Positions 1-64,000 of a DNA stretch of 64,000 nucleotides are shown here, piece after piece. This DNA comes from Candidatus Latescibacterota bacterium. Its GTDB lineage: Bacteria > Latescibacterota > UBA2968 > UBA8231. Position 1 is the first letter of the stretch; the number at the start of each line of letters is the position of its first letter. The notes under the pieces were generated by a model. It did not search any database, had not been told where the DNA came from, and was given only the letters and a program-made list of their open reading frames with translations. The translations under genes and the position numbers were made by a program. The DNA lies in contig CBDFJF010000001.1 of the NCBI GenBank assembly GCA_965248265.1, positions 320,001 through 384,000 of the forward strand. The letters are read 5' to 3'.

Positions 1-1
1 G

Positions 2-3000
2 CCGACGAATCCGCAGACGGTAGCTTCGGAGGTGGCGGACAATCCGATCTACGTCCACGTGGCAGATCCAGACGATGGTAGTGGCCTCGGCGCCGACGAC
101 AACAATGACGATGGCTTTCTGACCGGCAGTTGGGAGAGCGTGGGTTCGACGCTGGCCGACGACGACAAGTTCTTCGAGGGGTTGATCAACGAGGATTCGA
201 ATTCGACCAACGAATGGGGAGATGATGACGACAAGATCGGTTTGTTGCTCAAGTTGAACGTGCTGGGCGTCGATTCCACGACGAATCTGCAGGTTGTAAC
301 CAATAGCACCGCAAGTGCCGCTGGCACTGGATTCGGCGCACGCTCCGTACGCGTCGGATCGACACCGGTCGTCGGTTTTACCAGCGGAGCCTACTTTGCT
401 CTGGGAGCGAACATTGACATCGTGCCGTCGAACGCAGCACCCACAGTGGCTGTGCTGGAGCCGGATGGCACCGGTGACACCGCAGACACGTCCTTCCTCA
501 TCGAATACGACCTGAACGATGCCGACGACGATCTCGACGCGGGTATGACTGCCGCGCTTTATGCCTACCCTTCTGATAACCTGGGGACGGTGAGGGATAT
601 CCGGATTTTCGCGACACTCATCGCGGATGAGAATGATGTCTCGGCGAACAATGTCAACGGCACCGACGATCTGGAAGAAGGCAACAACCGGGACTATACC
701 TGGGATGACCCCTCTGACGCTCTGAAAAGCAACCTGTTCGCGTCCATCTTCCGCGTGCCGAGTGGCTCTTACTTCATCTATCTGGTCGCCGACGACGGCA
801 ACAACCCGCCGGTATTCGCCGTCAGCTCAGGCCCCCTCAGTATCGTACACAGCCCGATCGTTCAGCAGGTCGACCCGATTGTTGCTGACACCGTGGATTC
901 CGGAGTGCGTACCGGCCTCAAGGCGAATCCATACGACCTCGACTTCAGCGTCGTCGACCACGACAGCGATGCCCGCGTGCAGCTGTTCTACGCCTCGGTC
1001 AGCGGCATCACTTCCGTTTCCGTGACCGGTTCCTACCCGAATCAGCGTTTTGTCCTGGGAAAAAGCGTGGCGGGCACTCGCGGCATCGCCATCACGGATT
1101 CGACGATTTTGACGGACCTAGACAGGGAGTTTTCGTGGGATATCACCGATTCCGTCTTCGTAGCGGGAGACTCAGCCATCGTCGACGACGGGACCTACTT
1201 CCTCTATGCGGTGGCGACAGATTCGATAAACGTCAGCGTCGGCAACAGTGCCACGTCCCTGGTAGTCAAGCACTCGCCCTCGTTCGAATTCTTCGAGCCT
1301 GCTGAAGACACCCAACGCAGCATCGACTCGGGCTCCCAATCCGCTTACACGATCCAATGGCAAAAGGGACCCGGGGACGATGATTACGATGACAATGCCT
1401 CGATCGATCTGTACTTCACGACGGATGATCCGGCCGTCGTCGATCATTCGACTGAGGCAGGCGCAACGACGGACGCTCTGATCAACGATGCCGACACCAA
1501 AACGATCGTCACCGGCCTTACCGAAGATGGGGATGGATCCTCTGACATGTACGTGTGGAATCTGCAAACGCCACCCAATAACATCCCCGTGAGCGGCGCG
1601 CAGGTGTGGGTTTACGCTGTCGCGATCGGTGCCACGGATACGACCGTGGCCCGGGGCGGTTCAGTCACCATCACGCACACGCCATACATGCGGTTGAATA
1701 CCCGGATGCCGGAGATCAACCAGGGTGATGTCATCAGGCTCGAATGGGAGGCCTACATGGTGGACGACGGATCCAGCACGGACGATGCCTACATCCGACT
1801 GTACGCGTCAACGAGCAGTGGCTTGACCACGGCGCAGGACCTCGAGGCCAACCTGGTAGGAGAGGGTGGGGCTGATAACACGTATATCATCAACAGTAGT
1901 GACGGCACTGCCACCGGGACGATCACGTCGATCCGTGAGACGGACGGAGATGCCTTCTCCTGGGATACCAACACCAGCACATTCACCCTGGATGAGGGAA
2001 ACTACGCCATCTACGCTGCCATCAGTGGGGATGCCACGTTCGTCGACAACACCCGGGGCAGAGTCAGTGAGTCTTCCAACCTGCTATCTGTGAAGACCAG
2101 TCAGGGCACTACGCCCAACATGGTTGTCAGCCCTAACGAGCTTATCGCCAGTGTCGGTGATACATTGACATTCGAGGTGCTCGTACAGACCGACGGCATC
2201 CCCGCCACTATGGTGTCGGCGATCATGGATTTTCCAACGAATCTCGATACGGTCAGCTTCAGTCCATTCACCGATCTGGGTGAGGTGTTCTCCGGAGGCT
2301 CCGTGATCGAGGACACGACCATTGGCAATCAACTTCGCTATACGAGAACGGGTACCGCAGAGATCATCGGAACCACGGAAGATCCAGCGCGCCTGGCCAG
2401 TTTCCAACTGGTCGTCACCAGCCCCTTCAACGGGAAAACCAGCATTTCGTTCGACGATACAGAGGCGGCCCTCAGCATCGTCGGCCGCTCGGCTCCTCTG
2501 ACTGAGACCACGGGGATGTCTGCCTTTGACGCTGAGATTCAATCGGCTCCGCGGGGGCGCATTCTGGCCACGGTCCTGCTCGAGGGACGCGCGCCCCCAG
2601 TGGGTAGTGGCAATCACAAGACTCGACTGGACGTGCACCTTCGTGTGCCCGGTAGTACGATAGACATCGGCGATGCGATATTCACCGCAGCCAACGACGA
2701 CGTGCCGGGTACGGCTGACACCGTAGAAGTTGAGACCTCGTCGGCCGGAGGACTGGCCCTCTTGAGCGTGCCGCAGGGTCGTTACGTCCTCACCTTCAAG
2801 GATTCGAGCCATCTGAGTGGTCGCACGGATACGCTGACGATTCGCAACGGTGAGACGATCGTGTTGAGCTCCGCAGAAGGGTTGTTCGCATCCGACATTC
2901 GGGGCGATGCTTCGTTCCTGCTCAGTCAGGACGGCAAACTGCTCAAGGCCGGTGATGCAACCGGGGACAACGAGATCGACGAGGACGACGTCAACGCCAT

Positions 3001-3913
3001 TGACGCGGCATGGGGTACCGATAACACGAAATCGGGTTTCGCGCGTGCCGACCTCAACAACGACGAGCGTGTCGGAGTCGAGGATCTCACAGTGACGACG
3101 TCCAACATCAGCAATAGCACTGGTTTTGGAGCGCCGCCTGTATTCAAGCGCATGGGGCCGGGCCCCCAGTCTGTCGACGCACCTGCCTTGGCACTGTCCG
3201 CTCCCGGTTTCAAAGGCCAGTGGCGCAGCGGATCCCAGATCGAGTTGCTGTTTACGGCGACCGGGCTGCGCGATCTAGCCGGGTACAGCCTGGAATTGGA
3301 TTATGATCCACTCGAGATGGATCTGGTGCGACCGCCCACTACCAGCAGCACCGGACGGCACATCTTCGCGTCCAATCCGAATGGCTATTTCGAGCATCTC
3401 AGTATCGAGCCGGGACGCGTGGCGGTGGCAGCAGCACGCCTGGGGACTGACTGGACTGCCGATGGCGACGGGGAAGTCATGCGCCTGCGCATCAGGTTGA
3501 ATCGGGATGGTTTCCCCGAGTCGCTGCGCGTTCGCGAAGGAAAACTGTTGAGCGCAGCCTACGAGGCCACCGAGTTGAACCTCGCCGGCGATCCCTTCCT
3601 GCTGGCACTGCCCAGGGAGTTGGCGGTGCGGCAGAATTACCCCAATCCGTTCAATCCGACGACGACGATTCCGTTCGAAGTCCCGGCGGCTCAATCTTCG
3701 GCGACGGTGGCTGTGCCCGTATCAGTCGAGATTTTCAATACACTCGGACAGCTGGTTCGTACCCTGGTGCGGGAGGACCTGCACCCGGGATACCACCGTG
3801 CGTCCTGGGACGGCCGCAACGGCTCCGGACACGGCGTCGCCACCGGGATGTATCTGTACCGCGTGCGGGCTGGAGAGCTGAGCAAGTCGGGCAGGATGAC
3901 GCTGATCAAGTAG
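2..3913 (+). CDS. Large acidic secreted/surface protein (5'-truncated by window edge): Ig-like repeats, two cohesin-like domains, dockerin-like EF-hand pair, C-terminal FlgD-Ig/T9SS type A sorting domain
   Basis: Frame is open from the window start. About four repeats of the type 'I.W/Y...D.DD.A.I.LY...WD...G.Y.IYAVA'. Dockerin-like GDATGDNEIDEDD...ADLNNDERVGVEDL. C-terminus QNYPNPFNPTTTI...WDGRNGSG...ATGMYLYRV...RMTLIK. Confidence 0.85.
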   Translation, partial: PTNPQTVASEVADNPIYVHVADPDDGSGLGADDNNDDGFLTGSWESVGSTLADDDKFFEGLINEDSNSTNEWGDDDDKIGLLLKLNVLGVDSTTNLQVVTNSTASAAGTGFGARSVRVGSTPVVGFTSGAYFALGANIDIVPSNAAPTVAVLEPDGTGDTADTSFLIEYDLNDADDDLDAGMTAALYAYPSDNLGTVRDIRIFATLIADENDVSANNVNGTDDLEEGNNRDYTWDDPSDALKSNLFASIFRVPSGSYFIYLVADDGNNPPVFAVSSGPLSIVHSPIVQQVDPIVADTVDSGVRTGLKANPYDLDFSVVDHDSDARVQLFYASVSGITSVSVTGSYPNQRFVLGKSVAGTRGIAITDSTILTDLDREFSWDITDSVFVAGDSAIVDDGTYFLYAVATDSINVSVGNSATSLVVKHSPSFEFFEPAEDTQRSIDSGSQSAYTIQWQKGPGDDDYDDNASIDLYFTTDDPAVVDHSTEAGATTDALINDADTKTIVTGLTEDGDGSSDMYVWNLQTPPNNIPVSGAQVWVYAVAIGATDTTVARGGSVTITHTPYMRLNTRMPEINQGDVIRLEWEAYMVDDGSSTDDAYIRLYASTSSGLTTAQDLEANLVGEGGADNTYIINSSDGTATGTITSIRETDGDAFSWDTNTSTFTLDEGNYAIYAAISGDATFVDNTRGRVSESSNLLSVKTSQGTTPNMVVSPNELIASVGDTLTFEVLVQTDGIPATMVSAIMDFPTNLDTVSFSPFTDLGEVFSGGSVIEDTTIGNQLRYTRTGTAEIIGTTEDPARLASFQLVVTSPFNGKTSISFDDTEAALSIVGRSAPLTETTGMSAFDAEIQSAPRGRILATVLLEGRAPPVGSGNHKTRLDVHLRVPGSTIDIGDAIFTAANDDVPGTADTVEVETSSAGGLALLSVPQGRYVLTFKDSSHLSGRTDTLTIRNGETIVLSSAEGLFASDIRGDASFLLSQDGKLLKAGDATGDNEIDEDDVNAIDAAWGTDNTKSGFARADLNNDERVGVEDLTVTTSNISNSTGFGAPPVFKRMGPGPQSVDAPALALSAPGFKGQWRSGSQIELLFTATGLRDLAGYSLELDYDPLEMDLVRPPTTSSTGRHIFASNPNGYFEHLSIEPGRVAVAAARLGTDWTADGDGEVMRLRIRLNRDGFPESLRVREGKLLSAAYEATELNLAGDPFLLALPRELAVRQNYPNPFNPTTTIPFEVPAAQSSATVAVPVSVEIFNTLGQLVRTLVREDLHPGYHRASWDGRNGSGHGVATGMYLYRVRAGELSKSGRMTLIK

Positions 3914-4031
3914 TCATCACGATGCGGCGCGGCGACGCATTGGAGAGCATGACGCCGATCCTCCATATTTCATGACCGGCGTTGGGGCAGACATTGGTAG
4001 GGCCGCCAACCCGAAAATTCGGAACGGACGA

Positions 4032-4883
4032 ATGATGGATACCCCACCACTCGCGCTCGTCGTCACCGCGCGCCACCTGCGATCGTTGATCATCGTCGCA
4101 ACTGGTCTTGCGATGATGGCGCCGGCGGAGAGTCGGGCCGAGTTCGATCCCCCGCGGATCACGGATGTCATCCGTCTTGTCGATCGGGGTGCTCTCAACA
4201 CCTCCAGCCTGCGAAAGCTCTACAACATCGACAAAGGCCAGGAGACCAACATTACCAACGGCGACACGCTCAATGTCTACCGCGAGAAACGCATCTCCTC
4301 GCTTGTCCAGCAGCAAGTACGCATCTTCGTGGGAACGCTGACGATCACCGACGCTCATGAGGGATCTGCCCTGGGTGTTTTCGAGCCCAACGAGATAGCG
4401 GGCAGGAACCACGCGGTTCGGCACAAGTCGGCAATGAAGGGTGATTTCGTGATACCCCGGCTGGTGCTCGACTCCAACGTGCTGTTCCAGGCGGCGAGGG
4501 CAGAACTGCTGGGAATCGCCCGGCAGGAGTTCTTGAAAGTGGCCGACTTCATCAAGTTTCATTCCCCCTCCAAGCTCATCATCGAGGGGCACACCGACGC
4601 CGATGGCGATGATGCTTACAACAAGGACCTGTCGCAGCGACGGGCAGAGTCCGTGCGCAGGCTACTGGTCGATGAAAATGATTTCATAACCGAGGACATG
4701 ATCGAAGCCAAAGGCTACGGTGAGGAGCGGCCGCGGGTGAAGAACGATACCGCAATCAACAAGGCGCTCAATCGCCGCATTGAGGTACTCGTGTGGTGGG
4801 AGAGCCTGGAAGAGCGCGTCGACGCAACCGAGTTGGAACTGGATGAAGAGGCGCTGCTCGAAGCTGGAGTTGAAGAAGAATAG
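4032..4883 (+). CDS. OmpA/MotB-family peptidoglycan-binding protein with N-terminal FlgT-C-like beta domain
   Basis: Signal-peptide-like N-terminus. OmpA motifs IEGHTDADG..YN..LSQRRAESV and GYGEERP...NRRIEV. Start could be 3972 or 4032. Confidence 0.85.
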   Translation: MMDTPPLALVVTARHLRSLIIVATGLAMMAPAESRAEFDPPRITDVIRLVDRGALNTSSLRKLYNIDKGQETNITNGDTLNVYREKRISSLVQQQVRIFVGTLTITDAHEGSALGVFEPNEIAGRNHAVRHKSAMKGDFVIPRLVLDSNVLFQAARAELLGIARQEFLKVADFIKFHSPSKLIIEGHTDADGDDAYNKDLSQRRAESVRRLLVDENDFITEDMIEAKGYGEERPRVKNDTAINKALNRRIEVLVWWESLEERVDATELELDEEALLEAGVEEE

Positions 4884-4907
4884 GTGCATGATGCAGGCAA
4901 CAACAGG

Positions 4908-5687
4908 ATGAGAGCTATGACCAACTACTCCAGAGCCGAACACCCGGTGGGACGGGCCAGCGGCCTGCTTTTCGCACTGGTGGTGCTGTCCGTTGTGGTT
5001 TTTACCGGGGACAGCAATGCACAGTTCAAACCACCCCGTATCATTTATGTGATCAATGCCGCCGATCTCGGTATCGCGATACCGGAAGGCGCCGATGACC
5101 GGCAGTACTACATCGATCGCGGTCAGGAATCGAACATAAACAACGGTGATACCCTCAACGTCTATCGCGAGAAACGGTTGTCGCGGCAGATTGCCAGACC
5201 GCTGAAGGTTTTTGTGGGTACGCTCGTGGTAACGGACGCGCAACAGGGATCGGCGCTTGGCAACTTCATAGCCAACGCCTCGATCATGGACAATCCCCTC
5301 ATCCGTTACAAGGTCGGCATGAAGGGGGACCTGGTGGTGCCGCGTATCGTCATCGATTCGAGTGTGCTGTTCAGCGCCGGCAGTGCCGGCCTCGAGTCCG
5401 GGGCAACGGCAGAGTTTGACAAGGTAGCGGATTTCGTCCAGCTCTACTCGCCTTCCAAGCTGTTCATCGACGGCCACACCGACTCGGACGGGGATGCGCG
5501 AGCGAACAAAGAGCTTTCCGAGGATCGGGCCGACGCCGTCAGGCGGGTCCTCGTAGAGGGGTACGACCACATCACGGACGCCATGGTCGAGGCCCGCGGC
5601 TACGGTGAGGAGCGACCGATGGTCAAGAACGACACTAAAGCGAACAAGGCCCTCAACCGGCGTATCGAAGTCCTGGTGTGGCAATAG
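4908..5687 (+). CDS. OmpA/MotB-family protein, tandem paralog of the upstream gene
   Basis: IDGHTDSDG..AN..LSEDRADAV and GYGEERP...NRRIEV. Shares NGDTLNVYREKR and FVGTL with the upstream paralog. Confidence 0.85.
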   Translation: MRAMTNYSRAEHPVGRASGLLFALVVLSVVVFTGDSNAQFKPPRIIYVINAADLGIAIPEGADDRQYYIDRGQESNINNGDTLNVYREKRLSRQIARPLKVFVGTLVVTDAQQGSALGNFIANASIMDNPLIRYKVGMKGDLVVPRIVIDSSVLFSAGSAGLESGATAEFDKVADFVQLYSPSKLFIDGHTDSDGDARANKELSEDRADAVRRVLVEGYDHITDAMVEARGYGEERPMVKNDTKANKALNRRIEVLVWQ

Positions 5688-6277
5688 ACGGTCGCAGCGG
5701 GCTGGAACAGCAGATCGGCTTCATCCTCGAAGTCGAGAAGCTCAAGCAGGTCTTCCGGCAGACCCTGCTGGTGGATGACAAGCGGCGGGAAAACGACGCC
5801 GAGCACTCCTGGCACCTGGCGTTGATGGCACTGCTTTTGGAGCAGCATGCAGCCGGGGAAGTCGATGTCCTCCGTGTAGTCAAGATGGTCCTCATCCACG
5901 ACATCGTCGAGATCGACGCCGGCGACACCTTCGCCTACGACGAAGCGGGTCAGGAAGGCAAGGAGGAGCGCGAGCGCGAAGCTGCCGCCCGCATCTTCGG
6001 GTTGCTACCGGCGGAGGACGGGAATGAGTTGGTGCAGCTTTGGGAGGAGTTCGAGGCCAGACAGAGTGCCGATGCCCGCTACGCCAACGCCCTCGACCGC
6101 TTTCAGCCCCTGTTGCTCAACTACCACGCCGGTGGTGATACCTGGCGCCGGCACGGCGTCCGCAAGGATCAAGTCATCGCACGTAACCGCCACATAAGCG
6201 AGGGCGCTCCGGCGCTTTGGGAATACGCTAAAAAACTGATCGACCGAGCAGTAGCTGAAGGCAAGCTGGACGTCTGA
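5678..6277 (+). CDS. HD-domain phosphohydrolase (YfbR/HDDC2-like 5'-deoxynucleotidase family)
   Basis: RRENDAEHSWHLA, LIHDIVEIDAGD, LWEEFE, ALDRFQP motifs. Confidence 0.88.
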   Translation: MAIDGRSGLEQQIGFILEVEKLKQVFRQTLLVDDKRRENDAEHSWHLALMALLLEQHAAGEVDVLRVVKMVLIHDIVEIDAGDTFAYDEAGQEGKEEREREAAARIFGLLPAEDGNELVQLWEEFEARQSADARYANALDRFQPLLLNYHAGGDTWRRHGVRKDQVIARNRHISEGAPALWEYAKKLIDRAVAEGKLDV

Positions 6278-6291
6278 GTGAATACAGGATC

Positions 6292-7614
6292 CTACGGGAC
6301 CGACACTGGCGCGAAGCGATCCAGTTGCCAGCGATCGGCCAACACTTTGCCCAGGCGTACCCTTACCCTCACATCACCGGCGTCGTAACTGCGCTCCAGC
6401 ACCTCGCCCTGCTCATGCAATTGCGATAGCAGGCGTCCTTCACGCTGCGGAATCAGCAATTCCAGCGTGACGTCCTGCTGACTGCAATGGTGGAGGATGA
6501 TCTCCTTCAGCGCATCGAGGCCGGCGCCACTCAACGCGGACACCGCCACTCGGTCGCTGGGCGCCGACTCCTGTGTGGGACGCTGGTGTTGCTCACCCTC
6601 CAATTGGTCGATCTTGTTGAAGACGAGGACGCGCGGCTTGTCCATCACCCCGAGCTGGGCCAGAACCTTGTCCACGGCATCGATCTGCGCTTCGTAGTGG
6701 TCATGGCTGAAGTCGACGACGTGCAGGAGCAGGTCGGCCTCCTCGGTCTCGGCCAGGGTGGCTCTGAACGAGGCGAACAGGTGTTGAGGCAGCTTGCGGA
6801 TAAAACCGACAGTATCCGTGAGCAGGATGCGCTTGCTCTGATCCAATTCGACGGCTCTGGTGGTTGAGTCCAGGGTGGCAAACAGTTGATCCTGGATCAG
6901 CACCTCCGACCCGGAGAGGGCTCGCATCAAGGTCGATTTGCCGGCGTTGGTGTAGCCGACCAGGGCCACCCGGAAGGAATCGGCACGGCTCTTCCTTCCT
7001 GTCCTCATCTGGCCGTCGATGCGCTCCAATTCCCGCGTCAGGGCGCTGATCCGGTCGCGGATCAAGCGACGGTCCGTCTCCAACTGGGTCTCGCCGGGAC
7101 CGCGCACACCAGCGGCTCCCATGCCTCGAATGGCGCCGCCCCCCGCCTGGCGCGAAAGGTGAGTCCACTGTCGGGTCAGTCTTGGTAGTAGGTATTTGAG
7201 TTGAGCGAGCTCTACTTGTAATTGCGCGGTGCGGGTGCTGGCGTGTTGGGCAAAGATGTCGAGGATCAGACCGCTCCGATCGAGAATGCGCATGTCCGTC
7301 AGTGTTTCGAGGTTGCGCATCTGAGCCGGCGACAGGTCGTCGTCGAAGACGATGAGACCGGCTCCAGTACTACTGGCCAGGGACTTCAGCTCAGCCGCTT
7401 TCCCCTTGCCGATGAAATGGGTAGGATCGATGCGTCGGCGCGCCTGAACCACGCGCTCGACAACGGTCAGTGTGGCCGTGTCAGCCAATCGATCGAGCTC
7501 GTCAAGAGAGTCTTCCGTCTCCCATGACGGCGCGGTCGTCAGTCTGACTCCAACCAGCAGGGCGGACTGTCCCTGAAGCTCTTGTGAAGAAGGTTCACCC
7601 AACGAGTCGGCCAA
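6292..7614 (-). CDS. hflX: GTPase HflX
   Basis: GPGETQLETDRR, G1 GYTNAGKST, LFATLD, DTVGF, NKID. Confidence 0.96.
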   Translation of the reverse strand: MADSLGEPSSQELQGQSALLVGVRLTTAPSWETEDSLDELDRLADTATLTVVERVVQARRRIDPTHFIGKGKAAELKSLASSTGAGLIVFDDDLSPAQMRNLETLTDMRILDRSGLILDIFAQHASTRTAQLQVELAQLKYLLPRLTRQWTHLSRQAGGGAIRGMGAAGVRGPGETQLETDRRLIRDRISALTRELERIDGQMRTGRKSRADSFRVALVGYTNAGKSTLMRALSGSEVLIQDQLFATLDSTTRAVELDQSKRILLTDTVGFIRKLPQHLFASFRATLAETEEADLLLHVVDFSHDHYEAQIDAVDKVLAQLGVMDKPRVLVFNKIDQLEGEQHQRPTQESAPSDRVAVSALSGAGLDALKEIILHHCSQQDVTLELLIPQREGRLLSQLHEQGEVLERSYDAGDVRVRVRLGKVLADRWQLDRFAPVSVP

Positions 7615-7725
7615 TTCACTGAAGAGGATGATTCAACTAAGTGTGTTATCGAGCAATATTCGAGGCGCCTTGACTAATGTCAAGCAAGACTCTTGCGTTA
7701 GAAAACACTCTACGAAGGTCATGCC

Positions 7726-10092
7726 GTGAAACAGATCCCGATCCTGCCCCTACGCAATGCGGTCGTCTATCCGTTGATGCCTCACCAGCTGACGGCGGGA
7801 CGCCAACGCTCAATCCGCGCGCTCGAGGCGGCGGCTGAAAACGACAACATCATCGGTCTGTTCTCCCAACGCGATGGAGGGATTGAAGAGCCGACTAAAG
7901 CGGATCTCTACCGCGTCGGTACGCTGGCCAAGATCGTGCGCCTGTGGCGCATGCCGGACGACAGTGTGCGCCTGATCGTTCAGGGTCAGAGTCGCGCCCG
8001 GCTCGAGGATATCGTCACCGAGAGGCCGTTCATCAGCGGGCAAGTGCGCAGACTGCGCGACAAGGGTGATCCGGCGGGCATGCCGATCAAAGCCCTCGGG
8101 CGCACGGTCAGCACCCAGTTTCAAGCGATCGTCGATCTGTCAGCGCAGTTGCCGGACGAACTCAAGGTAGTCGCCGTCAACATGGAGGACCCGGGCCGGT
8201 TAGCCGATTTCGTCACCTTCTACGTAGACGTCCACCTCGAAGAGAAGCAGGAAGTGCTGGAGCTGTTGGATATGCGCAAACGGCTTGAGTACGTGACCGC
8301 GCTGCTCGCCCGCGAGCAGGAGATTCTGGAGGTCGGAGCCAGCATCCAGTCACAAGTTCAAGAGAAAGTCGGCAAGTCCCAACGCGAGTACTACCTGCGA
8401 GAGCAGCTCAAACAGATTCAGAAGGAGCTCAGCGGCAGCGACCCGCTCGCGGCTGAGACTGACGAGTTGCGCAGCCGCATCGACGAGGCCGATCTGTCGG
8501 AGGAGGCTGCGGAGGCGGCGCAACGGGAGGTCGGCCGGCTCGAGCACATGATGCCTGGGGCGCCCGAGTATTCGGTCGTGCGAACCTACCTCGACTGGCT
8601 GTTGGAACTGCCGTGGAGTCACGGCACCGAGGATCAGCTCAACATCCGTCGCGCTCTGCGCATCCTCGACGAGGACCATTATGGTCTGTCGAAGGTCAAG
8701 GAGCGAGTCCTCGAGTACCTGGCGGTGCGCCATCTGCGCCAGGAGATCAAAGGGCCGATTCTTTGTTTTGTCGGGCCTCCGGGGGTGGGCAAGACATCCC
8801 TGGGCCGTTCGATCGCACGCGCCATGGGTCGAAATTTCACGCGTATCTCATTGGGCGGCGTTCATGACGAGGCCGAAATCCGGGGGCACCGCAGGACCTA
8901 CATAGGGGCGTTGCCGGGCCGCATCATTCAGGGCATCAAGAAGGCGGGCTCCAACAATCCCGTGTTCATGCTGGACGAGATTGACAAGCTTGGCAGCGAC
9001 TTTCGTGGCGATCCAGGGGCCGCATTGCTTGAGGTCCTCGACCCGGAGCAGAACTTTTCGTTTGCCGACAACTATCTGGATGTTCCCTTCGACCTGTCCA
9101 AGGTGTTGTTCATTACGACGGCGAACCTGTTGTCCCCCGTTCCGCCCGCGCTACGCGATCGCATGGAGGAGATTCCGATTCCAGGGTACACGCCGGATGA
9201 AAAGATCAGCATCGCGCAGAAGCATCTGCTGTCCAGACAACGGGTCGAGCACGGCATTACCGGGAACCAGTTGAAGATATCCGATCGCACCATGTTGCGG
9301 ATGATTCGCGAGTTCACCCACGAGGCGGGCCTGCGCAATCTCGAGAGAAGCCTCGGGACTATTTGTAGAAAAGTGGCCAGGCGGTTTGTGGAATCCGGCA
9401 GTAAGCGTTCCGTCAGTGTCAGTGCACACCGACTCGAGGAATACCTCGGGCCAGCCCAGTTCTTTCCGGAGGTCGCCGCGCGCAAGCCCGAGGTAGGTGT
9501 TGCCACCGGGCTCGCGGCAACGGCGGCCGGCGGGGAGATCCTCTTCATCGAGGCGACTCGCATGCCGGGGGGCAAGAAGCAGTTGATTCTCACCGGACGC
9601 CTCGGCGAGGTCATGCGGGAATCCGCCCAGACCGCCTTGAGCTACCTGCGTGCCCGATCAGAGGAGCTGGGTATAAGCCGTGAGGATTTCGAGGAGTGCG
9701 ATATCCACCTCCATGTTCCGGCGGGAGCCACTCCGAAAGAGGGGCCCTCAGCCGGCGTCGCTCTGGCCGTGGCGCTGGTATCCCTGTTCAGCGGTCGCCG
9801 CATTCGCAGTGACGTTGCCATGACAGGCGAGATAACGCTCCGTGGCCGTGTGCTTCCCGTGGGTGGCATCCGCGACAAGGTGCTGGCCGCCCAGCGCGCC
9901 GGCATACGCGCCGTCATACTGCCCGCCCGCAACGAGAAGGACCTGGAGGAGGTACCGGCCCGTGTGAAGGAGCAGATCGAGTTTCACGCGGTCGAACATT
10001 TCGACCAGGCGCTGGAGGTAGCGGAGGCGACGACGCGGCGCCGGGGGTCAACGTCACGAAAATCGAAGCCCAGGAAGAAGAAAGGGCAATGA
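7726..10092 (+). CDS. lon: ATP-dependent Lon protease
   Basis: LON N-domain, Walker A GPPGVGKTS, GHRRTYIGA, catalytic PKEGPSAG and IRDK. Confidence 0.97.
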   Translation: MKQIPILPLRNAVVYPLMPHQLTAGRQRSIRALEAAAENDNIIGLFSQRDGGIEEPTKADLYRVGTLAKIVRLWRMPDDSVRLIVQGQSRARLEDIVTERPFISGQVRRLRDKGDPAGMPIKALGRTVSTQFQAIVDLSAQLPDELKVVAVNMEDPGRLADFVTFYVDVHLEEKQEVLELLDMRKRLEYVTALLAREQEILEVGASIQSQVQEKVGKSQREYYLREQLKQIQKELSGSDPLAAETDELRSRIDEADLSEEAAEAAQREVGRLEHMMPGAPEYSVVRTYLDWLLELPWSHGTEDQLNIRRALRILDEDHYGLSKVKERVLEYLAVRHLRQEIKGPILCFVGPPGVGKTSLGRSIARAMGRNFTRISLGGVHDEAEIRGHRRTYIGALPGRIIQGIKKAGSNNPVFMLDEIDKLGSDFRGDPGAALLEVLDPEQNFSFADNYLDVPFDLSKVLFITTANLLSPVPPALRDRMEEIPIPGYTPDEKISIAQKHLLSRQRVEHGITGNQLKISDRTMLRMIREFTHEAGLRNLERSLGTICRKVARRFVESGSKRSVSVSAHRLEEYLGPAQFFPEVAARKPEVGVATGLAATAAGGEILFIEATRMPGGKKQLILTGRLGEVMRESAQTALSYLRARSEELGISREDFEECDIHLHVPAGATPKEGPSAGVALAVALVSLFSGRRIRSDVAMTGEITLRGRVLPVGGIRDKVLAAQRAGIRAVILPARNEKDLEEVPARVKEQIEFHAVEHFDQALEVAEATTRRRGSTSRKSKPRKKKGQ

Positions 10093-12833
10093 TGGCTCAG
10101 GCCCTGCAGGATGTTGGAGGCCCGCTACAGAGTGCCCTGGACCAACAGGATGGGCGCAATCCGACCGAGAAGCGCGCCGGCTTCTGGCGTGGTCAGATCG
10201 AGCGTTTGCAGAGAGAACACCGCGAGGGTGCCCCCGGGTTGGAGATCGCACGCGCCATCGCCGACGTCGTCGACGTGATCGTGTTGGACGCTTACAACCA
10301 GACGACGGCCCAGACGACGGCCCAGACGACGGCCCAGGCAACGGAGGGACAGGACGGGAAACCGTTCGCGCTGGTGGCTCTCGGGGGTTACGGCCGTCAG
10401 GAGATGTCTCCGTACTCGGATGTCGATTTGCTCTTTCTCCATGCCAAGGACAAAGACCGGACTCCCGAGCTCATCTCCGGTGTCTTGCATCCGCTCTGGG
10501 ATCTGCAGTTCGACATCGGCCACAGCAGTCGTACGATTTCGGAAGCGGTCCAGATCGCGCGCGATGACATCGAGTCCTGTACCGCCATGCTGGACGGCCG
10601 TTTTCTGGCCGGCGATCAGGGCCTGTTCGAGAAGTTCAGCCAACGCCTGTTCAAGAAGCTGCCCAAGAAAACCGTAGCCACATTGAAAAGCCTGCGCGAC
10701 AGGCGCGATGCCCACGGCCACTCTGTGCAGCTTCTGGAACCGAACGTGAAGGACAGTCCAGGTGGGCTGCGAGATATACAGCTCCTGGAGTGGGCGCTGA
10801 AAAGCCGAGCAGGCATGCGTATTCCGGACGAAGCCTGGAACGAGTACCTCGACCATGAAGACGTGGCGGCTCTCAAACAAGGTCGAGACTTTCTGTGGCG
10901 GGTGCGCCATGAACTGCACTTCACCATGGAGCGCAAGCACGATGTTCTCGACAACGTGGCCAAACCTCGGATTGCGCTCAATCTCGACTACGCCGATCGC
11001 TCAGGCGCCATGATCGGTCCAACGAAGGAATCCGGTTCGAATCATCGGGTCGGACCTCCCGATCGAACGGGTGCGGATCGCGGTCTGGAGCTTTCTGTGG
11101 AACAATTCATGCGTGACTATTACCTGCACGTGCGGGAGATCGTCCAGCTCGTCGACCTCGGGTTCGCCCACCTGGTGCGTTCCCAGAGTCGCGGTCGCCA
11201 ACTCCTGCTCGAGGAAGGTGTCATCGCCGTCGACGAAGAACTCAGCCTGTCCACCGGCGGGACCTACTTTGAACAAGATCCGCTGCGCCTGTTACACATC
11301 TTCGCGGTGGCTCAAAACCGCAGACTGCGTCTGGGCGCGCAGGCGCGCCGCTGCATCATGCAGTCGGTGCATCTCATCGACGACGAAATCCGCAGCAGTC
11401 CCAAGGCTCGCGATCTGTTCCTGCGCATGCTGGGTCGCAAGCGACGGGCTGCCACTACCCTCAGGTCGATGCACGATCTCGGTGTACTAGGTGCCTACCT
11501 CCCGGAGTTCGGTTCGCTTACCTGTCTGGTACAGTACGACATCTACCACACCTACACCGCCGATGAGCATACTCTAGTCGCACTCGACAACCTCGCAGGG
11601 GTTGCCGGCATGGATGAGCGCAGCACCTTGCGGCGGGTTTACGATCAGATGCAACGGCGCGACATCTTGATGCTGGGGGTGTTGTTGCACGATGTCGGAA
11701 AATCGAAGCGCGAGGAACACATCCGCTGCGGTATGGAGATGGGGGAAGCGCTGCTGGCGAGAATGGACCTGCCAGAGGCGGATCGGATGTTCGTTCTGTT
11801 TCTGATCGAGCATCACCAGGACATGGTCATGATGTCCCAGCAGCGGGATCTCAACGATCAGAATATGATCGCCGATTTCGCCGCCTTGTTCGCCAGCGAG
11901 GAGTGGCTCAAGGCGCTTTACCTGATGTCCTACGCGGATCTGACTGCTGTCGCCACGGATGCCTGGTCCGATTGGCACGGCGCCCTGCTATGGGAGCTCT
12001 ACCACAAAACGGAACAGCAGCTGCAATCCGGCTTCCAGACGCTGGAGAGACGCGAGTTGAGCAGGGCAAGACTGGATGAGCATCTACGTGCCGTGAAGGG
12101 CCTCTGGCCCCCCTCCAAGGTCATGGCCTTCGAAGAGCACGCGCAAAAATTTCCGCCACGCTACCTGGTTACGCATGAGCGTGAGGAGATCGAGCAGCAT
12201 CTGCAGCTCATTGAGCGGGAGCAACGCTCAGGCACCCAGGTCGATTTTGACCACTTGTCCGACCGCACCCAGGTATTGATTTGTACTCGCGATCAACCGC
12301 GCATATTGTCCCAGATCTGTGGCGTGCTTGCCGTCAATGATATTAACATCCTGCGTGCTGATGTGAACACGAGGAACGATGATGTCGTCATCGACGTTTT
12401 TCAAATCACCGATGTCGACGGCAACCCCGAAGTGCCCGAATACAAGCAGCAGCGAGTTCGAGAGCAGCTGACCCAGGTCATCGAAGGCGCCGTTGAGATC
12501 GAGACCTTGTTCGACAGCTACAGTGCCCACTGGAGCCGGCGCAAGGCGGGTCAACCCAGACGTGAGCCCGATGTCCAGTTCGAGAACCAGGTTTCAGACA
12601 GCTACACGGTCATCGATGTTGAGACTTTGGACGGCGTTGGGGTGTTGTACGAGATCACGCACCTGTTGGCAGCGATGGGGCTCGACATTCACATGGCGAT
12701 CGTCAACACGGTCGTCGACCGCGCGCGCGATGCTTTCTACGTCGTCGACAATCAGCAGCAGAAGATCGCCAACTACGAATTTCTCGAGACCGTCAGGCAT
12801 CGATTGATCGAAACCCTGGCTGCCGAGGGCTGA
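10089..12833 (+). CDS. glnD: [protein-PII] uridylyltransferase/uridylyl-removing enzyme
   Basis: ALGGYGR..MSPYSDVDL (nucleotidyltransferase), EPNVKDSPGGLRD, YHTYTADEH, LLHDVGK (HD), two C-terminal ACT domains. Confidence 0.95.
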   Translation: MMAQALQDVGGPLQSALDQQDGRNPTEKRAGFWRGQIERLQREHREGAPGLEIARAIADVVDVIVLDAYNQTTAQTTAQTTAQATEGQDGKPFALVALGGYGRQEMSPYSDVDLLFLHAKDKDRTPELISGVLHPLWDLQFDIGHSSRTISEAVQIARDDIESCTAMLDGRFLAGDQGLFEKFSQRLFKKLPKKTVATLKSLRDRRDAHGHSVQLLEPNVKDSPGGLRDIQLLEWALKSRAGMRIPDEAWNEYLDHEDVAALKQGRDFLWRVRHELHFTMERKHDVLDNVAKPRIALNLDYADRSGAMIGPTKESGSNHRVGPPDRTGADRGLELSVEQFMRDYYLHVREIVQLVDLGFAHLVRSQSRGRQLLLEEGVIAVDEELSLSTGGTYFEQDPLRLLHIFAVAQNRRLRLGAQARRCIMQSVHLIDDEIRSSPKARDLFLRMLGRKRRAATTLRSMHDLGVLGAYLPEFGSLTCLVQYDIYHTYTADEHTLVALDNLAGVAGMDERSTLRRVYDQMQRRDILMLGVLLHDVGKSKREEHIRCGMEMGEALLARMDLPEADRMFVLFLIEHHQDMVMMSQQRDLNDQNMIADFAALFASEEWLKALYLMSYADLTAVATDAWSDWHGALLWELYHKTEQQLQSGFQTLERRELSRARLDEHLRAVKGLWPPSKVMAFEEHAQKFPPRYLVTHEREEIEQHLQLIEREQRSGTQVDFDHLSDRTQVLICTRDQPRILSQICGVLAVNDINILRADVNTRNDDVVIDVFQITDVDGNPEVPEYKQQRVREQLTQVIEGAVEIETLFDSYSAHWSRRKAGQPRREPDVQFENQVSDSYTVIDVETLDGVGVLYEITHLLAAMGLDIHMAIVNTVVDRARDAFYVVDNQQQKIANYEFLETVRHRLIETLAAEG
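10299..10337 (+). repeat. 12-bp tandem repeat (CAGACGACGGCC)x3 inside glnD, encoding QTTA x3
   Basis: Three perfect copies at 10299, 10311 and 10323, followed by CAG. Confidence 0.95.
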
Positions 12834-12862
12834 CGATCAGGACGGTATGGCGGCGATGGTGG

Positions 12863-14791
12863 TTACTGCAGAAACAAGATCTTCCTGGCAGAAACCCGAT
12901 GGTTGGTCTCCAGCCTGGCTACGTAGACCCCCGTGCTAACCTCACTGCCGGCGTCACTGGTTCCATCCCAAACGACCTCACTGTAACCGGCGAGAGTCCG
13001 TTCCTGAAACAGGGTGCGTACGCTCTGCCCCGCAAGATTGTAGATGGTCAGGGAGGCGTCCCGGGTGGAGACCGGTACCAGCAAAGGGATTACCGTGGCG
13101 CCATTGAACGGATTCGGCCGGTTTGGCAGGAGCTCAAATTCGGCTGGCACCGGCCGCGCATCCGTCTCCTCCACCGCCGTCATACGGCTGATGTTTTGTG
13201 GTTGCCCGCTGACATCCATGCGTTCGATGACGGCCGCAGCCGGTTGGCTGAAGGGACGTGGGTCCTCGGGGTCTGGCTGGACGAACGGATTGCTGCGGAT
13301 CTCACGCCCGTCGGCCAGCGTGACGACGAGGACGATGTCTTCCAGGCGAGGATCATCCGGGTTGAAGTTCGGGCATTCCAACCGGGCCGTCGCCCGGCGC
13401 ACATTATCGACCCCATCCAGATCCGGATTGAACCCGAACACCGGGTCCAGGGTCATCTCGTCTGCCGACAGCGTCGTAAAGAGCCGTGTCAGGTAGTCGT
13501 ACTCGGAAAACAGTTGCTGACCCTTGCGCAACGGTGTGACGACAACCTCGTCTAGTGAGACGACAAAGGCCCCGGCGTCGAACTCGATGTCGTCGTTGTA
13601 CTGGCGGTAGGATTCCATGTTGTTGTAGAAGGATTGCTCGGCCATCGCCAGAAGGGTCCCGTTCTCTTTCGCCTCCCGATAGGCTTCGACGTCCCCTCTG
13701 AAAACGATTTCGAGCGCTCCCTCTTCCAGGACGATCTGCGGTATCGGAATATGGCGGCGCAGCAGGGCCTGCATCTGTGAGTCTGCCCGTGGAAATCCCT
13801 GCCGCAACAGTTGGTCGACGAACCCCTGGGGATCCTTCGCCTGGCTGAGGGTCTCCAGATCGTAGCGATCCTCCCAGAAGAGGCGCTCGTCCATGATCGC
13901 CGGTGACCCCGCGTAGTCGGTTGCAAAGGACTGTCCACCCGCTTCATTGGCAGCCTGGGTGACGACGTCGGCATAGTTGAAGCCGCCGTTGAACCAGTCG
14001 ATGAGCGCCTCGTTGATCTGTACGTGCAGGTAATTCGTGGGTACGGCGCGTGCCGGGCCCAGGACCCAGGCGAGAACGCCGAGATCAGGTTCCGTGGCAA
14101 CGGCTGTAAGGCGGATAGGTATCATCGGGTGGTCGCCGGCGTAGGTCATGGCGATGGGTTGCAGATCGCCGATCTCCCTGTCTGCCGACAGGCGCAGGGC
14201 CAAGAACAAGAATCCATCCTCGACGTACGGAGCCAACAGCTCAGCCCCCAGGTCACCGAGTTCATATCCGTTTGACGTCAGCCAATCCAGGATGGCCTGG
14301 GCATCGTCGGAGCGGATGACGGCCGTTTGATAGGGGCCGACGCGGTCTTCACTGACGACATCCACATCGCGTTGGACGACAACCGCATCCTCCTCCGGGC
14401 CAAGGGTCCAGACGCGGAAGTCACATTCGCTTTCTTCCGGCCAGTCGAGGACGAAGGCTGGTTGAGTGGCGAACTGCAACTGACGGAAAATCTCGTTGTG
14501 GCTGACGGACAGTTCGGGCACGGATGGAACCGGCAGCACCCAGGCGAAATCCTCAGCTGTGCCGGCAAACTGGATCTGCACGTGAACACTTACTTGCCCG
14601 TCCTCAGCGATGAACAGAATCCGCTCGCTGGTCTGGTTCATTGGCAGGTTGGAACAGAAGAACCCGCCGCAAGACCACGACGGTGACGTGGCGCCGTCGA
14701 AGAGAAAGAAAAGCAAGAGAACGGCAGCCGAGCAGCCGAACCGATCAATCAACCGTGTACGTTCAATTGGGACTCGATGTTTGCCTCGCAT
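12863..14791 (-). CDS. DUF2330-domain secreted protein with C-terminal FlgD-Ig/T9SS-A sorting domain
   Basis: Signal peptide then CGGFFC..QTSERILF, FAWVLPVP, PMIPIRLTAVA. C-terminus NRPNPFNG...WDGTSDAG..STGVY..RKILFLQ. Confidence 0.85.
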   Translation of the reverse strand: MRGKHRVPIERTRLIDRFGCSAAVLLLFFLFDGATSPSWSCGGFFCSNLPMNQTSERILFIAEDGQVSVHVQIQFAGTAEDFAWVLPVPSVPELSVSHNEIFRQLQFATQPAFVLDWPEESECDFRVWTLGPEEDAVVVQRDVDVVSEDRVGPYQTAVIRSDDAQAILDWLTSNGYELGDLGAELLAPYVEDGFLFLALRLSADREIGDLQPIAMTYAGDHPMIPIRLTAVATEPDLGVLAWVLGPARAVPTNYLHVQINEALIDWFNGGFNYADVVTQAANEAGGQSFATDYAGSPAIMDERLFWEDRYDLETLSQAKDPQGFVDQLLRQGFPRADSQMQALLRRHIPIPQIVLEEGALEIVFRGDVEAYREAKENGTLLAMAEQSFYNNMESYRQYNDDIEFDAGAFVVSLDEVVVTPLRKGQQLFSEYDYLTRLFTTLSADEMTLDPVFGFNPDLDGVDNVRRATARLECPNFNPDDPRLEDIVLVVTLADGREIRSNPFVQPDPEDPRPFSQPAAAVIERMDVSGQPQNISRMTAVEETDARPVPAEFELLPNRPNPFNGATVIPLLVPVSTRDASLTIYNLAGQSVRTLFQERTLAGYSEVVWDGTSDAGSEVSTGVYVARLETNHRVSARKILFLQ

Positions 14792-14919
14792 GGGTGATTC
14801 CTCCGTCTCATTTTGACAGGTCCGTTTTCAATACAACACTGAACCTGGCCTTATGTGTCACTCGGGAGCCCACTTCATGCAGTGACAGAGGAATGACGGC
14901 GACGGCCGGACGATGTCTT

Positions 14920-15543
14920 TCACGACGCGATGAACTCCTCGATCATCGGTACGAAGATGCGCATCCAGGGCGAGATATCCTTCTTGCCTCGTGCGCACAC
15001 CAGATTTCCACAGCGGACGACCGGTTCGTCGACGTACTCACCCCCACAGACTTCGATGTCGAAGCGGCACTTTGGGATGGTCGTGGCTTTCCTCCCCTTC
15101 AGCACACCGGCCACACCGAGAATCTCGATTCCATGGCAGATGGAAGCGACCGGTCTGTTCTGTTCGAAGAACCGGCGGACGATCCGGAGCAGGTCCTCGT
15201 CGTAACGCAAGTACTCCGGTGCTCTGCCTCCGGGAAGGACGAGGGCGACATAGTCATCCGGGTCCACGTCCCTGAAGGCGATATCTGACTCCAGCCGGTA
15301 GCCGGGCTTCTCCACGGTGACGTCCCAGCCCGGGCTCAGTTCATGAATTACGGTGTGGTAGGAGTCGACTTCGAGCGCAGCAAGGGCAACGGCATAGTCC
15401 TCACCCAACCGATAATAGGGTCCCATGGTGTCCAGGACTTCAGTGCCGTCTCCGATGACGAGAAGGACTGCCGACCCGGTGTCACTGCCATCGCCGTGTC
15501 GAATGCTTGATCGCAGGTCATGACGGGGAGAAGCTTCGGTCAT
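14920..15543 (-). CDS. DJ-1/PfpI family protein
   Basis: LVLPGGRAPEYLR and nucleophile elbow ASICHG. Confidence 0.9.
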   Translation of the reverse strand: MTEASPRHDLRSSIRHGDGSDTGSAVLLVIGDGTEVLDTMGPYYRLGEDYAVALAALEVDSYHTVIHELSPGWDVTVEKPGYRLESDIAFRDVDPDDYVALVLPGGRAPEYLRYDEDLLRIVRRFFEQNRPVASICHGIEILGVAGVLKGRKATTIPKCRFDIEVCGGEYVDEPVVRCGNLVCARGKKDISPWMRIFVPMIEEFIAS

Positions 15544-15756
15544 ATCTGAGCAGCCCTGTCGGACAGTTGGATGTGGGTCGGCGCGAGATTACGCCGACAC
15601 ACAAATAATACATGTGTGTGCCTCCGTTGGCGAGCAAGGCCGTGCTCAGGCGGCTGCTTCGATTGCCGAGATCACGGCCGTACCTCATGGTTGAGGGCGT
15701 ACGATCATTTGGCAATCAGCAGGGTGCTCAACCGAATGCCATCGAGTAAGGCGGAA

Positions 15757-16269
15757 ATGCAGATTCAGATAAAACCGATAGCATCCAGATTCATCACAGG
15801 TTTTCATGCAGCCCTGGATGCCGTTGCCCGCGAAGGTGAGTACCTGGTGTTGACGCGGGCTCCTGCCATCGAGTCGACGCGGCAATGGGTCGAAGGCAAT
15901 ATCGGGAGGGGGATTCCCCAGTACGTGGCCCTGGTGGAGGAGACAGCCGTGGTCGGCTGGTGCGACATCATTCCCGACTCCCATCCGGGCTTTGAACACG
16001 GTGGGCGTTTGGGGGTTGGGGTGCTGCTTGCCCACCGGCGTCAGGGGATTGGCAGGCGATTGGTGTCCACGGCGGTCGACGGCGCCCGAGAGTTTGGATT
16101 GACACGGGTGGAGCTGGAGGTGTTCTCCTCAAATGAGCCAGCCATTCGATTGTACCGCGAACTCGGCTTCGAACGTGAGGGATGTCGCCGGCGTGCCAGG
16201 CGGATCCGGGGTGGAGGATACGAGGACGTACTGACCATGGGTTTGCTACTCAATTCCGATGGGGCATAG
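15757..16269 (+). CDS. GNAT family N-acetyltransferase
   Basis: HRRQGIGRRL acetyl-CoA motif and NEPAIRLYRELGF. The true start is probably 15736 or 15757, not 15571. Confidence 0.88.
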   Translation: MQIQIKPIASRFITGFHAALDAVAREGEYLVLTRAPAIESTRQWVEGNIGRGIPQYVALVEETAVVGWCDIIPDSHPGFEHGGRLGVGVLLAHRRQGIGRRLVSTAVDGAREFGLTRVELEVFSSNEPAIRLYRELGFEREGCRRRARRIRGGGYEDVLTMGLLLNSDGA

Positions 16270-17551
16270 GGGAGTCCTTCCGCAAGATCTGCTTCCTGCC
16301 GGGTCCGACTGAGATCCATTTCACCGGCAGGTTTACCAGTAGTTCGATGGTTTCGACGTACAAGCGCGCGTTCGCTGGAAGATCCACATAGGCGCGGACG
16401 TTGGACAGGTCGCAGCGCCACCCGGGCGTGGTTCGCCAAACGGGTTTGGCGCGCTCCAGCCTGTCGGTGGTGGGAAACAGGGCTGTGCTTTCGCCATCTA
16501 CTTCGTAGGCCGTGCACATTGGAATCTCATCTAGGTAGCCGAGCACATCGAGCAAGGTCAACGCCACCTCGGTGGCGCCCTGGACCCGGCAGCCGTAGCG
16601 CGTCGCCACGGCATCGAACCAGCCAACGCGGCGCGGCCTGCCCGTCGTCGCCCCGTATTCACCATCGGATGCACCCCGGCGGCGTAGTTCTTGCGCTCCT
16701 GCACCCTGCAACTCCGTGACGAACGGACCCGCCCCGACGCAGGAGGAGTAGGCCTTGGCGACCGCGATTACCGTGCCGATTTCCCGAGGGGGAATCCCTG
16801 CTCCGACGGTGGCGAAGCCGGCCAGCGGTGAGGAGGAGGTCGGGTAGGGGTAGATCCCGTGATCGGGGTCTCGCAGGGCCCCCAGTTGCCCCTCGAGCAG
16901 GATGTGACGACCCTCAGCGAGGGCATTCTCCATGAGGGACAGGGCATCGCATGTGAACGGAGCGATCCGTTGGCCAGCATCCAGCAGCAGGGGAATGAGG
17001 TCAGCTACCGACAAAGCAGGTCTGCCGTACAGGTGTTCGAGTAACGGATTCTTGATCGAGAGCGAATGTATCAAGCGTGTCCGCAGTCTGTCTTTGTCTG
17101 TGAGGTCGGCGATCTGCACTCCGAGCTTCAGGTATTTATCGGCATAGAAGGGGGCAATTCCCGCTCGGGTCGAACCGAACTGCTGCGCTCCAAGCCGTTC
17201 CTCCTCGCACTCATCCAACAGGCGGTGGTAGGGCAGGACGATCTGTGCGCGATCGGAGATCCGGACATCCGGTTTGGGTATTCCGCATTCCTGGAGGTGT
17301 GCGAGTTCACCGAGCAGAACGGGAATGTCGACGGCGACGCCGGGACCCAGGACATTGACCACGCCTTCGTGGAAGACGCCGGATGGAAGCAGGTGGAGGG
17401 CGAACTTGCCGTGTTCATTGACGATGGTGTGCCCGGCGTTGCTGCCACCCTGAAAACGCACGACGAAATCGGCGCCGGCCCCAAGAGCATCGGTGATCTT
17501 GCCCTTGCCTTCGTCTCCCCAGTTGGCGCCGACGACTGCGGTAACCGGCAT
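16250..17551 (-). CDS. purA: Adenylosuccinate synthetase
   Basis: GANWGDEGKGK, RFQGGSNAGHT, EYGATTGRPRRVGWFD. Confidence 0.97.
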   Translation of the reverse strand: MPVTAVVGANWGDEGKGKITDALGAGADFVVRFQGGSNAGHTIVNEHGKFALHLLPSGVFHEGVVNVLGPGVAVDIPVLLGELAHLQECGIPKPDVRISDRAQIVLPYHRLLDECEEERLGAQQFGSTRAGIAPFYADKYLKLGVQIADLTDKDRLRTRLIHSLSIKNPLLEHLYGRPALSVADLIPLLLDAGQRIAPFTCDALSLMENALAEGRHILLEGQLGALRDPDHGIYPYPTSSSPLAGFATVGAGIPPREIGTVIAVAKAYSSCVGAGPFVTELQGAGAQELRRRGASDGEYGATTGRPRRVGWFDAVATRYGCRVQGATEVALTLLDVLGYLDEIPMCTAYEVDGESTALFPTTDRLERAKPVWRTTPGWRCDLSNVRAYVDLPANARLYVETIELLVNLPVKWISVGPGRKQILRKDSPMPHRN

Positions 17552-17687
17552 CTGTCTTCGCTTTGTAAGAGGGAGCAGGCACGTGAGTGCCGGCGGTGGA
17601 TGACAGAAGCAAGGTACGGGCGGCCAACGAGGAACAAAATTTAATGTCCTGATCTGCGCGATTTGGCGGGTTTATGGACCTCCCGCG

Positions 17688-19292
17688 TTAACGGGATTTG
17701 AGGCTGAGATGCCCGCGCTGGATATCAATCTGCATCAGCGCTGAACCGGCCCCCAGCTGACCGGCGACCGTCTGTCCGCCTTCCCCGTTGGCAGTTACCT
17801 GGAGAGGCAGATCGGTCTCGACGAAACCCCGGCGCACGTAGCCGTTCACGTTGAGGGAGGAGGCTTCAGGAAGGTGAATGTGGACGTTGCCACGTCTGTT
17901 AGAGACGGTGCAGGACGCGTCGATTGGTGTTGTTGATGTGATAACAATGTCGCCCTTCTCATTGTCGACGAGTACCTCGCCGCCAGCATCCGTTATCGCG
18001 ATAGGGGATCGGCTGCTGCGTACGACGACGCGGCCGTTTGCCGATTCGACTCCGATGCGCCCGCGGTCGCCATCGACCGTGGCCTCGGCCCCGATGTCGA
18101 TCAGACGCACTGAGCCATGGCTGTTCTTTATGGTCGCACTTCCTCCGACCTTTTCAACGATGATACCTCCATGGCTGTTACGTGCCACGAGATTTCCAAC
18201 AACATCCTTCACTTTCAGCGAGCCGTGGTTGTGGCTGGCGCACAGGCTACCTCCTACGCCTGATATTTGCGCGCTTCCGTGATTGGCATTCAGGGTCAGG
18301 GATCCTTTGACGGATGCCAGCTTCACTGGGCCGTGGCTGGATTCCACGGTCGTCTCGCCACCGACGCCATCGATTTCTACCCGGGCGTGGAGGCTCCTCA
18401 GCTTCAAATCGGCGCCGCTGTTGGAGACACTGACGGGTCCGTGAGCCTGGTCAATGGACAACTCGCCTGCGATCGATTCAGCGGACGTCGGTCCGTGCCG
18501 GTTGATGAGCTTCGCATCGCCGTCGAGGTTGCCCACTTTCAGATCTCCGTACTGGTTTTCCATGACGATATTGGCCTGTCTGGGGACCATCAGCTGAAAG
18601 TCCAGTTGGGCACAACCATCGGCATCATCCACAGTTTGATTGTCGCGGAGCTCAGGCCGCAGTTTCAGTGAGCCAGTGCCCCTCTCGGAGTGCAGGAAGA
18701 CCGCCTCGGCCATCGAGTGCGCAGCTGTCTCAGTCGGTGCATGCGCGCTCACGTGGAGGCGCACCCCAACCTCATCACGATCCCAGCACGCCACGGTGAT
18801 GCTCCCACGCGGGTTTTCCAACTGCAGCGAGGAGCCGCTTTCTAGCGGATACGTTTCGTTCACCTCGCGTTCACATCGATGCGGAAACGCGGTGTCGTCG
18901 ACACCAGCCGACCAGCTCTTGAAGGCCATGCCGACGTTGCGCCCCATGTCTTCCAGCATACTGCCGATATCGGGCAGGCTCGACGTGGCCTCGTCGATGA
19001 TCTGGTCGACATCGGGAACCGCCTCCTCGAATACTCTCTTCATCCGAGGCATGGATACCCGCACCGCCTGGCCGGCGCGTGAGAACGACGACCGTATGTC
19101 GTGGTCCATGTCGCCGAAGACATCCTTCATCTCCGAGAAAAAACCCTCGAACTGCGGCCAACCGCTCGTCGATCCAGGATGCCGATCAGCGGGTCCGGGT
19201 TCACCGAGGGCTCGCAGCAGTCTCTCTGCTTCATCGATGGTGATCTTTCCCTCCGACAGCATTTCCAGCACCTTGCGACGCTCTGCGCTCAT
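17688..19292 (-). CDS. DUF4097 beta-strand-repeat protein with N-terminal SHOCT-like segment (YvlB/LiaX-like)
   Basis: MSAERRKVLEMLSEGKITIDEAERLL, then many 'N.HG.v.i..v.G' repeats. Confidence 0.85.
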   Translation of the reverse strand: MSAERRKVLEMLSEGKITIDEAERLLRALGEPGPADRHPGSTSGWPQFEGFFSEMKDVFGDMDHDIRSSFSRAGQAVRVSMPRMKRVFEEAVPDVDQIIDEATSSLPDIGSMLEDMGRNVGMAFKSWSAGVDDTAFPHRCEREVNETYPLESGSSLQLENPRGSITVACWDRDEVGVRLHVSAHAPTETAAHSMAEAVFLHSERGTGSLKLRPELRDNQTVDDADGCAQLDFQLMVPRQANIVMENQYGDLKVGNLDGDAKLINRHGPTSAESIAGELSIDQAHGPVSVSNSGADLKLRSLHARVEIDGVGGETTVESSHGPVKLASVKGSLTLNANHGSAQISGVGGSLCASHNHGSLKVKDVVGNLVARNSHGGIIVEKVGGSATIKNSHGSVRLIDIGAEATVDGDRGRIGVESANGRVVVRSSRSPIAITDAGGEVLVDNEKGDIVITSTTPIDASCTVSNRRGNVHIHLPEASSLNVNGYVRRGFVETDLPLQVTANGEGGQTVAGQLGAGSALMQIDIQRGHLSLKSR

Positions 19293-19702
19293 GATTCGCG
19301 AATGCCCTTTCTCCTCTTCAGTGATTCCAGTTCAGCAATGGCAGCGTCGGCTTCGATCGAACCCTCCTCGAGGTGAAGGAGGATGTCCTTCCGCCGATCC
19401 TCATCCCTGTCACTGTCTTGCTCTGACCGCCCCGGCCCAGCCTCGAAACCCAGTTCCCGAATAACCTCGTCGAGGCGTCCGCGAACGGTGCTATAGGGAA
19501 CCTTCAGCTCTCGTTCCATTTCTTTGACATTGCCCCGCAACCGTACGAACACCTCGACAAAAGCGAGACTCTCCGGAGACAGCCGGTCAAATGGATTCGG
19601 AGAAAACCGGCCAGAGATCTCGGTGTCGCACCGCCCACACTGCAGGTGAGTGACGGTGAGGTCGCCGCCACACGCCGGACACCGCTCAATTACTTTTCGC
19701 AT
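19289..19702 (-). CDS. DUF2089 family protein (Zn-ribbon plus HTH, putative regulator)
   Basis: CPACG...CGRC, RGNVKEMERELKVPYSTVRGRLD. Overlaps the DUF4097 gene by 4 nt. Confidence 0.9.
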   Translation of the reverse strand: MRKVIERCPACGGDLTVTHLQCGRCDTEISGRFSPNPFDRLSPESLAFVEVFVRLRGNVKEMERELKVPYSTVRGRLDEVIRELGFEAGPGRSEQDSDRDEDRRKDILLHLEEGSIEADAAIAELESLKRRKGIRES

Positions 19703-19792
19703 ATTTGCAAGCCTTCGATGATAGCCAGGCGAGAAACGTCAACCCGTGGAGAATTTCATCACAAATACGAATATTTTAATATTATGGTAAAT

Positions 19793-19820
19793 ATTTTACA
19801 ATTTTTCGATAAAAAGTCAA
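19793..19820 (-). promoter_or_regulatory. sigma70-like promoter TTGACT-N16-TAAAAT for the DUF2089-DUF4097 operon
   Basis: Minus-strand hexamers at 19815-19820 and 19793-19798 inside a strongly AT-rich patch about 90 nt upstream of the ATG. Confidence 0.55.
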
Positions 19821-19931
19821 ATATTTTTACTTACAATTAGGAAAATACGAGACTAATTTGTTGGAGAGTGCACCGGATTTGGATGGTTCTTGGGATCGGC
19901 GCAGCAAACACCGGGTGGCGTTCAGTCGCTC

Positions 19932-20297
19932 TCAGGGGGTCAGGGCTTTGTCGGTAGCCTCGAGAAGGCGTTGCGGAAAATCACTCTCCTTGGCCACAAA
20001 TCCTGCCACTCCGTATGGACTGAGTGCAGTCACCGTATCAACAGTGATTTCGCCTGATATGACTACAATGGGGGTATCGTTCATCAGCCTTTCACGCAGT
20101 ACGCGGATGGCATCCTCTCCCCTGGCATCGGGCAGGTTCAGATCCATCAGGATCAGGTCGACTCCGCCCTTGGCCAAAACGGGTACGGTGTCTTTGACCA
20201 GGCCGACGGCTGACACGGTATGTCCACGCGGCTCGAGAACGCGCCGAACCACCTTCTGATACATTTCAGAGTCTTCGACAAGCAGGATGAATGCCAT
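19932..20297 (-). CDS. Single-domain response regulator (receiver)
   Basis: ILLVEDS, LILMDLNLP, PIVVISG, FVAK. Start taken at MAFILL. Confidence 0.88.
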   Translation of the reverse strand: MAFILLVEDSEMYQKVVRRVLEPRGHTVSAVGLVKDTVPVLAKGGVDLILMDLNLPDARGEDAIRVLRERLMNDTPIVVISGEITVDTVTALSPYGVAGFVAKESDFPQRLLEATDKALTP

Positions 20298-20466
20298 AGC
20301 CCCAATATGTTCATGTACCTCGACTTGCGCTCGGAGAGGACGTGGGGTGGGTGGTCGATTATCGCCGAGCGAGATCATCCGAATTACCGAGCTGCAAAGG
20401 TGGTTATATTGGTAGATATACGGCTTCAAAGGAAAAGCAAATAGAACCAACGGGGAAGATGGGCTC

Positions 20467-20988
20467 ATGAATGTGCCTCGGATCGTAGGTGTTCATGCAA
20501 CCTCGATCCGATTCTGTCTTCTTTTCATGTGCTACCTGGGCCTGCTGGCGCTGGCGCTGGAGTGGCGCCAGGACCTGTTTGGCACAGCCTACATGTACCC
20601 GGTATCCGCGGTAGCCGCCTTCCTGCTCAACACCCTGGGAATTCCGGCCGAACTGCTGACGGAGCAGATCCCTCACGGCTTCTGTGAGCTGCTGGTCAGC
20701 GAGATCATCTACCGGGTTACGTTCGATTGCACTGGCATCTTCGCGCTTCAGGTCTTCGTCGCGCTGACCCTGGCCTACCCGGCTGCGACGCGGGCAAAAG
20801 GCGAGGCACTGCTGCTGGGGGTTCCCGCGATATTCGTCTTTAGTTCGCTTCGACTCGTGGTGCTGGGGATGGTAGCCCAGTTCCAGCCTCAGTGGATCGA
20901 TCTGTTCCACGTCTACGTCATGGAGCTGGCCACCCTCGGGTTCATGCTGTTCGTGTGGAAATACTGGATCGATGAGCTGAATCGATGA
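20467..20988 (+). CDS. Exosortase/archaeosortase family transpeptidase (XrtH-like)
   Basis: Multi-TM protein with Cys in VTFDCTG, Arg in SSLRL and His in LFHVY, in the order of the exosortase Cys-Arg-His triad. Confidence 0.82.
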   Translation: MNVPRIVGVHATSIRFCLLFMCYLGLLALALEWRQDLFGTAYMYPVSAVAAFLLNTLGIPAELLTEQIPHGFCELLVSEIIYRVTFDCTGIFALQVFVALTLAYPAATRAKGEALLLGVPAIFVFSSLRLVVLGMVAQFQPQWIDLFHVYVMELATLGFMLFVWKYWIDELNR

Positions 20989-21590
20989 GATGGTCTTCAG
21001 TTACGGACTGGCCGCTGCCAGTCCCCCTGCAGTTTCTGGTGCGTTTCGCTGTGGTGGCGGGTATGCTCTTCCTGTTCCGTGAACGCCTGGCCGAGCTCTA
21101 CCTGTCGACTATGGTGCCCACCGTCAACGGCCTTTTCAATCTCGAAGAGCTGGGAGTCGTTTACCGGCAGCAACGGCACGTATTGTTGCTGGTGTACGAG
21201 GAGCTGGGATTCCATTTCAGGGTCCACGACATCATCTATCAGAACGTGATGGTGACGATCGCACTGTTCGCGGCCACACCGGGCTATTCGCTGCGCTGGC
21301 GAGCAGGATGGACCGCGGTGGTGCTGGCGTTGCTGTGGTTAACCCACGCGGCCAGCCTCTACATGGGAGGGTATGTGATAATATGGGACTACCTGGAGAG
21401 TCTGGGCGCAGGGGAGAGACAGGATCTGGCACGACAAATAGGTGATGCCTTTCCCCGGGACCGGGACTGGCTCTTCAGCCATCTGTTTGGGTTGTGGCAC
21501 ACCTGGGGACGTCCTACCCTGGCCCTGCTCATCTGGCTCTTCGCGGCCCGGCGCTTCCTGCGCCTGTCCACGACGAGAGAAGAGGGATGA
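20985..21590 (+). CDS. Exosortase-associated integral membrane protein
   Basis: Four to five hydrophobic segments, ALFAATP motif, ATGA overlap with the exosortase gene. Confidence 0.65.
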   Translation: MRWSSVTDWPLPVPLQFLVRFAVVAGMLFLFRERLAELYLSTMVPTVNGLFNLEELGVVYRQQRHVLLLVYEELGFHFRVHDIIYQNVMVTIALFAATPGYSLRWRAGWTAVVLALLWLTHAASLYMGGYVIIWDYLESLGAGERQDLARQIGDAFPRDRDWLFSHLFGLWHTWGRPTLALLIWLFAARRFLRLSTTREEG

Positions 21591-21599
21591 AGCGGTTGG

Positions 21600-21938
21600 T
21601 TACGAAGAGGCGGAAGCGACATGCTGGCGCAGGAGTTCCTTGGTTTGACGTTGGGCCATTTCCAGGGTGCGCTGGCTGCGTGCATGCTTGTATCCTGCCT
21701 CAGAGGTCGTCCGCCAGGTATTCGATCGGGCTGAGGGAACGGCCGGCGTCATGCTGGTCTGAAGCTCCTGAATGCCGATCAGCGCCGTCGTCACACCGAG
21801 GAATACGGCCAGTCCAATGCCGGCTAGCCAGACGCCTCGAACTATCAAACGGAGGGAGTTCAGGAGCCGGTCGACGGCAGTATTTTCCCTCCACGAGGGC
21901 TGAGCACAGCTGAGCATGCGGTGCGTTATCTGGGTCAT
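21600..21938 (-). CDS. Small hypothetical protein with one TM segment
   Basis: Hydrophobic GVWLAGIGLAVFLGVTTALIGI. Lies downstream of a consensus sigma-54 promoter. Start uncertain. Confidence 0.5.
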   Translation of the reverse strand: MTQITHRMLSCAQPSWRENTAVDRLLNSLRLIVRGVWLAGIGLAVFLGVTTALIGIQELQTSMTPAVPSARSNTWRTTSEAGYKHARSQRTLEMAQRQTKELLRQHVASASS

Positions 21939-22029
21939 AATCAATTGTTTTTAATATAGTTAGCTTGTATTCCTGTCAGTGGGACACAATTGCTCGTGGC
22001 CTTCGGCAAGAAATGACGAAGAAACACAC

Positions 22030-22044
22030 GCAACTCGCGTGCCA
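22030..22044 (-). promoter_or_regulatory. sigma-54 (-24/-12) promoter TGGCACGCGAGTTGC
   Basis: Exact match to TGGCACG-N4-TTGC on the minus strand in an intergenic region. Confidence 0.75.
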
Positions 22045-22087
22045 CGAGGACAGCCGCGTGCGCGAATAGTTGGCCAAACAGCAGGCT

Positions 22088-22115
22088 TTGACTGACGATA
22101 GTGGGCACTTATAAT
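22088..22115 (+). promoter_or_regulatory. sigma70-like promoter TTGACT-N16-TATAAT for the repeat beta-propeller gene
   Basis: Near-consensus hexamers 50 nt upstream of the start. Confidence 0.6.
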
Positions 22116-22165
22116 GCTTGAAGGGTACTCGCCAGGCTAATGTTGTTTGGTTTGCGTAACGGAGA

Positions 22166-23359
22166 GTGGTTTTGATAAGACGGTTGTTGATCTACTCGAG
22201 CTTTCTCACGGCTCTGCTGTGCTGCGACGCAAGGGAGAGTTGGGCCCAGGCCTGGTTCGACGAAAGTGATCCCTTTGCCAGCGGGGATCAACTGAACGCC
22301 GTCGCCAACGATGGCACCAACGTGGTGGCGGTGGGCCAGAACAGCGCCATTTATCGCAGCGCGGACAGCGGCGACATCTGGTTCGACGAGACTGATCCCT
22401 TCGTCAGCGGGGATAACCTGAACGCCCTCATCATGGATGGCACCAACGTGGTGGCGGTAGGCCAGAACAGCGCCATCTATCGCAGCGCGGACAGCGGCGA
22501 CACCTGGATCGACGAGAGCGATCCCTTCGTGAGCGGGGATCAACTGGACGCCCTTGCCAATGATGGCGCCAACGTCGTGGCGGTGGGCAAGAATAGTGCC
22601 ATCTATCGCAGCGCCGATACCGGTAACACCTGGTTCGACGAAAGTGATCCCTTCGTCAGCGGGTTACAACTGAACGCCGTCGCCATGGATGGCGCCAACG
22701 TGGTGGCGGTGGGCAAGACCAGCGCCATCTATCGCAGCGGTGACAGCGGTAACACCTGGTTCGACGAGAGCGATCCCTTCGTCAGCGGTGACCAGCTGGA
22801 CGCCGTCGCGATGAGTGGCACCAACGTCGTGACGGTGGGTAAGAACGGCGCCATCTATCGCAGCGCTGACAGCGGCAACACCTGGTTCGACGAGAGTGAT
22901 CCCTTCGTCAGCGGGGACAACCTGACCGCCGTCGCCATGAACGGCACCAACGTCGTGACGGTGGGCCAGAATGGTGCCATCTATCGCAGCGCCGACAGCG
23001 GCAACACCTGGATCGACGAGAGTGGTCACGGCTTTGGCGTGCTTCAACTTGACGCCCTCGGCTTCTTTGGCAATGTGGTGATTGCGGTGGGCGCTACCAG
23101 CACTATCTATCGCAGCACCAACCGCGGCAATACCTGGAGCAACGAGAGCAATCCCTTCGGGAGCGGGGATAACCTGCTCGCCATCATCTCAAGAGGTGTT
23201 ACAGTGACGGTGGGCCAGAATAGCGCCATTTATCGCTATGTCACCCCTACTCCTACCGGTACTTCCATTCCCTTCCAGAGCAAGTGGCTGCTCGTCCTGA
23301 TCCTCGTGGGATGCAGCCTGTGGGCAATCAACAAGCTCAAGACTGGTTCTGGCGCGTAA
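22166..23359 (+). CDS. Secreted Asp-box/BNR (Ycf48-like) beta-propeller with IPTLxxWG-CTERM-like sorting signal
   Basis: Signal peptide ending ESWA-Q. Eight 42-aa repeats with SxDxGxTW. C-terminus PTPTGTS-IPFQSKW-LLVLILVGCSLWAI-NKLK. Confidence 0.85.
   Translation: MVLIRRLLIYSSFLTALLCCDARESWAQAWFDESDPFASGDQLNAVANDGTNVVAVGQNSAIYRSADSGDIWFDETDPFVSGDNLNALIMDGTNVVAVGQNSAIYRSADSGDTWIDESDPFVSGDQLDALANDGANVVAVGKNSAIYRSADTGNTWFDESDPFVSGLQLNAVAMDGANVVAVGKTSAIYRSGDSGNTWFDESDPFVSGDQLDAVAMSGTNVVTVGKNGAIYRSADSGNTWFDESDPFVSGDNLTAVAMNGTNVVTVGQNGAIYRSADSGNTWIDESGHGFGVLQLDALGFFGNVVIAVGATSTIYRSTNRGNTWSNESNPFGSGDNLLAIISRGVTVTVGQNSAIYRYVTPTPTGTSIPFQSKWLLVLILVGCSLWAINKLKTGSGA
22253..23240 (+). repeat. 126-bp tandem repeat, about 8 units
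   Basis: Trp codons starting each unit at 22253, 22379, 22505, 22631, 22757, 22883, 23009 and 23135. The first six units are nearly identical at DNA level. Confidence 0.95.
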
Positions 23360-23402
23360 CCGCATACAATTTCTGGATTAATCGGGCGAAGAAGAGCGCA
23401 CG

Positions 23403-25991
23403 ATGGGTCGGTACGCCTTCACAATTTTCATGAGTGCCTTCCTGTTGTTCGCGGTGCAGCCACTGATGGGCAAGTACGTACTCCCATGGTTTGGCGGCGG
23501 CCCAGGTGTATGGACAGCATGCATGCTGTTCTTCCAGTGCGTCCTGTTGGCCGGCTACTGCTACGCGCACCTGATAGGCAGTAAACTGCGTCCGGGCAAG
23601 CAGAGGATGCTGCATCTGGGCGTCCTTGCCCTATCACTGTTGCTTCTGCCGATTGCGCCGGAGCCGAGCTGGAAGCCAACGGGAACAGAGCAACCCACGC
23701 CATATATTCTGTTCCTGCTGTTGGTCAATATTGGCGCGCCTTTCGCGCTACTTTCCTCGACGGGCCCACTGCTCTCCCGCTGGTTCAGCCACTCCTTTCC
23801 AGATCGATCACCCTACCGACTGTATTCGTTGTCGAACGCAGGCTCACTGCTGGCACTGTTGAGTTATCCATTCGTGGTAGAGCCCCTTTTGGCGTTGGGC
23901 ACGCAAGCCTGGGTCTGGTCGTCAGGGTACGGCGTGTTCGTGCTGTTGTGCGGGTGGTGCGCATGGCAGTTCGGCCGCTCTGGTGAGCAGACCTCACAGA
24001 CACTGAACGACCCGATGACGGAGAAGGCAGAGCTGAGCGCAAACCCGAGCGGCACGGACAGGGTGCTGTGGCTGGGTCTGGCTGCCTGCGCTTCGCTCAT
24101 GCTGCTGGCGACTACCCACCAGGTCTCTCAGGACCTGGCGGTGGTTCCGCTGCTTTGGGTGCTGCCATTGGCGCTTTATCTGTTGTCCTTCATTCTCTGC
24201 TTCGATCACGACTGGTGGTACAAGCGATGGATTTTTGCGCCAGCGTTGGCGGGTGGGGCCCTGGCGGTCGTGTACATGATGCCGCGGGATCTGACACTGA
24301 GCGTGTGGATTCAGATCAGCGTTTACTCAATAACGCTGTTTGCCTGTTGCATGGTTTGCCACGGCGAATTGGTGCGAATCAAGCCCAGCGCCGACCATCT
24401 CACAGGATTTTACCTCATCATCGGCATCGGCGGAGCACTGGGTGGCGTCGCGGTAGCCGTGGTAGCACCCATTGTACTGAAGGACTACTGGGAGTACCAC
24501 CTGGGGCTGATGGCGACAGGTCTGTTAGCGATGGTATGCGTGCAGCGGGATGCCAAAAGACGCAGACCTGGCATGTTTGAAAAAAGCCTGAAGGATAGGT
24601 TCCTGGCGAATCCACGACTGTCGTTGGCATGGGGAGCAACCCTCTTAGTGTTTGCCGTAGTGGTCGTGGGCCTGGTGCGGGATGTGGTTCAAGATCACGA
24701 AAGGGCCATAGAATCCGCACGGAGCTTTTTCGGAGTCATTCACATCCTGGAGACCGACAAGGTGCGGTTGATGGAGCATGGCCGAAGCCTGCACGGTACA
24801 CAGTCCCTCCATCCCAGCATGCGGAAGGTGCCAACCACCTACTTCGGGAGAAAAAGTGGTATAGGTATCGCGCTGGATGAGTACCGCCGCTTACAGACGC
24901 CTCGTACTGCATCCGGGCCGAATGATACCACCCTTCGAATTGGGGTCACTGGCCTGGGAGCAGGAACCATTGCCGCCTTGACCCGGCCCGGCGACTACCT
25001 GCGTTTCTACGAGATCGATCCGAAGATCGAACCCATAGCCCGCAAATACTTCACGTACCTGGATGATGCCGCAGCGGAGGTGGATGTCATTTTCGGCGAT
25101 GCCCGCATGATGCTCGAGCGCGAGGCTCAGAACGGCCTGTACCAGGGTTTTGATGTGTTCGCCATCGACGCCTTTACCAGCGACGCAGTACCGCTGCACC
25201 TGCTCACCCGCGAAGCAATGGAGCTGTACCTGGCGCACCTCAAGCCCGATGGTTTACTGGCATTCAATGTCTCCAACCGCTATGTGAATCTATCTGCCGT
25301 GGCACGGGGCCTGGCAGAGAGCGCAAATCGCCAGTCAGTGCGAATCTACACGACCGGACGGGGCATGTTTGAGGCGCTCCCCGCCGACTGGGTCATCGTC
25401 ACGGACAACCCATCCTTTCACGCAGCCGAAGCGGTTCGGGTGATGGCCACGGAGTGGTCCAATGATGAATCTCTGCCCATCCTGTGGACGGACGAATACG
25501 CCAGCCTGTGGCGTGCGGTGGCAGCTAATGATGGTCGTCACAAAGGGAAATGGGATGCGGCGCCTAACAAGGGTCAGTTCGTGCTGGATAATGCCCAATT
25601 GATATCGGATGCCGACTTCGATGGGATCCAATGGTTGTGTCGAAAACTCTACCACGATACTGGTGGTACGCGTGCGATCATAGTAGCGGCGACGAAGGCA
25701 ATACCCAAAATTCGGGGCCGTTCGATTTCCCCTTACGACTATACAGAGTACTTGTACCGAAAGCTCGGATTGTCGGAACGCGAAAGGATTTCTGGCCTGA
25801 TAATCCTGATATCCACTACCCACGACCTCGCGTTTATCAAGATGTCTGAAGACTGGCCACCAGACCTACAGCAGCAGGTAACACAGGTCATCTCCACGAT
25901 GATGGCTGACGGAACCACCGTCAGCGTGTTCTCCGAACGACTGCTATCGGGTATCGAGACCCTTGACGACCTGGTACGCCACGCACCGTAG
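23403..25991 (+). CDS. Fused membrane/spermidine-synthase-like SAM-binding protein with C-terminal TPM-like domain
   Basis: LLFAVQPLMGK..LPWFGG, CHGEL, GLGAGT, YEIDP, GDAR, DAFTSD, WTDEY. Then VLDNAQLIS...LYRKLGL...GLIILIS, which is TPM-like. Confidence 0.82.
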   Translation: MGRYAFTIFMSAFLLFAVQPLMGKYVLPWFGGGPGVWTACMLFFQCVLLAGYCYAHLIGSKLRPGKQRMLHLGVLALSLLLLPIAPEPSWKPTGTEQPTPYILFLLLVNIGAPFALLSSTGPLLSRWFSHSFPDRSPYRLYSLSNAGSLLALLSYPFVVEPLLALGTQAWVWSSGYGVFVLLCGWCAWQFGRSGEQTSQTLNDPMTEKAELSANPSGTDRVLWLGLAACASLMLLATTHQVSQDLAVVPLLWVLPLALYLLSFILCFDHDWWYKRWIFAPALAGGALAVVYMMPRDLTLSVWIQISVYSITLFACCMVCHGELVRIKPSADHLTGFYLIIGIGGALGGVAVAVVAPIVLKDYWEYHLGLMATGLLAMVCVQRDAKRRRPGMFEKSLKDRFLANPRLSLAWGATLLVFAVVVVGLVRDVVQDHERAIESARSFFGVIHILETDKVRLMEHGRSLHGTQSLHPSMRKVPTTYFGRKSGIGIALDEYRRLQTPRTASGPNDTTLRIGVTGLGAGTIAALTRPGDYLRFYEIDPKIEPIARKYFTYLDDAAAEVDVIFGDARMMLEREAQNGLYQGFDVFAIDAFTSDAVPLHLLTREAMELYLAHLKPDGLLAFNVSNRYVNLSAVARGLAESANRQSVRIYTTGRGMFEALPADWVIVTDNPSFHAAEAVRVMATEWSNDESLPILWTDEYASLWRAVAANDGRHKGKWDAAPNKGQFVLDNAQLISDADFDGIQWLCRKLYHDTGGTRAIIVAATKAIPKIRGRSISPYDYTEYLYRKLGLSERERISGLIILISTTHDLAFIKMSEDWPPDLQQQVTQVISTMMADGTTVSVFSERLLSGIETLDDLVRHAP

Positions 25992-26021
25992 CCGACGTCA
26001 CGCGGTCCGGGGGACGCGCCG

Positions 26022-27815
26022 TCACCGTCGATCGAGCGCATTCCGAATCCCGTCGCGCAGCTCCTGAAAAGCGACCGGCTTAACGATGACGGCCTCCACA
26101 CGGTCGATGAGCTCCGGGTCCGGTTCATGGCCCGTGAGCAGGACAATCGAAACCTTGTCGTCTCGTCTTCGGAGTTCTTCGAGGACCTCCTCTCCCGACA
26201 TCCTGGGCATCGACAAATCGAGCAGGACCAGATCGATGACGCCCCGTTCGCTGTCGAAGGTGCTGAGGCCCTCCTGTCCGTCAGCGCTCTCAAGCACGGT
26301 GTACCCGGCCCGCTCCAACATCAAGGCGATCGTCCTGCGGACGGTAGTCTCGTCCTCCACCAGCAGAATCGTCTCTGTGTTGCTGGATACGGTGCGCCGA
26401 GGAGTTTCCTGGTTTTGAACGGCGGGCACGGCCGGGGGCGAAACCGGCAGATATACGGTGAAGGTGCTGCCCTCCCCAGGCTTGCTCTCGCAGTCGATCC
26501 AGCCCCCATGCTGCTCGACAATGCCATAAGCCGTCGACAGACCAAGTCCAGTGCCCTTACCGACCTCTTTGGTGGTGAAGAACGGCTCAAATGCCCGGCG
26601 CTGGGTCTCGTCGTCCATCCCGACGCCCTGGTCCGAGATCCGCGCGCGGATGAATTCGCCATTGCGCTCTCGGTTACCGGCATCGCCGTCGCTCGGCAAC
26701 GTCTGGACATCGACTTCGATTCCCATGGAAGGAGAAGGATGCCGACTCTCGGCGATGGCGTCCCGGGCATTGAGGCACAGGTTCAGGACCACCTGCTCGA
26801 TCTGCTCCGGATGGCCACAGACCGGCAGCAATGAACCCGTCTCTAAACGGATGGTGATTTTGGGATCGAACGTCGAGATACAGACTCGGTAGACGCCCTC
26901 GACTACGCTCGCGAAGTCGAAGACGACCCTGCCCTCGTCGACGGGTTTGCGTGTCAGGACCAGCAACTGCTTGACGATCGCCGCACCTCTAAGACTCATG
27001 TCCAGGGCGTCACCCAGGTAGCGCTGTGTGTCTGCGGGAGATCCGGAGGCAGCCAATTCGAGGCTGCCGTGAATTCCCTGAAGCAGGTTGTTGAAGTTGT
27101 GCGCCACGCCGGCGCCGAGTTGGCCAATCGCCTCCATCTTCTGCGACTGTCGAAGTCGCTCTTCCAGGCGCTTGCTGGTAGTGATGTCGATGACGATGAC
27201 TTCAACGGCGCTGACCTCGCCATCCGCATCGAACACGGGAAAGCAGGAGCCGGTAGCCCACTTGACCTCCCCACTCTTGTGGATCAAACGGAATCCCTGG
27301 TTCGTCGTGGTTTCACCCCGCGCCGCGTTCCTGAATGCACTCAGGCCGCCGCGGTGATCTTCTCCCCGCGTGAGGCGCCAACCAATCCGGCTGTCCGAGT
27401 AGAATTCCTCCGGGGTGTATCCAGTCAGTTCCTGCATCTTCGGACTGACGTAAACGTAGCGGCCGGACAGGTCCATCAACATCACGCCCAGACTGGGCAT
27501 TTCGACCAGATTCCGGTAGCGTGCCTCCGAGGCCTCGAGCCTTCCAAGGTCAAGCAATCGTTGCCGCGTCTCTTCATTGAGCTCTCGCCAGCGGCGAAAG
27601 CTGAACACGCCAAGGGCAATCGCAAGCACAACGAGACCAGTCACAAGCTCCTCGAGCGGCCAACGGTTCTGCGTTTGAGTCAGTGACGCCAGGCCGTCGA
27701 AGAGGTCGAAGTAGGAAACCAGGCAGAAGGCAGCGGCACAGCCCAACAGAGTGAGCACGAGATCCTTCTTCGCGCTCGAAGCGAAGTTCGCGAAACTAGC
27801 GTGGCGCTCGCTCAC
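26022..27815 (-). CDS. Membrane-bound hybrid sensor histidine kinase (2 TM, PAS, HisKA, HATPase, REC)
   Basis: QSQKMEAIGQLGAGVAHNFNNLL, NLCLNARDA, FEPFFTTK..GKGTGLGL, LLVEDE..LLDLSMP. Confidence 0.93.
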   Translation of the reverse strand: MSERHASFANFASSAKKDLVLTLLGCAAAFCLVSYFDLFDGLASLTQTQNRWPLEELVTGLVVLAIALGVFSFRRWRELNEETRQRLLDLGRLEASEARYRNLVEMPSLGVMLMDLSGRYVYVSPKMQELTGYTPEEFYSDSRIGWRLTRGEDHRGGLSAFRNAARGETTTNQGFRLIHKSGEVKWATGSCFPVFDADGEVSAVEVIVIDITTSKRLEERLRQSQKMEAIGQLGAGVAHNFNNLLQGIHGSLELAASGSPADTQRYLGDALDMSLRGAAIVKQLLVLTRKPVDEGRVVFDFASVVEGVYRVCISTFDPKITIRLETGSLLPVCGHPEQIEQVVLNLCLNARDAIAESRHPSPSMGIEVDVQTLPSDGDAGNRERNGEFIRARISDQGVGMDDETQRRAFEPFFTTKEVGKGTGLGLSTAYGIVEQHGGWIDCESKPGEGSTFTVYLPVSPPAVPAVQNQETPRRTVSSNTETILLVEDETTVRRTIALMLERAGYTVLESADGQEGLSTFDSERGVIDLVLLDLSMPRMSGEEVLEELRRRDDKVSIVLLTGHEPDPELIDRVEAVIVKPVAFQELRDGIRNALDRR

Positions 27816-27926
27816 GGCAGCTGGGTAGTCCGGTTAGCGGGTGGTGAGGGGAAGGCGATGGCTGAGCTAATTTACCAAAGGCCGGGACTTCGCCAAACTT
27901 GCCGAATCGAAAAGGAGGCTCGGAGG

Positions 27927-28953
27927 ATGGCGAAGTTGCGAATGGGGGTGGTCGGTCTTGGTATGGGGAGAGGCCACGCGCAGGGATATCTGGAACATGA
28001 CGACGTAGATGAAGTTGTGTTGTGTGATGTCGATGTGTCGAGACTGCAGACTGTCGGGGATGAACTCGGCGTGAGTGAGCGCTACGGCGACCCCACGACC
28101 ATGTTCCGGACGGCAGGCTTGGATGGTGTCAGTATCGCAGTACCCAACGTCCTGCACGCGCCGTTGACGATTGACGCCCTGAAGCAGGGACTGCACGTGT
28201 TGTGTGAAAAGCCGATGGCGACGACGGTGGCCGAGGCCCGCAGGATGACGCTGCGGCGGCCAAGGCTGAGCGCAATCTGATGATCAACTACTCGCAGCGG
28301 TTCACGGATGCCTCAATGGCGGCCAAGGAGCAGGTCGACGCTGGTGCTCTGGGCCCCGTCTACTTTGGGCGCACGGTCTGGCATCGGCGCCAAGGGGTAC
28401 CCGTGTTCGGTGGCTGGTTCGGCCTTCAGGCGATGTCAGGCGGGGGACCGCTGATGGACCTGGGCGTACACCGCCTCGACCTCGCCCTCTGGTTGATGGG
28501 GTACCCCGAACCCGTCGCGGTCAGCGGATCCACCTACGATGTGATTGTCCCGCCCCTGGCCCGGAAGCAGAGGAGGAAGTTCGACGTCGAAGACCTGGCA
28601 TGCGGTTTGATCAAGTTCGACGACGGCGAGACGCTTATTCTGGAAGCCAGTTGGGCGGTAAATCTTCCCGGCGATGACTACATGATCACGTCGCTCTCTG
28701 GTGCCAGGGGAGGCCTCGTGCACCGCTACGGGGCGGAGATTTATTCCGAGGAAAACGGCAGCCAGTTCACGAAAAGGCTCGATCACCGCGGCACGCCAAC
28801 ACCCTCGCCCTTCGCAGAGTTCGTAGACAGCATCGTTCAGGGGCGCCCGCCGTCGGCCACCGGAGAGGAGGGCCTGAAGGTGGTTAGATCCTGGAAGGCA
28901 TTTACCGCAGCGACCGAAGCGGACGGGAGGTGCGGTACCAACCCGGTCGTTGA
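27927..28953 (+). pseudogene. Gfo/Idh/MocA oxidoreductase with two frameshifts
   Basis: GVVGLGMG and VLCEKPMA, then a shift near 28248 (…RM/AAAKAERNLMINY). GGPLMDLGVH. A second shift near 28886 restores ILEGIYRS..GREVRY, ending TGA 28951-28953. Confidence 0.85.
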
Positions 28954-29226
28954 AACACCCTGTCAGATTGATCAGTCACCCATCCATACCTATTTTTGGA
29001 TGCCAACTACAGGTTGCTTGCAATGTTACCTGCAGTATCGCACAGTCGGCTCAGGTGTCGTCCTTACCCACCAGCCGCACCGTGTTCCTGTTCACGTAGG
29101 CCGCGTCCGCGTCTCGAGCCGCGCCGTAGGCATCCGCGCGCGTTTCAACTCGTGCTTCCAGTCTGCCTAGATCGGGCCACGATCCAATCCATCCATCCGG
29201 TTTGATCCGGATCTCTGGAGGCGTCC

Positions 29227-29898
29227 ATGTCTGTCCCCCGAATAACGCTGGTTGCTGTTGCTCTACTGTCGCTGGCCTGTGCCGAGGCCGAGGCTCCTGA
29301 AGTCACCGTGGAAACGGAAGATCAAAAACTGATGCACGCCGTCGGCATGGGTGTGGCCATGCAGTTTGATTTCGGTGGTCTGTTTACCGAAGAGGAACTG
29401 GTCTTCATCAAACAGGGGCTCAGCGACGTAGTGTTGCAGCGACCCACCGCCATTTCGGTGGACGACAACTTCATGCAGAGCATGAACCAGCTGGTGATGG
29501 AGCGGCGGTCCGCCGCCAATCTGGAGTCAGGCGCAGACTTCCTGGCGCAGGCGGCCTCAAAGGAAGGTGCGGTGCAAACCGCATCCGGGTTAGTGTACGT
29601 TGAGCTCGAAGCCGGGGCCGGGGCCCACCCCGGGGAAACGGATTCGGTCACCGTCCACTACGAGGGAAGCTTCACCGACGGCCGCGTTTTCGACAGCTCT
29701 CTCAAACGCGGAGAGCCCACGACCTTTATGTTGGGACAGGTAATTCCGGGATGGATCGAGGGGCTGCAGCTGATGAAGCCAGGAGGCAAGGCGAGGTTGG
29801 TAATACCAGGAGAGTTGGCCTACGGACCCAAGGGCTACAGCAACATCCCACCCAATGCCACCCTGATCTTCGAAGTCTCGCTGTTGAGTATTCAGTAG
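29227..29898 (+). CDS. FKBP-type peptidyl-prolyl isomerase (Mip/FkpA-like, lipoprotein-type signal)
   Basis: VHYEG..DGRVFDSS, VIPGWIEGL, LAYG, IPPNATLIFEV. N-terminal LSLAC. Confidence 0.93.
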   Translation: MSVPRITLVAVALLSLACAEAEAPEVTVETEDQKLMHAVGMGVAMQFDFGGLFTEEELVFIKQGLSDVVLQRPTAISVDDNFMQSMNQLVMERRSAANLESGADFLAQAASKEGAVQTASGLVYVELEAGAGAHPGETDSVTVHYEGSFTDGRVFDSSLKRGEPTTFMLGQVIPGWIEGLQLMKPGGKARLVIPGELAYGPKGYSNIPPNATLIFEVSLLSIQ

Positions 29899-30281
29899 GA
29901 AGGGGTCTCGGCGGTGTCGCTTTCGTGCTCTTCGCCAAGTAGCAGCTGTATGTTGGAGACCAGCTGTGACACCTTGATCGGTTTTTCCAACACCCGTGTT
30001 GCGCCGATAGCGATGAGGTGCTCGACGTCTTTGTCGTCGAGGTAGCCCGTCAACACGATTATCGGGATGGTGATTCCTTGGCTACGGACGATTTCAATCG
30101 CCCGCTCCCCGGAAGTTTCCATCACCAAATCGGTGATTATCAGGTCGATGGTAGTCAGGTCGACTTCGGCCAGGGCAGGCGTGGGATCGTCGAAGGCGAG
30201 GATTTCATAACCCTGCCGTTGCAGCAACTCGGTCAGCATATCCCGGAAGCCGGCTGAATCTTCGATGACGAGCAATCGCAT
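29892..30281 (-). CDS. Single-domain response regulator
   Basis: LLVIEDS, IITDLVM, PIIVLTG, LEKP. Confidence 0.9.
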   Translation of the reverse strand: MRLLVIEDSAGFRDMLTELLQRQGYEILAFDDPTPALAEVDLTTIDLIITDLVMETSGERAIEIVRSQGITIPIIVLTGYLDDKDVEHLIAIGATRVLEKPIKVSQLVSNIQLLLGEEHESDTAETPSY

Positions 30282-30425
30282 AGTCTTTGTCGGTTTCGCG
30301 ACACGGTGTAATCAGATATTGAGGTTCAACATAGTACGGTCTAAGAGCCCTCAAGGCCAGACTTTTTCAAAATATCTGCCTGCTTGATCGGGATAGAGTT
30401 TCCAACAAAGGTTCAGAGCCTGTTG

Positions 30426-32240
30426 ATGCGGATTACTGTTCTTTGCGCGATTCTTACAGGGTTTGTGCATAACCCAGCACTCCTGAGGGCGGAGGAATTC
30501 ATCTCCGTCGACGAGGTCAGGCGTGGAATGCAGGGTCATGGACTGACGGTTTTCGCGGGCACCGAGATCGATACCTTTCGGTTTGAGGTTTTAGGTGTAG
30601 CCAGAGGAAGCAGTCCGCAGCGGGATATCGTGTGGGGATTGATGGACGGGGGGCCGTTGGCGGAGTCAGGAGCTGTAGCCGGCATGAGCGGCAGTCCGGT
30701 GTACTTAGAGGGAGGTAGGCTGCTGGGAGCAATGGCCTACGGTTTTTTTGCCGCCAAGAAACCCTACGCCGGAATCACTCCTATTGGGCAAATGCTGCAG
30801 GTGTTGGATCAGGCTGGTGACGGTGGTGCCTCCGATGCCGGAATCGGGATGACGGGTAAGGCCGGCCCGGTTGACGACGCGGACGCGGTCGGCAGCCTGG
30901 AGTGGATGCGTGATGTGCTCTCACTTGCCAAGCCGCCTCCCAGTGTCAGCGTTTCGGAGGCAGGAATCCGACTGGAGCCCCTGGCCACGCCGCTGATGGT
31001 TTCCGGCGTGGGTTCCGAGGCCTTCGCATTGATGAGCCCGGTGCTGAGCGAGATGGGTTACATGCCGCTGGAAGCGGGCGGCACGTCGATGGGACCGGCA
31101 GAATCGCCACGGCTTGAACCCGGCGCCATGGTCGGTGTCCAACTCATTCGCGGGGACTGGAACATCCATTCCTACGGCACGGTGACTCATCGTGACGGGG
31201 ATCGCCTGGTGGCTTTCGGGCATCCCATGTTCTGGAGCGGCCAGACCGAGTGGCCGATGATCACCGTCGACGTCCATTTCATCGTCGCCAACCTGTTGCG
31301 CTCATTCAAATTCGGCTCAGCAATCAAGGCCGTCGGGACGGTAACGCAGGACAGGGCGTCGGCGATCGCCGGCATCGTCGGTACCCCGCCACCCATGCTG
31401 GCCGTAACCATCGATGTTGACGGGCGCGAGTCGCGCAGCTTTCGTTTCGAAGTGGTCCGCGACAAGGTTTGGACTTCCGTCGCCACCCTGTTCACCGTCA
31501 TCGGCAGTATTTCCTCGGCGGGAAAGCTGTCGGGTGATCATGCGGTCGGTCTCAAGGCGCGAATCGATGTGGCCGGGGGACAGCACGTGGCGGAGCAGAA
31601 TCTCTTCAGTGGCCCATCGGCTCCTTTTCAAGCCGCCGCCGCCGTCAGCCGGATCGTCGGCGTACTGCTCGACAACCGTTTCGAGCGCCCTCGACTCGAC
31701 AAGATCAACATTCAACTGGTGCTGGAGGAGCGCAATCGGGAGGCCGTGATCGAAGGTGTGAGACTGTCCAGGGGTGCGGTCAGGCCTGGTGCTCTGATTG
31801 ACGTCGCCGTACTCGTTCGCCCGGTGCACGGAGATCTCAAACGCCATACCGTCACTCTCGAGATTCCCGAGTCGACGCCGGAAGGTCACCTCGACTTGCG
31901 GGTCACCGACGCGCGCACCGCGCGGTTGTTGAAGCACAAAAGGGCACCGGGGTCGGGTAGGCCCCGTACCATGGCGCAACTGTTGGAGGTGCTTGAAACG
32001 TCTCCGGGAAACAACGAGATCACCGTCGACCTGCTGCTGCGGCGCCCTGGGGTCACGATCGGCGCCAAGGAGTTGGTTTCAGTCCCCGGCTCGATGCTTT
32101 CTGTAGTGCGATCGTCGAGACACTCGGGTGAAACCGTGTTTACCCAGGGGGCCGTGTTGGCTACGCAGACGTTGGTCACCGACTACGTTGTCTCAGGCCA
32201 AAGGCAGCTTCCCATCACCGTTGACCGGAGGGCTCGATGA
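30426..32240 (+). CDS. SpoIVB peptidase S55 domain protein
   Basis: GLTVFAG, AGMSGSPVY..G.LLGA, AFGHPM. Confidence 0.88.
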   Translation: MRITVLCAILTGFVHNPALLRAEEFISVDEVRRGMQGHGLTVFAGTEIDTFRFEVLGVARGSSPQRDIVWGLMDGGPLAESGAVAGMSGSPVYLEGGRLLGAMAYGFFAAKKPYAGITPIGQMLQVLDQAGDGGASDAGIGMTGKAGPVDDADAVGSLEWMRDVLSLAKPPPSVSVSEAGIRLEPLATPLMVSGVGSEAFALMSPVLSEMGYMPLEAGGTSMGPAESPRLEPGAMVGVQLIRGDWNIHSYGTVTHRDGDRLVAFGHPMFWSGQTEWPMITVDVHFIVANLLRSFKFGSAIKAVGTVTQDRASAIAGIVGTPPPMLAVTIDVDGRESRSFRFEVVRDKVWTSVATLFTVIGSISSAGKLSGDHAVGLKARIDVAGGQHVAEQNLFSGPSAPFQAAAAVSRIVGVLLDNRFERPRLDKINIQLVLEERNREAVIEGVRLSRGAVRPGALIDVAVLVRPVHGDLKRHTVTLEIPESTPEGHLDLRVTDARTARLLKHKRAPGSGRPRTMAQLLEVLETSPGNNEITVDLLLRRPGVTIGAKELVSVPGSMLSVVRSSRHSGETVFTQGAVLATQTLVTDYVVSGQRQLPITVDRRAR

Positions 32241-34471
32241 GGAAGGTTTTCGCAGGAATGACAGTGGTGGGGTTGATGGCAGGTGGTAGCCTGGCGGCGA
32301 CTTCCTCCTTCTGGACCGTCACCACACAGGAGGGGTTCGCGGCCGGGGAGTTGACCAACGCGTCCGTCAACAGCGGCGGCAGGGTCAGCCTGGCTCCGCC
32401 ACTGGAGCAACTGGCCGACACTGAAGAGCTGTACGTCTGGTCCATGGTGCGCGATGCCGTGGGCAACGTCTTCGTCGGGACGGGCAACAACGGTAGGGTG
32501 TTCAAGATGTCACCGGACGGTGCGTTGTCCCTGCTCGCCGACCTGGAAGAGCCCGACGTTCTGTGCCTGTTGATGCGCCTGGACGGTGAACGCTTGTACG
32601 CGGGCACTTCCGGCGGCGGAACCGTCTATGAAATCGATCTGTCGGGCTCGGTGAGCTCATTCCATGACACCGCGGAGCGCTACGTCTGGGATCTCGCCTT
32701 CGACGACGAAGGCCGCCTTCTCGCAGCTACCGGGGACAATGGCCGCATCTACCGCATCGACGGATCAGGCAATGCGACCCTGTTCTTCGACTCTCCCGAA
32801 ACCCACATCATGTACCTGGAACCGGGCAGTGATGGAGTTGTGTTCGCGGGGGGTGAAGGCAAGGGATTGGTGTACAGGTTGTCGCCAGGCGGAGATCCGT
32901 TCGTCCTGCACGAAGTGGCCGAACCAGAGGTGTGTTGTTTGCTCCTGGGCGCAGACGGAGCATTGTACGCCGCGGGGATCTCGGTTCCGGGAACAGGTCC
33001 GAGGGGTTCGCCTGTGCCCGTGGGCCCGGTGCCCGCGCCAGTGGCGCCCACGACCGGGGCTCAGGGCATGGATGAGCCGCAAAACGGGACTCCTCCGGTA
33101 GCTCCACCTGGTGTCATGCTGCAGATGGCCCCACCGGGTGCGCCCCGTGGCCCGGGGGGAGGTCGTTCCACCATCTACCGCATCGATCCCGACGGTGTGG
33201 TCACACCGATCTGGCAGTCCTCCAACGACGTCGTCCATGCTCTCCACCTGGACGTCGACGGCAGCTTGATAGCAAGCACAGGGCAACGTGGCCGTCTTTA
33301 CCGCATCGACCCGACAGACCAGACCTGGGCGGTGATGGGAGAGGTGTCAGCGTCCCAGCTGACGAGGATCGTCGACCTGGGAGGCGGTGAGATGTTGTTG
33401 GGTGCTGCCAACATGGGAACGCTGTTCCGTGTCGGTTCCGGCCATGCGCGGGACGGCACGCTGGAATCCACCGTCTACGATGCCTCGACCTGGTCGACGT
33501 GGGGACGGCTGTCCTGGCGTGCAAAGACCCCGGGAGGCACTTCGATTGCATTCCAGACCAGGTCAGGAAACAGCTCGGATCCGGACAGTTCCTGGAGTCC
33601 CTGGACGCCGCTTGACAAAATGGATGACGACGGGGATGACGACAGGGATAACGGCGGCGGTCAGGCAGCAAGCCCCAATGCCCGTTTCGTGCAATGGCGG
33701 GCCGAGTTGAGCAGCAGCAAACAAGCGCACACACCGCTCTTGCAACGGGTGTCGCTGGCCTACATACAGCGAAATCTGAAACCGGAGGTCCATCGCGTGG
33801 CCGTCATCCCGCGGTCCAGTTCCAGGAACAACAGCCGGCCACCGGAAGCAGCCAACCCGGGTGGTGGGCAACCTGACTCGAGTCCGGCGCCAGGACCACC
33901 GCCAGCGCCAACTGACCATCCTGTGAGGGGATCGTGGGTAGTCAAGTGGCAGGCAACCGACGGCAACGCGGACCGGCTGCAGTACGATCTCTACTTCCGG
34001 TCATTCGATGAGGAAGAGGACTCATGGCGTCTGTTGGCGGAAGACTTGAGCAGCGAATCCCACCGTTGGGACACGGCATCCTTTCCCGACGGGTTCTATG
34101 AATTGAAGGTTGTGGCCTCGGACGAGCGCTCCAATCCGCCTGAGGTGGCGTTGAGGGCACACAAGACCAGCGAGCCCGTCCTCGTCGACAACACGCCGCC
34201 GGAGATTCGAGGTCTGAAACTGAAGTCTGGTGATGACGGGACCGTTCACGTCAGTGGAGTGGCGCAGGATGGCATTGGGCCGCTCACGGAAGGCTATTAC
34301 CGCGTCGACGCCGGCGACTGGGTACCGATGTTCGCTGCCGACGGCATCTTCGACTCAACCAAGGAGCCGTTTGCGTTCGAGGTATGGTTGGGCGAGGGAA
34401 GCGGACATGCCCTCGTCGTCCGCGTAGCCGACGTCGCCGGCAACGTCGCCCTGGAACGCGTCCTGCGTTGA
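32237..34471 (+). CDS. Secreted WD40/YVTN-like beta-propeller protein with C-terminal Fn3/Ig domains
   Basis: Repeats of LY.GTG..G.VY.I, TRSGNS..PD..WSPW, DG.YELKV.ASD, VDNTPP. ATGA overlap with the S55 gene. Confidence 0.8.
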   Translation: MRKVFAGMTVVGLMAGGSLAATSSFWTVTTQEGFAAGELTNASVNSGGRVSLAPPLEQLADTEELYVWSMVRDAVGNVFVGTGNNGRVFKMSPDGALSLLADLEEPDVLCLLMRLDGERLYAGTSGGGTVYEIDLSGSVSSFHDTAERYVWDLAFDDEGRLLAATGDNGRIYRIDGSGNATLFFDSPETHIMYLEPGSDGVVFAGGEGKGLVYRLSPGGDPFVLHEVAEPEVCCLLLGADGALYAAGISVPGTGPRGSPVPVGPVPAPVAPTTGAQGMDEPQNGTPPVAPPGVMLQMAPPGAPRGPGGGRSTIYRIDPDGVVTPIWQSSNDVVHALHLDVDGSLIASTGQRGRLYRIDPTDQTWAVMGEVSASQLTRIVDLGGGEMLLGAANMGTLFRVGSGHARDGTLESTVYDASTWSTWGRLSWRAKTPGGTSIAFQTRSGNSSDPDSSWSPWTPLDKMDDDGDDDRDNGGGQAASPNARFVQWRAELSSSKQAHTPLLQRVSLAYIQRNLKPEVHRVAVIPRSSSRNNSRPPEAANPGGGQPDSSPAPGPPPAPTDHPVRGSWVVKWQATDGNADRLQYDLYFRSFDEEEDSWRLLAEDLSSESHRWDTASFPDGFYELKVVASDERSNPPEVALRAHKTSEPVLVDNTPPEIRGLKLKSGDDGTVHVSGVAQDGIGPLTEGYYRVDAGDWVPMFAADGIFDSTKEPFAFEVWLGEGSGHALVVRVADVAGNVALERVLR

Positions 34472-34489
34472 ACCTGTTCCGCGACTACG

Positions 34490-35809
34490 CTACGGCGAAG
34501 CGATGCAGTAAAGGGAATGATGGCCGCGCAGAAATATCTGGTCGCCTGATATGGCAGGTGAGGCACTGAAACTGTCGTCGAGTTGGTTGGTGGCGACCAG
34601 GTTGAATTGTGCACCGTGCCGCAGCACGGCCGTGACGCCATTGGTGCCAACGACGTAGACATGGTCGCCGGCGCCGACCAGCGAGGCGTAAACGCCGTCT
34701 ATTCCATCCAAGCGCTGCTTGTCGAAAACGAGTGTGCCGTCCGTGGTGCTTACCGCTGACACGATGTTGCCGTTGCGTTTGATCAGATAGAGGGTTTCGT
34801 CATACAGCAGCGGAGATGGTATATACGGTGTATCCTCGTCACGTCTCCAGGCAACCGCATCGGTACCGGTGATGTCCCCTTTGGCGGCGGACAGTCGAAT
34901 GGCCATCAAGGAATTGCCGCGAAAGCCGCTGGTGATGAAAACCAAATCACCGAGTGCCACCGGTGTCGGAATCACGTTCACGGTCATGCCTCCACTCTCC
35001 CACAGGGAACGTCCTGTGGTCAGCTCGTAGGCGCGAATCCGGTTGGTCGCACTCGTGATGACTTGAGGTGTGCTGTCGACTTCGATGATGAGCGGCGTAG
35101 ACCATGAAGTGGCTTCGTCGCGTTGCCGTTTCCACAGCTGCGCTCCCGTGTTCTTGTTCAAAGCAACAATAAAGGACTGACCTTCGTGGTCCCAATTGAT
35201 TACGAGAGTGTCACCGTGAAGGGCGGGTGAACTGCCTTCGCCGAATCCACGGCGCGTCTGCATGTCTCCCAGGTCCGTCTCCCAGATAAGTGTTCCGTCC
35301 ATATCGAAGCAATAGATGCCGGCGGATCCGAAGGAAGCGTAGAGATGAGTGCCATCGGTCACCGGTGATGCCGAGGCCCAGCTGCCGGCGGGGTGGATGG
35401 ATTCGTGTGGTTGCTGAGATCGGGCAACGCGCTGCCACAACAAAGATCCGTCCAGGCGTGAAAAGGCCACCACGGTGTAGTCGTAAGCTCCAGCCGGCTG
35501 CACGCCACGTCCATGTTGTTGGCCGCTCTGTGGCGGCTCCTGAGCCGCAGGTTCCACTTCCGGTTGCGGTACGGCCGCGCACACGAAGATGCGGTCGCCC
35601 CACACGACTGGTGATGAATGACCCTGTCCGGGGATCGACACCTTCCACCTGATATTGTCCTTCTCACTCCAAGTCAGGGGCGGATCAGCCGCCGGCGCCG
35701 CTCCCGTACCGTCGGGTCCTCGCCACTGTGGCCAGTTGTGTAGTGCGTCAGACGGCTCTCGTGATAGTAGTGGGCTGGCGAGCGGGAGCAGGAGGAGAAG
35801 AGCGATCAT
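34490..35809 (-). CDS. PQQ-binding-like beta-propeller (BamB-like) protein
   Basis: NWPQWRGP, SSPVVWGD, ASPVTDG, WSTP, ASPAI. The start overlaps the VOC stop (TGATG). Confidence 0.88.
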   Translation of the reverse strand: MIALLLLLPLASPLLSREPSDALHNWPQWRGPDGTGAAPAADPPLTWSEKDNIRWKVSIPGQGHSSPVVWGDRIFVCAAVPQPEVEPAAQEPPQSGQQHGRGVQPAGAYDYTVVAFSRLDGSLLWQRVARSQQPHESIHPAGSWASASPVTDGTHLYASFGSAGIYCFDMDGTLIWETDLGDMQTRRGFGEGSSPALHGDTLVINWDHEGQSFIVALNKNTGAQLWKRQRDEATSWSTPLIIEVDSTPQVITSATNRIRAYELTTGRSLWESGGMTVNVIPTPVALGDLVFITSGFRGNSLMAIRLSAAKGDITGTDAVAWRRDEDTPYIPSPLLYDETLYLIKRNGNIVSAVSTTDGTLVFDKQRLDGIDGVYASLVGAGDHVYVVGTNGVTAVLRHGAQFNLVATNQLDDSFSASPAISGDQIFLRGHHSLYCIASP

Positions 35810-36216
35810 CAAGGAATCTTCTGCGACGCCAACGCCAGGGTGTTTCCATCCGGGTCCTGGAAGAAGGCCATCCACTCTTCGTTGCCGGCCGCTCCGAATG
35901 TCCCCTCCGCGTCGCGATGAATCATCTGGGGCTCGCCTTCGAATTCGATACCGGCTTCAGACAACGACTGGTAGGCCGTGTCGATATCATCCACTCGGAA
36001 GTAGAGTGCAGCGTTGCCCGAGCTGGTATCCGATGCCATGCCTGAGAGCAGCAGTCGAACTCCGTTGAAATTGAAGAAGGCGAGACCTGGCGGATCGAAC
36101 TTGACGATCAGTTCAGCCCCCAGTTTGTCACGGTAGAACTCGACCGAGCGGTCGATGTCGGAGGAGGGGATCGAAATCTGATGGATGGTGCCGAGGGCAA
36201 GATCGGTGGCGGCCAT
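35809..36216 (-). CDS. VOC/glyoxalase family protein
   Basis: IHQISIP..DIDRSVEFY, LYFRVDD, AFFQDPDGN. Confidence 0.9.
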   Translation of the reverse strand: MAATDLALGTIHQISIPSSDIDRSVEFYRDKLGAELIVKFDPPGLAFFNFNGVRLLLSGMASDTSSGNAALYFRVDDIDTAYQSLSEAGIEFEGEPQMIHRDAEGTFGAAGNEEWMAFFQDPDGNTLALASQKIP

Positions 36217-36284
36217 GGCTGCTCCAATGCGTGGTGAGGGCGTGCAATCCTGGTGAGGACGACAATATAGACCAACGACCTTTC

Positions 36285-36869
36285 TCATATCGCGGATATT
36301 TTGTCTTCCATACTCGTAGTCGGAGCCGTGCGTCGAAGGGCAAGCAAGGTAATCAGACCCACCCCCAGGCCGATCATGGGTACGAGTAATGGCTGCCCGC
36401 CGGGACAGATCGAAAAAAGCATCGGAATGCCGTACCCGAGTATATAGCCCAATCCGTAACCGATCACGTTGACGATTACCCAGCGGGCAAAGGTGGATCT
36501 CAGACCCAGCATAAGGCCCTGGGCGACGCCGACGAACAGACCGATAGGCAGACCGATCCATGCCCGATCATCCGTCCAATTCAACCAGTCTACTATGAAC
36601 TCTGCTGCCGCCCAGCCAATGGCAAAGCCTATAGCAGTGGCCAGACTCCAGCCGACGACGAGTCTTCTCAACAGGACGACACCCTGCGCCAGGCCTATGA
36701 AGACACCGACGGCGGCACCTGTGATGATGTTGGCGATGTAACATCCTGCATGGGGTTGGGCGTAGTAGTGTACCCAGTAGAATGAGTAACCAACCGAAAC
36801 GCCGATTACGTTGGCCAGCGTCCAGGTCACAGCGAACCTGGCCCCGAAGGGATTGAGTTCGGCCTTCAT
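36285..36869 (-). CDS. Hypothetical Gly-rich multi-pass membrane protein
   Basis: About six TM segments with internal repeat G..IG.AQG..L...W... Confidence 0.7.
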   Translation of the reverse strand: MKAELNPFGARFAVTWTLANVIGVSVGYSFYWVHYYAQPHAGCYIANIITGAAVGVFIGLAQGVVLLRRLVVGWSLATAIGFAIGWAAAEFIVDWLNWTDDRAWIGLPIGLFVGVAQGLMLGLRSTFARWVIVNVIGYGLGYILGYGIPMLFSICPGGQPLLVPMIGLGVGLITLLALRRTAPTTSMEDKISAI

Positions 36870-36885
36870 GAATAGTACCTGAGGA

Positions 36886-37200
36886 TCAGTCTTCGTGAGG
36901 GTGTTTAGGATTATTCCCGGTCCGAATATCAGAGACGTGCCAACGTCTGGCCAGCACCAGAAAGAGCAGTGACAGGAAAACGGTCACCCACCCGACGACA
37001 AAGGTGCTGCCTGCAATGCCGTGGTCGAGGGCCAACCAGCCGAAGGCCAGATTGAAAGTGATATGACCGATTTCTCTGCTGAAACTGACGACGGAGGTAA
37101 CGGTTGCCCGCGCATCCTGTTCGATGGCTGATTGCAACCTCGAAGCGAGCAAGATATCAACGAAGGCGAACGCGAAGAAGAAGAAACCCAGGAATGGCAC
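36886..37200 (-). pseudogene. C-terminal fragment of an MFS transporter
   Basis: RLQSAIE..ARATVTSV motif with three TM helices. No N-terminal half upstream. Confidence 0.6.
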
Positions 37201-37619
37201 AACCAGGTTCCGGTCAACACATAAGGTCTACAACGATGCCCCCAACACTCTTGTCACTTCTCGCGATGTGACTTCCTCACAGAAGGGGTCTTGATCCCAT
37301 ATGCCGGCAGGCTTTTCACAAAAGAATCCCCGATTATGCCGAAAACTGCAATCGCGTTCTTGTTCAACTTGTAAACTGAAGGACCGATAAGGGGTCACTG
37401 TCAATAGACTATATCGGTTGAGGCTTGGAGTCGAGTGGGATGGGAGCTTGTCTGGGTGCGAATGGGTATTCGGCGGCATTGCGAACATGGATTCAGGGCG
37501 GGCTGGTATTTCAATGCTCGAACACGTGGAGGAAGGTCTCAAGTCCCTCGGCCTGAAAGGACGCTCCGTCACCTGCTTTCTTCCGTGTCTGAGTGCGCAA
37601 ACCACGGATCGAGGTCAGC

Positions 37620-40600
37620 TCACACTGAGGTCTTCCTCACCGATTCCAGCACGCTCAACACCGAGTCCATGTCGAACGAATCGACGTGGGGCTTGAGCAG
37701 TGCGGCCAGCTTCGCTTCATCCTCGCTCGCACACGCCATCTCCGCAATCACCAAGCGCAGTTCGGTTACATTTGCCACCTCAGCGGCTGCCCGCACACGC
37801 TCGTGCAGGTCAGCAGAAACTGTAGTCGATTCCAAGACCGCCGGTCCGGCCTCTTCGGGCGCGGCCTGATTCGCCGTTTCCTCAAATGCGACACCCAGCA
37901 TCTGCTCGAGGCACTGACAAATTTGGCCAACCCGTACCGGTTTGCCGATGAACTCGTCGAAGCCAGCCGACAGGTAGTGTTGCCGCTCGTGTTCCAGAGT
38001 TGAAGCGGATACGGCGACAATCTTGAGAGCCAGGTCCGGGTCCGCTACGAGTTTCCGCATAGCCTCCATGCCATCCATCTCGGGCATGCGGATGTCCATG
38101 AATACGATGTCCGGTCGCTCACGTCGACTGATCTCGAGCGCTTCGATACCGTTGACGGCGGAGTGCACTTCGACACCGATCGCCCCCAGCAACTGCTCCA
38201 GAATATCCCGGTTCTCGGGCACGTCATCAGCCACCAACGCTTTCACCTGACAGCCGCCAGCCAACCGCCTGACGCGGCCATAGTCTTCTTTGTGCTCGCG
38301 CACTCCTCCTGCCGCGGTCGAAAGCGGCAGAGTGAAGTAAAAGCGTGTGCCTTCGCGAGACGATTCAAACTCCAGTTCCCCACCCATCAAGTGTACAAGA
38401 CGGCGCGAGACGGCCAGGCCCAAGCCTGTCCCTCCGGTGTCCCTGCCTGCCTCTCCTTGCTGGAACGGCTGGTACAGTGTTTTCTGTTCCTCTTCCGAGA
38501 TCCCTCTCCCGCTATCGATAACCTCGAAGAGATAAGTCTCACCTCCAACCTGCGCGACGCGCAGCGTTACGTCTCCTTCCTGCGTGAACTTCACCGCGTT
38601 GCCCAACAGGTTGATCAGCACCTGCATCAACTTACTCTCATCGCCATATACCAGAACGTGTGACTCTTTCAAACTCTTGAGCTTCCAGCCCAGCGCCTGC
38701 TCGCGGCATCGTAGCTGGAACATCTCTGACACACTCTGCAGTAACCTTACCAGGTCGAAGTCGACGGCGTGAACATCCATGCGGCCGGCTTCGATCTTGG
38801 AGATATCCAGTACCTCGTTGATCAACCTGAGCAGGTGATCACCACTCGCCTGGATTGTTTCCACAGCCTGTCGATGGTTGTCCACCAACTCCGGACTGCT
38901 TTGCATGATCTGCGCATACCCGATGATGGCATTCATCGGGGTCCGGATCTCATGGCTGATATTGGCCAGAAATTGCGACTTCGCCTGGCTGGCCAGTTCG
39001 GCGGCCTCCTTGGCCTCCAGCAGCCCGGCGTTGGACTGTTCGAGCTCGGCGATGAGGCGATTCTGGGCATCCGCGGCCTCGGTGAAGTCCCGGTAACGTG
39101 CGTGCGCGAGGTCGACGACTTCGACGAAATCCTCTATGCGGGCGATCTCCCAGTTGCTGAAGGGCTCTGCTTGTCCACGCCAACCGCGGCGCACACAGAT
39201 GACGCCTGTTTCGAATGGAACGTCCAGAGCCCACACCGTGCCTGATGCGGCCAGTCCCACGTCAGCAGTACCCGAAAGCGGCGCCCACACCTCTTTCTCT
39301 CGAGGATCCATCTGTCGTGGTTTGGGTACGCCCGTGCGTGCCTCTGCCAGGAAACGTCCAACCTCATCCGGGTCCGAGATCGTGGACCTCTGCAACGCGC
39401 CCGCCGAGTCGACCTGCAACGCCTCGACGTGCGAGGTACCCTTCGGCGTGCACAGGGTGAGCTGGTCGAAATGCAGGCCGACGACCAGCAGTTCGTCCGC
39501 AATCTGGGCAAGCACTGTCTGCAGGTGCTCCGGCTGTTTCATATCGAGCACGGTTTGCCGTACGCGCTCCCGTGCTTCCTCGATGGTGAGGCTGCGTAGA
39601 TGCCCAGCGACCTCCTCGTCCTGAGTCTGAACGCTTTCCAGGACGTGGCTGGCGACGGAACGTCCAGCAACATTGAGGACCTCGGCAAGCACCCGCGGTC
39701 CGCCGACCTCCTGGTGTGCGCCCGGCACATTGCGAAGGGTGTGTTCGAGGTCTTCCTCGATATCCTTCAATACTGAGGGAGTCACGTTTTCCATGGTCGC
39801 CATCCGGTACGACACATCAGCCTGCAGGCGTGGTGAGAGCTGGGCCAGCATGGCTCCAGACTGTCGCGGATCCACTTGCGAGAGGATGAGAGCGATGGTT
39901 TGGGGGTGCTCGCGTGAGATGTGGAGGGCTACGTGCTCAGGGCTGATGTTCTTGAGGATGTAGGTGCCCGATGACGCGGTGCTGGTAACGCGCGCAAAGA
40001 TCTCATCCGCCTTGCGCCTTCCGACAGCATGCTCCAGAGCGTTCCGGGTGAACTCGGTGCCTCCGCTTGCCATCCAATCGCCAGAGCGCAGACGCCCAAC
40101 GAACTCGTCGAGCTCACGGGCGTGAATCTCGGCGGACACGTTCTGTAACGCCGCCATGGACTGGGAGACCACTTCAATCTCGTAGTCGGACAGGAGCTTG
40201 AGGATCTTTCCAGTCAACTGCTCACCGAGCCCGACCAGGACGATGGCAACCTTGACCATTGACGGCAGTTCCTCTGAGGGTGAATCAGCGTTTTCCTCGA
40301 GGGCCATGGTGCGAACGATCCGAGCAGCGTCAGCGATGTGGTGGGCAACAAACTCTCTCGGCGTCAGTGTCGCCTGGTCGATCTCCTGCCGGGGGGTGGG
40401 TGGCGCTGGTTCGCCTGCAGTGCCGCCGGTCGATTCGTCGGACAGCGGTTCCGTGTCGGCAGCTGGCGGCGGGTGTAATGCGTGTTCGGCAACGCCGGGC
40501 ACGAACCTGGGTGCAGGCTGGAGCCTGGGGGAGCCCGGTTGTCGGCTCGCGGCGAGCAGTGAGGCGGACAGGCTCCATGCCGGTTCCGGGTAGGGTGGGG

Positions 40601-40715
40601 GAAGTGGCATGGCGTCCACCTCCGTCAGGGTCAGTGGCAGCCAGTCGGCGACGGTCGCCCGCGCTGTCCTGCCAGCGGCGAGTCCCAGGATCCGTGGCTC
40701 AGTCTTGGGAGTCAT
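37620..40715 (-). CDS. FliG(N+M+ARM-C)::GAF-like::histidine kinase::receiver fusion (soluble hybrid kinase)
   Basis: [10 protein letters not shown]...[10 protein letters not shown]...[11 protein letters not shown]...[13 protein letters not shown] is Fli[26 protein letters not shown] and GGTGLGL mark the kinase. VADD...FMDIRMP...GKP is REC. Confidence 0.9.
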
Positions 40716-41791
40716 TGACGTTTCTCCTCACCCGCCGCGATCTCGACCGCGCTTTGCGCCAACCGAAAGCCGATGTGCTCGTTCGCATGGTCCTGCGGCG
40801 CGCTGTTGCGATGGATCGTCCTCACGTTGGGACGGGTCTCGGCATAAAAACCGCCCCGGATTACTCGCTCTTCGCCCGTGTCGGGTCCCTGTGGGTCCAG
40901 GTCAGGACTGTATGGGTAGTAGTTCGACTGGTAGAAGTCAGCGCACCACTCGTAGGCGTTGCCGGCCATGTCCCAGGCTCCGTATGGGCTACGGCCAAGG
41001 GGAAACTCATCGACCGGGGTTGTCGTGCCCACGAGATTGTTGGAATTACATCGTTCGCCATCGACGAAGTGATTCCCCCACGGGTAGAGGCGTCCGTCGT
41101 TGCCGCGGGCTGCCTTCTCCCATTCCGCTTCGGTCGGCAGACGTTTGCCGCGCCATCGGGCGTACTCATTCGCGTCTTCCCATGAGACGTTGACGACCGG
41201 ATGCCTCGACGTGCCCACGGGGTATGTTCCGTCGTGCCAGGCAGGCGGGGCGCGGTGTGAAGTGGCGTTCACGAACTCCTGGTAGCTGTGGTTGGTCACG
41301 GGATAGGCGTCGATGTAGTAGGGTGACATATCTAGTGTGTGAGTGGGTCGCTCGTTGTCCGGGCTGTCGCCTTCGTTGCTACCCATGACGAAGGAGCCGC
41401 CCGGAACGGCTACCATGCCCATCACGTCTTCCATCAATTCTGGTCCGCGCTCGATGGCTTCATAGGCGATGGTTTCGCGAAAGGCTCGAGTGATGCCAGA
41501 TGCCTCCGGCGCAGCGATCTGCTTGATCCTGCAACTGATCAGGTCGCTGCCGACGACGATGTCCCCATGGGCGAACAAGCGATCGTTTACTCGTACATCG
41601 TAGGATCGTCCTACGCGCTTGTTGAGCGTGATAAGGCCGCCGGGCTGCAGCTGCGCAAAAGCGTTCAGGCTCATCTGTAAGCGGCCGAGCTCGACCCTTA
41701 CTTCAAAGCGGATATCTCTGAGATGAGCCAGATTGCCGATTTCACGATCGACCATCTCTCTGGCGTCCGCTTCCGTAATCTTGCTGTTCAT
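40712..41791 (-). CDS. FliN/SPOA domain fused to a formylglycine-generating-enzyme-like (SUMF1) domain
   Basis: [12 protein letters not shown]...[22 protein letters not shown] is [46 protein letters not shown] and IGFR are FGE-like. Confidence 0.9.
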
Positions 41792-42093
41792 CAGACGGCC
41801 CCATCCCTTACGATTTCGGTTACGCGCACCCCGAAGTTCTCGTCTACGGTAACCACCTCTCCCCGCGCTCGGACTCTGCCGTTGAGCAGGATGTCGATCG
41901 GCTCGCCCACGGCTCGTTCAAGCTCGAACAGGGAACTGTCCCCAACCTGCAGCAGTTGATCCAGCGTACAGTTCGTTCGTCCCAGCTCGAAGGCAACGGT
42001 CACTTCCACATCGCGCGTGAAATCTTCGACCGCTGACTCCTCTTTCCGCGGGGGTTGTCTTTGCGTTGGAGTATGCTTGTCTTTGCCAGCCAT
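41791..42093 (-). CDS. fliN: Flagellar motor switch protein FliN-like
   Basis: DVEVTVAFELGRT...GEPIDILLNG...RGEVVTVDENFGVRVTEI. GGAG RBS. Confidence 0.9.
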   Translation of the reverse strand: MAGKDKHTPTQRQPPRKEESAVEDFTRDVEVTVAFELGRTNCTLDQLLQVGDSSLFELERAVGEPIDILLNGRVRARGEVVTVDENFGVRVTEIVRDGAV

Positions 42094-42128
42094 GCTGCAA
42101 TCTCCGTGTTAGTGTTGGTGCGCCGTGA

Positions 42129-43094
42129 TCACTCGTTAGCGAGTGGCTGTAGCGCCTCGGGAATCTTCCCCACGGCTTTCACGGCGATGCGTCCGTTGTC
42201 CGTGGCGAACGGTCGCACGTAGAACTTGGGCAATCCTCCCACGCGCAGGATGAGAGGTTCGGTTGTCTGCGTGTCGCAGCAGATGATATCATCGACCTGC
42301 AGGCTGTCTACGTCGGCCAGGGGCAAACGCTTGCGCGCCATCTCGACGGTGAGCGGCAGTTTCACGGGGCCCAATGCAGCGCGGCTGCGCCGAGTCGCCT
42401 CCTCCTGTTCGCGGCGCCCACGGCGCACGTGGGTCTGCTGGCCAAGGAGCGGCAGGATCGACTCCAGGGTGAGGTAGGGGTAGCAGAGGCTCACCAGTCC
42501 GGATGCAAGGGGCGAATTCACCTCGAAACCGAGCACGACGACAATCTCGGCGGCGGCGGTCGTGTCCATGAACTCCGGGTTCGTTTCCAGTTCGATATCT
42601 GAGATTTCCACCGGCAGGATCGGGTGCCAGGTGTGCTCCAGATTCTCCACCACGCGCTTGACGAACTTGGCGATCACACCCATCTCGATCTGTGACATCT
42701 GTCGCTCATCGACGCCCTCCGACGAACCCTTCCCTCCGAACACGCGGTCGACGGCGGAAAAAACGAAAGGCATGGAAAAATCGAGAATGGCCTGGCCATT
42801 CGTCGGACCGAGCATGAACTGATAGGAACAGGACGGGTTTGACAAGGAGGTGATGAAATCAGCGTAGGTTTTCTGGGCAATGAAGGCTGTGTCAACGTCG
42901 ACGACGTCACGCATGGACGCGGAAAACGTCGAACTCAGCTGCCGCGCGAAGTGGTCATGTAAATTCTCCAGGGTGCGTAACTGATCCGTGTTGACCTGGG
43001 CGGGGTGCCTGAAATCGTAGGTAGCAACGATCCCATGCGATTCAGTTTCTGTCGGTGTACCATCGGTCACTGCTGTATTTGGAGTGTCACTCAT
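42129..43094 (-). CDS. fliM: Flagellar motor switch protein FliM-like, lacking the N-terminal CheY-binding peptide
   Basis: YDFRHP...LRTLENLHDHFAR, VDRVFGGKG, ETNPEF, LCYPYLTLE, C-terminal SPOA domain. Confidence 0.9.
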   Translation of the reverse strand: MSDTPNTAVTDGTPTETESHGIVATYDFRHPAQVNTDQLRTLENLHDHFARQLSSTFSASMRDVVDVDTAFIAQKTYADFITSLSNPSCSYQFMLGPTNGQAILDFSMPFVFSAVDRVFGGKGSSEGVDERQMSQIEMGVIAKFVKRVVENLEHTWHPILPVEISDIELETNPEFMDTTAAAEIVVVLGFEVNSPLASGLVSLCYPYLTLESILPLLGQQTHVRRGRREQEEATRRSRAALGPVKLPLTVEMARKRLPLADVDSLQVDDIICCDTQTTEPLILRVGGLPKFYVRPFATDNGRIAVKAVGKIPEALQPLANE

Positions 43095-44646
43095 GCCTTG
43101 CTCCTCCTGGCGTGGTTTCTGCAGCCGTCCTGTGCAAGTCCGCAGGGTCAACCTCGTTGCGCAACACCCGGTACAACCGGTTTCGGCTCGTTCCCAGCTG
43201 ACGCGCCGCCTTCGTCACGTTGCCATCGCTCTGCTGCATGGCCACGCCTACCACCCACTTCTCCGCGCACCGCACAGCCCGATCCAGGTCCAGCGGCAAG
43301 TCGGGAGCCCCCGGACTCCTGTCACCTGAATCTCCACCTTCGCCGTCCGTCGTCGCTCGCGGAACGCGCAAGAAGTGCAAGTGATGCGGCAGTACTTCAA
43401 CGCCCCCACTCTCGATCAAGGCGCGCTCCATGAGGTTTTTCAGCTCGCGCACGTTTCCCGGAAACCGATATCGTTGCAGAATTTCCACCGCATCCAAGCT
43501 GAGATCCGGTACCTCGCGCCCCATCTCTTCCGCGAACAGCTTGAGGAAGTGGCGCGCCAGAATCGGAATGTCCTCCGTGCGCTCTCGCAGCGGCGGTGAG
43601 GTGACCGTGAACCGCGCCAGCCGGTAGTACAGATCCTGCCGAAAGCTCTTCGCCTGGAGCCGCTGTTGCAGCTCGACGTTTGTCGCCGCCAGCACCCGCA
43701 CCGCCACCTTCTTCCCCTCGGTTGCTCCGATTCGCCACACAACGCCGTCCTCCAGAACCCGCAGTAGCTTGCTCTGCAGCTCCAGTGGCATGTCGGCGAT
43801 TTCGTCCAGAAACAGCGTGCCGCCGTCGGCGATCTCGAAGAATCCGAGCCGGTCGTCACTGGCACCTGTGAATGATCCCCGGTTATGTCCGAACAGGGCC
43901 GATTCGACAAGGTCCGCCGGAATGGCCGCGCAGTTTACGGGCACGAAGGGCCCATCCTGCCTTGCCCCACCGAAGTGGATGGCCCGTGCGATCAGCTCCT
44001 TGCCGGTTCCACTCTCACCAGTGATCAGCACCGAGGTCATCGGGCTGTCCTGCATCAGATGGATCTCTTTGAAGATTCTCTGGATGGTAGCGCTCTGTCC
44101 TACGAAATCCTCCAACCCCCAGCGTACAGCTTCGCGCTCGGAAATCATCGATAGACGTCCCTTGAGCGCCTTCCGCTGGACGATCTCAAGCTCCAGCTCT
44201 CGATTGGTCTCTGCGAGTGCCGCATTCTTCCTCTGCAGTTCCGTCGCCAGCCGGCTCAGTCGCACGTGCGTTTCGACTCGAGAGAGAACCTCCTCTTCCT
44301 GGAATGGCTTGGTGATGTAGTCGACCCCACCGGCCCTGAAACCGGCAATGACATCCTCTTTTCGGTCTCGGCCGGTCAGGAAGATGACGGGAATCCCGGC
44401 GGTCTCTTCAGTTTGCTTGAGCCGTCTGCACACTTCGTATCCATCCATCTCGGGCATGACCACATCCAGCAGTACGATGTCCGGCTGGCCCCGTACCGCT
44501 ATATGGAGAGCATTCTGTCCTCTGGTTGCTACCATTACGCTATTATTCGCTGCCTCGAGAAGCTCGAGGAGGACTTTGAGGTTCGTCGGATTGTCATCGA
44601 CAATGAGGATTCTCGCTCCCCGCGGAGTGGATTGTGGCTCAACCAT
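43087..44646 (-). CDS. NtrC-family sigma-54-dependent response regulator (REC, coiled coil, AAA+, Fis HTH)
   Basis: ILIVDD..LLDVVMP, GESGTGKE, GSFTGA, LFLDEI, FRQDLYYRL, PGNVRELKN, NVTKAARQLGTSR. GGAGGA RBS before ATG 44646. Confidence 0.94.
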   Translation of the reverse strand: MVEPQSTPRGARILIVDDNPTNLKVLLELLEAANNSVMVATRGQNALHIAVRGQPDIVLLDVVMPEMDGYEVCRRLKQTEETAGIPVIFLTGRDRKEDVIAGFRAGGVDYITKPFQEEEVLSRVETHVRLSRLATELQRKNAALAETNRELELEIVQRKALKGRLSMISEREAVRWGLEDFVGQSATIQRIFKEIHLMQDSPMTSVLITGESGTGKELIARAIHFGGARQDGPFVPVNCAAIPADLVESALFGHNRGSFTGASDDRLGFFEIADGGTLFLDEIADMPLELQSKLLRVLEDGVVWRIGATEGKKVAVRVLAATNVELQQRLQAKSFRQDLYYRLARFTVTSPPLRERTEDIPILARHFLKLFAEEMGREVPDLSLDAVEILQRYRFPGNVRELKNLMERALIESGGVEVLPHHLHFLRVPRATTDGEGGDSGDRSPGAPDLPLDLDRAVRCAEKWVVGVAMQQSDGNVTKAARQLGTSRNRLYRVLRNEVDPADLHRTAAETTPGGARHE

Positions 44647-44659
44647 CTTTATCCTCCAA

Positions 44660-44675
44660 TGCAATGCCTGTACCA
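44660..44675 (-). promoter_or_regulatory. Candidate sigma-54 -24/-12 promoter TGGTACAGGCATTGCA
   Basis: Correct GG-N10-GC spacing and near-consensus sequence. Caveat: the predicted start site falls only a few nt before the ATG. Confidence 0.55.
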
Positions 44676-44774
44676 ACTCGACTGGATGCTGGCTTTATAT
44701 ATTGTATTTAATTGAGTTATGACATTTTAAAAGGAGTTCGTATGCCCACTGGAATCGTACCGAATTCGTAGCAG

Positions 44775-44816
44775 TGTAACAAAATCAGTACAGATGACTG
44801 TCACGCAATCGGAACA
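44775..44816. promoter_or_regulatory. Tandem TGT-N12-ACA boxes (candidate enhancer/UAS for a sigma-54 activator)
   Basis: TGTAACAAAATCAGTACA (44775-44792) and TGTCACGCAATCGGAACA (44799-44816) are 13/18 identical and 24 bp apart. Confidence 0.6.
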
Positions 44817-44983
44817 AGGATTGGGGAGGTTAGCTCAAGCGCAAGCTATGGGCAAGGGCGTGCGGCGATCCCGGATAAGGAAGGAGGCCGCATAAGGTTG
44901 CATCGCGTTTGTGGTGCTTTTTACTGTCCGTCCGCAGTCGCTGTCTTCCTCAGGGCAATGGACCGATTTATCGCAGCGCTTCG

Positions 44984-45228
44984 TTTGTTGCCCTTCGTAA
45001 CGAACCCTCTAACCCTTCCTCACGGGCAGGGTGTTTCTCGTCACAAACCGGGAGACTTCCAAAGTACAACGCCGGAAGCGACTGGCGTTCGATAGACGAC
45101 ACGCATGCAGGTGGGGCTGGCAAGATACCGTGGAATGGCAAGGGTCGGAACGGGAAGCGACGGGATATATATTTACCGCTTGCGCTTGGAACCAGGTGGC
45201 TTCCAGGAAACTACTGCTCCTAAAGTGA
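44984..45228 (+). pseudogene. Degraded remnant of a FlgD-Ig/T9SS-A C-terminal sorting domain
   Basis: Fragments in three frames: RNEPSNPSS..., WNGKGRNG, GIYIYRL, VASRKLLLLK*. Confidence 0.6.
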
Positions 45229-45352
45229 TAGGCGAGCATCAGATTGAGACAACGTGGGCTTGTAACAATACACAGCGTGCTGCCGTCGCGAGAACCCTGG
45301 CGGCAGAGGCAAAGGTCTTTGACTGGCTTTCGATAAACGGAAGGTGACTCAG

Positions 45353-46225
45353 ATGCGCGACAAACGGCAAAACCCCTACGACGACCTCTGCGGCGGTCGC
45401 TGGCTGCGCGGGAATCTCCATAACCACCCTCGACCACTCGATAATCCCTCGTCGATTTGTACTCGCTATGCTCAGTTCGGGTATGGCTTCCTCGCTCTGA
45501 CCGAGCATGACCGCACCTGGACCCACGGAGAGATCGTCGAGTGGGACCGCTGCGGGATGGTGCTGTTGCCCGGGAACGAGGTGAGCAAGAATGGGTGCCA
45601 CATCCTCCACGTTGGAGCTAACTGCCATGTGGACCCGCTCGAGGATCGCCAAACCGTCATCGACCAGATCAACGCTGACGGCGGCTTTGCTGTACTGAAC
45701 CACCCCAACGGCGGCGTCCGCCATAGCCACAACCCTATTGAGCAGTTGGAGGCCCTGCAAGGATACCTTGGGATCGAGATCTACAACGCGGGTGGTATCA
45801 AGGGCAAGGGGTCACCGCTGGCCACGGACAAGTGGGACATGCTGCTCACCGCCGGCCGTCGCGTGTGGGGCTTTGCCAGCGACGATTACCACAGACCGGC
45901 GGACGCCGGCCGTGCCTGGATCGTCGGGTACGCCCGCGATCGCACTGTCGACGGGGTCATGGAGATGCTGCGGGCTGGACGCTTCTACTGCTCTACCGGG
46001 GTGACCATTGACGAAATCGAAGTGGACGGTCATTACATCCGTGTGCGAGCCACCAACGCCGGTCGCATCGCCGCCTGGCGCGAGGGCAGTGTGGGCGTTG
46101 CCGTCACCGATGGCAGCTCGCTGGAAGTCCACGTCCCGGACACGGCGTTGTACGTCCGTTTCGAGTGCTACGGCGACGCGGGACGCAGTGCCTGGACGCA
46201 GCCGATTTTCTTCGGCGAGGCGTGA
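45353..46225 (+). CDS. PHP-domain metallohydrolase (CehA/McbA-like)
   Basis: GNLHNH, LTEHD, GNE, LNHP, IEIYN, ASDDYH. Confidence 0.85.
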   Translation: MRDKRQNPYDDLCGGRWLRGNLHNHPRPLDNPSSICTRYAQFGYGFLALTEHDRTWTHGEIVEWDRCGMVLLPGNEVSKNGCHILHVGANCHVDPLEDRQTVIDQINADGGFAVLNHPNGGVRHSHNPIEQLEALQGYLGIEIYNAGGIKGKGSPLATDKWDMLLTAGRRVWGFASDDYHRPADAGRAWIVGYARDRTVDGVMEMLRAGRFYCSTGVTIDEIEVDGHYIRVRATNAGRIAAWREGSVGVAVTDGSSLEVHVPDTALYVRFECYGDAGRSAWTQPIFFGEA

Positions 46226-46559
46226 GCCACGGTCACTTCGGATACACGGGCAAGGGCTACGAACGTCACACTGAGCATCCGTTACCTCCTCCAACGTGGG
46301 TCGGTGATGGTTTGTTGGTTACAGCTGCAATGAGTGTTGACTGGTGTCCGCCCAACGCTCTCGCCGATAAACCACCACTGGCTTCCCGGCATCCACAGCA
46401 GAAGGTCGACTCCTTTTAACGAGGGTTATCGTGTGTCCAACTCGCTTGGTGGCGGTAGAATCATGATATTTCTCCCCACAGGAAACGTTATGGGAAAGCG
46501 TTTTAACAAACCAAAGTACGTGACGACGTTGCTTGCTTGTTTCGGGAAATTGATAGCTC

Positions 46560-46910
46560 ATGGCCTCCACACCGAATCACCATAGGGCGATCAACACGAT
46601 AGTGCTCGCACTACTTGCTACAGGTGCTGGAAGTCTGCTTAATGCCTTCCTCCATCGGATCGAAACTGAAGATACCCTCCCCATTTGGCTCTCACTCGCG
46701 CCTGTATATCCGCTTCTCGTTGTTTCGCTGCACTTGGGCGTCCGAGCAAAGTTCCACCGCCCCAAGTTCTTTCATAAGGACACACCAGAGCGATTTGTGG
46801 TCCTTCACTCAGCGATCATGGCAGCCATCGGCGTGGCCGACAGACTCGAAGGAGCCCCCTCGAGGAACGCCGTGGAGGTAGGATCGCGCAATCAAGAAGG
46901 CCTTCCATGA
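46560..46910 (+). CDS. Small hypothetical membrane protein, possibly truncated
   Basis: Two to three hydrophobic segments. Its end overlaps the next gene's start. Confidence 0.35.
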   Translation: MASTPNHHRAINTIVLALLATGAGSLLNAFLHRIETEDTLPIWLSLAPVYPLLVVSLHLGVRAKFHRPKFFHKDTPERFVVLHSAIMAAIGVADRLEGAPSRNAVEVGSRNQEGLP

Positions 46911-48145
46911 AGATCACGGACATCGAGCTGTTTCCGATACATCCTCCGCTGGCCAAGCGGTATCGCCACATCCCGAGCCGCAACGGATGCGAGTTCCGGA
47001 TCGCGGCCAAGGTCACAACCGACGCCGGCATCACCGGGTACGGCGACTACGACGGACCTCCGGGGAGGCACTTCTCCCCTGAATTACTCGATCCCCTCAT
47101 CGACACGGACCCCTTCGACTACATCGGGTCCGACGCACACCCGGCCGTCATCATGGCCCTCTACGACATCATGGGCAAGTACCTGGAGGTGCCGGCGTAC
47201 AAGCTGGTCGGCCAAAAGGTGAGGGACAGCATCTCCTGCGCGGCCTGGTGCTGGGGGGGGCCGACGAAGGAGGAGCTGGCGACGGACGTCCAGCGGGCGG
47301 CGGACGAAGGGTACATGATTTTCAAGATCCACACCGCTGCGATCCAGGACGTCTTCGAGAGAGTCCGGGTGTTCGAAGAGGTCGCCCCGCCGGGCTTCAA
47401 GGTCCACCTCGACTTCACGGGGCGCCGCGGCCGTTCCCTGGGCGCGGTGCTGCCCATCGTCGCCCGGCTGGAGCGCGAGCACCCGATCGTCGGCTGGATA
47501 GAGGACCCCTTCGACCGCACGGATATCGAGAGCTGGCGCGTCCTGCGCAGCCGGACGCAGCTGCCGATCGTCCACGGCGGGGCGGCCGTCCTCGGCGGCG
47601 CACTGGAAGCCCTGATGGGGATGGCGGACGTCTACATGATGTATCCGCCCATCGGCAGCCTGATCGCGATGACGACGGCGATGGGCCGCCTCAACATGCA
47701 GGTCCTCTTCCAGATGTGCGGCGGGACCCTCGCCAAGTCGATGGCCATGCACATCGCCTGCACCATGCCGACGGCTACCGGTCACTCCGTCCACCTGGAC
47801 GACCAGCTCGACGCCGAGGACGACATCACCCACAAGCGGTTCGAGGTGGTCGAGGGGTTCTCGCGGGTGTCGGAGGAGCCGGGCCTCGGCTTCGACGTCG
47901 ACGAGGAGCTTCTGTACAGATACCGCGACAACGTGCCCAGGGAGATCGCACCCTTCGTCGGTGTCGTCCGGTTCAGCGGCGGCCGCATCCTCCACAGCCA
48001 CGGGCAACCCGACCTGCCGCGCATCATGGGCCGGGAGGAGGGCACGGTGGAGGGCTACAGCTACGAGCAGTGGTTCGACGACGGCTCCGAGGAGTGGGCG
48101 AAGGCGTACGAGCGGACGGGGAAGGAGGGCTGGTACGTCGAGTAA
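46907..48145 (+). CDS. Mandelate racemase/muconate lactonizing enzyme (enolase superfamily) protein
   Basis: MKITDIE, TTDAGITGYGD, MALYDIMGK..VPAYKLVG, HLDF, WIEDP, PGLGFDVD. Confidence 0.88.
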   Translation: MKITDIELFPIHPPLAKRYRHIPSRNGCEFRIAAKVTTDAGITGYGDYDGPPGRHFSPELLDPLIDTDPFDYIGSDAHPAVIMALYDIMGKYLEVPAYKLVGQKVRDSISCAAWCWGGPTKEELATDVQRAADEGYMIFKIHTAAIQDVFERVRVFEEVAPPGFKVHLDFTGRRGRSLGAVLPIVARLEREHPIVGWIEDPFDRTDIESWRVLRSRTQLPIVHGGAAVLGGALEALMGMADVYMMYPPIGSLIAMTTAMGRLNMQVLFQMCGGTLAKSMAMHIACTMPTATGHSVHLDDQLDAEDDITHKRFEVVEGFSRVSEEPGLGFDVDEELLYRYRDNVPREIAPFVGVVRFSGGRILHSHGQPDLPRIMGREEGTVEGYSYEQWFDDGSEEWAKAYERTGKEGWYVE

Positions 48146-48186
48146 GATCGATTCCGATTCATCGCGAGGGGGGGGGGAGGGAATCC

Positions 48187-48576
48187 ATGGCGGACAGGCA
48201 GTACCGCATCGAACACCTCACGCGGCGCGAGTTCCGCGAAGCCCATGACGCCGGCCACTTCAACGCCGCCATCGTCGCCACCGGCGCTGTCGAGCAGCAC
48301 CTGGAGCATCTGGCCATGGGCCACGACATCCACAGCAGCACCCGCATCGGGGAGATGGTGGCGGAGGGGCTCTACCCCGACGTGCTGCTGGCGGTGCCCA
48401 TCAACGTCGGCATCTCCGAGCACCACATGTTCGCTTCGGGCACCCTCACTGTGAAGCCGTCGACCTGGCTCGCCGCCGTCTTCGACACCGTCGAGACCCT
48501 GCAGCGGCACGGCATTCGCAAGGTGCTGATCCTCAACGCCCACGGCGGCAACCGCCTTCCTGGCAGTTGTCCTTAG
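48187..48576 (+). pseudogene. Creatininase family protein, 3'-truncated
   Basis: GAVEQH..HL...D, GISEHH..GT and NAHGGN, then unrelated sequence and a stop. About half the normal length. Confidence 0.82.
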
Positions 48577-48682
48577 CGTTGCCCGTTTTCTTCCATCTTC
48601 CCCTTGGTTCGAGTATGTTCCTGTTGCAGAACGTTAAGGTGTCTGCAAGCGGACTATGAATCCACAAGTGAGGAGGCGGCAG

Positions 48683-49237
48683 ATGAGACGCGTTTTCTGT
48701 CTTGTCGCTACCATGTGCGTTATCTCTTGCCACGGTGAGAATCCCGAGAGCGTACTCACTGTTGTTCAACACCACGAGCCGGATCGAGTCGTGGATACAA
48801 AGCTGGGCACCTTGACGTTTGCCGATCAATCTTGGGGCGTCCAACAGCACGTTGAGGACGATGGGCAGCCCTTGGAGATGTTCTACCGAGCCGAAGTGTC
48901 TTTTGAGCTTGCCGAGGAGGCGGAGGGACTTGAGGTGTGGGTTCCCTATAAGATCCATATGACTTATTCATCAAAGACGGCTCAGGAGGAAGGTATGTCT
49001 GCAACCAAGGGCTTCCATCCCCCGAGGGTGATCCTTACCCCCGATGCTGCTCCATGGACGGAAGCAAGAGCGACGATAGATTTTGCGAGGCCGGTTCATG
49101 ATCCTTTGGCGTACGCTAGGATGCTTGATTCTCTCTCGATCAACCGCGACCCCCTTTTGCTCCCAGCGGGTACGATGAAGCGAGCCTACGATTCTTTTCA
49201 AGAGACGTTCCAGCTCCATCTCCTCCGTCTGCAATGA
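48683..49237 (+). CDS. Hypothetical lipoprotein
   Basis: AGGAGG RBS and MRRVFCLVATMCVIS-C lipobox-like signal. Confidence 0.6.
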   Translation: MRRVFCLVATMCVISCHGENPESVLTVVQHHEPDRVVDTKLGTLTFADQSWGVQQHVEDDGQPLEMFYRAEVSFELAEEAEGLEVWVPYKIHMTYSSKTAQEEGMSATKGFHPPRVILTPDAAPWTEARATIDFARPVHDPLAYARMLDSLSINRDPLLLPAGTMKRAYDSFQETFQLHLLRLQ

Positions 49238-49835
49238 ACCGCTGCACGCAATCGTCCCTCGGGTAAATGCCCTGCGCATTGCCGTACAGCAGGATCTCCT
49301 CACACCGCTGGACATCGGCCTCCGGGCCTCCGGTGACCAAGCCGTACCCGCTGGCGTGCTATGCTCCTCATTAAGGGACATCCTGGCACTGCCATACTAT
49401 CTCCTTTCAGTTATCACGCCTCTGCGGTAAACTCGTTCTAACCGGCAATTATCGGGAGTCTCCGCATTTCAGATTTCTATGGCAGCGCTCGAAACCTTGG
49501 GGCGTTTCTCTCAGTCTCAGCGTGAACACCGGTAATCGTCCTCATTATCCGTGGGGCACGACCCACGCCAGAGCACTACGCTCAGCTGCTCACCTCGATA
49601 CCTGCTGTCGGGCTGAGTAGGCGACTGTGGACGAGCTTCCCGAGCCCAATATATGGCGTAGTCATGGATGGATGGCACGATAGGTTGTGTGATCCTCCAG
49701 AGGTCTGTCCAAGGTCATCCTTGTCGGGATGAACGAGCTTGATGGAACAGTCACATCGGCGGTCACGTTGTGGGCCTGCCTACACGTTACCGGATCCTGA
49801 GGAGGAAGTACTCACCAGACAGCGAGGACCGAGGG

Positions 49836-52382
49836 ATGAAATGGACATTGGCAGCGGTAGCGTTGTTGATGGTGGGATGCGCGTGCTCGCCAGAGGCATC
49901 CGGGGCGGCTCCGGCGGACCGTCCGAGCGAGAACATTGCCTTGGGGGCGAGCTACACGATGGAGCCGGCGCCGAATTATGAGCATTGCACGGACGCCGCT
50001 GATGTCACGCAACTGACGGACGGGGTGTACCATCAAACGGAGGAAAGTCTCTGGACACAGCTGTCGACAGTGGGCTGGGCTAGAAAGAAGCCTGTGATCC
50101 TGACGCTGGACCTGGGTACGGTGAAGCCGATACGGGGTGTTTCGTTCCATACGGCGGCCGGTGTTGCGAACGCGAGGTGGCCGGAGGCGATCCTTATCTT
50201 CACGGCGGGTGAAGACAGGGAATTCCATGAGATCGGGGAGCTGGTGGGGTTGAGCGCGGCACACGGACCGCCCTTACCGACGGAGTATGGGACGTATGAG
50301 ACGCATTGGTACTGGACGGACCAGTTGCGGACGCACGGCCGCTATGTCTGCCTGGTTGTGTGGCCTGTGGGGCGGGTCGCGTTCGTGGACGAGATCGAGG
50401 TCTACGCGGGAGAGCCGGCGTGGGTGAATGAGCCGCTGCCGGGGCCGGGTTTTACGGACATGAAGGCGCATTCGGGCCAGCTCGCCATCCAGGCGGGGAT
50501 TCGGAGGCGCTTTGTGCAGGACATCCAGGCCCTGAGGAAGGCGGCCGAAGAGGACGGTGTCCCGGTCCAGACACGGCGCAACGTGCTTGGCGAGTTGGCG
50601 GCCGTGGAAGGGGAGTTGGGGCAGGCCTGCAGGGCGTACGGGGATGATTTCCGGGCCGTACTGCCGCTGAATTCATGGCATGAACGGGTGTTGCGTGCGC
50701 AGGCGTGGCTGTGGCGCGCCCAGGGTTTGGAGCCGCTCACGTTCTGGCGTTCGACTCTGTGGGATCCGCTTCCGCTCATCGGCATGCCGGACACGGCGGG
50801 GGAATTGGCCGTCGAGGTTCACCTGATGCGGAAGGAATACCGCGCGGCTGCGTTCAATGTCAGCAACAGCAGTGACGGGCCGATGCAGGTGAGGTTCCGG
50901 TTGAGCGGGCTTCCCGGGGGCGACAATCCGGGGTATGTGACTGTTCACGAGGTGGCCTGGACGGACACGCGGACCGGGGTGCCGGTGGCGGCGGCCCTGC
51001 CGGAGGTTTCTGCTGAGGACAATCTGTATACGGTGGCCGTGCCGTCGGGAATGACGCGGCAGGTGTGGTTGACCTTCCATCCGGTGGACGTTGAGCCGGG
51101 CGCGTATGAGGGCGAGGTCATCGTGGCGTCTGTGGCCGGGGGCAAGCGGTTTCCGCTGCGCATGCACCTGTATCCGCTGGATTTCCCGGAGAAGCAGTCG
51201 CTTCATCTGGGCGGATGGGACTATACGCATGAGATGGGCGGGTATCATACCAAGTTGGTGACGGAGCAGAACCAATCGCTGATCGTTCAGCACCTGCGCG
51301 AACGTTTCGTGGACTCGACGTGGGGTTCGCCTCGGCTGGTGAGTCCGTACTACGCGGATGTGCGGGGCACGTATGATGCGCAGGGGGCGACGACGGCGCC
51401 ACCCAACACGACCAAGTTTGATGCGTGGCTCGAGTTGTGGCCGGATGCAGCGCAATACCTCGTGTTCGTGAGAGTGGGCGATCGTTTCACGCATGCGGGC
51501 GACAAGTCCTTGGAGCCTCTCGACTCATGGGCCATGGGCACGCCGGAATTCGCGACGGCGGTGAAGGCATGGGTGACGTTCTGGGCGGGACATGCGGTGG
51601 AGAAGGGGTTGAAACCGGAACAGTTGGCGCTGCTGCTGGTGGATGAGCCTGATGAAGACCCGAAGCGGGACCATATCATTCTGGCGTGGGCGAAGGCTAT
51701 CCGGGAAGCGAATACGGGGGTCCGCATCTGGGAGAATCCGAACCACCGGGACATGAGCCAGGCCATGGAGGCGATGATAGATGCGTGCCATGTGTTGTGC
51801 CCGCACCTTGGTATCTTCCGGAATAGTAATACACCTATACGGCCTCCTGACGCGGCCCAGGAGTATCGCGACTATTACCTGAGGAAGCGCGATCAGGGGA
51901 TCGGGTTGGAGTTCTACAATGCTGATGGCCCGGCGCGGCTTCTGGATCCGTACGCGTATTACCGGCTTACGGGGTGGTGGTGTTGGCGCTATGGGGCGAC
52001 AGCGATGTACTTCTGGGCGTTGACCGACACGGGCGGTGCGTCATCGTGGAACGAGTATCTGACCGCGAAGATCGCGTACGCGCCTTTCTTCATCACGGAG
52101 GACTCGGTGACGGCTGGGAAACACCTGGAGGCGCAGCGGGAAGGGGTGGAGGATTACGAGTATTTCGCCATGTTGGATCGGGCGATCCGGGAGGCGTCTG
52201 CGCAGGGGGCGAGAGGTCCGGAGGTGGCGGAGGCGCGTCGGTTGCTGGAGAGCCTGCCGGCGAGTGTCTGTGAGGCGGCGGGCCAGGAGACCAATTGGCT
52301 GAGCGAGAACGTGGACCGCACGTTGGCGGACGAGGCGCGGATTCGGGTGTTGGCGGCGTTGACGAAACTGGCCGAGCGCTAG
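49836..52382 (+). CDS. Lipoprotein with discoidin/galactose-binding-like N-domain and GH123/DUF4091-like glycoside hydrolase region
   Basis: LMVG-C lipobox, NIALG.SY..QLTDG..LDLG, VDEP, C-terminal LEAQREGVEDYEY. Confidence 0.75.
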   Translation: MKWTLAAVALLMVGCACSPEASGAAPADRPSENIALGASYTMEPAPNYEHCTDAADVTQLTDGVYHQTEESLWTQLSTVGWARKKPVILTLDLGTVKPIRGVSFHTAAGVANARWPEAILIFTAGEDREFHEIGELVGLSAAHGPPLPTEYGTYETHWYWTDQLRTHGRYVCLVVWPVGRVAFVDEIEVYAGEPAWVNEPLPGPGFTDMKAHSGQLAIQAGIRRRFVQDIQALRKAAEEDGVPVQTRRNVLGELAAVEGELGQACRAYGDDFRAVLPLNSWHERVLRAQAWLWRAQGLEPLTFWRSTLWDPLPLIGMPDTAGELAVEVHLMRKEYRAAAFNVSNSSDGPMQVRFRLSGLPGGDNPGYVTVHEVAWTDTRTGVPVAAALPEVSAEDNLYTVAVPSGMTRQVWLTFHPVDVEPGAYEGEVIVASVAGGKRFPLRMHLYPLDFPEKQSLHLGGWDYTHEMGGYHTKLVTEQNQSLIVQHLRERFVDSTWGSPRLVSPYYADVRGTYDAQGATTAPPNTTKFDAWLELWPDAAQYLVFVRVGDRFTHAGDKSLEPLDSWAMGTPEFATAVKAWVTFWAGHAVEKGLKPEQLALLLVDEPDEDPKRDHIILAWAKAIREANTGVRIWENPNHRDMSQAMEAMIDACHVLCPHLGIFRNSNTPIRPPDAAQEYRDYYLRKRDQGIGLEFYNADGPARLLDPYAYYRLTGWWCWRYGATAMYFWALTDTGGASSWNEYLTAKIAYAPFFITEDSVTAGKHLEAQREGVEDYEYFAMLDRAIREASAQGARGPEVAEARRLLESLPASVCEAAGQETNWLSENVDRTLADEARIRVLAALTKLAER

Positions 52383-52416
52383 CTGGCGGTTCGTTTTCAA
52401 CCCAACACCCAGCCGT

Positions 52417-53184
52417 TCAGCCTCCGCTCCGCGCCCGCGCCGCTTCACGTTTTTTGGCCGCGTAGGTGTCGGTCTCGAGTTGCCAATAGAAGTCCGGGGT
52501 TCCTCCAGCGGTGGCCGACTCACCTTGAAGCCGAGCACGAACGCCCGCCGGGGTTCCTCGGAGGTGTTAGGCGGCGTGTAATGGCAGGTCTTGCTGTAGT
52601 GGAAGGTGGCTCCGCCAGCAGGCAGTGGGCAGGCAACGGCCGTCGACACGTCGAAGTAGCCCTCGTCCATCTCCAGGCCGTGGATTTTGGGATTGTTGTC
52701 GATGTGGTGATGTGGCGCCACCTCGGCGTGGTGGGTCTGGGGGATGAAATGCATGCACCCGTTTTCAAGGGTGGCCGGTTAGAGGGGCAACCACACGCTC
52801 AGGGCCAGATCGTTGCTGGCCGACGCCGACGCGCGCAGGTTTGAGGATGGCGTGAGCGCCCACGACGTGGCATCCCGGACCCAGCAGCTGAGTGCTGATC
52901 GCCAGGGCATTGGCCTCGTACAGCGTGTCCCGCAGATCGTCGGCGTACTTTCGGGGTTCCAGGATTTGCGGCAGAGCGGGCTCGGTGCCCTCCTCGTCCG
53001 GGCCGGCAAGGTCGTACTCGTGGCCCTCCTCGCGGCCGGCTCGGCGCGCGAAGATCTCGTCGTAGGCCGCGCGCATGCGCTCAATCTCTTCGTCGGTGGT
53101 GATGCGCTCTACGGCCAGGTATCCCTCTTCGTGGAAGAGGTCGACTTGCTCCTTGGTAATAGTGATCGTCGACTGCTGGCTCAT
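52417..53184 (-). pseudogene. Phytanoyl-CoA dioxygenase (PhyH) family pseudogene
   Basis: FHEEGYL, ILKP, SVWLPL*, ATLENGCMHFIPQTH, GGATFH...H..PN...RRA. The HxD segment is missing, there is an in-frame TAA at 52779-52781, and frameshifts near 52825 and 52495. Confidence 0.85.
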
Positions 53185-53359
53185 GATATCGGATCCTGAG
53201 GTCACTACATCGTGGGCGAGGAGCGCGTCTAACCGGGGTTTGAGATCGATTCCAGATGGTTACGTGCGATAGCCTGCGACATAGGATTATGCTGACAAAA
53301 CCATATGCATGCTATGCGGTTATTGGTGTTGGCTCTCAATCGCGCGCCAGGGGATATGT

Positions 53360-54235
53360 ATGAACGATAATATAGCTGACATCGTTGAATCACCGGAAGC
53401 GGAGCTGCTTGCCACAGGCTTTACGAAGACGGAGGGGCCCGTGTGGCATCCCGACGGCTACCTGATGTTCACGGACTTCCCCAACAGTCGCATCTACCGC
53501 CTATTGACAGATGGAAGCACCGAGGTTATCCGAGAGAACAGCGGAGGCACCGATGGCATGACCCTCGACCTTCAAGGCCGGCTCGTCATGTGCGAATACC
53601 GCAACCGCTGTGTGACGCGCATGGAGTGCGATGGCTCTATCACGACAATCGCCAATAAGTGGGAAGGTCGGCGGTTGAATAAGCCCAACGACGTGGTAGG
53701 TCGTTCGGACGGGACGCTCTACATCACAGACTGTAACCCGGTCCTTGAAGAGCAAGGGATCGACGTAGACCACGGGATCGTCTACCGCATCACTCCGGAC
53801 GGCGAAGTGAGGGCTGCGATACCACGGATGGTGTACCCCAACGGGATAGCGCTATCCCCGGATGAGAGTATTCTCTACGTATCCGATAGTAGCTATGGCA
53901 TGTACATACTCGCCTGCGACGTCCTTCCCGACGGCTCCGTGGCCCATGAACGCGTGTTTGCCAACATGCCCTCCAATGAGGCTGGCAAGCCCGACGGCAT
54001 GAAGGTGGACGTCGAGGGCAGGGTCTACTGCACGGGTCCCGGCGGAACATGGGTATTCGCGCCTTCAGGAACATACCTGGGCACAATCCGCACCCCTGAG
54101 ATACCGCTCAACGTCGGGTGGGGTGGCCTGGACAACCGGACCATGTTCTTCACAACCCGCAACTGGAGGGGTGAAGGCGCGTCGGTCTACAGCATGAGAA
54201 TGAAGACAAAGGGGACAAGGATACCGATGGCGTAG
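53360..54235 (+). CDS. SMP-30/gluconolactonase/LRE family protein
   Basis: TEGPVW, LNKPND, PNGIALSPD, PDGMKVD. Confidence 0.92.
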   Translation: MNDNIADIVESPEAELLATGFTKTEGPVWHPDGYLMFTDFPNSRIYRLLTDGSTEVIRENSGGTDGMTLDLQGRLVMCEYRNRCVTRMECDGSITTIANKWEGRRLNKPNDVVGRSDGTLYITDCNPVLEEQGIDVDHGIVYRITPDGEVRAAIPRMVYPNGIALSPDESILYVSDSSYGMYILACDVLPDGSVAHERVFANMPSNEAGKPDGMKVDVEGRVYCTGPGGTWVFAPSGTYLGTIRTPEIPLNVGWGGLDNRTMFFTTRNWRGEGASVYSMRMKTKGTRIPMA

Positions 54236-54304
54236 AGGTTTAGCGTGCTTCCACAGTGACGTGGAGTTTCAGGCCAGAAATACAGAATAGAGAAAGTACA
54301 AATA

Positions 54305-54330
54305 AAAAGGCCCTCTTGCGAGGGCCTTTT
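54305..54330. terminator. Bidirectional intrinsic terminator between the lactonase gene and tRNA-Asp
   Basis: AAAAGGCCCTC-TTGC-GAGGGCCTTTT hairpin with A/T tails. Confidence 0.85.
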
Positions 54331-54333
54331 CAA

Positions 54334-54411
54334 TGGCGGGACCGACGAGACTCGAACTCGCGACCTCCGGCGTGACAGGCCGGCGTTCTAACCAAACTGA
54401 ACTACGGTCCC
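54334..54411 (-). tRNA. tRNA-Asp (GTC)
   Basis: GGGACCG acceptor stem, anticodon loop CT-GTC-AC, T-loop GTTCGAGTC, encoded CCA. Confidence 0.97.
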
Positions 54412-54478
54412 GCTTTCGTAATGACGCATGAAAACTACCGGTCAGCCGCTTTGTTGTCAACGCTGAGTCGGCGCCTCA

Positions 54479-55015
54479 CTAGCCAACGGGCAGGTGCCTG
54501 CGATCCCAGGTTTCACCCTCTTTTTTCAAGCGCTTGAGAGCCCCGCGCAGCAGTTGCCGCTTGAGCGGGCTGATGTGATCGACGAAGAGGATGCCGTCGA
54601 GGTGGTCGATCTCGTGCTGCAGAACGCGGGCGTAAAAGCCTTCGGCGCTGAACTTGAATCGAGCGCCGTCGCGATCGAGCGCTTCCACCTCGATGTTGGT
54701 GTAGCGCTTCACATCGCCGTACACCTCCGGGATACTGAGGCAGCCCTCCTCGGCGATTGACATGCCCTCGCCGATGGTGATGCGCGGATCGATGAGGGCA
54801 AGGGGCGGGAGGTCCTTTTCCGAGGCGGATACATCGACGACGATGACTCGCTGCGAGACGCCAATCTGGGGCGCCGCCAGTCCGACGCCGTCGGCTTCTT
54901 CCAGCGAGTCGAACAAGTCCTGGATCAGAGACTTCGTCGCGGCGTTGACGCCATCCACGGGATCGGCTTTTCGACGGAGTACTTTGGAGCCGTATTTGAT
55001 GATTTCCCGAATCAC
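54479..55015 (-). CDS. def: Peptide deformylase
   Basis: GVGLAAPQ, EGCLS, QHEIDHL. Confidence 0.97.
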   Translation of the reverse strand: MIREIIKYGSKVLRRKADPVDGVNAATKSLIQDLFDSLEEADGVGLAAPQIGVSQRVIVVDVSASEKDLPPLALIDPRITIGEGMSIAEEGCLSIPEVYGDVKRYTNIEVEALDRDGARFKFSAEGFYARVLQHEIDHLDGILFVDHISPLKRQLLRGALKRLKKEGETWDRRHLPVG

Positions 55016-55017
55016 GA

Positions 55018-56076
55018 TCAGGTGGTCAATTGCAAGGCGACGTAGTGAACGTCTGGCGCGGAAATGGACTGCTGCACGAACTCGGCGCGAAGCTCCGGCT
55101 CGGTCAGGCGTGAGATGTCCGCACTCTCCAGCTGTACGACCAGAATCTGTCCATGGCGCGTGTCGGCGAGTGGTTCCAGATGCGGCAGTCGCTCGGTATC
55201 GGCGGCGCTTGAGACGGTCGAAGCGTCAATCGTCAACACCTCATTCAGACTGCCTGAGCGAAACCCGCGCAGGTCGAGGACGGCCAGCGTGTAACCCAAC
55301 CCTGTCAGTTCGGTGGCGACTTCCGCTCGCAGCGCCGCATCAGACAGCATCAACGGCATCTGCTCGGGCATGAGCTCGATTCGTGCGATGTCGTCATGGT
55401 GGCGTACCCGCAGCTGGGTGAATCCGTGCTCCCGCAACATGCGCTCGGCGTTGTCGATCATGCGCAGACCACGCGCCGTCACGGGTGTGCCGTACGGGAA
55501 GCGGGAGGACAGGCAGGCGGTCGCCGGGCGGTCCCACACCGGGATGTCCCAACTCCGGGCAAGCTCGCGCACGTCCGCTTTCGTCATGGTTGCCTCCAGA
55601 AGGGGCGCCCGCACGCCGAACTCGGTGGCAGCCTGAGCGCCGGGGCGAAAATCGCCCACGTCATCGGCATTCTGACCATAGAGCAGGTAGTCGACACCTT
55701 CTTCGATAGCGATTTTTCGCATGTGGGTGAACAGCTCGTGCTTGCAGAAGTAGCATCGGTTGACCGGGTTGCTGGCATAATCCGGATTGTCCAGCTCACG
55801 CGTGTGGACGATGCGGTGGGGAATGCCAAACTGCTGGACGATGGCAGTAGCGGCCTCCAGTTCTCCACGGGCGTAGCTTTCCGAATCCGCGGTAACAGCA
55901 ATGGCGTCGTCGCCGAGCACGCGGTGTGCGGCTACGGCCAGCATGGCGCTGTCTACGCCGCCCGAGTAGGCGACCAACACCCGCCCCATCGAGCTAAGCG
56001 CCTCTTCCAATGAGCGCAGCTTGGTCTGGAGGGCTGCCCTGGTCGCGGCGTCGACGGCGGCAGAGGTCGTTGTCAT
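55018..56076 (-). CDS. larE: LarE family ATP-dependent sulfur transferase (PP-loop) with C-terminal extension
   Basis: AYSGGVDS, NRCYFCK, DFRPG, ACLSSRFPYG, GFRSGSLN. Confidence 0.9.
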   Translation of the reverse strand: MTTTSAAVDAATRAALQTKLRSLEEALSSMGRVLVAYSGGVDSAMLAVAAHRVLGDDAIAVTADSESYARGELEAATAIVQQFGIPHRIVHTRELDNPDYASNPVNRCYFCKHELFTHMRKIAIEEGVDYLLYGQNADDVGDFRPGAQAATEFGVRAPLLEATMTKADVRELARSWDIPVWDRPATACLSSRFPYGTPVTARGLRMIDNAERMLREHGFTQLRVRHHDDIARIELMPEQMPLMLSDAALRAEVATELTGLGYTLAVLDLRGFRSGSLNEVLTIDASTVSSAADTERLPHLEPLADTRHGQILVVQLESADISRLTEPELRAEFVQQSISAPDVHYVALQLTT

Positions 56077-56080
56077 CGCA

Positions 56081-57514
56081 TCAATCATCGTCAGAGACAG
56101 CACACGGCATCAGAACCGCGTCCGTCATGCCGTGGAGTATCTTCTTGTCCGCAGGACAGACGATGGCCTGCATACCGGCCAACTGAGCCTGACCATCGTG
56201 GATGAAGTAGTAGGGCCGCAACAAGGCTCGTCCGTGCATCGTCCGCATCGAGTCTTTGTAAAAGTCGTAATAGTGGGCCTCGATACGGGCGGCTTTCTGA
56301 AAGGCCTGCAACAGGTATGGGCTTACCGGAAAGCTGTCCAGCGCCGTTTGAACCGCGTCGCCCCAAACTTGCTCCGGCTCGTCGTGGCCAATGGTGACCC
56401 CTTTACTGTGGTATGCAAGGTCTGAGAAGCCAGACGGCTTGACCACCAGCTCGCGCTCCTTCTTGGTACATTTCTTTAGCTCTTCCCACGTGCTCACCGG
56501 CCGCCCACTCAGCGCCAAGTCAGGGATCACGGTGTGTGGCGGAGAGGGGGTGGAATCGAGTACCCAGGTGCGCGGAATCAGATCTTGCAGGCTGGACCAG
56601 GAGTCGTGTCCGAGTTCCGTTTCCCAGAACGCACGAAGCTGCGGATGGTGAAACAGGGCCATCCACATCTTCTCCTCCAAGTAGGCCTTCATCGGCGGGG
56701 TGACGCGGACGGCGTTCTTCTTGGAGAAGTAGGTGATGAGCTCCGCTTTCGGGATGTTGGCCAGATCGAACAGCTCAAAGAAGCGGTAGACGATGTCGAT
56801 ACGGATCCGAGTATCGCCATCGGCGACCATGATGCCATCGTCGTCGACGTGAAGGTCACGTGGATGGCAACAGTGCACGGGCAAGCCGCTGTCTCTCAAA
56901 TGGCGGGCCAACCATTCGAACTCTTCGCGATAGGCCTCCGATTCGTCCGAGACCACCACCGCGACTACCGGTTCATCGTGCGGGAACGAGCTGCGTATGG
57001 CTTCGTACAGGCCTCGCGGCAGACCGTCTGCGCCGCCGATAATGTCGTACCCAATATCGGCGTAGAGCCGGGAGATCTGGCCGGTGAAGCCGATGCCCCC
57101 GGGGACTGAGTCGAGTTCGGTCACACGGACGCCGTCAGCGGTGAGCAATAAATCAGGCCGTATGACCAGAGGCAGGTGCGATTTGACGCGATTCATCCTG
57201 CCCAGATCGATGATCCGGTCGGGCTTGCCGGCATCCAGGTAGCGATGAATCCACGCCGGCTGAATGCCCTTGACGCTTTGCTGATAAAGCAGGTTGGATA
57301 CCTGGTAGAAGCGGTACAGGACGGGACCCAGATCGACCAGGAACTGATGTTGCTTTGGAGTCAACCAGAACGGCTCGGGTGAGATACGCCATGGCAGACG
57401 GCTGTCGGGATGGACGTTGCTGCGGTCACCCTGGAAGAGTCCGCCCTCCGGTGAGCGCTCGTTGATTCGAAGGCAGAGGGTCTTGGGGTCGGTCTCGGTA
57501 ATGGCGTGTGACAT
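56081..57514 (-). CDS. Circularly permuted ATP-grasp / glutathionylspermidine-synthase-like ligase (putative)
   Basis: IRPDLLL...TELDSVPGG, IVYRFFE, EEK, LVVKPSG, GVTIG, LLQ, LRPY pattern. Confidence 0.6.
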   Translation of the reverse strand: MSHAITETDPKTLCLRINERSPEGGLFQGDRSNVHPDSRLPWRISPEPFWLTPKQHQFLVDLGPVLYRFYQVSNLLYQQSVKGIQPAWIHRYLDAGKPDRIIDLGRMNRVKSHLPLVIRPDLLLTADGVRVTELDSVPGGIGFTGQISRLYADIGYDIIGGADGLPRGLYEAIRSSFPHDEPVVAVVVSDESEAYREEFEWLARHLRDSGLPVHCCHPRDLHVDDDGIMVADGDTRIRIDIVYRFFELFDLANIPKAELITYFSKKNAVRVTPPMKAYLEEKMWMALFHHPQLRAFWETELGHDSWSSLQDLIPRTWVLDSTPSPPHTVIPDLALSGRPVSTWEELKKCTKKERELVVKPSGFSDLAYHSKGVTIGHDEPEQVWGDAVQTALDSFPVSPYLLQAFQKAARIEAHYYDFYKDSMRTMHGRALLRPYYFIHDGQAQLAGMQAIVCPADKKILHGMTDAVLMPCAVSDDD

Positions 57515-57709
57515 CGAGAAATCGCGCGTTGGGCGGTGTGAACCTGGTCTGAAAAAGCGGCTGTAAATGTAGATTAATGAAGTATCTAGGTCAATTTCAT
57601 CATGGTGTAACAGCACATCATCTGTACCTTATCATTTGTCGCGGTCGATGCAGCTGAGCGCACGACCAAAGCCAAGCCGTCCACCGGGATTGAGACAGAG
57701 GCAAGGATC

Positions 57710-58528
57710 ATGCAGAAGACGCTCGATGGCAAACGGGTCCTTGTCACGGGCGGCGGTCGGGGCATCGGCCGAGCCATCGCTCTTGCCATGGCCGCGGAGG
57801 GGGCAAGCGTGGCCGTGCTGGCGCGCACGGGTGATCAGGTCGATGCGGTTGCTGCCGAGATCACGCAACTCGGTAGCCAGGCGCTGGCCGTGCGCGCCGA
57901 CCTTTCGCGCGACGATGAGGTGGAGGCCGGGATCGCCCAGGTGCTCTCTGAGTGGGGTGGCATCGACGTCCTCGTCAACAACGCAGGCATGCTGGGTCCA
58001 GTCGGACTCACTCAGGACCTCGACCCCGAAGCTTGGACGGCCATGTTCCAGGTCAACCTGTTTTCTTGCTTCAGGTGTGCGCAGTTGGTTCTCCCGGGAA
58101 TGATCGAACGCAACCAGGGCAAGATCATCAATCTGTCCGGGGGCGGTGCTGTCGATCCTCGACCTCGCTTCAGCGCCTACGCGGCTTCCAAGGCGGGCGT
58201 GGTGCGGTTCACGGAAACGCTGGCAGCGGAAGTGGCTGAACTAAATATCGATGTCAATGCGATCGCCCCCGGCGCGATTCACACCAGGATGGTGGACGAG
58301 CTTCTGAACGCCAGTGGCGCGGTTGAAGAGGACCGCACTGAAGCGCAGCAGATCATCGACAAGGGGCAGGAACCGGATCGCGCGGCCGCGCTGGCGGCGT
58401 TCCTGGCGTCTTCGCGCTCTGATGGTTTGTCGGGCCGGCTAATCAGTGCGATCTGGGACGATTGGGAAAACCTGGACGTCGGGACTGTCATGAGTTCGGA
58501 TCGATTTACGGTGCGCAGACTAACATGA
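57710..58528 (+). CDS. SDR family oxidoreductase
   Basis: TGGGRGIG, NNAG, YAASK. Confidence 0.94.
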   Translation: MQKTLDGKRVLVTGGGRGIGRAIALAMAAEGASVAVLARTGDQVDAVAAEITQLGSQALAVRADLSRDDEVEAGIAQVLSEWGGIDVLVNNAGMLGPVGLTQDLDPEAWTAMFQVNLFSCFRCAQLVLPGMIERNQGKIINLSGGGAVDPRPRFSAYAASKAGVVRFTETLAAEVAELNIDVNAIAPGAIHTRMVDELLNASGAVEEDRTEAQQIIDKGQEPDRAAALAAFLASSRSDGLSGRLISAIWDDWENLDVGTVMSSDRFTVRRLT

Positions 58529-58559
58529 GGGCGCGAAGGCGACAAATGGGGACCCAGCA

Positions 58560-59597
58560 ATGATGCGTGTGGGCTTGATCGGTTCGGGGGGAGCCGGTTC
58601 AAAGCGGGCCAAGGCGATCGTCGCGGACGGCCGGGCCCGACTGGTGGCCATCTGTGATCGCGATCGCCAGGCGGCTCAGCTGTTGGCCGCACAGACCAGC
58701 GACTGTAGCATCCACGATTCGTGGATGGAGATAACCGACAACCCGGAAATCGACATCGTCGTGGTTTCGACCACCCACGACAGCTTATCAGAAATCAGTC
58801 GCCACGCGTTGAAGCAAGGAAAGCATGTGCTGTGCGAGAAGCCCCTCGGGCGCCACCCCAGCGAGGTTCACCGGGCTGTCGAGGCGGCACAGGAAGCAGG
58901 ACGCTGCCTTGGTGCCGGCTACAATCACCGATTCCATCCGGCGGTCGCCAGGGTGCGACAGGCCTTCCTGGAGGGGGACATCGGGCCTATCGAATTCATC
59001 CGGGCCCGCTACGGTCATGGCGGCCGTCCCGGGTACGATCGCGAGTGGCGTGCCGATCCGGCGCGCTCGGGAGGAGGGGAGTTACTCGATCAGGGCGTCC
59101 ATTTGATCGATCTGTGCCTGTGGTTCATGGATCCGGTGCACACGGTCAGCGGGTGCACGACCACCAGCCATTGGGACATCGCCCCGCTTGAAGACAATGC
59201 GTTCGGGCTCCTCCAATCCGAATCCGGTCAGATCGCCTCAATCCACGCCAGTTGGACCCAGTGGAAGAACCTGTTCTGCTTCGAGGTCTTCGGACGCGAC
59301 GGCTACGGCATCGCCCGGGGGCTCGGTGGTTCATACGGCCCTGAGTCCGCCGTGATCGGGCGGCGCAACCGTCAAGGTGGGGCGCCCGAGAAAGAGGAGC
59401 GCTTCGAGTTTGGTGGAGATGATCTGTCGTGGCAGCTGGAGTGGAGCGCGTTTCTGCACCAGATCGAGTCAGCGGCCGACGACTTTGACCCCACCGGGGC
59501 CACCGGCCGCGACGCTTTGGTCACGATTCAGTGGGCTTTTCGTCTTTATCAAGCAGCGCGGGAAGGACGGGCCAGCAGCGTGGACGAACATCCATAG
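58560..59597 (+). CDS. Gfo/Idh/MocA family oxidoreductase
   Basis: GLIGSG, LCEKP, GGELLDQGVH. Confidence 0.92.
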   Translation: MMRVGLIGSGGAGSKRAKAIVADGRARLVAICDRDRQAAQLLAAQTSDCSIHDSWMEITDNPEIDIVVVSTTHDSLSEISRHALKQGKHVLCEKPLGRHPSEVHRAVEAAQEAGRCLGAGYNHRFHPAVARVRQAFLEGDIGPIEFIRARYGHGGRPGYDREWRADPARSGGGELLDQGVHLIDLCLWFMDPVHTVSGCTTTSHWDIAPLEDNAFGLLQSESGQIASIHASWTQWKNLFCFEVFGRDGYGIARGLGGSYGPESAVIGRRNRQGGAPEKEERFEFGGDDLSWQLEWSAFLHQIESAADDFDPTGATGRDALVTIQWAFRLYQAAREGRASSVDEHP

Positions 59598-59817
59598 TTC
59601 CGTCTTCGCCACCGCTGCGGCCTTGTTTCTGCCTGTATTATCAACCACTTGGGAAGGAGCACCGGGTTGCCGGGCGGCGCGAAATCCGGACGATTTTGGG
59701 GAGCCGTGTTCACGGCCAAGGCTCTTCATTTTTTTCTAAAATCAGAGAAAAATGCCGTACATTGAGTACGGATTGAACAAGCTAAATCATCCGTCCATGT
59801 CAAACCTGGAAAGGCCT

Positions 59818-60057
59818 ATGAGACCTGATCAGGATGCAGCGCAGACGGAAAGAGTCTCTCTTGCGTACCGCCGGTTGGCTAACGCCATGATCTTGAGCAC
59901 ATTGAGGGAGATCTCTAAGACCGGGGATGACGAAGTCCCCGAAGTTGCCTTCGTGGAGAGTCGTCGGATCGATGCCTGGTGTGAGCTTGCCGGATTGGAG
60001 CCTGATCTGGTCAGGCGTGCGGCTCGCAGGCTGGTCGGAGAGGAAGCTCTCCCATAG
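59818..60057 (+). CDS. Small hypothetical protein
   Basis: Helical 79-aa ORF (RRLANAMI...WCELAGLEPD) followed by a terminator. Confidence 0.6.
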   Translation: MRPDQDAAQTERVSLAYRRLANAMILSTLREISKTGDDEVPEVAFVESRRIDAWCELAGLEPDLVRRAARRLVGEEALP

Positions 60058-60076
60058 AAGGAGGAAGATTTCGAAT

Positions 60077-60116
60077 AAAAAGCGCCCCGGGAGGTTGGTT
60101 TCCCGGGGCGCTTTTT
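60077..60116. terminator. Bidirectional intrinsic terminator
   Basis: AAAAAGCGCCCCGGGA-loop-TCCCGGGGCGCTTTTT between convergent genes. Confidence 0.9.
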
Positions 60117-60141
60117 CGTTCTTGGACGACCTGCCGCAAAC

Positions 60142-62346
60142 TCAACGTCGCGCGCTGAGCTGTCTCTGGCGCGCATAGTCCAGCACACCTTTGACGATCT
60201 TCTCGGCATCTCGGTGACGCAGCTGCTCAAAGCGCAGTGCCCAGGCGTGGTCTACGTAGGCGAGGTTTCTAAGCTCGACCAGAACCTTCACTCCTGCGGG
60301 GTTGTTCCGCAACACACCCAAGTCCTGACCCCGGGTGCGGGCTCCGGCCCCGAGGGCCGGCAGCAGAGATTGGGCGAATCGCCTGGAGGGGTTGTCTCGT
60401 CGTCGTCCATCGCGGCTCTCATAGTAGAGAACCAGCGGGGCTTCCGGGGCTCGGGGTTCTTTGTCTGCGTGAAACGACAGAAACACGCAGCGATTGCTGG
60501 GAATTCCGGATAATGCCTCCCGGGCGATGCGCACGCGGGCGTCCAGGTTGCCATTTCGGCCACCCACAGGCCAATTCCCTCTCCGGTTGCGTTTGTTCAG
60601 GCCGAGGCTGTTGTAGACTTCGTTCTTTTCATTGACGAAGGTCAGCGATGGCGGCCCATTCTGGCGAATCAGGTGATTTGGACTCAGAAGGGTCATGTGC
60701 ACTCGTGCACCGTGCAATCTCAACAGCACGTAGGCCCGCAGGGCGATGTCGTACACGTACTCATCCTCAACCACGTACAATTCGTTGCCGTTACCATCGT
60801 GGGTCTTGACGACTGCACCGGGATCGAGTCCACCATGACCCGGGTCGAGAACGAGGTGCCATCCCTGCAGCGCACTGCTTAGCCTGCCAAGTCGCTTGAC
60901 CGCCCGTTCGAATCCCTCCCAGACTTTGGTGGCCTGCCTGTAGGTGGCCAGGGGAGATCTCGGATGCTCCTCGTAGTAGGTGAGTGACCGCTGTTGATCG
61001 GCCTTTGGCCGGGTTTTGAAATAGGGTCCGTTGCCGAGGACGATGCGGTTCAGGCCACGCGGCGCAATCTGGAGATCGGCCCACCGAATTTCCGACTGCT
61101 TGAGCCAGTTGCGGTTGCCCAGGATCGGACGCACCCGGAGCTGTTGGCCCGGATGTATGACCGAACCCTTAATGCCGTTGAGTTTCTTGATCTCGCCCAC
61201 GGTCATCTGATGCAGCCTTGCGATCTCGCTGAGGTTGTCTCCCTTGATGATCTGATAGACGGCGTGCCGGGACGCCCGCTCCGAGTTCAAGGTGAGCTCC
61301 TGTCCCGGATAAATGCGATCCGACGTCAGACCGTTGAGTTCCTTGAGCTCACCCACCTTCATGCCATAGGCGCGCGCGATTTCCCACAGGGCATCACCGC
61401 GCTCGACCACGTGTGTCGCCGTGGACACCTGTCGCAGCCGCAGCTTTTGCCCGACCAGGATGCGGTCTCCCTCGACGCCGTTGATCTCCTTCAGCGCGGA
61501 AAGCTTGAGTTGGTAGCGCACCGCGATTTCCGATAGCGTCTCGCCGCGCCGCACAATGTGGACACCCTCATCCTCCCTCGAGGGCCGTACGCGGAGTTTC
61601 TGTCCCGGCAAGATGCGATCCTTCTTCAGCTGATTGAGTTGTCGCAACAGGCCCAGGCCGACGTCGAAGCGTTGGGCGATTTCGGAAAGGGTGTCGCCGC
61701 CGCGGACGACGTATTCGCGAACTTCCTCCTCTTCGGAGTCGGTCGGAGTAGGGGGAGGGGTGTTTCTCGTGGACATCGCAGGCGCAGATCGTCGACGCAG
61801 GACGAGGCGTTGGCCGATGGCGATATGATTTCCATCCACGATGCCGTTGAGTTTGCGCAGAGTAGCCAGTCTGACACCGTACAACTGGCTAATGGCAGAA
61901 AGCGTCTCACCGCGTCGAACTGTGTGGTTGGCCGGCTCCTGCTCCTCACGCGCATTCCTGCCCGGCAGGCGCAGCTTCACACCGACGGTGATGCGATCGT
62001 GAGTCAGACCATTGGCCCGTTTCAAGCGGCGGACACTGACACCGGCCCTAGCCGCAATACCCGAAAGAGTATCTCCACCGCGGACAAGGTAGTGACCACC
62101 CCCGCCAGACGCGGAAACAGCCAGCTGTTGGCCGACAAGAATGCGGTCACTGGCTAGGCGATTCCATTGTTTCAATTGGCTCACACTGACTCGATAACGC
62201 AGGGCAATGGTGCTGAGCGTCTCCGTCGCCTGGACGGTATGCCCCCGCCTGTGCGGCGGTCTGTCGGCCTTTCCGGCTTCCAGCTCGGTGTCGAACAGCA
62301 ACACGACAACGAGCGCTGCGGCCAGGACGTAGCAGTACCTGGTCAT
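60142..62346 (-). CDS. Multi-LysM (7x) N-acetylmuramoyl-L-alanine amidase (Amidase_3)
   Basis: Signal peptide, seven V..G.TL..IA....V..L...N.L repeats, LDPGHGG, E in VEDE, LSFHAD, VLVE. Confidence 0.9.
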   Translation of the reverse strand: MTRYCYVLAAALVVVLLFDTELEAGKADRPPHRRGHTVQATETLSTIALRYRVSVSQLKQWNRLASDRILVGQQLAVSASGGGGHYLVRGGDTLSGIAARAGVSVRRLKRANGLTHDRITVGVKLRLPGRNAREEQEPANHTVRRGETLSAISQLYGVRLATLRKLNGIVDGNHIAIGQRLVLRRRSAPAMSTRNTPPPTPTDSEEEEVREYVVRGGDTLSEIAQRFDVGLGLLRQLNQLKKDRILPGQKLRVRPSREDEGVHIVRRGETLSEIAVRYQLKLSALKEINGVEGDRILVGQKLRLRQVSTATHVVERGDALWEIARAYGMKVGELKELNGLTSDRIYPGQELTLNSERASRHAVYQIIKGDNLSEIARLHQMTVGEIKKLNGIKGSVIHPGQQLRVRPILGNRNWLKQSEIRWADLQIAPRGLNRIVLGNGPYFKTRPKADQQRSLTYYEEHPRSPLATYRQATKVWEGFERAVKRLGRLSSALQGWHLVLDPGHGGLDPGAVVKTHDGNGNELYVVEDEYVYDIALRAYVLLRLHGARVHMTLLSPNHLIRQNGPPSLTFVNEKNEVYNSLGLNKRNRRGNWPVGGRNGNLDARVRIAREALSGIPSNRCVFLSFHADKEPRAPEAPLVLYYESRDGRRRDNPSRRFAQSLLPALGAGARTRGQDLGVLRNNPAGVKVLVELRNLAYVDHAWALRFEQLRHRDAEKIVKGVLDYARQRQLSARR

Positions 62347-62471
62347 GGACCAATCGAGTGCTATAATGTGATGGTTGAGGAACAAAAACAGGGGGAGACA
62401 GCGGGGGGTGAAGCACCGTAAGTATAACTCCAACCTGGCGATAGCGCAAAGTTTGCGCTATCATCCTCAAG

Positions 62472-63920
62472 GTGAAAGAAAGCGTTAAATCGTTACCCTC
62501 CGTGGACCAAATTCTCAATCTGGAGTCCACAACTGAGCTGCTGCGCAGGTACCGGCGGGAGCACGTCACCGCGACGGTTCGCCGGGCACTGCAAGAGCTG
62601 CGCGAAGAGCTGATCGCGCAGGTGAAGGCTACCAACGGCGCATCCACGGCGCCGGGGTCGACTACCCGTGACTCGCTGACGGCTCGAGTCGAGTCCATGA
62701 TTGCCGTGGCCCTTGGCGCCGAAAACCAGGCCAGCCTCCATCCCGTCATCAACGCAACCGGAGTTATCCTTCACACCGGTCTGGGGCGCGCGCCGCTGCC
62801 GGCGCAGGCTCTGGAGGCGATCCGAGATGTGGCCGGGAGTTACTGCAACCTGGAACTCGACCTGCAGTCGGGTGATCGGGGTTCGCGCTTCGTCCATATT
62901 GAACCACTGATCTGCGAACTCTCCGGCGCCGAGGCGGCCGTGGTCGTCAACAACAACGCGGGAGCGGTGCTGCTGATGTTGAGCGTTCTCGCGTGTGGCC
63001 GTGAGGTCATCGTCTCCCGCGGCGAACTGGTCGAGATAGGGGGCTCCTTCCGAATTCCCGACATAATAGAAGCCAGTGGCGCCACGATTCGCGAAGTCGG
63101 AACAACGAATCGAACCCATTTAGCCGACTATGAAAATGCGATCTCCGCGGATACCGGACTTATCCTGGCCGTCCATCCGAGCAATTACAGGGTCGAGGGC
63201 TTCACCTCGGGAGTCGATCTGACCGAACTCGTCGAACTCGGAACGCGCGCCGGGGTTGCGGTGGCCTACGACCTGGGAGGAGGTGCCCTGATGGATCTCG
63301 CAGAATGGGGTCTGCCGCGCGAACCGGTCGTCGGGCAGGCGCTGGCGACTGGCGTTGACGTGGTCAGCTTCAGTGGGGACAAAGTGCTCGGCGGCCCCCA
63401 GGCCGGGATCATAGCCGGCAAGCAGGGCTGTGTGCAGGCCATGCGGAATCATCCGATGATGAGGGCCTTGCGCTGTGACAAGCTCATACTCGCCGCTCTC
63501 GAGGCGACCCTCAAGCTCTACAACCTGCCCCCCGCTGAGATTACCGAACTCCATCCCGTGTTGCGCATGCTCTGCGAGCCGGCAGACCTGACGCAGGCGC
63601 GAGCAAGGCAACTGCTCGGCATGCTTTCCTCGCGAGCCCGGTCGCAACTGTCGCCACAGGTCGAAGCCTCGAAAGCGCAAGGCGGCAGCGGCGCCCTGCC
63701 TTTAGTGGAACTCCCCAGCTGGGCCCTGTCATTGGCGCCCCGTTTTTGCACCATAGTGCAATTGGCGCGGGCACTACGCAACGGCGCCGTGCCGGTGGTC
63801 GGACGAATACAGAAGGACAGGCTCCTCCTCGATGTGCGCACGGTGTTCGACGGTGATATCGAACTCCTCGCCAGTGCCCTGGAGGCTGCACTCCCAGCCC
63901 CGGACGGCACCGACGCGTAG
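62472..63920 (+). CDS. selA: L-seryl-tRNA(Sec) selenium transferase
   Basis: VINATGVILHTGLGRA, VNNNAGA, SRGELVEIGGSFRIP, EVGTTNRTH, FSGDK.LGGPQAG. Confidence 0.96.
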   Translation: MKESVKSLPSVDQILNLESTTELLRRYRREHVTATVRRALQELREELIAQVKATNGASTAPGSTTRDSLTARVESMIAVALGAENQASLHPVINATGVILHTGLGRAPLPAQALEAIRDVAGSYCNLELDLQSGDRGSRFVHIEPLICELSGAEAAVVVNNNAGAVLLMLSVLACGREVIVSRGELVEIGGSFRIPDIIEASGATIREVGTTNRTHLADYENAISADTGLILAVHPSNYRVEGFTSGVDLTELVELGTRAGVAVAYDLGGGALMDLAEWGLPREPVVGQALATGVDVVSFSGDKVLGGPQAGIIAGKQGCVQAMRNHPMMRALRCDKLILAALEATLKLYNLPPAEITELHPVLRMLCEPADLTQARARQLLGMLSSRARSQLSPQVEASKAQGGSGALPLVELPSWALSLAPRFCTIVQLARALRNGAVPVVGRIQKDRLLLDVRTVFDGDIELLASALEAALPAPDGTDA

Positions 63921-63935
63921 GGGGAGGGCAAGAAG

Positions 63936-64000
63936 GTGACGGGCCTGAGGAGTCTGCTTGTGGTCAGTCGCCTGGTCTTGATCTGCGGGCTCGCCGCTTG
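63936..64000 (+). CDS. Start of an exported protein, truncated by the window edge
   Basis: GGAGG upstream, GTG start, hydrophobic signal-like VTGLRSLLVVSRLVLICGLAA. Confidence 0.4.
   Translation, partial: MTGLRSLLVVSRLVLICGLAA

Follow-up and report, generated by a model that had tools for sequence, protein, structure and literature searches.

A tightly coupled set of five genes occupies the minus strand at about 37620-44675 of the window, the whole 64-kb stretch of Latescibacterota DNA analysed here. The genes encode an NtrC-type sigma-54 activator, FliM, FliN, a second FliN fused to an FGE-like domain, and a polypeptide that joins FliG to a GAF-like domain, a histidine kinase and a receiver (Table 1). 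An initial annotation had described five co-oriented genes with these domains, and Pfam confirmed each of them. The start/stop overlaps and the 35-nt gap that it listed are all present in the sequence: the activator/FliM junction reads ATGAGTGA at 43087-43094, FliM and FliN are 35 nt apart (42094-42128), and TGATG (41789-41793) and ATGA (40712-40715) overlaps link FliN to FliN::FGE-like and the latter to the FliG-kinase fusion.

Table 1. Features of the five-gene module (positions in the window)
Feature	Position	Strand	Basis
Activator, ORF including TTG start	43087-44676	-	Pfam Response_reg, Sigma54_activat, AAA_lid_14, HTH_8
NtrC-type response regulator / sigma-54 enhancer-binding protein (REC, AAA+, HTH_8)	43087-44646	-	Pfam
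Putative sigma-54-type -24/-12 element, TGGTAC-N5-TTGCA	44660-44675	-	~14 nt upstream of activator ATG
FliM paralogue, ORF	42129-43151	-	Pfam FliM, FliMN_C
FliM paralogue, feature bounds	42129-43094	-	FliM middle domain with FGGKG, FliMN_C
FliN paralogue, 100 aa	41791-42093	-	Pfam FliMN_C (SpoA)
FliN fused to cytoplasmic non-catalytic FGE-sulfatase-fold domain	40712-41791	-	Pfam FliMN_C, FGE-sulfatase
FliG-kinase fusion, 1031 aa	37620-40715	-	Pfam FliG_N, FliG_M, HisKA, HATPase_c, Response_reg
N-terminal linear motif, residues 1-60, RILG..WxPP..E..P..YPS	40536-40715	-	Conserved across 23-sequence family
FliF C-terminal-like peptide, residues 100-148, directly before FliG_N	40272-40418	-	Family HMM
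FliG N, M (EHPQ 269-272), GG linker (338-339), ARM_C	39585-40280	-	Paralogue alignment, PDB FliG chains
GAF-like sensor domain, residues ~395-530	39126-39533	-	Predicted helix and 6-strand pattern, pLDDT 85-95
HisKA (H588) and HATPase_c core	38319-38984	-	Pfam
Receiver of hybrid kinase (D874)	37911-38237	-	Pfam
C-terminal four-helix tail	37623-37823	-	Predicted helices 968-1024

The set had been called an orphan in a stretch without fliF, motAB, fliH/I, export, hook or cheY genes. The absence of cheY does not strictly hold, as a single-domain receiver ORF lies in the window (29892-30281, minus strand), as does a PAS-kinase-receiver ORF (26022-27815). Two OmpA-family ORFs (3972-5687) are matched by phmmer with the genome's MotB, and a full-length fliG lies 404 nt past the window end (C1:384404-385618). 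The module is an orphan in the window only: a single complete flagellar cluster lies on another contig of the genome, which encodes nine FliG and eight FliM-like proteins in total. Motor-type partners exist as one set, with single genes for FliF, an FlhA/SctV-family protein, FliP and MotA. No fliG is found in the main fliF operon of the true flagellar cluster. A sister cluster, also in this genome, encodes an ECF sigma factor, a zf-HC2 anti-sigma factor, two FliN, a C-less FliG and FliM.

The FliG-kinase fusion

From its N-terminus, the fusion comprises the linear motif, the FliF_C-like peptide, FliG N-M-ARM_C, a helical linker, the GAF-like domain, HisKA, HATPase, REC and the helical tail. 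Identity to a canonical-looking paralogous FliG is 48% over residues 142-377, and homology to FliG stops at the MFxF hinge, residue 377. Judged from this alignment, the truncation falls exactly at the hinge, with N, M and ARM_C kept and only the torque bundle lost, and the paralogue comparison thus bears out the claim that the torque domain is missing. In place of the hinge that leads to the torque bundle in canonical FliG, the fusion has one continuous predicted helix (367-390), and the MFxF point is also where the free-standing cluster-B FliG is truncated. That FliG is also the sole other match in the source genome to the N-terminal linear motif (E 0.009), which is shared with accessory FliGs of three other genomes (G098, G095, G157).

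Across 23 sequences, E269, P271, Q272, G338 and G339 of FliG, H588, N702/N706, D734-G736-G738 and G762-G766 of the kinase, and D830, D831, D874 and K925 of the receiver are invariant. A Pfam scan gave no match for the GAF-like region, and Atlas feature matches to GAF clusters (0.90-0.93) are a lead only; weak homologues occur in ~1300-aa Reg_prop-type kinases. No HPt domain was found, and the C-terminal tail was ruled out as one because it has no Pfam match and no invariant His.

The best match of the peptide family HMM among 40,294 ORFs is FliF residues 465-503 (E 4.5e-16), and the remaining matches are only three N-extended FliGs; the six canonical-looking FliGs all lack the peptide. Two helices are predicted (119-125 and 127-140, pLDDT 84-88). 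As described in PMC8956890, FliF_C and FliG_N co-fold from two FliF helices plus FliG helices, and FliF_C/FliG_N structures (5TDY, 5WUJ) are among the PDB matches. It may therefore be the protein itself that fills the FliF-binding groove of FliG_N. The peptide is carried by 33 of the best 150 representative clusters (15 full-length FliGs, 13 C-less, 3 kinase fusions and 2 fragments), and the source genome's own copy is among the more diverged, with its RERPED part missing.

FliM, FliN and the activator

The EHPQ and FGGKG motifs had been noted as retained, and both are seen, in the FliG fusion and in FliM respectively. Loss of the CheY-binding peptide from FliM was also confirmed: no LSQDEIDALL-type peptide is present at the N-terminus of this paralogue, and the genome's main FliM has one. 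FliM orthologues of ~60% identity adjoin the FliG-kinase gene in G098 and G094, genomes that also have orthologues of the 100-aa FliN. The second FliN is FGE-fused in G094 and a plain 118-aa FliN in G098, so conservation of the module does not extend to the FGE-like domain, which is dispensable in G098. Both catalytic Cys are absent from this domain (alignment to FGE 6muj/2q17). Five further FGE-like domains linked to C-ring proteins were read: four (mgL072, G042, G063 and G039) show the same loss, and the remaining one, G094 FliN::FGE, gave no match to the motif searched for.

For the activator, the most likely start is ATG 44646-44644, which follows GGAGGA, rather than TTG 44676, and 44677-44816 is DNA upstream of the gene. 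The GSFTGA loop lies at residue 267 of its 529-aa ORF, and G098 has a 65% identical orthologue in the equivalent position. The candidate -24/-12 element differs by one mismatch from TGGCAC-N5-TTGCW, and such matches number five in the window. The G098 orthologue has an equivalent TGGCAT-N5-TTGCC at the matching upstream site, so that a -24/-12-like element is conserved across two genera, and rpoN is encoded in the genome. The implied transcription start, only ~3-5 nt before the ATG in the source genome, counts against promoter function, as does the recurrence of one-mismatch matches in the 64 kb.

Conservation across Latescibacterota

FliG_N, FliG_M and HisKA occur together in at least 30 protein clusters (P0005-P0034, 39-58% identity, 120 matches listed). 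The fusion is not an assembly chimera, since it recurs in these clusters and in three other Latescibacterota genomes. Strong matches to the GAF-like region were found in 3 of 167 other genomes of the phylum, and a scan of 185,579 species returned the same three. The two-component module is probably Latescibacterota-specific, and the initial annotation's guess of Latescibacterota was borne out. The G094 kinase gene is split into two ORFs (752 and 269 aa), and the intact 1036-aa P0014 matches that copy almost perfectly over the stretch of FliG on which the tree was built. Kinase fusions were not recovered as one clade in the FliG tree.

The order FliM-FliN-FliN(±FGE)-FliG-kinase is present in all three genomes whose contig reaches upstream; the flanking genes are not conserved between genomes, and no flagellar genes are linked to the operon in the three longer loci. 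Beside the core, two of four genomes encode an NtrC-type regulator and two a REC-PP2C protein, followed in one by STAS. The proposed sigma-54 output thus stands in two genomes and fails in the two with a receiver-PP2C regulator. The FliM/FliN/FliG-kinase core is conserved and its outputs are interchangeable.

Discussion

So, what does a switch complex without a torque domain do? We give about an even chance to the module being a C-ring-derived kinase-control complex independent of the MS ring, in which a paralogous, torque-less switch complex serves as input and scaffold. The initial annotation had suggested a polymeric cytoplasmic scaffold that would cluster the kinase with an FGE-like domain, taken there as putatively ligand-binding. 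The FliF_C-like peptide in cis and the interchangeable outputs argue for co-option away from the motor. The fusion retains what would be needed to build a C ring: FliG_N, FliG_M carrying the EHPQ site for FliM, the GG linker, and ARM_C, by which FliG subunits stack. The fused peptide would fill the FliF site in cis or through a neighbouring subunit, allowing assembly without a membrane MS ring. FliM would bind FliG_M, and the base would consist of FliM_C, FliN and FliN::FGE-like. Helix 367-390 would run from FliG into the GAF-like domain and the dimeric kinase, whose activity would be set by assembly or by cooperative conformation of the FliG/FliM lattice. A GAF ligand or the FGE-like domain would possibly modulate this assembly or conformation. 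Phosphate would pass to the NtrC-type activator, which with sigma-54 would turn on targets, probably including its own operon.

It is somewhat unlikely that the FliG-kinase, with its FliM and FliN, instead inserts in or docks on the MS/C ring of the single flagellum and reports its assembly or state to a sigma-54 or partner-switching cascade. It would amount to a hard-wired form of the Campylobacter FlgS/FlgR checkpoint, where FliF/FliG multimers are sensed by a cytoplasmic kinase; as described in PMC3760246, that precedent combines a kinase, an NtrC-type regulator and sigma-54 and depends on FliF and FliG. FlhA is present in all four fusion-bearing genomes, and across the phylum the genomes with FliG_M (72 of 168) and those with FlhA (63 of 168) are mostly the same, which a flagellum-linked role fits as well. 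As the main fliF operon lacks fliG, rotor FliG must be supplied by paralogues scattered through the genome, and rings of mixed composition are conceivable. With FliG_N intact at 48% identity to canonical paralogues and the EHPQ and GGxG interfaces unchanged, the module's proteins could mix with FliM and FliG of the real motor, and a canonical FliG_N could receive the in-cis peptide. However, on FliG_N the peptide would compete with FliF, and an own FliM, devoid of the CheY-binding peptide, and two FliN would be superfluous for a mere motor sensor. The outputs vary by genome (NtrC-type, REC-PP2C/STAS), with an ECF sigma factor in the sister cluster, and the unlinked longer loci also speak against a motor sensor.

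We consider it unlikely that no ring forms and that FliG, FliM and FliN are small stoichiometric adaptors (e.g. 2:2:2:2 around a kinase dimer), an accessory input to an ordinary hybrid kinase. In its favour are a geometric mismatch, the kinase being dimeric by family and C rings having ~34 subunits, and the lack of an MS-ring template for ring size. The kinase half also closely resembles ordinary hybrid kinases of the Reg_prop/Y_Y_Y type (60-66% identity across the core, weak matches in the GAF region). Yet the polymerisation parts are kept and conserved (ARM_M with ARM_C, the GG linker, FliG_N with the FliF_C-like peptide), and only the stator-facing bundle is removed. The base of the C ring is a FliM_C:FliN spiral, a make-up mirrored by the two FliN genes and FliM_C.

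An artefact, whether an assembly chimera or functionless decaying flagellar duplicates, is scarcely credible despite the split G094 gene and the many duplicated flagellar genes of the source genome, given independent assemblies and four species-level genomes with the same architecture, the agreement of P0014 with G094, invariant catalytic and interface residues, and intact, translationally coupled frames.

Comparison with known systems

No equivalent was found in the literature searched, in agreement with the initial annotation, which knew of no described system of this kind. Chemoreceptor-CheA-CheW arrays place a histidine kinase in a cooperative lattice that amplifies signals. The likeness to a kinase-control complex of C-ring parts would be one of mechanism only: the scaffold proteins are unrelated, and there is no receptor or CheW here. 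Among the matches listed, the closest HisKA-HATPase-REC relatives are Reg_prop/Y_Y_Y hybrid kinases of the phylum (P0036-P0053 and others), in which periplasmic beta-propeller sensors hold the N-terminal place taken here by the FliF_C-like peptide and FliG. PorK/GldK and PvdO, which are PDB matches, have the same non-catalytic FGE-sulfatase fold, Cys loss having been read in this comparison for the FliN-fused domain alone. Unlike them, the domain here is fused to FliN (to FliG in other families), with no evident N-terminal signal peptide when the sequence was read by eye.

The Campylobacter jejuni FlgS/FlgR system, as described (PMC3760246), likewise pairs a cytoplasmic kinase that lacks a classical sensor with an NtrC-type regulator and sigma-54, and is functionally linked to FliG/FliF. 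Its kinase is a separate protein that senses a real MS ring, rotor and export apparatus, whereas here FliG lies within the kinase polypeptide; the module has its own FliM, FliN and built-in FliF_C-like peptide, and the output of some relatives is not sigma-54. Engineered FliF-FliG fusions of Salmonella and Vibrio, whose rings are described as still assembling (PMC6079021, PMC10941966, PMC11481574), similarly link the FliF C-terminus covalently to FliG_N (PDB 8z4d). Those are laboratory constructs with whole FliF and a membrane ring, whereas the fusion here is natural and has only the last ~40 FliF residues and no membrane part.

With the flagellar C ring (Salmonella 8UMD/8UOX), the module shares homologous FliG N, M with EHPQ, GG linker and ARM_C, the FliM middle domain with GGxG, and the SpoA domains of FliM_C and FliN. 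It differs in having no torque-generating C-terminal bundle and no CheY-binding FliM peptide, in being encoded apart from fliF, fliH/I and mot genes, and in its in-cis FliF_C-like peptide, its FGE-like domain on one FliN and a kinase where the stator-facing domain would be. A part of the motor switch has apparently been reused as a signalling device in uncultured bacteria.

An operon joining C-ring proteins to a hybrid kinase and a sigma-54 activator

The five genes lie on the minus strand within window positions 37620-44675. Their overlaps and gap, re-read in the sequence, are as the initial annotation had described them, and a Pfam scan agrees with the domains it had assigned. The regulator probably starts at the ATG at 44646-44644, behind GGAGGA; it has an AAA+ domain with a GSFTGA variant of the GAFTGA loop and an HTH, and rpoN is encoded at C1:559941-560414 (C1 and C2 are the contigs of the source genome). 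Three small ORFs 3' of the kinase gene have no Pfam match above the curated cut-off (at E ≤ 5, nothing for 37228-37605, and matches far below it for 36886-37200 and 36285-36869) and no counterparts beside the orthologues in relatives, so we take the operon to comprise five genes. Its neighbours in the window are unrelated, and none is flagellar. An explanation by selenoprotein or other recoding was rejected because the reading frames are open in table 11.

Coordinates and content of the operon, its junctions and related C-ring loci. Positions without a prefix are window positions; L numbers are loci, and G numbers are genomes of the phylum.
Feature	Position	Strand	Content
NtrC-type regulator	43087-44646	minus	Response_reg 3.7e-29, Sigma54_activat 9.4e-65, HTH_8 (Pfam)
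FliM'	42129-43094	minus	FliM 3.3e-46, FliMN_C 1.2e-11 (Pfam); FGGKG present
FliN'	41791-42093	minus	FliMN_C 5.7e-20 (Pfam)
FliN''::FGE-like	40712-41791	minus	FliMN_C 1.1e-14 and FGE-sulfatase 2.6e-63 (Pfam)
FliG'-kinase, 1031 aa	37620-40715	minus	FliG_N 2.5e-28, FliG_M 3e-26, HisKA, HATPase_c, Response_reg (Pfam)
Regulator/FliM' junction	43087-43094	minus	ATGAGTGA
FliM'/FliN' junction	42094-42128	minus	35-nt gap
FliN'/FliN''::FGE junction	41789-41793	minus	TGATG
FliN''::FGE/FliG'-kinase junction	40712-40715	minus	ATGA
-24/-12-like element	44660-44675	minus	TGGTAC-N5-TTGCA, just upstream of regulator ATG
Cluster A	C2:272854-275667		FliN-FliN-FliG-FliM, FliG full-length
Cluster B	C2:1677730-1680312		C-less FliG; with upstream sigma genes C2:1677730-1681347 (L019:5730-9347)
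G098 locus			NtrC-type (65%), FliM (60%), FliN, plain 118-aa FliN, FliG-kinase (48%)
G094 locus			FliM, FliN, FliN::FGE, FliG-kinase, REC::PP2C (SpoIIE), STAS
G150 locus	5-kb contig		FliG-kinase, REC::PP2C
C-ring fusion loci, G042	L062:732-2225, 3620-5689
C-ring fusion locus, G065	L065:7564-9615

A promoter and terminator scan gave nothing above chance level. The -24/-12-like element is one of 5 matches in the window with at most one mismatch; with up to two mismatches, 45 were observed against 29.1 ± 5.9 expected, a number reached in 1 of 100 shuffles. Its spacing to the ATG is very short. The orthologue in G098, a relative with the fusion, has TGGCAT-N5-TTGCC at the equivalent upstream position, and the presence of such an element in both genomes suggests that the operon may be autoregulated via sigma-54.

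Elsewhere the window encodes a single-domain receiver (29892-30281, minus), a PAS-HisKA-HATPase-REC hybrid kinase (26022-27815, minus) and two adjoining OmpA-family ORFs (3972-5687, plus) picked up by phmmer with the genome's MotB. A full-length fliG (N, M and C domains; C1:384404-385618, L013:4404-5618, minus) is encoded 404 nt outside the window, past its end, and adjoins a selenocysteine synthase gene (SelA, window 62472-63920).

The FGE-like domain has the FGE-sulfatase fold (PDB FGE chains, E 1e-43). The paired catalytic cysteines of FGE bind copper; here the pair is absent (LCHDSYCN of 6muj/2q17 aligns to A..ETRPN). Three free paralogues lack it too, as do four further C-ring-linked copies whose motif could be located. 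A homologue search with the FliN::FGE junction (residues 1-200) reduced 353 candidates to the query and two FGE-only proteins, using a word index that evidently misses the 44%-identical copy in the relative G094. On a metagenome contig (L072:3-2385), a full-length FliG of 548 aa bearing the N-terminal motif is immediately preceded by an FGE-like ORF, which the contig end truncates and which shares 59% identity with the FGE part described here; the FGE-like domain thus accompanies accessory FliGs even when unfused.

FliG without its torque bundle, joined to a kinase

The fusion is homologous to FliG between residues ~146 and 377; this part shares 48% identity with a paralogue of canonical appearance encoded in the same genome, and FliG structures in the PDB match it as well. 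Across a 23-sequence family alignment, E269, P271 and Q272 of the EHPQ motif (269-272) and the GG linker (G338-G339) are invariant, and H270 is nearly so. When the nine FliG paralogues of the genome are aligned, the homology ends exactly at the others' MFxF hinge, residue 377: the GG linker and ARM_C are retained and the stator-facing torque-helix bundle is absent, the sole FliG_C Pfam signal being the ARM repeat at 254-326. The initial view that EHPQ and FGGKG had been kept and the torque domain lost is borne out. The loss of the CheY-binding peptide from FliM' likewise held on comparison with the main-cluster FliM, which begins MGDILSQDEIDALL, the CheY-P-binding peptide.

In the kinase half, H588, N702/N706, D734/G736/G738 and G762-G766 are invariant in the same 23 sequences, giving the H, N, G1 and G2 boxes, as are D830, D831, D874 and K925 of the receiver, which supply the acidic pocket and phospho-acceptor Asp. 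An AlphaFold2 model (mean pLDDT 76.3) places a single continuous helix (367-390) across the FliG/sensor junction, then a confident alpha/beta domain (residues ~395-530) and a long DHp helix. We take the GAF-like assignment of that domain (Atlas feature scores 0.90-0.93) as a lead only. Pfam at E ≤ 5 had no match in this stretch, the C-terminal tail or the N-extension, and a fold search with the full model returned mostly histidine kinases and nothing informative on the GAF-like part. The tail after the receiver forms four helices with no conserved His (23 sequences) and no Pfam match and is therefore not an HPt domain; none was found among the neighbouring genes scanned. The pairing of kinase and regulator rests on adjacency, translational coupling and synteny in G098, and phosphotransfer between them is predicted. 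Judged from sequence, the module falls within the definition of a two-component system.

A FliF_C-like peptide ahead of FliG

An HMM built from the family columns of fusion residues 100-150 was run against the genome's full set of 40,294 ORFs of 60 aa or longer. Its best match was FliF residues 465-503 (E 4.5e-16), and the C-terminal end of that FliF reads ...ETPHDIILSRVQQMVRERPEDAAKLIRTMLVEDTA. The fusion itself followed (4.6e-12), then a FliG from each of two further accessory clusters (4e-6 and 2.4e-5), and no further match at E < 10 was found among the 40,294 ORFs. By this profile evidence, the N-terminal extension is a homologue of the FliF C-terminus. The peptide stretch is modelled as two helices (pLDDT 84-88) flanked by disordered linkers; FliF_C binds FliG_N as two co-folding helices, according to PMC8956890 (PDB 5TDY, 5WUJ). 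Fused in cis, the peptide may block, replace or supplement the docking of FliG_N on the FliF of the MS ring.

The six FliGs of the genome without the peptide are full-length, canonical-looking genes. A profile of the peptide plus FliG_N gave 4187 matches (E ≤ 0.001) against 1.84 billion representatives; among the best 150 of these, 33 carry the peptide (15 full-length FliGs, 13 C-less forms of ~320-370 aa, 3 kinase fusions and 2 fragments). A second conserved motif, RILG..WxPP..YPS, occupies residues 1-60 of the fusion, and complex prediction of this region (1-62) with FliM', FliN' and the FliN domain of the FGE fusion gave a median of 0.31 against a mark of 0.32, which speaks neither for nor against binding. 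The genome also holds a short second YscJ/FliF-like ORF (C2:2882258-2883235; PF01514 1.3e-12, phmmer with FliF 401-505 1.5e-12), which has no match to the peptide HMM.

Flagellar genes and further C-ring sets

The genome (7.32 Mb, 2 contigs, 92% complete) has one flagellar cluster (C2 4.10-4.12 Mb) with flhA, fliF, fliM including the CheY-binding peptide, fliN, fliP, motA/B, fliH/I/J and a hook gene; FliF, the FHIPEP protein, FliP and MotA are single, and flagellin_N has 10 matches. A whole-genome check for fliF, motA, flhA and flagellin thus recovered them all, and the label 'orphan' stands in part: the operon is unlinked to flagellar genes, but the genome does encode a flagellar cluster, on the other contig. 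An injectisome reading was rejected because only one FHIPEP gene exists; a second type III export apparatus is absent, PF00771 (FHIPEP, FlhA/SctV) having a single match and PF01514 matching FliF and a weak 204-aa ORF. To our knowledge, FliG has no injectisome counterpart.

In the main cluster fliH comes straight after fliF, without an intervening fliG (C2:4115021-4117625, L026:15021-17625). Since this sole flagellar cluster contains no fliG, the rotor FliG must be supplied by dispersed genes. The nine FliGs comprise six free-standing full-length copies, one in cluster A, a C-less one in cluster B and the kinase fusion. Cluster B encodes, co-oriented, an ECF sigma factor, a zf-HC2 anti-sigma factor, two FliNs, a 363-aa FliG and FliM; its FliG has N, M and ARM_C only, is cut at the same MFxF hinge and carries the FliF_C-like peptide. 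Cluster B is a second torque-less C-ring set linked to a transcription regulator. Among 76 family genomes, the best matches to its FliG outside the source genome are 36-40% identical and include no clear orthologue. Three of the dispersed fliGs (C1:265586-266641, C1:710486-711529 and C1:1502012-1503193) encode nearly identical proteins; their DNA is ~85% identical and similar only in the coding region, not the flanks, which points to duplications of long standing and to strong purifying selection.

Of 168 genomes across the phylum, 72 have FliG_M and 63 have FlhA (E ≤ 1e-20), and class-mates often have 4-12 FliG_M matches. The three relatives with the fusion (G150, G094 and G098) all have FlhA and 6-12 FliG_M matches; in G098, flhA is present as two adjoining ORFs (C5:2476664-2478614, profile positions 1-185 and 186-656), a frameshift or assembly error. 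In one complete genome (G071; single contig, 8.4 Mb, 100% complete), Pfam queries found no FlhA, FliP or full-length FlhB, and 8 FliG_M, 5 FliM, rod-gene and 9 flagellin matches remain with a FliF of merely 345 aa, a weak hint that it may recently have lost its export cluster and kept its C-ring paralogues.

Conservation of the module and related fusions

Among the 120 best protein matches, 30 listed clusters (P0005-P0034) combine FliG_N, FliG_M and HisKA at 39-58% identity, mostly over the full length, and those with a named source come from 'Candidatus Latescibacteria/ota'. Of 167 other phylum genomes, three (G150, G094 and G098) match the GAF-like region strongly, and a scan of one genome per species (185,579 species) returned the same three, two labelled Candidatus Latescibacterota and one 'uncultured Gemmatimonadetes'. 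In G094 the kinase gene is read as two separate ORFs, but P0014, which is all but identical to it across the FliG region, is intact. Gene neighbourhoods compared across phylum genomes share a FliM/FliN/FliN/FliG-kinase core, found in all three loci that extend upstream (the FGE domain in 2 of 3), and differ in their output regulators, which are of two kinds; flanking genes are not common to the loci. A metagenome scan with query A2 yielded 599 matching stretches, of which 80 loci were kept, nearly all covering the FliG part only; the 8 annotated loci, whose matches extend past query residue 233, included no FliG-kinase.

Fusions of C-ring proteins are more widespread in the phylum and usually sit in clusters with additional FliM and FliN genes. 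Five genomes (G042, G039, G063, G065 and G044) encode full-length FGE-like::FliG proteins of ~690 aa that retain the torque domain, and G066 has a 510-aa form ending at a contig edge. REC::FliM occurs in G042 and G066, REC-REC::FliM in G065, and a single 924-aa FliM-FliN-FliG polypeptide in G157 (L060:3422-6196). In the source genome itself, an ECF sigma factor of 401 aa with regions 2 and 4 (C1:657150-658355, L023:5150-6355, minus) continues at its C-terminus into a stretch that matches a portion of the middle domain of FliM (residues 313-395; Pfam FliM 3.5e-8). In a poorly resolved FliG tree (58 rows, quick method, LG+G4), the kinase fusions require 4 changes of label, two or more of which are forced, and the tree speaks for neither a single nor a multiple origin.

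Discussion

What might a rotor protein do with a histidine kinase? We favour control of the kinase by a C-ring-derived complex that can do without the MS ring, a reading that we believe and doubt in about equal measure. It is favoured because the parts kept would be those that build and hold the C ring and the part removed the one that contacts the stator; because the MS-ring contact may be supplied from within the fusion by the FliF_C-like peptide; because a kinase has been added, apparently via a rigid helix set exactly where switching moves the hinge; and because the outputs appear transcriptional and interchangeable.

The switch complex is extremely cooperative. More tentatively, and with doubt prevailing, we propose a free, self-templating, C-ring-like allosteric lattice in which FliF_C::FliG would internalise the MS-ring contact and cooperative switching would turn the kinase on and off ultrasensitively. 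Sister systems would act likewise, the same device controlling ECF sigma/anti-sigma pairs, partner-switching phosphatases and receiver-fused FliM. The accessory sets of Latescibacterota would then be 'switch-complex signalosomes', a third life of FliG, FliM and FliN beside the flagellar motor and the injectisome sorting platform.

The main alternative is that the module acts at the real motor, like the FlgS/FlgR checkpoint (PMC3760246) but in fused form. As far as tested, every carrier is flagellated, and the surfaces through which FliG and FliM meet have not changed, both in keeping with such a role; we consider it unlikely, yet a serious contender. If it were true, this would be the first example of a rotor protein fused to the kinase of a flagellar assembly checkpoint. 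An adaptor complex that is small and forms no ring is more improbable still, the ring-building parts having been kept. An artefact is excluded for practical purposes: an assembly chimera would be absent elsewhere, and the fusion is present in other genomes and in 30 clusters.

If the preferred MS-ring-independent reading is true, a component of the rotary machine studied most closely in bacteria has become a signalling scaffold, and a kinase within a cooperative switch complex would be a new route to a switch-like two-component system. The natural FliF_C::FliG fusion bears on FliG ring templating and assembly without the MS ring, and such proteins may offer a soluble, self-complemented FliG for structural work. 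The recurrent kinase, receiver, ECF sigma and FGE-like fusions yield testable hypotheses on regulatory surfaces of the C ring.

The initial annotation knew of no described system like this one, and full-text searches of the literature gave no equivalent: no account of a FliG-kinase fusion, a natural FliF_C::FliG fusion, an FGE-linked C-ring protein or a C-ring paralogue of Latescibacteria was found, and what the searches brought up were engineered FliF-FliG fusions and spirochaete FliG paralogues. So, is the module a switch complex? It shares with the flagellar one the FliG N and M domains with EHPQ, the FliM middle domain with GGxG, and the SpoA domains of FliM_C and FliN. However, it departs from a motor switch complex in three features that define one: it has neither the torque bundle nor the CheY-P peptide and is encoded apart from the flagellar genes.

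Follow-up and report, generated by a model that had tools for sequence, protein, structure and literature searches.

A gene joining a hinge-truncated FliG to a hybrid histidine kinase in a Candidatus Latescibacterota bacterium suggests reuse of motor switch parts as a sensor

To our knowledge, FliG is known solely as a rotor protein that receives torque from the stator, and the stacking of its ARM-M and ARM-C segments as well as its MFxF hinge are central in models of motor assembly and switching. What, then, does a FliG do that is covalently continued by a signalling kinase at the very place where its torque domain should begin? The question is raised by a gene within a 64,000-nucleotide stretch of DNA (hereafter the window; positions 320,001 to 384,000 of contig CBDFJF010000001.1, assembly GCA_965248265.1), for which a sequence-only reading had described a FliG fused to a hybrid histidine kinase at 37620-40259. 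The fusion was borne out by Pfam, by alignment to PDB chains, by alignment to paralogs and by a model of the GAF-like fold. The span had to be corrected: the true start lies at 40715, and 152 N-terminal residues with conserved features had been left out. According to open frame and Pfam, the gene (37620..40715, minus strand) is a single uninterrupted frame of 1031 aa, which encodes a peptide resembling the C-terminus of FliF, a torque-less FliG, a GAF-like domain and a hybrid histidine kinase; the order from FliG_N onwards is FliG_M, Gly-Gly linker, ARM-C, GAF-like fold, long helix, HisKA, HATPase_c, receiver (REC) and a four-helix tail. It is a real, conserved gene joining FliG to a signalling kinase.

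The query for domain architectures proposed by the sequence-only reading returned 18 protein clusters that share FliG_N, FliG_M and HisKA at 37-53% identity; 17 of these family members were aligned, P0005 being left out for its incomplete sequence. Orthologs of the fusion reside in three other genomes (G098, G094 and G150), that of G098 on a 2.15-Mb contig. Moreover, contigs assembled from four DNA runs, all of one sample, span 37600-40800 and show 0 differences and 0 gaps, also at the junction, where a frameshift in the reads had been considered; this sample may be the source of the assembly itself, so that the agreement with the window is not independent evidence.

The FliG part comprises FliG_N (39972..40268, minus strand; residues 150-248; PF14842, E 2.5e-28, and PDB alignments), FliG_M (39723..39941, minus strand; residues 259-331; PF14841, E 3e-26) and a Gly-Gly linker (G338 G339) followed by ARM-C (39585..39704, minus strand; residues 338-377), which stops where MFxF would begin. 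FliG_M carries the EHPQT motif (residues 269-273), of the EHPQR type that binds FliM; the 17 aligned family members show no variation at E269-T273, G338 or G339, and the earlier placement of EHPQ at 39900-39911 was right. In a phmmer comparison with PDB chains, residues 153-377 align to FliG of Vibrio, Helicobacter pylori, Salmonella, Aquifex and Thermotoga maritima, the end point corresponding to '...AGAIKEMM' of H. pylori FliG, and FliG homology ends at residue 377. The junction expected near nucleotide 39588 was found at about 39585-39588. Alignment with eight paralogous FliGs from this genome leads to the same position: seven read 'VRNLMFTF' or 'MFVF' at the hinge and proceed into FliG_C, the fusion reads 'LRSLT|IEEARE', and the eighth, paralog B, terminates at the very point where the FliG homology of the fusion stops. 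Neither the MFxF hinge nor the FliG_C torque domain is present in the fusion, where a GAF-like fold takes their place; Pfam FliG_C yielded 0 stretches, its row falling on the M domain, and MF.F after EHPQ occurred in none of the kinase fusions in a regex search over the fetched FliG-like proteins. In line with this, the FliG equivalog TIGR00207 scored 172.1 bits against a cut-off of 226.7 and was covered at positions 7-235 of 338. What this FliG lacks is the C-terminal domain that generates torque, the cut falling exactly at the MFxF hinge. Compared with the FliG described by TIGR00207, the protein thus shares FliG_N, FliG_M with EHPQ, the linker and ARM-C, aligned to solved FliG up to the hinge, but is devoid of MFxF and FliG_C, has a FliF peptide attached in cis and continues with 650 residues of kinase.

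The N-terminal region omitted from the earlier span begins with a conserved motif, 'RILG...W.P...P..YP' (40581..40697, minus strand; residues 7-45; conserved columns of the family alignment), which recurs in the truncated paralog B and, by regex, in 26 of 153 fetched FliG-like proteins; Pfam gave no match for these residues even at E 10. It is followed by a low-complexity linker of variable length (40377..40547, minus strand; residues 57-113) that is gapped and unconserved in the alignment and has a pLDDT <50 in the whole-protein model. Subsequently, residues 114-143 (40287..40376, minus strand), aligned in register throughout the family, are homologous to the C-terminal peptide of FliF, which normally completes the FliG_N fold from its position on the MS ring. 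The FliF of the same genome ends in '...RERPEDAAKLIRTMLVEDTA'; residues 142-184 of the homolog P0003 match residues 462-504 of this FliF at 30 of 43 positions (E 9e-16), while the copy in the window's gene is more diverged, with 8 of 15 identical in its first helix (E 0.08). The peptide is modelled as two helices (block pLDDT 62/83/79) with disorder on both flanks. Of the other FliGs in the same genome, module FliGs A and B also have the peptide, and the canonical-length C, E and G lack it. Prediction of a complex between FliG_N and its own peptide lends weak support to docking, with a median of 0.48 against 0.01 for the best of 3 controls, a partner pLDDT of at least 59 and at least 72% of contacts shared between the runs. 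When the measure was calibrated, the threshold was passed by 58 of 80 solved complexes and by 2 of 110 mismatched pairs, and at values of 0.60 or below just 7 of the 80 solved complexes passed, together with both passing mismatches; since a similar complex has already been solved, the pass may stem from the predictor's prior exposure to it. Foldseek with the whole model returned kinase structures only and is silent on this docking. The homology itself is shown, and by sequence the fusion has its own FliF C-terminal peptide, joined in cis.

A covalent arrangement of this kind has precedents in FliF-FliG fusions, both engineered (Salmonella, Vibrio; PDB 8z4d) and natural (P0021), in which the C-terminus of FliF likewise stands ahead of FliG_N, and among PDB chains it is a FliF-FliG fusion that the FliG part matches best (E 2.5e-24). 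Unlike these, the present protein retains no more of FliF than the final 30-40 residues, behind a disordered linker, and no part of FliF that enters the membrane or builds the ring. Consistent with the earlier statement that no TM segment is visible, no 19-residue window reaches a Kyte-Doolittle value of 1.6, and windows of TM grade were found by the same measure in none of the five operon proteins.

Beyond the hinge follows the GAF-like domain (39126..39584, minus strand; residues 378-530), modelled by AF2 with a pLDDT of 92.3 and a pTM of 0.86. The GAF-like segment announced by the sequence-only reading is therewith recovered in the model of residues 375-565 (pLDDT 92.3), for which Foldseek ranks GAF domains exclusively at the top (best E 2.1e-4, TMq 0.45-0.56; 6 matches at E <=1e-3, all GAF, TMq 0.46-0.53). 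No Pfam family, GAF included, matched the domain even at E 10, and ESM Atlas features place GAF clusters at 0.82-0.84, under the lead level of 0.9, and are leads at most. Other long ORFs of the phylum contain weak relatives of the domain, with 10 matches of E between 1e-5 and 1e-10. In the monomeric whole-protein model, one continuous helix (residues 367-390) extends the final helix of ARM-C into the GAF-like domain, and a long signalling helix (38985..39125, minus strand; residues 531-577; model helices 531-563 and 565-605), in which 'ARYRDF..A.EAQ.RLIAELE' is conserved across the family, leads from there into the DHp domain.

The kinase anatomy had been given correctly as a coiled coil followed by HisKA, HATPase and REC, as Pfam and the structure model agree. 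HisKA (38784..38984, minus strand; residues 578-644; E 6e-22) contains the phospho-acceptor H588 within SHEIRTP, invariant in the 17 aligned members; in HATPase_c (38319..38645, minus strand; residues 691-799; E 4.7e-29) the N and G boxes (N702, N706, D734, G736, G738 and G761-G767) are conserved to 90-100%; and in the receiver domain (37911..38237, minus strand; residues 827-935; Response_reg, E 8.5e-23) D830, D831, D874 and K925 are invariant. The protein ends in a tail of four helices (37623..37823, minus strand; residues 965-1031; helices 968-979, 983-996, 998-1012 and 1016-1024; block pLDDT 78-89) with T984, L986, L1003 and L1007 invariant. An assignment of this tail as an Hpt domain was rejected, as it lacks a conserved histidine and has no Pfam match and no PDB sequence match; by Pfam, no Hpt domain that would complete a phosphorelay was found in the fusion protein or its operon.

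The kinase gene is the last of five genes on the minus strand, which overlap or abut and whose spacing suggests that they are probably co-transcribed. The first encodes an NtrC-type response regulator (43087..44646; Pfam REC, sigma-54 AAA+ and HTH_8), whose start, ATG 44646, is preceded by GGAGG; it scores 257 bits against the NCBIfam FlgR cut-off of 750. The second encodes a FliM paralog (42129..43094; 321 aa from ATG 43094; Pfam FliM, E 3.3e-46, plus FliMN_C; NCBIfam fliM 209.1 against a cut-off of 219.6), which retains the FliM middle domain with a readable 'FGGKG', presumably the GGXG motif of that domain. Neither this FliM nor those of clusters A and B have the CheY-docking peptide LSQxEIDALL, which a comparison of N-termini found as LSQDEIDALL in the FliM of the flagellar cluster. 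The third encodes a FliN paralog (41791..42093; 100 aa; FliMN_C, E 5.7e-20; NCBIfam fliN 81.4 bits against a cut-off of 84.05), and the fourth a FliN joined to an FGE-sulfatase domain (FliN-FGE; 40712..41791; 359 aa; FliMN_C at 23-92, E 1.1e-14; FGE-sulfatase at 124-345, E 2.6e-63), whose stop overlaps the start of the kinase gene. A candidate sigma-54 promoter with one mismatch (44660-44675, minus strand) was rejected as chance: its position, 14 nt ahead of ATG 44646, coincides with the ribosome-binding region, and sites with up to 2 mismatches number 22 in the whole window against 18 expected. An equally unproven sigma-70-like site is located at 44730-44701.

The core of this operon is also found in G098 and G094, the short contig of G150 holding kinase and regulator only. 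In the window's genome (G000) and in G098 the adjacent regulator is of the NtrC type, the ortholog in G098 occupying the matching position with 64.8% identity, and in G094 and G150 it is a REC-SpoIIE protein; the receiver parts of these regulators are 51-56% identical. The output is variable and the input constant, in that the type of regulator differs among genomes and the FliG-kinase is kept. The FGE part of the FliN-FGE ortholog is present in G094 and absent in G098.

Relatives labelled Latescibacterota contain up to 12 FliG_M matches per genome, along with further fusions of switch proteins (REC-FliM, FGE-FliG and FliG-PP2C), and FGE-fold domains are recurrent on these modules. In the window's genome, a sister module combines a hinge-truncated FliG, a FliM and two FliN with ECF sigma and anti-sigma factors, and five extra FliG_C matches were observed in other ORFs. 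A FastTree phylogeny of 173 FliG N-M segments (14 of 187 proteins dropped for want of a long match) arranged the kinase fusions in three pure clades (7, 6 and 4) and 3 singles, with deep support of 0-0.19. The genome G099, assembled as one contig with 12 FliG_M matches, lacks a full FliF match; its use as proof of a flagellum-less state was dropped in view of an FlhA match at 7.8e-264.

The peptide in cis, the FliM without CheY docking, the sigma-54 regulator and the family of paralogs, none of them noted in the sequence-only reading, make the locus look like a self-contained switch-complex-like module, going beyond a bare fusion of FliG and kinase. We consider it somewhat better than an even chance (roughly 55%) that the products form a soluble, MS-ring-independent assembly whose state sets the output of the kinase to the sigma-54 activator. 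The FliG-kinase would join the operon's FliM, FliN and FliN-FGE in a free-standing structure without the flagellar MS ring, in which FliG_M would bind FliM via EHPQT and FliG units would be connected by ARM-M/ARM-C stacking. The assembly or conformational state would then be transmitted from ARM-C through the continuous helix to the GAF-like domain and along the long signalling helix to the DHp domain, thereby setting the level of H588 autophosphorylation, and a ligand at the GAF-like or FGE-fold domain may add modulation. The phosphate would pass from H588 to D874, to the co-encoded receiver protein or to both, the partner being the sigma-54 activator in the window's genome and in G098 and, in G094 and G150, a REC-PP2C phosphatase. 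The earlier proposal that switch-like changes control kinase activity fits the conserved EHPQT and Gly-Gly residues, the continuous helix and the co-encoded FliM and FliN, its functional part being conjectural; complex formation, independence from the MS ring, and the direction and identity of the signal we infer from the sequence. FliM/FliN-family proteins are already employed outside the flagellum in the cytoplasmic sorting platform of injectisomes (SctQ/SctK), which offers a precedent, and the operon FliN matches SpaO_YscQ at 2.8e-19, under the cut-off. That platform serves secretion, not two-component signalling, and injectisomes are not known to have a FliG homolog.

On the other hand, the FliG part might place the kinase in or beside a real C ring by binding FliM and by stacking its ARM segments with motor FliG, so that it would report assembly of the rotor or export gate to the sigma-54 activator for the benefit of later flagellar genes. 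Such an arrangement resembles FlgS/FlgR, FlrB/FlrC and FleS/FleR, which likewise pair a cytoplasmic kinase with an NtrC-type sigma-54 activator and tie the kinase to FliF and FliG. FlgS of Campylobacter jejuni is reported to need FliF, FliG and the export apparatus, the first two of which also co-precipitate with it (PMC3760246), and a like dependence is reported for FlrBC of Vibrio cholerae and FleSR of Pseudomonas aeruginosa (PMC7064773). The fusion would then hard-wire a kinase-FliG contact that is non-covalent in these systems, whose kinases are separate proteins without a FliG domain; here, however, FliG lies within the kinase, FliM and FliN are the operon's own, and two relatives have a REC-PP2C phosphatase as adjacent regulator. 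The NtrC-type regulator at the head of the operon and the presence of rpoN accord with a checkpoint, as flagellar checkpoint systems use such activators, and FliF is encoded in 4 of 4 fusion-bearing genomes. Moreover, the FliG part is 41-45% identical to canonical motor-type paralogs, against 32% to the module FliGs A and B, so that co-polymerisation with motor FliG could still occur, and the flagellar cluster of the same genome has no fliG between fliF and fliH, which means that motor FliG must be supplied from elsewhere. Nevertheless, a simple docking sensor would have no need of its own FliM without CheY peptide and of two FliN, the FliF-like peptide in cis speaks against docking on FliF, and the REC-PP2C neighbour in 2 of the 4 genomes does not suit a checkpoint. 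The operon is also remote from the flagellar genes, being set among housekeeping genes on contig C1 while the flagellar cluster is on C2, and in a crude scan the strict sigma-54 promoter pattern matched 30 times genome-wide, with no match near the operon or in the flagellar cluster. We regard a rotor-docked checkpoint as the main rival, though clearly less likely than the free-standing assembly.

Unlikely, and more so than a checkpoint, is a design in which the GAF-like or FGE-fold domain senses a small molecule and FliG, FliM and FliN act as a passive scaffold for clustering or localisation. A GAF domain directly N-terminal to DHp is a common sensor arrangement of kinases, the fold matches include cyanobacteriochrome and phytochrome kinases and cyclic-nucleotide GAFs, and both the weak relatives of the mid domain within the phylum and the recurrence of FGE folds on the modules would suit ligand sensing. 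With GAF-coupled and hybrid kinases (bacteriophytochrome, cyanobacteriochrome; ShkA, GacS, RetS, TorS/BarA) the protein shares the GAF-like fold, the signalling helix and the DHp-CA-REC order; the best structural matches of the whole model are ShkA (1.1e-18), GacS and RetS, and the best NCBIfam similarities of the kinase are TorS, BarA and LuxQ, all under cut-off. It differs from them by the missing Pfam GAF signature, the missing Hpt and a rotor protein upstream in place of a PAS, PHY or TM sensor. Against ligand sensing as the primary input, the invariant residues on the sensor side lie mostly in the FliG part (EHPQT, GG), the cut falls exactly at the hinge with a single helix linking ARM-C and the GAF-like domain, the truncated sister FliG of the ECF-sigma module has neither GAF nor kinase, and the FGE part is missing in G098. 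That a chimeric assembly or missed frameshift merely joined a fliG fragment to an unrelated kinase is practically negligible, since the frame of the window's gene is unbroken, the architecture recurs in 18 clusters from several sources and in orthologs of three other genomes, the catalytic residues are invariant and the junction is precise and conserved, even though several family members derive from short metagenome contigs and the orthologous frame of G094 is split inside the kinase into pieces of 752 and 269 aa.

A published description of a FliG-kinase fusion or of non-motor FliG/FliM/FliN modules was not found in the literature searched, which did not include supplementary architecture tables, and PMC4642947 mentions neither kinase nor fusion. 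In this natural protein, FliG is kept up to the hinge, a kinase stands in place of the torque domain, and a FliF peptide, FliM and FliN are its own, which suggests that motor switch parts are reused as a sensor. Phosphorylation would offer a direct biochemical read-out of conformational or assembly states of FliG and FliM, and the gene may serve as a natural 'Rosetta stone' for the contact between kinase and rotor proposed in flagellar checkpoints of the FlgS type. Tentatively, and with the odds still against so broad a claim, the switch may have been reused in Latescibacterota-type bacteria as a family of free-standing cytoplasmic signalosomes, of which the window's gene would be the clearest case. 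These would consist of FliGs with their own FliF peptide, FliMs without CheY peptide or fused to a receiver, and pairs of FliN, and their cooperative ring- or arc-like assemblies would hand all-or-none switching to kinases, PP2C phosphatases and ECF sigma/anti-sigma pairs rather than to a stator, the kinase here standing in for the torque domain at the hinge that moves in motor switching. Should the module operate outside the flagellum, it would represent, within the literature searched, the first switch complex reused as a signalling scaffold, and would explain why genomes of this lineage retain as many as a dozen FliG_M matches.

The minus-strand frame 37620..40715 is open across 1031 codons, and Pfam places in it FliG_N (residues 150-248, E 2.5e-28), FliG_M (259-331, E 3e-26), HisKA (578-644), HATPase_c (691-799) and a receiver domain (827-935). 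The sequence-only reading had named the three kinase modules, and its coordinates for the EHPQ motif (39900-39911) and for the junction between FliG and kinase parts (near 39588) are exact; its gene start at 40259 has to be moved to 40715, since 152 N-terminal residues had been missed. In phmmer searches of PDB chains, residues 153-377 align with FliG of five species, led by the FliF-FliG fusion chain 8z4d (E 2.5e-24), and the alignments end there. No C-terminal FliG_C was found by Pfam: the FliG_C row has no accepted stretch and falls on the M domain. The junction was mapped by aligning the protein with eight FliG paralogs of the source genome, seven of which read 'VRNLMFTF' or 'MFVF' and continue into FliG_C; at this hinge the FliG-kinase has 'LRSLT', followed by unrelated sequence, and the eighth paralog, the truncated paralog B, terminates at the same point with nothing beyond. 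The FliG homology proposed for residues of about 153-376, cut at the MFxF hinge, is thus borne out by both the PDB chains and the paralogs.

Residues 375-565, unseen by any Pfam model, were modelled with 17 aligned sequences at a pLDDT of 92.3 and a pTM of 0.86, and all six Foldseek matches at E <= 1e-3 (TMq about 0.5) are GAF domains, stemming from cyanobacteriochrome kinases, CyaB2 and PDE6; the GAF-like segment suspected behind the FliG part therefore agrees with predicted fold and matches alike. The receiver is followed by a four-helix tail (37623-37823), in which T984, L986, L1003 and L1007 are invariant and which features neither a conserved His nor a Pfam or PDB sequence match; it occupies the position where unorthodox kinases have Hpt. 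As had been claimed for the fusion, a TM-grade hydrophobic window is absent from it, and likewise from the four upstream operon proteins. By its hinge, by its missing C-domain and by the score of its FliG part (172 against an NCBI equivalog cut-off of 227), the protein is not a FliG; in all tested features bar Hpt, of which none was found, it belongs to the hybrid HisKA kinases.

Two conserved elements precede FliG_N in the alignment of 17 family members. The first, 'RILG...W.P...P..YP' near the start (40581-40697), is shared by the kinase family with paralog B and further extended FliGs; a regex found it in 26 of 153 fetched proteins that contain EHPQ. The second, following a disordered linker of variable length, is a two-helix segment (consensus 'RPEDAAKLVRTML.E'), which resembles the C-terminus '...ETPHDIILSRVQQMVRERPEDAAKLIRTMLVEDTA' of the sole FliF of the source genome (L028, 505 aa): the homolog P0003 shares 30 of 43 residues with it (E 9e-16), and the copy in the window has kept the second helix while the first has drifted. 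The FliF-like motif lies upstream in 28 of the same 153 proteins, and MF.F after EHPQ is absent from all kinase fusions among them. According to Lynch et al. 2017, as cited in PMC8956890, the FliF C-terminal peptide and FliG_N fold together where MS ring and C ring meet; the FliG-kinase would therefore bring along, in the same chain, the ligand that FliF offers to FliG_N. The whole-protein model shows FliF-like helices at 119-125 and 127-142 (block pLDDT 62/83/79) between flanks (57-113 and 142-148) with pLDDT below 50. A complex prediction of FliG_N (146-250) with the peptide (103-145) was classed as 'weak support', with a median of 0.48, a best of three controls of 0.01, a partner pLDDT of at least 59 and a contact agreement between runs of at least 72%. 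In calibration, 58 out of 80 solved complexes passed the mark, and so did 2 out of 110 mismatched pairs; both of these mismatches, but only 7 of the 80 complexes, passed with a score of 0.60 or under. The pass may reflect memory because a like complex has already been solved.

An architecture query for FliG_M plus HisKA, as the sequence-only reading had suggested, is answered by a word-indexed search with 21 proteins at E <= 1e-3 from 8000 scored candidates; 18 clusters, 37-53% identical, combine FliG_N, FliG_M and HisKA, two of them with source labels Latescibacteria or Latescibacterota. An exhaustive scan of 1.84 billion representatives yielded 4385 hits at E <= 1e-3, and only six representatives match via the GAF-like part. 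Within the phylum this part is matched at E <= 1e-5 in 9 of 168 genomes, and a strong match inside a FliG-bearing frame occurs in four, the source genome G000 and its relatives G150, G098 and G094; when 185,579 species genomes were scanned with a pattern, these three relatives came up again, two under the title Latescibacterota and one under 'uncultured Gemmatimonadetes'. The gene order is NtrC, FliM, FliN, a second FliN without FGE, FliG-kinase in G098; FliM, FliN, FliN-FGE, FliG-kinase, REC-SpoIIE in G094; and FliG-kinase, REC-SpoIIE on the 5-kb contig of G150. The frame of G094 (L024:8543-11719) is broken within the catalytic domain into pieces of 752 and 269 aa, which may point to an assembly error or to a pseudogene. 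In their receiver parts, the PP2C regulators share 51-56% identity with the NtrC-type regulator in the window, which suggests a single cognate receiver whose outputs were swapped. Invariance of EHPQT, G338 and G339, H588, D830/D831/D874/K925 and most ATP-lid residues across the 17 aligned members points to a kinase that looks catalytically active and to a FliM-binding face of FliG_M that is under selection.

Upstream of the FliG-kinase lie four same-strand genes (-) with overlapping or abutting frames: an NtrC-type regulator composed of REC, sigma-54 AAA+ and HTH_8 (43087-44646), FliM (42129-43094), FliN (41791-42093) and a second FliN that carries an FGE-sulfatase-fold domain as a fusion (40712-41791). 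A sigma-54-like element, TGGTAC-N5-TTGCA (44660-44675, -), directly ahead of the regulator's ribosome-binding site was judged a chance match. Like the FliG part, the FliM (209 against 220) and FliN (81.4 against 84.05) score slightly below their NCBI equivalog cut-offs. The operon FliM opens with 'MSDTPNT...' and passes directly into the conserved 'YDFRHP' core, and therefore has no LSQxEIDALL peptide; the flagellar-cluster FliM, on contig C2, has the N-terminus 'MGDILSQDEIDALL'. Judged by its sequence, docking of CheY-P to the operon FliM in the usual way would not be possible. The FGE-fold domain contains two cysteines only, in 'GERCNS' and 'YEWCADF', and none in its C-terminal stretch, the site of the catalytic Cys pair in true formylglycine-generating enzymes; GldK/PorK, EgtB and SenA are its best NCBIfam similarities, all under cut-off, and its role is probably binding, not catalysis. 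The surroundings (Lon, GlnD, a glyoxalase, a BamB-like protein) are not flagellar. At a distance of 10 kb, the window encodes a further hybrid kinase of 597 aa with PAS, HATPase_c and REC (26022-27815, -), and two large proteins, at 32-3913 (+) and 12863-14791 (-), have a terminal FlgD Ig-like domain, one with an added DUF2330.

In the 7.3-Mb source genome, FliG_M is found in nine frames, of which seven also have FliG_C; there are five strong FliM matches and one FliF. Its flagellar cluster (C2:4100001-4120000, L028) encodes FliF, FliH, FliI, ..., FliK, FlgE, ..., FliM with LSQDEIDALL, and FliN, and lacks a fliG at the transition from fliF to fliH; the motor FliG must therefore come from a scattered paralog. 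Three canonical FliGs (C1:265586-266641, C1:1502012-1503193 and C1:710486-711529) reach identities of 95-96% as proteins and 85-89% as DNA, the duplication being restricted to the gene without its flanks; two further copies, about 70% identical, lie at C1:384404-385618, just beyond the window end, and at C2:750807-751862. In addition, there are two more FliN-FliN-FliG-FliM clusters: cluster A, amid metabolic genes, has a full FliG with FliF-like peptide, and cluster B (C2:1677730-1681347; L027:6730-10347) comprises an ECF sigma, a zf-HC2 anti-sigma, FliN, FliN', FliG and a FliM without CheY-docking peptide. The cluster B FliG (363 aa) consists of N and M domains only, stops at the hinge position of the FliG-kinase and carries the N-terminal motif and FliF-like peptide of the kinase family.

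Across the phylum, FliG_M occurs in 72 and FliF in 62 of 168 genomes, many of the former with 5-12 matches. A REC-FliM-FliMN_C protein of 497 aa in G042 (L035:732-2225) bears a receiver where the CheY-docking peptide would be, and adjoins a second FliM, FliN, an FGE-FliG fusion (689 aa) and another FliN. FliM, FliN and full FliG form a single chain of 922-942 aa in G157 (L033:4422-7196), P0019 and P0020; FGE-FliG fusions, with or without FliG_C, occur in G042, G039, G063, P0052 and P0099, and P0045 fuses FliG(N,M,C) to a SpoIIE phosphatase. The set P0045, P0052, P0099, P0133, L036, L037, L034, L038 and L039 includes a further fusion in which 445 unassigned residues come after FliG N-M, and FliGs with 250-880 unassigned residues ahead. 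In the single-contig genome G099, from the genus of G098, twelve FliG_M matches and FlhA (7.8e-264) stand beside a weak 251-aa YscJ/FliF-like match as the only FliF candidate, and no kinase fusion was detected with the GAF-like query.

The observed set is a hinge-cut rotor-derived sensor on a kinase, a peptide derived from FliF in the same chain, FliM and FliN partners of its own, and a conserved receiver partner. With a probability of roughly 0.55, FliG-kinase, FliM, FliN and FliN-FGE would form a switch-complex-like assembly that needs no MS ring, and its assembly or conformational state would set autophosphorylation. In the model, this state would travel from ARM-C into the GAF-like domain via the continuous helix 367-390, and helices 531-605 would relay it into DHp. 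The main rival, an FlgS/FlgR-like checkpoint sensor docked on the rotor, draws on the sigma-54 partner and on FliF in all four fusion genomes, but the private FliM/FliN set, the FliF-like peptide in cis, the PP2C outputs in relatives and the non-flagellar operon site make it rather unlikely; FlgS-type systems are alike in logic and unlike in architecture. That FliG is just a passive scaffold on a GAF kinase driven by its ligand alone appears more doubtful still, and an artefact is hardly conceivable.

Searches of article full texts turned up neither a FliG-kinase fusion nor non-motor FliG/FliM/FliN modules. The FliG-kinase is judged to be a two-component kinase whose type of input is new and, more tentatively, may represent something categorically new, a free-standing switch-complex signalosome.

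Follow-up and report, generated by a model that had tools for sequence, protein, structure and literature searches.

A worn FliF tail ahead of the FliG domains of a histidine kinase points to a rotor piece that may fold without a flagellum

Split domains, rotor fusions and rotor-sensing kinases

The amino-terminal domain of FliG (FliG_N) needs the carboxy-terminal tail of FliF to reach its final fold, and it is through the interface between the two that the flagellar switch is joined to the membrane ring. The closest described form of this joint is the split domain of the FliF tail and FliG_N (5TDY from T. maritima and 5WUJ from H. pylori), in which a helix-hinge-helix FliF tail of about 36 residues is completed by FliG_N. 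Co-folding of the two parts and the motility of Salmonella fliF-fliG fusion strains are described in two papers (PMC6079021, PMC7355467), the first of which also describes the hinge of the T. maritima tail. The protein that we describe here, P0001, contains the same parts as 5TDY and 5WUJ. In contrast to those structures, however, the tail and FliG_N here belong to a single chain, the transmembrane and ring-building remainder of FliF is absent, and the host is a kinase rather than a rotor subunit.

A second comparison is with the full-frame FliF-FliG fusions of Salmonella and Vibrio, both spontaneous and engineered, in which, as in our protein, the carboxy-terminus of FliF is joined head-to-tail to the amino-terminus of FliG with the loss of a few residues (PMC6079021, PMC7355467; see also PMC10941966). 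According to the first two sources these fusions are competent for assembly, which makes a 1:1 geometry in cis possible, and they retain the whole of FliF and the whole of FliG and build a membrane-anchored rotor. The module in P0001 differs in keeping the tail only, in lacking FliG_C, and in belonging to a paralogue that exists beside an intact, separate fliF.

A third system is the FlgS/FlgR pair of C. jejuni, where a sigma-54 regulator is activated by a cytoplasmic histidine kinase that senses the MS ring and rotor (PMC3760246). Here too a histidine kinase is tied to FliF and FliG, with an NtrC-type sigma-54 activator as its partner, although in our case the partner is suggested by the genes. 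According to that source FlgS is not fused to FliF or FliG but associates with them once they are assembled, whereas P0001 has the FliF tail and the FliG N and M domains in the same chain as the kinase, in an operon with FliM and FliN of its own. In the open-access literature text we found no paper on a natural fusion of a FliF tail to FliG, or of FliG to a histidine kinase.

The FliG-kinase and its operon

The window, by which we mean the whole 64,000-nucleotide stretch of DNA that was analysed, contains the gene for P0001 downstream of a run of genes on the same, reverse strand (Table 1). Its start ATG shares 4 nt (40712-40715) with the stop of the gene upstream. The order sigma-54 regulator, FliM, FliN, FliN(-FGE) and FliG-kinase is kept in all three genomes checked; the NtrC-type regulator gene also comes first in the operon in genomes G098 and G094, and in G094 the fusion of FliN to the FGE-sulfatase domain is likewise found upstream of the FliG-kinase. 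From this gene order and from what is known of the families we infer that FliG_M binds the FliM of the operon and that the kinase and the regulator are partners.

Table 1. Features of the FliG-kinase gene and of the genes upstream of it
Feature	Coordinates	Strand	Details and basis
FliG-kinase gene, P0001	37620..40715	(-)	1031 aa; ORF and translation; parts in order: N-terminal motif, Pro-rich linker, FliF-tail module, FliG_N, FliG_M, GAF, HisKA, HATPase_c, receiver, C-terminal tail
Conserved N-terminal motif	40578..40694	(-)	residues ~8-46; consensus RILG...R...W.PP...E...P...YP; from 11 FliG-kinase proteins
Pro-rich linker, poorly conserved	40395..40577	(-)	residues ~47-107; no conserved columns here in FliG-kinase alignment A3
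FliF C-terminal-tail module	40287..40394	(-)	residues ~108-143; core helix pair 119-142
FliG_N	39972..40268	(-)	residues 150-248; Pfam PF14842, E 2.5e-28; own-genome scan agrees
FliG_M	39723..39941	(-)	residues 259-331; EHPQ loop; Pfam PF14841, E 3e-26
GAF-fold sensor domain	39132..39584	(-)	residues ~378-528; then long helix into HisKA
Hybrid histidine-kinase core	37911..38984	(-)	HisKA 578-644, HATPase_c 691-799, receiver 827-935; Pfam
FliN (SPOA) domain fused to FGE-sulfatase (SUMF1-like) domain, upstream gene	40712..41791	(-)	Pfam
FliN paralogue	41791..42093	(-)	100 aa; Pfam PF01052
FliM paralogue	42129..43151	(-)	Pfam PF02154 and PF01052; longest ORF, true start maybe internal ATG
NtrC-type response regulator	43087..44676	(-)	receiver, sigma-54 AAA+ domain, Fis-type HTH; Pfam

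P0001 is 48% identical to the canonical FliG paralogue P0020 across FliG residues 8-247, and the two have the EHPQ loop of FliG_M in common. A Foldseek search, made as a single-chain comparison with the AF2 model of residues 100-345, matched the FliG chains 8umd_B, 3hjl and 4fq0_C, confirming the FliG N+M unit. Likeness to canonical FliG falls off after FliG residue 247, and FliG_C with its stator-facing torque helix is absent from P0001. The BLASTP alignment to canonical FliG continues weakly to residue 278, and the sole PF01706 (FliG_C) signal in the protein (E 6.1e-5) covers residues 254-326, overlapping FliG_M. The domain that follows FliG_M has a GAF fold. Its AF2 model (residues 378-580) reached a mean pLDDT of 90.8 and a pTM of 0.81, and its best Foldseek matches were the GAF domains 1ykd_A, 6oap_B and 3eea_A (E about 4e-4). 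Pfam identified the kinase core with E-values of 6e-22 for HisKA, 4.7e-29 for HATPase_c and 8.5e-23 for the receiver, and the H-box histidine, His588, is invariant in 11 FliG-kinase homologues; the carboxy-terminal tail of about 95 residues had no family match. Compared with P0020, P0001 lacks FliG_C and carries a FliF-tail module at its amino-terminal side and a GAF-kinase at its carboxy-terminal side. The ring-building YscJ/FliF domains (PF01514 and PF08345) were not found in P0001 by Pfam, and the only full FliF of the genome is located elsewhere (C2:4116108-4117625).

Homology of the peptide to the FliF tail

The sequence-only reading had described a built-in mimic of the FliF carboxy-terminus between a proline-rich leader and FliG_N. 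The peptide does lie there, at residues 119-141 of P0001 with FliG_N starting at residue 150, although the interval given for it, 40295-40363, is out of frame by 2 nt and it is 40293-40361 that translates exactly. Comparing the FliF tail of the same genome, P0017, with the whole of P0001 by BLASTP gave a best match at residues 120-143, with 9/24 positions identical, 16/24 positive and an E-value, for this single comparison, of 0.003. A profile of 27 FliF tails, which was built without the FliF of this genome, scored the window copy at 10.5 bits, matching residues 128-142, which is helix 2 only. Run against the whole genome in six frames, the same profile recovered the genome's own FliF (E 4.7e-28), a mini-ORF before mreB (E 0.0014) and the paralogue L020 (E 0.21), and it did not list the window copy at E <= 10.

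The weak direct similarity and the silence of the FliF-only profile on the window copy are what would be expected if an amphipathic helix merely resembled FliF by chance, with no common descent. It is the relatives of the window protein that take the likeness beyond chance, and only through them does it do so. The fused homologues P0004, P0005 and P0007 scored 70-76 bits with the FliF-only profile, against the 10.5 of the window copy, and P0007 shares 27/36 residues with P0017 (E 9e-18). We also made a profile, A1, from 14 fused peptides with no FliF included. Aligned to A1 by hhalign, the P0017 tail gave a probability of 99.1% and an E-value of 5.6e-19, and in a six-frame search of the genome with A1 the FliF carboxy-terminus was the best match at 65.7 bits, with the window copy at 55.5 bits. 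Among 1.84 billion representative proteins A1 gave 31 matches at E <= 0.001, the best being FliF carboxy-termini; 21 of them end within 17 residues of the carboxy-terminus of FliF-like proteins or fragments, and the others are 3 fusions, 2 mini-proteins and 5 repeat-protein false positives. In the PDB one match to A1 fell below E 0.01, residues 540-566 of a 569-residue Flagellar M-ring protein (E 0.0014); no 560-residue FliF chain, relevant to the Salmonella comparison of the sequence-only reading, was listed there at E <= 10. P0017 itself found two PDB entries at E <= 10, the same M-ring protein and 5wuj_A, a peptide of H. pylori FliF from a co-crystal with FliG.

The fused peptides thus form a graded orthologous series, in which identity to the FliF tail declines from 75% to the level of the window copy and every member occupies the same slot before FliG_N, and their profile independently matches FliF carboxy-termini. 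Together with a junction that adjoins FliG residue 8-9, described below, this led us to reject chance resemblance, to which we give hardly any credence. At the level of sequence the peptide is a diverged homologue, by descent, of the FliG-binding tail of FliF; the likeness that had been noticed is real, while the word mimic does not apply. Nor is the methionine found in place of the conserved tryptophan a change peculiar to the fused copy. The contrast is correct with respect to the PDB M-ring protein, which has tryptophan, but methionine occupies this position in all 30 FliF-type tails read in the phylum, and we have rejected it as a derived substitution.

The same relatives bear on whether the segment still does anything. 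It is possible that it is the decaying remnant of a fusion, serving as a linker only, and that this FliG_N has adapted to fold without a tail. Few members of the series are as diverged as the window copy, as the gap to P0004, P0005 and P0007 in the FliF-only profile shows, and its helix 1 is short, with an insertion of 5 columns when set against the homologues in A1; a copy as worn as this could have lost binding. However, the core of helix 2 is kept, with R135 invariant and A130 and A131 at least 90% conserved in 11 FliG-kinases. All 15 fused homologues found (10 FliG-kinases and 5 FliM-FliN-FliG fusions) retain the peptide, at matching alignment positions ahead of FliG_N, whereas the leader in front of it is devoid of conserved columns in A3. 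AF2 confidence is also high on the helices and low on the flanking linker. We consider a vestige improbable on this evidence.

The alignments also locate the junction. Residues 188-223 of P0007 align with the FliF tail and its residues 224-463 with canonical FliG 9-246, the latter at 68% identity. In the window protein the alignment to the FliF tail covers residues 120-143 and reaches the final residue of that tail, and FliG 8-247 is matched by residues 142-377. In both proteins FliF-tail homology ends where homology to FliG residue 8-9 starts, which marks a head-to-tail fusion of fliF and fliG and bears out the earlier suggestion that the peptide originated at an ancestral fliF-fliG junction. 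As these alignments show, FliF contributed no more than its final ~36 residues to the fusion, and FliG continues from about residue 8.

Predicted packing and a proposed adaptor role

A disordered segment would have spoken against a built-in tail, and AF2 instead predicted a confident helix-hinge-helix. In the model of residues 100-345 the helices span residues 119-125 and 127-142, with block pLDDT of 94 and 90, and the linker that follows has a pLDDT of 62. In a complex prediction of FliG_N (residues 145-254) with the peptide (residues 100-144) the score was 0.54, against 0.00 for the best of three controls, with at least 89% contact agreement between runs and a partner pLDDT of at least 60. 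Of 157 solved complexes, 116 reached the mark used for such predictions, as did 2 of the 215 mismatched pairs; only 18 of the solved complexes, but both of the mismatches that passed, scored 0.60 or less. We rate the result as weak, and it may reflect memory of 5TDY and 5WUJ. On these predictions the tail may pack in cis into the groove of its own FliG_N.

Because the peptide was treated as a separate chain, the complex prediction does not favour cis over trans, and its weak pass is equally what binding to the FliG_N of another chain would give. That partner could be the next FliG-kinase molecule, so that chains or rings would build up head-to-tail with no MS ring as template, or a tail-less canonical FliG paralogue, in which case the protein would act as a FliF decoy or competitor linking flagellar assembly to signalling. 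The genome offers such partners, with at least five canonical-type FliG paralogues that lack the tail and a single full FliF. Against this, the tail is connected to FliG_N by a linker of only ~10 residues, derived from the amino-terminal tail of FliG itself, which corresponds to the 1:1 cis geometry of the motile Salmonella full-frame fusion (PMC7355467), and both helices were modelled at pLDDT 90-94 within a single chain. The fused peptides are also far more variable than the near-invariant FliF tails, which fits a private partner and not a shared canonical FliG_N. Binding in trans therefore seems unlikely to us, less so than a vestige.

The reading we favour, and hold to be probable, is that residues ~108-143 are a built-in FliF tail from a fliF-fliG fusion that packs onto FliG_N of the same chain, and that the FliG N+M unit is a signalling adaptor. 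By folding back, the tail would close the two-chain split domain within a single chain, and the result would be stable without the MS ring and could not be anchored by FliF. In this way the built-in tail may free the complex from the MS ring, as the sequence-only reading had proposed. The N+M unit has no ARM-C or stator-facing part, and because FliG_C is absent it is presumably not a torque-generating rotor subunit. It could instead serve as an adaptor, with FliG_M binding the FliM and FliN paralogues of the operon. This would connect a switch-like complex with a hybrid histidine kinase under GAF regulation, and probably also with the co-operonic sigma-54 activator. A worn FliF tail preceding FliG domains in a kinase suggests, then, that this part of the rotor probably needs no flagellum to fold and acts in signalling.

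The tail module is not confined to this protein. It is fused before FliG_N at 11 of the 50 loci read in the phylum, and in all ten of these that were run through Pfam FliG_N follows the tail directly, with several architectures downstream. In the lineage it is also fused to full FliG paralogues, and it occurs as a free mini-protein of about 45-52 residues encoded upstream of mreB. A search for shorter homologous proteins gave 2 matches only, both of them ordinary-length FliG proteins. When the full-length FliG-kinase alignment was compared with genome contigs, the FliG part was covered in none of the 80 loci kept, all of which match the kinase only (query residues >=398, most from about 500). 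The presence of the tail in full FliG paralogues and as a mini-protein could point to a family of FliG_N caps. In a wider reading, which we think less likely than not, the closed domain may be a portable, MS-ring-independent adaptor, with FliM, FliN and FliG N+M recast as a soluble cytoplasmic scaffold on the GAF hybrid kinase and the sigma-54 activator, detached from any flagellum, while the various forms of the tail, as caps, would decide which FliG paralogue docks on the one MS ring.

A protein with its own tail would provide a ready-made, probably soluble single-chain version of the joint for structural and biophysical work, and an evolutionary snapshot of a split domain re-joined through the fusion of neighbouring genes. 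It could also illustrate, in concrete terms, how proteins of the switch complex might depart from the flagellum and take on a scaffolding role in signalling. Where FliG_N comes immediately after a FliF-like tail, the arrangement is a sequence marker that could sort the many FliG paralogues of the phylum into those that depend on the MS ring and those that probably do not.

The conserved motif at the amino-terminus of P0001 is a separate matter. Its Trp-Pro-Pro might act like the FliN-binding amino-terminus of FliH, and by eye the amino-terminus of the genome's own FliH bears no obvious likeness to it. Visual inspection also shows the motif in the FliM-FliN-FliG fusions P0008 and P0010, where it follows the FliN domain, and in the own-genome paralogue L020.

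The FliG-kinase and its operon

P0001, the FliG-kinase of the window, consists of a conserved N-terminal motif, a Pro-rich linker, the peptide of interest, FliG N and M domains, a GAF domain and a hybrid histidine kinase. The sequence-only reading was right that the peptide lies in this protein and had placed it 2 nt out of frame; the corrected position is tabulated. Residues 378-580 are predicted to fold with a mean pLDDT of 90.8 and resemble GAF domains. Pfam gave no separate FliG_C domain, the sole FliG_C signal coinciding with FliG_M, and in BLASTP the similarity to P0020, a canonical FliG from the same bacterium, falls off past FliG residue 247, with a weak alignment continuing to 278.

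The gene stands last in an operon, after an NtrC-type sigma-54 regulator, FliM, FliN and a FliN-FGE-sulfatase fusion, and its ATG overlaps the stop codon of the preceding gene. Two further genomes of the family, G098 and G094, show this gene order ahead of their corresponding gene; the FliN-FGE fusion recurs in G094, and G098 has a plain second FliN without FGE at that place. By eye, the N-terminal motif of P0001 also occurs after the FliN domain in FliM-FliN-FliG fusions and in the paralogue L020; it might conceivably bind FliN, as the FliH N-terminus does. The C-terminal segment is kept among FliG-kinases, with T984-E985-L986-R987 invariant, and may serve in phosphotransfer or docking.

Features of P0001, its operon and related loci (positions in the window unless a contig is named)
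Feature	Position	Strand	P0001 residues	Remark
P0001 gene	37620-40715	minus		1031-aa ORF
N-terminal motif	40578-40694	minus	~8-46	RILG...R...W.PP...E...P...YP, consensus of 11 FliG-kinases
Peptide	40293-40361	minus	119-141	exact translation
FliG_N			150-248	Pfam
FliG_M			259-331	Pfam
HisKA			578-644	Pfam
HATPase_c			691-799	Pfam
Receiver			827-935	Pfam
C-terminal ~95 residues	37620-37910	minus	~936-1031	past receiver, without Pfam match
FliN-FGE fusion	40712-41791	minus		FliN (SPOA) with complete FGE-sulfatase (SUMF1-like), an odd pairing
Full FliF	C2:4116108-4117625			own genome
Tail-less FliG frame	C1:384404-385654			just beyond window end
Truncated FliF-like ORF	C1:81351-82457			368-aa frame
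Truncated FliF-like ORF	C2:2882258-2882872			204-aa frame
Mini-ORF	C2:~3416426-3416566	plus		~46 aa, outside the window
L142 ORF, genome G042	1169-2500 of C1:5628600-5631700	plus		444 aa, three FliG_N stretches (Pfam)

Likeness of the peptide to the FliF tail

The bacterium's own genome has one full FliF, the final 60 residues of which form P0017; fliH and fliI come directly after its gene, fliG being absent between them. The peptide is conserved in homologous fusions, standing before FliG_N in the same alignment columns in all 15 fused relatives from the protein search (10 FliG-kinases and 5 FliM-FliN-FliG fusions). In one fused homologue, P0007, 27 of 36 residues are identical to P0017 (E 9e-18). 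A1, a profile made from 14 fused peptides without any FliF, aligned to P0017 with an hhalign probability of 99.1% (E 5.6e-19), and its sole PDB match below E 0.01 was to residues 540-566 of a 569-residue Flagellar M-ring protein (E 0.0014). P0017 itself had only two PDB matches at E ≤ 10, this M-ring protein and 5wuj_A (E 0.03), the FliF peptide from H. pylori that was crystallised together with FliG. Across the six frames of the own genome the FliF C-terminus was the top match to A1 at 65.7 bits, and the window copy scored 55.5 bits. Among 1.84 billion representative proteins A1 found 31 matches at E ≤ 0.001, which were classed by reading the sequences, without Pfam; 21 finish no more than 17 residues from the C-terminus of FliF-like proteins or fragments, three are fusions and two are Trp-bearing mini-proteins. 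Five repeat proteins with multiple stretches were taken as false positives.

The window copy, judged from its sequence, is a weak FliF tail. The best match of P0017 within the whole of P0001 covers residues 120-143 with 9 of 24 identical (BLASTP, E 0.003), and a genome-wide search with a profile of 27 FliF tails did not return the copy at E ≤ 10. Scored with this profile of FliF tails only, the fused homologues P0004, P0005 and P0007 reach 70-76 bits, P0003 and P0006 40-47 bits, the other kinases P0002, P0012, P0013 and P0014 14-16 bits and P0001 10.5 bits over residues 128-142; P0015 has no match at the correct place and the canonical FliGs P0020 and P0018 have none. Because the window copy is weak alone, its identification depends on this graded series of orthologues and not on the window sequence by itself. 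With the series in view, a chance likeness to the FliF tail is hardly credible. It is also quite unlikely that the peptide is a decaying vestige, a reading to be set beside the low score of the window copy on one side and, on the other, its conservation across 11 kinases, which reaches at least 90% at A130 and A131, while R135 never varies.

Distribution and origin of the fused tails

Within the phylum, A1 found 68 matches at E ≤ 0.001 in 47 of 168 genomes and 5 of 14 families. Fifty were read, chosen non-randomly as the 30 best and 20 with unusual open-frame lengths, and comprise 30 FliF-type tails whose stop comes 0-8 residues past the match, 11 tails fused before FliG_N and nine mini-ORFs whose open frames span 48-92 aa. 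The other 18 are the window copy, the own-genome mini-ORF and 16 unread matches, 14 of which have open frames of 501-571 aa. The Met of the peptide had been taken as a replacement for a conserved Trp; it is instead the normal FliF residue of this lineage, present in 30 of 30 FliF-type tails read. In all ten fused ORFs tested with Pfam, FliG_N directly follows the tail. The architectures vary, and include FliG(N,M)-kinase, FliM-FliN-tail-FliG(N,M,C), long leader-tail-FliG(N,M,C), tail-FliG(N,M) and one protein in which the FliG_N unit recurs. The L142 protein has a tail-like peptide before at least two of its FliG_N stretches, giving tandem tail and FliG_N units.

In P0007 the FliF-tail homology spans residues 188-223 and homology to canonical FliG residues 9-246 spans 224-463, at 68% identity. 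In P0001 the match reaches the final residue of the tail at 143, and FliG homology begins at 142, equivalent to FliG residue 8. The two homologies therefore abut, the end of FliF joining the start of FliG with few residues lost, which is the signature of a read-through or deletion fusion of neighbouring fliF and fliG, and agrees with the proposed origin from a fliF-fliG junction. The junction resembles that of a Salmonella full-frame FliF-FliG fusion, in which, by its authors' description, one residue replaces the last six of FliF (PMC6079021).

Two further FliG paralogues with a tail, L017 and L020, each followed by a FliM paralogue, stand in the own genome beside at least five canonical-type FliGs that lack one. 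Switch genes are greatly expanded in this genome, with 20 FliG_N matches in about 11 open frames and eight FliM matches; six of the FliG_N frames have short tail-less N-termini, five of which start almost identically. Both truncated FliF-like ORFs retain a transmembrane segment and some of the periplasmic part of FliF, without the FliG-binding tail.

Predicted binding to FliG_N and a possible adaptor role

AF2 modelled P0001 residues 100-345 from a 20-row alignment with a mean pLDDT of 81.6, placing helices at 119-125 and 127-142 (block pLDDT 94 and 90) before a linker of pLDDT 62. When FliG_N (145-254) and the peptide (100-144) were entered as separate chains, complex prediction scored 0.56, 0.52 and 0.54, graded as weak support, and the best of three controls scored 0.00; FliF:FliG complexes have been solved, so these scores may reflect the predictor's memory of them and indicate likeness rather than binding. 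The runs share at least 89% of contacts, with a partner pLDDT of at least 60. Of 157 solved complexes 116 pass the mark used, as do 2 of 215 mismatched pairs, and scores of 0.60 or below include only 18 of the 157 and both passing mismatches. We infer that the peptide binds FliG_N in cis, because the prediction, a linker of ~10 residues that descends from the N-terminal tail of FliG itself and the published viability of full-frame FliF-FliG fusions (PMC7355467) point in this direction. Binding in trans, of the tail to another chain or to the canonical FliG paralogues, appears rather doubtful beside so short a linker, even with tail-less FliGs at hand in the genome.

On balance we favour a closed single-chain FliF-tail:FliG_N split domain as the probable arrangement, which would make FliG N+M an adaptor independent of the MS ring, linking the GAF hybrid kinase to the FliM/FliN complex of the operon. 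The nearest published functional analogue is FlgS/FlgR of C. jejuni, where a separate kinase associated with FliF and FliG drives a sigma-54 activator (PMC3760246). In our searches of open-access text, neither a natural FliF-FliG fusion limited to the tail nor a fusion of FliG to a kinase turned up. What is new is the single-chain, FliF-less, kinase-linked form; the components and the FliF-tail:FliG_N interface were already known.

A FliF-tail-like sequence also occurs in the own genome as the free-standing mini-ORF, which matches no Pfam family and has relatives at loci L143-L151 and in proteins P0045 and P0049. It carries Trp where the FliF of the lineage carries Met, and its product could, as a free protein, cap the FliG_N domains of those FliG paralogues that lack a tail. 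The mini-ORF immediately precedes mreB, on the same strand, in the own genome and in eight of nine other genomes read, the ninth locus stopping at a contig end.

Follow-up and report, generated by a model that had tools for sequence, protein, structure and literature searches.

The locus and its operon

The window analysed here is a stretch of 64,000 nucleotides from a Candidatus Latescibacterota bacterium (GenBank assembly GCA_965248265.1, contig CBDFJF010000001.1, positions 320,001 to 384,000). It contains an operon encoded on the minus strand in which the genes follow one another in the order regulator, FliM, FliN1, FliN2::FGE and FliG(N,M)::HK-REC. The genes and features of this operon are listed below (positions are those of the window):

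43087..44676, minus strand: NtrC-type response regulator (REC, sigma54 AAA+ and HTH_8 domains), first gene of the operon (Pfam)
42129..43094, minus strand: FliM paralog (FliM middle domain and SPOA), with a probable ATG at 43094 (Pfam)
41791..42093, minus strand: FliN1, 100 aa, canonical-type SPOA (Pfam, 71.5 bits; NCBIfam fliN, 81.4 bits; tree)
40712..41791, minus strand: FliN2::FGE fusion gene, 359 aa, ATG start (ORF, Pfam and two-domain homologues)
41516..41725, minus strand: SPOA (FliMN_C) domain of the fusion, residues 23-92 (Pfam, SPOA tree, complex model with FliN1)
41423..41515, minus strand: variable linker of low confidence, residues 93-123 (alignment and pLDDT)
40757..41422, minus strand: FGE-sulfatase-fold domain, residues 124-345 (Pfam, Foldseek, pLDDT)
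40802..40867, minus strand: loop in place of the C-x4-C copper site, residues 309-330 (6muj/2q17 alignment, invariant columns)
37620..40715, minus strand: FliG(N,M)::unassigned stretch of about 180 aa::HisKA-HATPase_c::REC, 1031 aa (Pfam, NCBIfam fliG)

The ATG of the FliM gene lies behind an AGGAGG site and the gene overlaps the stop of the regulator by 8 nt, FliM and FliN1 are separated by a spacer of 35 nt with a GGAG site, the stop of FliN1 and the ATG of the fusion have one base in common (TGATG), and the stop of the fusion overlaps the ATG of the FliG-kinase gene by 4 nt (ATGA). These very tight junctions point to co-translation. The scan of the operon for promoters and terminators remained at background (3 against 2.1 expected and 7 against 6.3 expected, respectively).

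FliG-N is the FliF-binding domain, and it is kept in the FliG-kinase protein (Pfam). The fliG equivalog matches this protein at model positions 7-235 out of 338 only; therefore, the torque-generating C domain of FliG is absent. EHPQ in the FliG-kinase protein and GGKG in the FliM of the operon were read from the sequences, and we take them to be the motifs of contact between FliG-M and FliM.

Domain organisation of the fusion protein

The preliminary description of this DNA proposed that a single ORF encodes an N-terminal SPOA domain and a complete FGE domain, and both domains were recognised by Pfam. The N-terminal part, on whose match to SPOA the proposal depended, passes the threshold of FliMN_C (PF01052) with 54.5 bits for a cut-off of 23.8 (E 1.1e-14), and the FGE-sulfatase profile is matched with 214.5 bits (E 2.6e-63) over its positions 3-254 out of 255. 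The N-terminal part was also matched in the PDB sequence search by the FliN proteins of T. maritima (1o6a/1yab), Salmonella and H. pylori (5xrw). A conserved helix with a NLxHL motif lies ahead of the SPOA domain, which, as read from the sequence, constitutes the N-terminus of the protein, with no signal peptide.

In the AlphaFold2 model of the fusion, built on 37 homologues, pLDDT is 80-97 over most of the FGE part; the SPOA part and the linker are modelled poorly, with values below 50 at residues 95-119. The linker differs in length and sequence among the fusions (alignment of 37). The poor monomer model of the SPOA part is presumably due to the folding of this domain as an intertwined dimer. 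The protein is a flagellar-ring protein of the FliN type with an extra FGE-fold domain that is probably not an enzyme.

The SPOA part and the two classes of FliN

The preliminary description also spoke of the fusion as a second FliN, and an ordinary one, FliN1, does adjoin it. The fusion reaches 56.1 bits with the canonical fliN equivalog (TIGR02480), below its cut-off of 84.05. In the SPOA tree, canonical FliN and the first FliN of every cassette form the class-1 clade (SH-aLRT 99), with the SPOA domain of the fusion outside, and the SPOA domains of FliM-C form a group of their own (SH-aLRT 100). The remaining SPOA domains are those of the second FliN of the cassettes, of solo FliN proteins of about 150-220 aa with an acidic N-terminal extension, and of the fusions, 13 out of 14 of which cluster together with weak support (86). 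Because the second FliN of the cassettes groups with the fusions outside class 1, the fusion corresponds to the 'second FliN' of a cassette with an added domain.

Class-2 FliN were seen in Latescibacterota, Gemmatimonadota (including Gemmatimonas phototrophica) and one Planctomycetota MAG. Among the 18 class-2 loci obtained from an SPOA alignment of five rows, three are FliN1-FliN2-FliG-FliM cassettes and none contains FGE, this being a set that returned unfused class-2 FliN only and that is no measure of the spread of the fusion. When the SPOA part (residues 1-110) was used by itself in a word-based search, the query was the sole match. In the 76 genomes of the family, the long open frames on class-2 SPOA matches were FGE fusions, one frame of 319 aa and one of 935 aa (also a FliM match).

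The complex of FliN1 (residues 20-100) and the fusion (residues 1-100) was modelled giving each chain with its alignment, and its ipSAE was 0.78 against 0.00 for the best of three controls, a score that shows likeness and not binding by this copy, since SPOA dimers have already been solved. Among solved complexes 116 of 157 attain this mark, and among mismatched pairs 2 of 215. At least 97% of the contacts agree between runs, the partner pLDDT is at least 79 and the interface involves approximately the whole SPOA core of both chains. The SPOA-SPOA pairing with FliN suggested in the preliminary description is therefore plausible in the model, possibly as a result of likeness to the solved FliN dimers. 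The complex model does not choose between FliN1 and FliM-C as the partner in vivo.

The fusion resembles canonical FliN in its FliMN_C match above the Pfam threshold and in the position of the gene next to fliM, and a SPOA dimer is modelled for it. It differs from it, however, by a C-terminal extension of 265 residues and by its location outside the flagellar operon and outside the class-1 clade. FliY is another relative that combines SPOA with an accessory domain and is found beside plain FliN and FliM (Bacillus and Thermotoga; FliY and FliN pairs in Helicobacter). In FliY a CheC-like phosphatase, which acts on CheY-P, is located N-terminal to SPOA, whereas the extra domain of the fusion is C-terminal and has an FGE fold, and the cassette of the fusion has no link to CheY. 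The FliY model PRK08119 gives 41 bits on the fusion for a cut-off of 218, the SPOA part alone being matched, and no phosphatase domain of the CheC/CheX type was found in the fusion with Pfam.

The FGE domain: fold and cysteine pair

True FGE has two catalytic cysteines that bind copper, arranged as C-x4-C after RGGS. Bacterial and human FGE top the PDB sequence search (6muj/2q17, E about 1e-43), and the best Foldseek match of the model of the fusion is the bacterial FGE 2q17 (E 6.5e-23, target-normalised TM 0.69, 35-36% identity). The fold is shared over the whole domain with the FGE/SUMF1 proteins of S. coelicolor (2q17/6muj), T. curvata (6s07) and human (1y1e). However, the sequence GGSYLCHDSYCN of the copper-bound S. 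coelicolor FGE (6muj/2q17) aligns by HMMER to a segment of the fusion without either catalytic Cys, the two positions showing A/gap and P, and no C-x4-C pair is found in any of the 37 aligned fusion proteins. The lack of the cysteine pair had been noticed from the stretch corresponding to residues 309-324, and these alignments confirm it. The reading of the domain as a true FGE was rejected because the copper-binding pair is missing. FGE itself works on sulfatases outside the cytoplasm. Two further differences from FGE/SUMF1 are the cytoplasmic position of the domain behind SPOA and the lack of a sulfatase partner, as there is no sulfatase gene in the operon of the fusion.

In the loop that replaces the cysteines, R312 and R328 are invariant and R320 is nearly so (alignment of 37 fusions), and the fusions conserve the motif DMxGNxxEW, which is presumably the Ca site of FGE. 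The strong constraint on the FGE domain and the invariant Arg residues of the loop could be explained equally well by an enzyme, a specific ligand site or a docking surface.

The FGE domain is assigned to no curated family, the models of GldK, EgtB, SenA and PvdO all scoring far below their cut-offs on it. The EgtB model TIGR03440 reaches 112.5 bits for a cut-off of 360, with only its positions 272-413 matched, and the PorK/GldK model TIGR03525 reaches 118.1 bits for a cut-off of 350. The DinB-type iron-binding N-domain of EgtB/OvoA is absent from the fusion, only the C-terminal part of the model being matched.

PorK (9mzu) was matched both by the sequence search and by Foldseek (E 2.1e-14). 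In PorK (PMC12421860), the FGE-like fold is without the two cysteines and has been reused for structure, as a hub for docking within the T9SS ring, which is large and coupled to a rotary motor. The preliminary description took non-catalytic FGE folds to be binding modules, and for a Cys-less fold in a docking role PorK is a solved precedent. On the other hand, PorK is located in the periplasm as a lipoprotein and contains large insertions, and its machine and cell compartment are unrelated to those of the fusion.

Membrane-anchored paralogs and origin of the FGE module

The nearest proteins consisting of FGE only are 66-68% identical to the domain of the fusion, have about 300-340 aa and are present in three to four copies in the genome. 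These paralogs are composed of a short N-terminus, a hydrophobic helix, NKPSKK, about 60 charged residues of heptad-like arrangement and the FGE domain. In the FGE tree, a single clade (SH-aLRT 98) holds 36 fusions and 45 proteins of this TM-coiled-coil-FGE type, and the FGE proteins of 470-630 aa fall outside it; within the clade the fusions do not make up a single branch, and the starred branches force at least four changes. A remnant of the coiled coil was recognised before the FGE domain in the fusion P0058 and in that of genome G094. The shared clade and this remnant indicate that the same module has been attached to the membrane in some proteins and to SPOA in others.

The TM-coiled-coil-FGE proteins, which come from MAGs labelled as Latescibacterota or Gemmatimonadota, share their FGE clade with the fusion, but they are anchored by a membrane helix, not by SPOA, and their gene neighbourhoods are unrelated to flagellar genes. 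The SPOA form has to reside in the cytoplasm and, judging from the common domain and from the charge, the C-terminus of the membrane-anchored form probably lies inside. No partner gene common to the neighbourhoods of four paralogs was found. One of the paralogs adjoins a sulfatase gene.

Distribution of the fusion and of its partners

The search for homologues in a collection of 5.8 billion proteins gave both domains (Pfam) in 37 of the best 120 homologues listed, the protein of the window included, so that the combined architecture proposed in the preliminary description was recovered. These two-domain homologues are 44-64% identical over at least 90% of the length, and the named sources of homologues are Candidatus Handelsmanbacteria, Latescibacterota and Dehalococcoidia MAGs. 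The alignment of the 37 fusions has 55 invariant columns, with conservation of the SPOA core and of the FGE domain. A chimeric assembly and a pseudogene were considered and rejected in view of these 37 conserved homologues.

The fusion family is conserved but rare. It was found in 6 of the 168 genomes of the phylum, all of them from one family, the one to which the window belongs: full-length profile matches were obtained in G000, G094, G095, G096 (with two in-frame stops) and G120, and in G150 the SPOA and FGE matches lie in a single open frame of 431 aa. A profile search against 1.84 billion representatives gave 256,086 matches to the FGE superfamily at E ≤0.001; the best 150 of these are mostly giant multi-FGE proteins, and the full-length fusions visible among them are P0018 and P0101.

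As regards the partners, G094 shares the gene order of the window from FliM onwards, with FliM, FliN, FliN::FGE, FliG(N,M)::HisKA and then REC, followed by a REC-SpoIIE protein, and the short contig of G120 carries FliM, FliN and the fusion. The architecture FliG(N,M)::HK::REC is represented by 18 clusters in a large protein collection, five of which agree with a FliN::FGE cluster in the size of the longest contig (3178793, 83263, 822005, 8071 and 35018). The cassette of G095 consists of an ECF sigma factor, a likely anti-sigma factor, FliN, FliN::FGE, a full-length FliG and an ORF of 333 aa at the FliM match. This cassette has no kinase, and the kinase is therefore a frequent, but not obligatory, neighbour of the fusion.

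Flagellar genes and orphan cassettes

The genome consists of two contigs (7.3 Mb) and has 15 SPOA matches, about nine full-length FliG-like genes, one FlhA and one full FliF. The fusion gene is on contig C1, and the flagellar operon is on contig C2 at 4.10-4.12 Mb, in a cluster with FliM, a FliN of 192 aa, FliO, FliP, FliR, FlhB and FlhA together with FliE, FliF, FliH, FliI and FliJ. The N-terminus of the canonical FliM is MGDILSQDEIDALL, a CheY-binding peptide of the LSQxEIDALL type, whereas the FliM of the window and those of two other orphan cassettes begin at the middle domain, without this peptide.

One of these two orphan cassettes contains an ECF sigma factor, an anti-sigma factor, FliN1, FliN2 (89 aa), FliG(N,M) and FliM, and the other contains FliN1, FliN2 (106 aa), a full-length FliG and FliM; the class-2 FliN of both has no FGE domain. 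FliM is devoid of the CheY motif in cassettes with and without FGE, and independence from CheY is therefore common to all the orphan cassettes. The operon of the window looks like a set of spare switch proteins, apparently for signalling rather than for flagellar rotation.

Of the 76 genomes of the family, 31 have a FlhA match, 33 a FliM match and 35 a SPOA match. FlhA is present in 29 of the 33 genomes with FliM; the four exceptions are drafts that are 76-92% complete, one of which (G113) has FliF and FliP. All six genomes bearing the fusion contain FlhA, and neither FliM nor SPOA was found in the closed non-flagellate genomes of the family. This co-distribution of FliM and SPOA with FlhA favours a function tied to the flagellum. 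The genome G161 (92% complete) has three FliM, many FliG and five SPOA matches, and no FlhA, FliF or FliP was found in it, a hint that cassettes of this type might persist in the absence of a flagellum.

Possible roles of the fusion

The explanation that we consider the best candidate, although it falls somewhat short of probable, is that SPOA anchors a Cys-less FGE module for docking or ligand binding on an accessory FliM/FliN/FliG assembly, independent of CheY, whose output is a phosphorelay. The SPOA domain of the fusion would form the usual intertwined dimer with FliN1, with the C-terminal SPOA of FliM or with both, and one FGE module per SPOA unit would be set on the cytoplasmic face of the FliM/FliN/FliG assembly. 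The assembly could use FliG-N to dock at the MS ring of the flagellum, or it could be formed beside this ring. The FGE domain would offer a surface for docking or for binding a ligand, in a way comparable to the repurposed FGE fold of PorK (PMC12421860). The output would be a phosphorelay from the kinase fused to FliG, probably to the sigma54 activator of the operon, and neither torque nor CW/CCW switching would be involved.

A more specific version, which we regard as decidedly doubtful, makes of the assembly a sensory platform derived from the rotor and located at or beside the MS ring, where the FGE domains, as an array, would detect a cytoplasmic ligand, a partner protein or the state of the flagellar base and gate the signal from the FliG-kinase to the sigma54 activator. 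If it were true, the switch complex would work in reverse, feeding input into gene regulation through FGE as its sensor. The preliminary description had put forward that the FGE domain may be the input sensor that replaces CheY. As a special case this is possible, but it is weakened by three observations. The sister cassettes have a FliM without the CheY motif and a FliN2 without FGE, therefore FGE is not a necessary replacement of CheY; the FliG of the operon lacks the torque domain and carries HisKA-HATPase-REC, so that the output is likely a phosphorelay and not the switching of rotation; and, as the cassette is apart from the flagellar operon, the ring to which the sensor was assigned may be an accessory assembly instead of a working C ring.

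There are three rival explanations. It is somewhat unlikely that the FliM, FliN and FliG paralogs constitute a scaffold independent of the flagellum, i.e. a cytoplasmic array that never joins the basal body and in which FGE is a sensor or adaptor. Such a scaffold would agree with the location of the cassette and of the flagellar genes on different contigs, with a FliG devoid of the torque domain and a FliM devoid of the CheY motif, with about nine full-length FliG-like genes for one FliF and one FlhA, and with G161, where FliM, FliG and SPOA occur and FlhA, FliF and FliP were not found. Nevertheless, the FliF-binding FliG-N has been kept, FliM and SPOA track FlhA (29 of 33 genomes, the exceptions being drafts, and six out of six genomes with the fusion), and the cassette is absent from the closed non-flagellate genomes. 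An alternative working rotor set is very improbable. According to it, the set would be swapped in under sigma54 or ECF control and FGE would be a bulky brake, a clutch or a modulator of the export gate on the C ring; several FliM/FliN/FliG sets per genome do lie beside regulators (an ECF sigma factor with its anti-sigma factor, or a sigma54 activator) and the fusion of G095 accompanies a full-length FliG with its C domain, but the FliG of the window has no torque domain and a ring made of this FliG alone cannot drive rotation.

The remaining explanation concerns the FGE-fold domain itself, which could be an enzyme of the SUMF1/EgtB/PvdO superfamily with other chemistry, modifying a protein or a small molecule, with SPOA only localising the activity to the switch assembly or to the flagellar base. 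We consider it unlikely, although conservation of the domain is high and extends to the loop in place of the cysteines (R312, R328, R320), and although its identity to the membrane-anchored paralogs, one of which is adjoined by a sulfatase gene, is 66-68%. Besides, Cys-less relatives with proposed enzymatic roles have been solved (PvdO, ToxD, CalU17 and the C-domain of EgtB). Against the enzyme stand the missing pair of copper-binding cysteines, the missing iron-binding DinB-type N-domain of EgtB/OvoA (112 against 360 bits) and the lack of a conserved substrate gene beside the fusion or beside the four paralogs.

Significance

FliN, FliM and FliG are classical parts of the rotor and of the switch; their input is, to our knowledge, limited to CheY-P together with a few brakes and clutches, and their output is rotation. 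The family described here combines three departures from this scheme and is conserved and lineage-specific: a FliN joined to an FGE module, a FliM without the CheY peptide and a FliG in which the torque domain is replaced by a histidine kinase. In the main text of the openly accessible papers searched, nothing was found on FliN and an FGE domain joined together or on these cassettes, and wider searches brought up reviews or apparently unrelated papers only. What is new is the accessory domain on a member of the FliN family, within an unusual switch cassette that bears a kinase. Should the parts assemble in the way modelled, switch-complex proteins would here, for the first time, serve as a scaffold for two-component signalling, and the FGE fold would have been reused a second time, independently, in a ring-shaped machine, after PorK. 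Although the organism is uncultured, these ideas can be tested with recombinant proteins. The fusion also provides a handle on the function of the large group of membrane-anchored Cys-less FGE proteins.

The FliG::histidine kinase protein and the region downstream

The feature that lies beside the FliN::FGE gene in the window is

37620-40715 (-): FliG_N and FliG_M joined to HisKA-HATPase-REC, 1031 aa

This FliG::histidine kinase protein lacks the FliG_C torque domain, and an unassigned stretch of about 180 aa located ahead of the kinase may be GAF-like, judging by eye. In a large protein collection, the FliG(N,M)::HisKA-HATPase-REC architecture was found in 18 clusters. In another genome of the phylum set (G094) the FliG::histidine kinase gene is followed by

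L046:11737-12981: REC-SpoIIE (PP2C-type) response regulator

No such gene comes after the FliG::histidine kinase gene of the window: beyond 37620, the downstream ORFs are without Pfam match.

Other switch and FGE genes of the source genome

Besides the cassette of the window, the source genome (contigs C1 and C2) contains two more switch cassettes apart from the flagellar operon, six full-length solo FliG genes, each encoding the N, M and C domains, with unrelated neighbourhoods, and four FGE paralogs (312-325 aa) in which a Cys-less FGE domain follows a membrane helix and a coiled coil:

C2:1677730-1681347: orphan cassette L011
C2:272854-275757: orphan cassette L014
C1:265655, 384407, 710504, 1502207, 1704221; C2:750864: solo FliG genes
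C1:3019376; C2:2000477, 2250036, 4047491: membrane-anchored FGE paralogs (L049-L052)

One of the two cassettes is arranged as ECF sigma, zf-HC2 anti-sigma, FliN1, FliN2, FliG(N,M) and FliM, and the other one as FliN1, FliN2, full FliG and FliM; the CheY-binding N-terminus is missing from FliM of both. Five of the six solo FliG genes share 72-77% mutual identity, and the one at C1:384407 (L053:404-1618) is placed 1.1 kb beyond the window end. The flagellar cluster has the order FliE-FliF-FliH-FliI-FliJ, fliG being absent between fliF and fliH.

No common neighbour genes were found among the four membrane-anchored FGE paralogs; a sulfatase gene immediately adjoins one of them. The longest open frame of L049 is 351 aa.

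Switch paralogs in related genomes

Two genomes of the window's family, G161 (completeness 92%) and G158 (96%), carry FliG-like genes, which in G161 are accompanied by FliM and SPOA genes. FlhA and FliP were not found in either genome, nor was FliF in G161, and the one YscJ/FliF match in G158 (27 bits) is weak and partial. It is possible that switch paralogs have outlasted the flagellum in these genomes, or else that the missing genes reflect assembly gaps.

Apparent FliG-FliM fusions were also noted: FliG (N, M, C), FliM and SPOA domains are combined within the single proteins P0139 and P0140 or within open frames of G157:C15 (935 aa) and G161:C8 (721 and 828 aa).

Window composition

GC skew reaches 0.207 in the 2-kb bin 50001-52000, which falls within an 870-aa ORF (49770-52382, +); every other bin of the window stays at or below 0.1.
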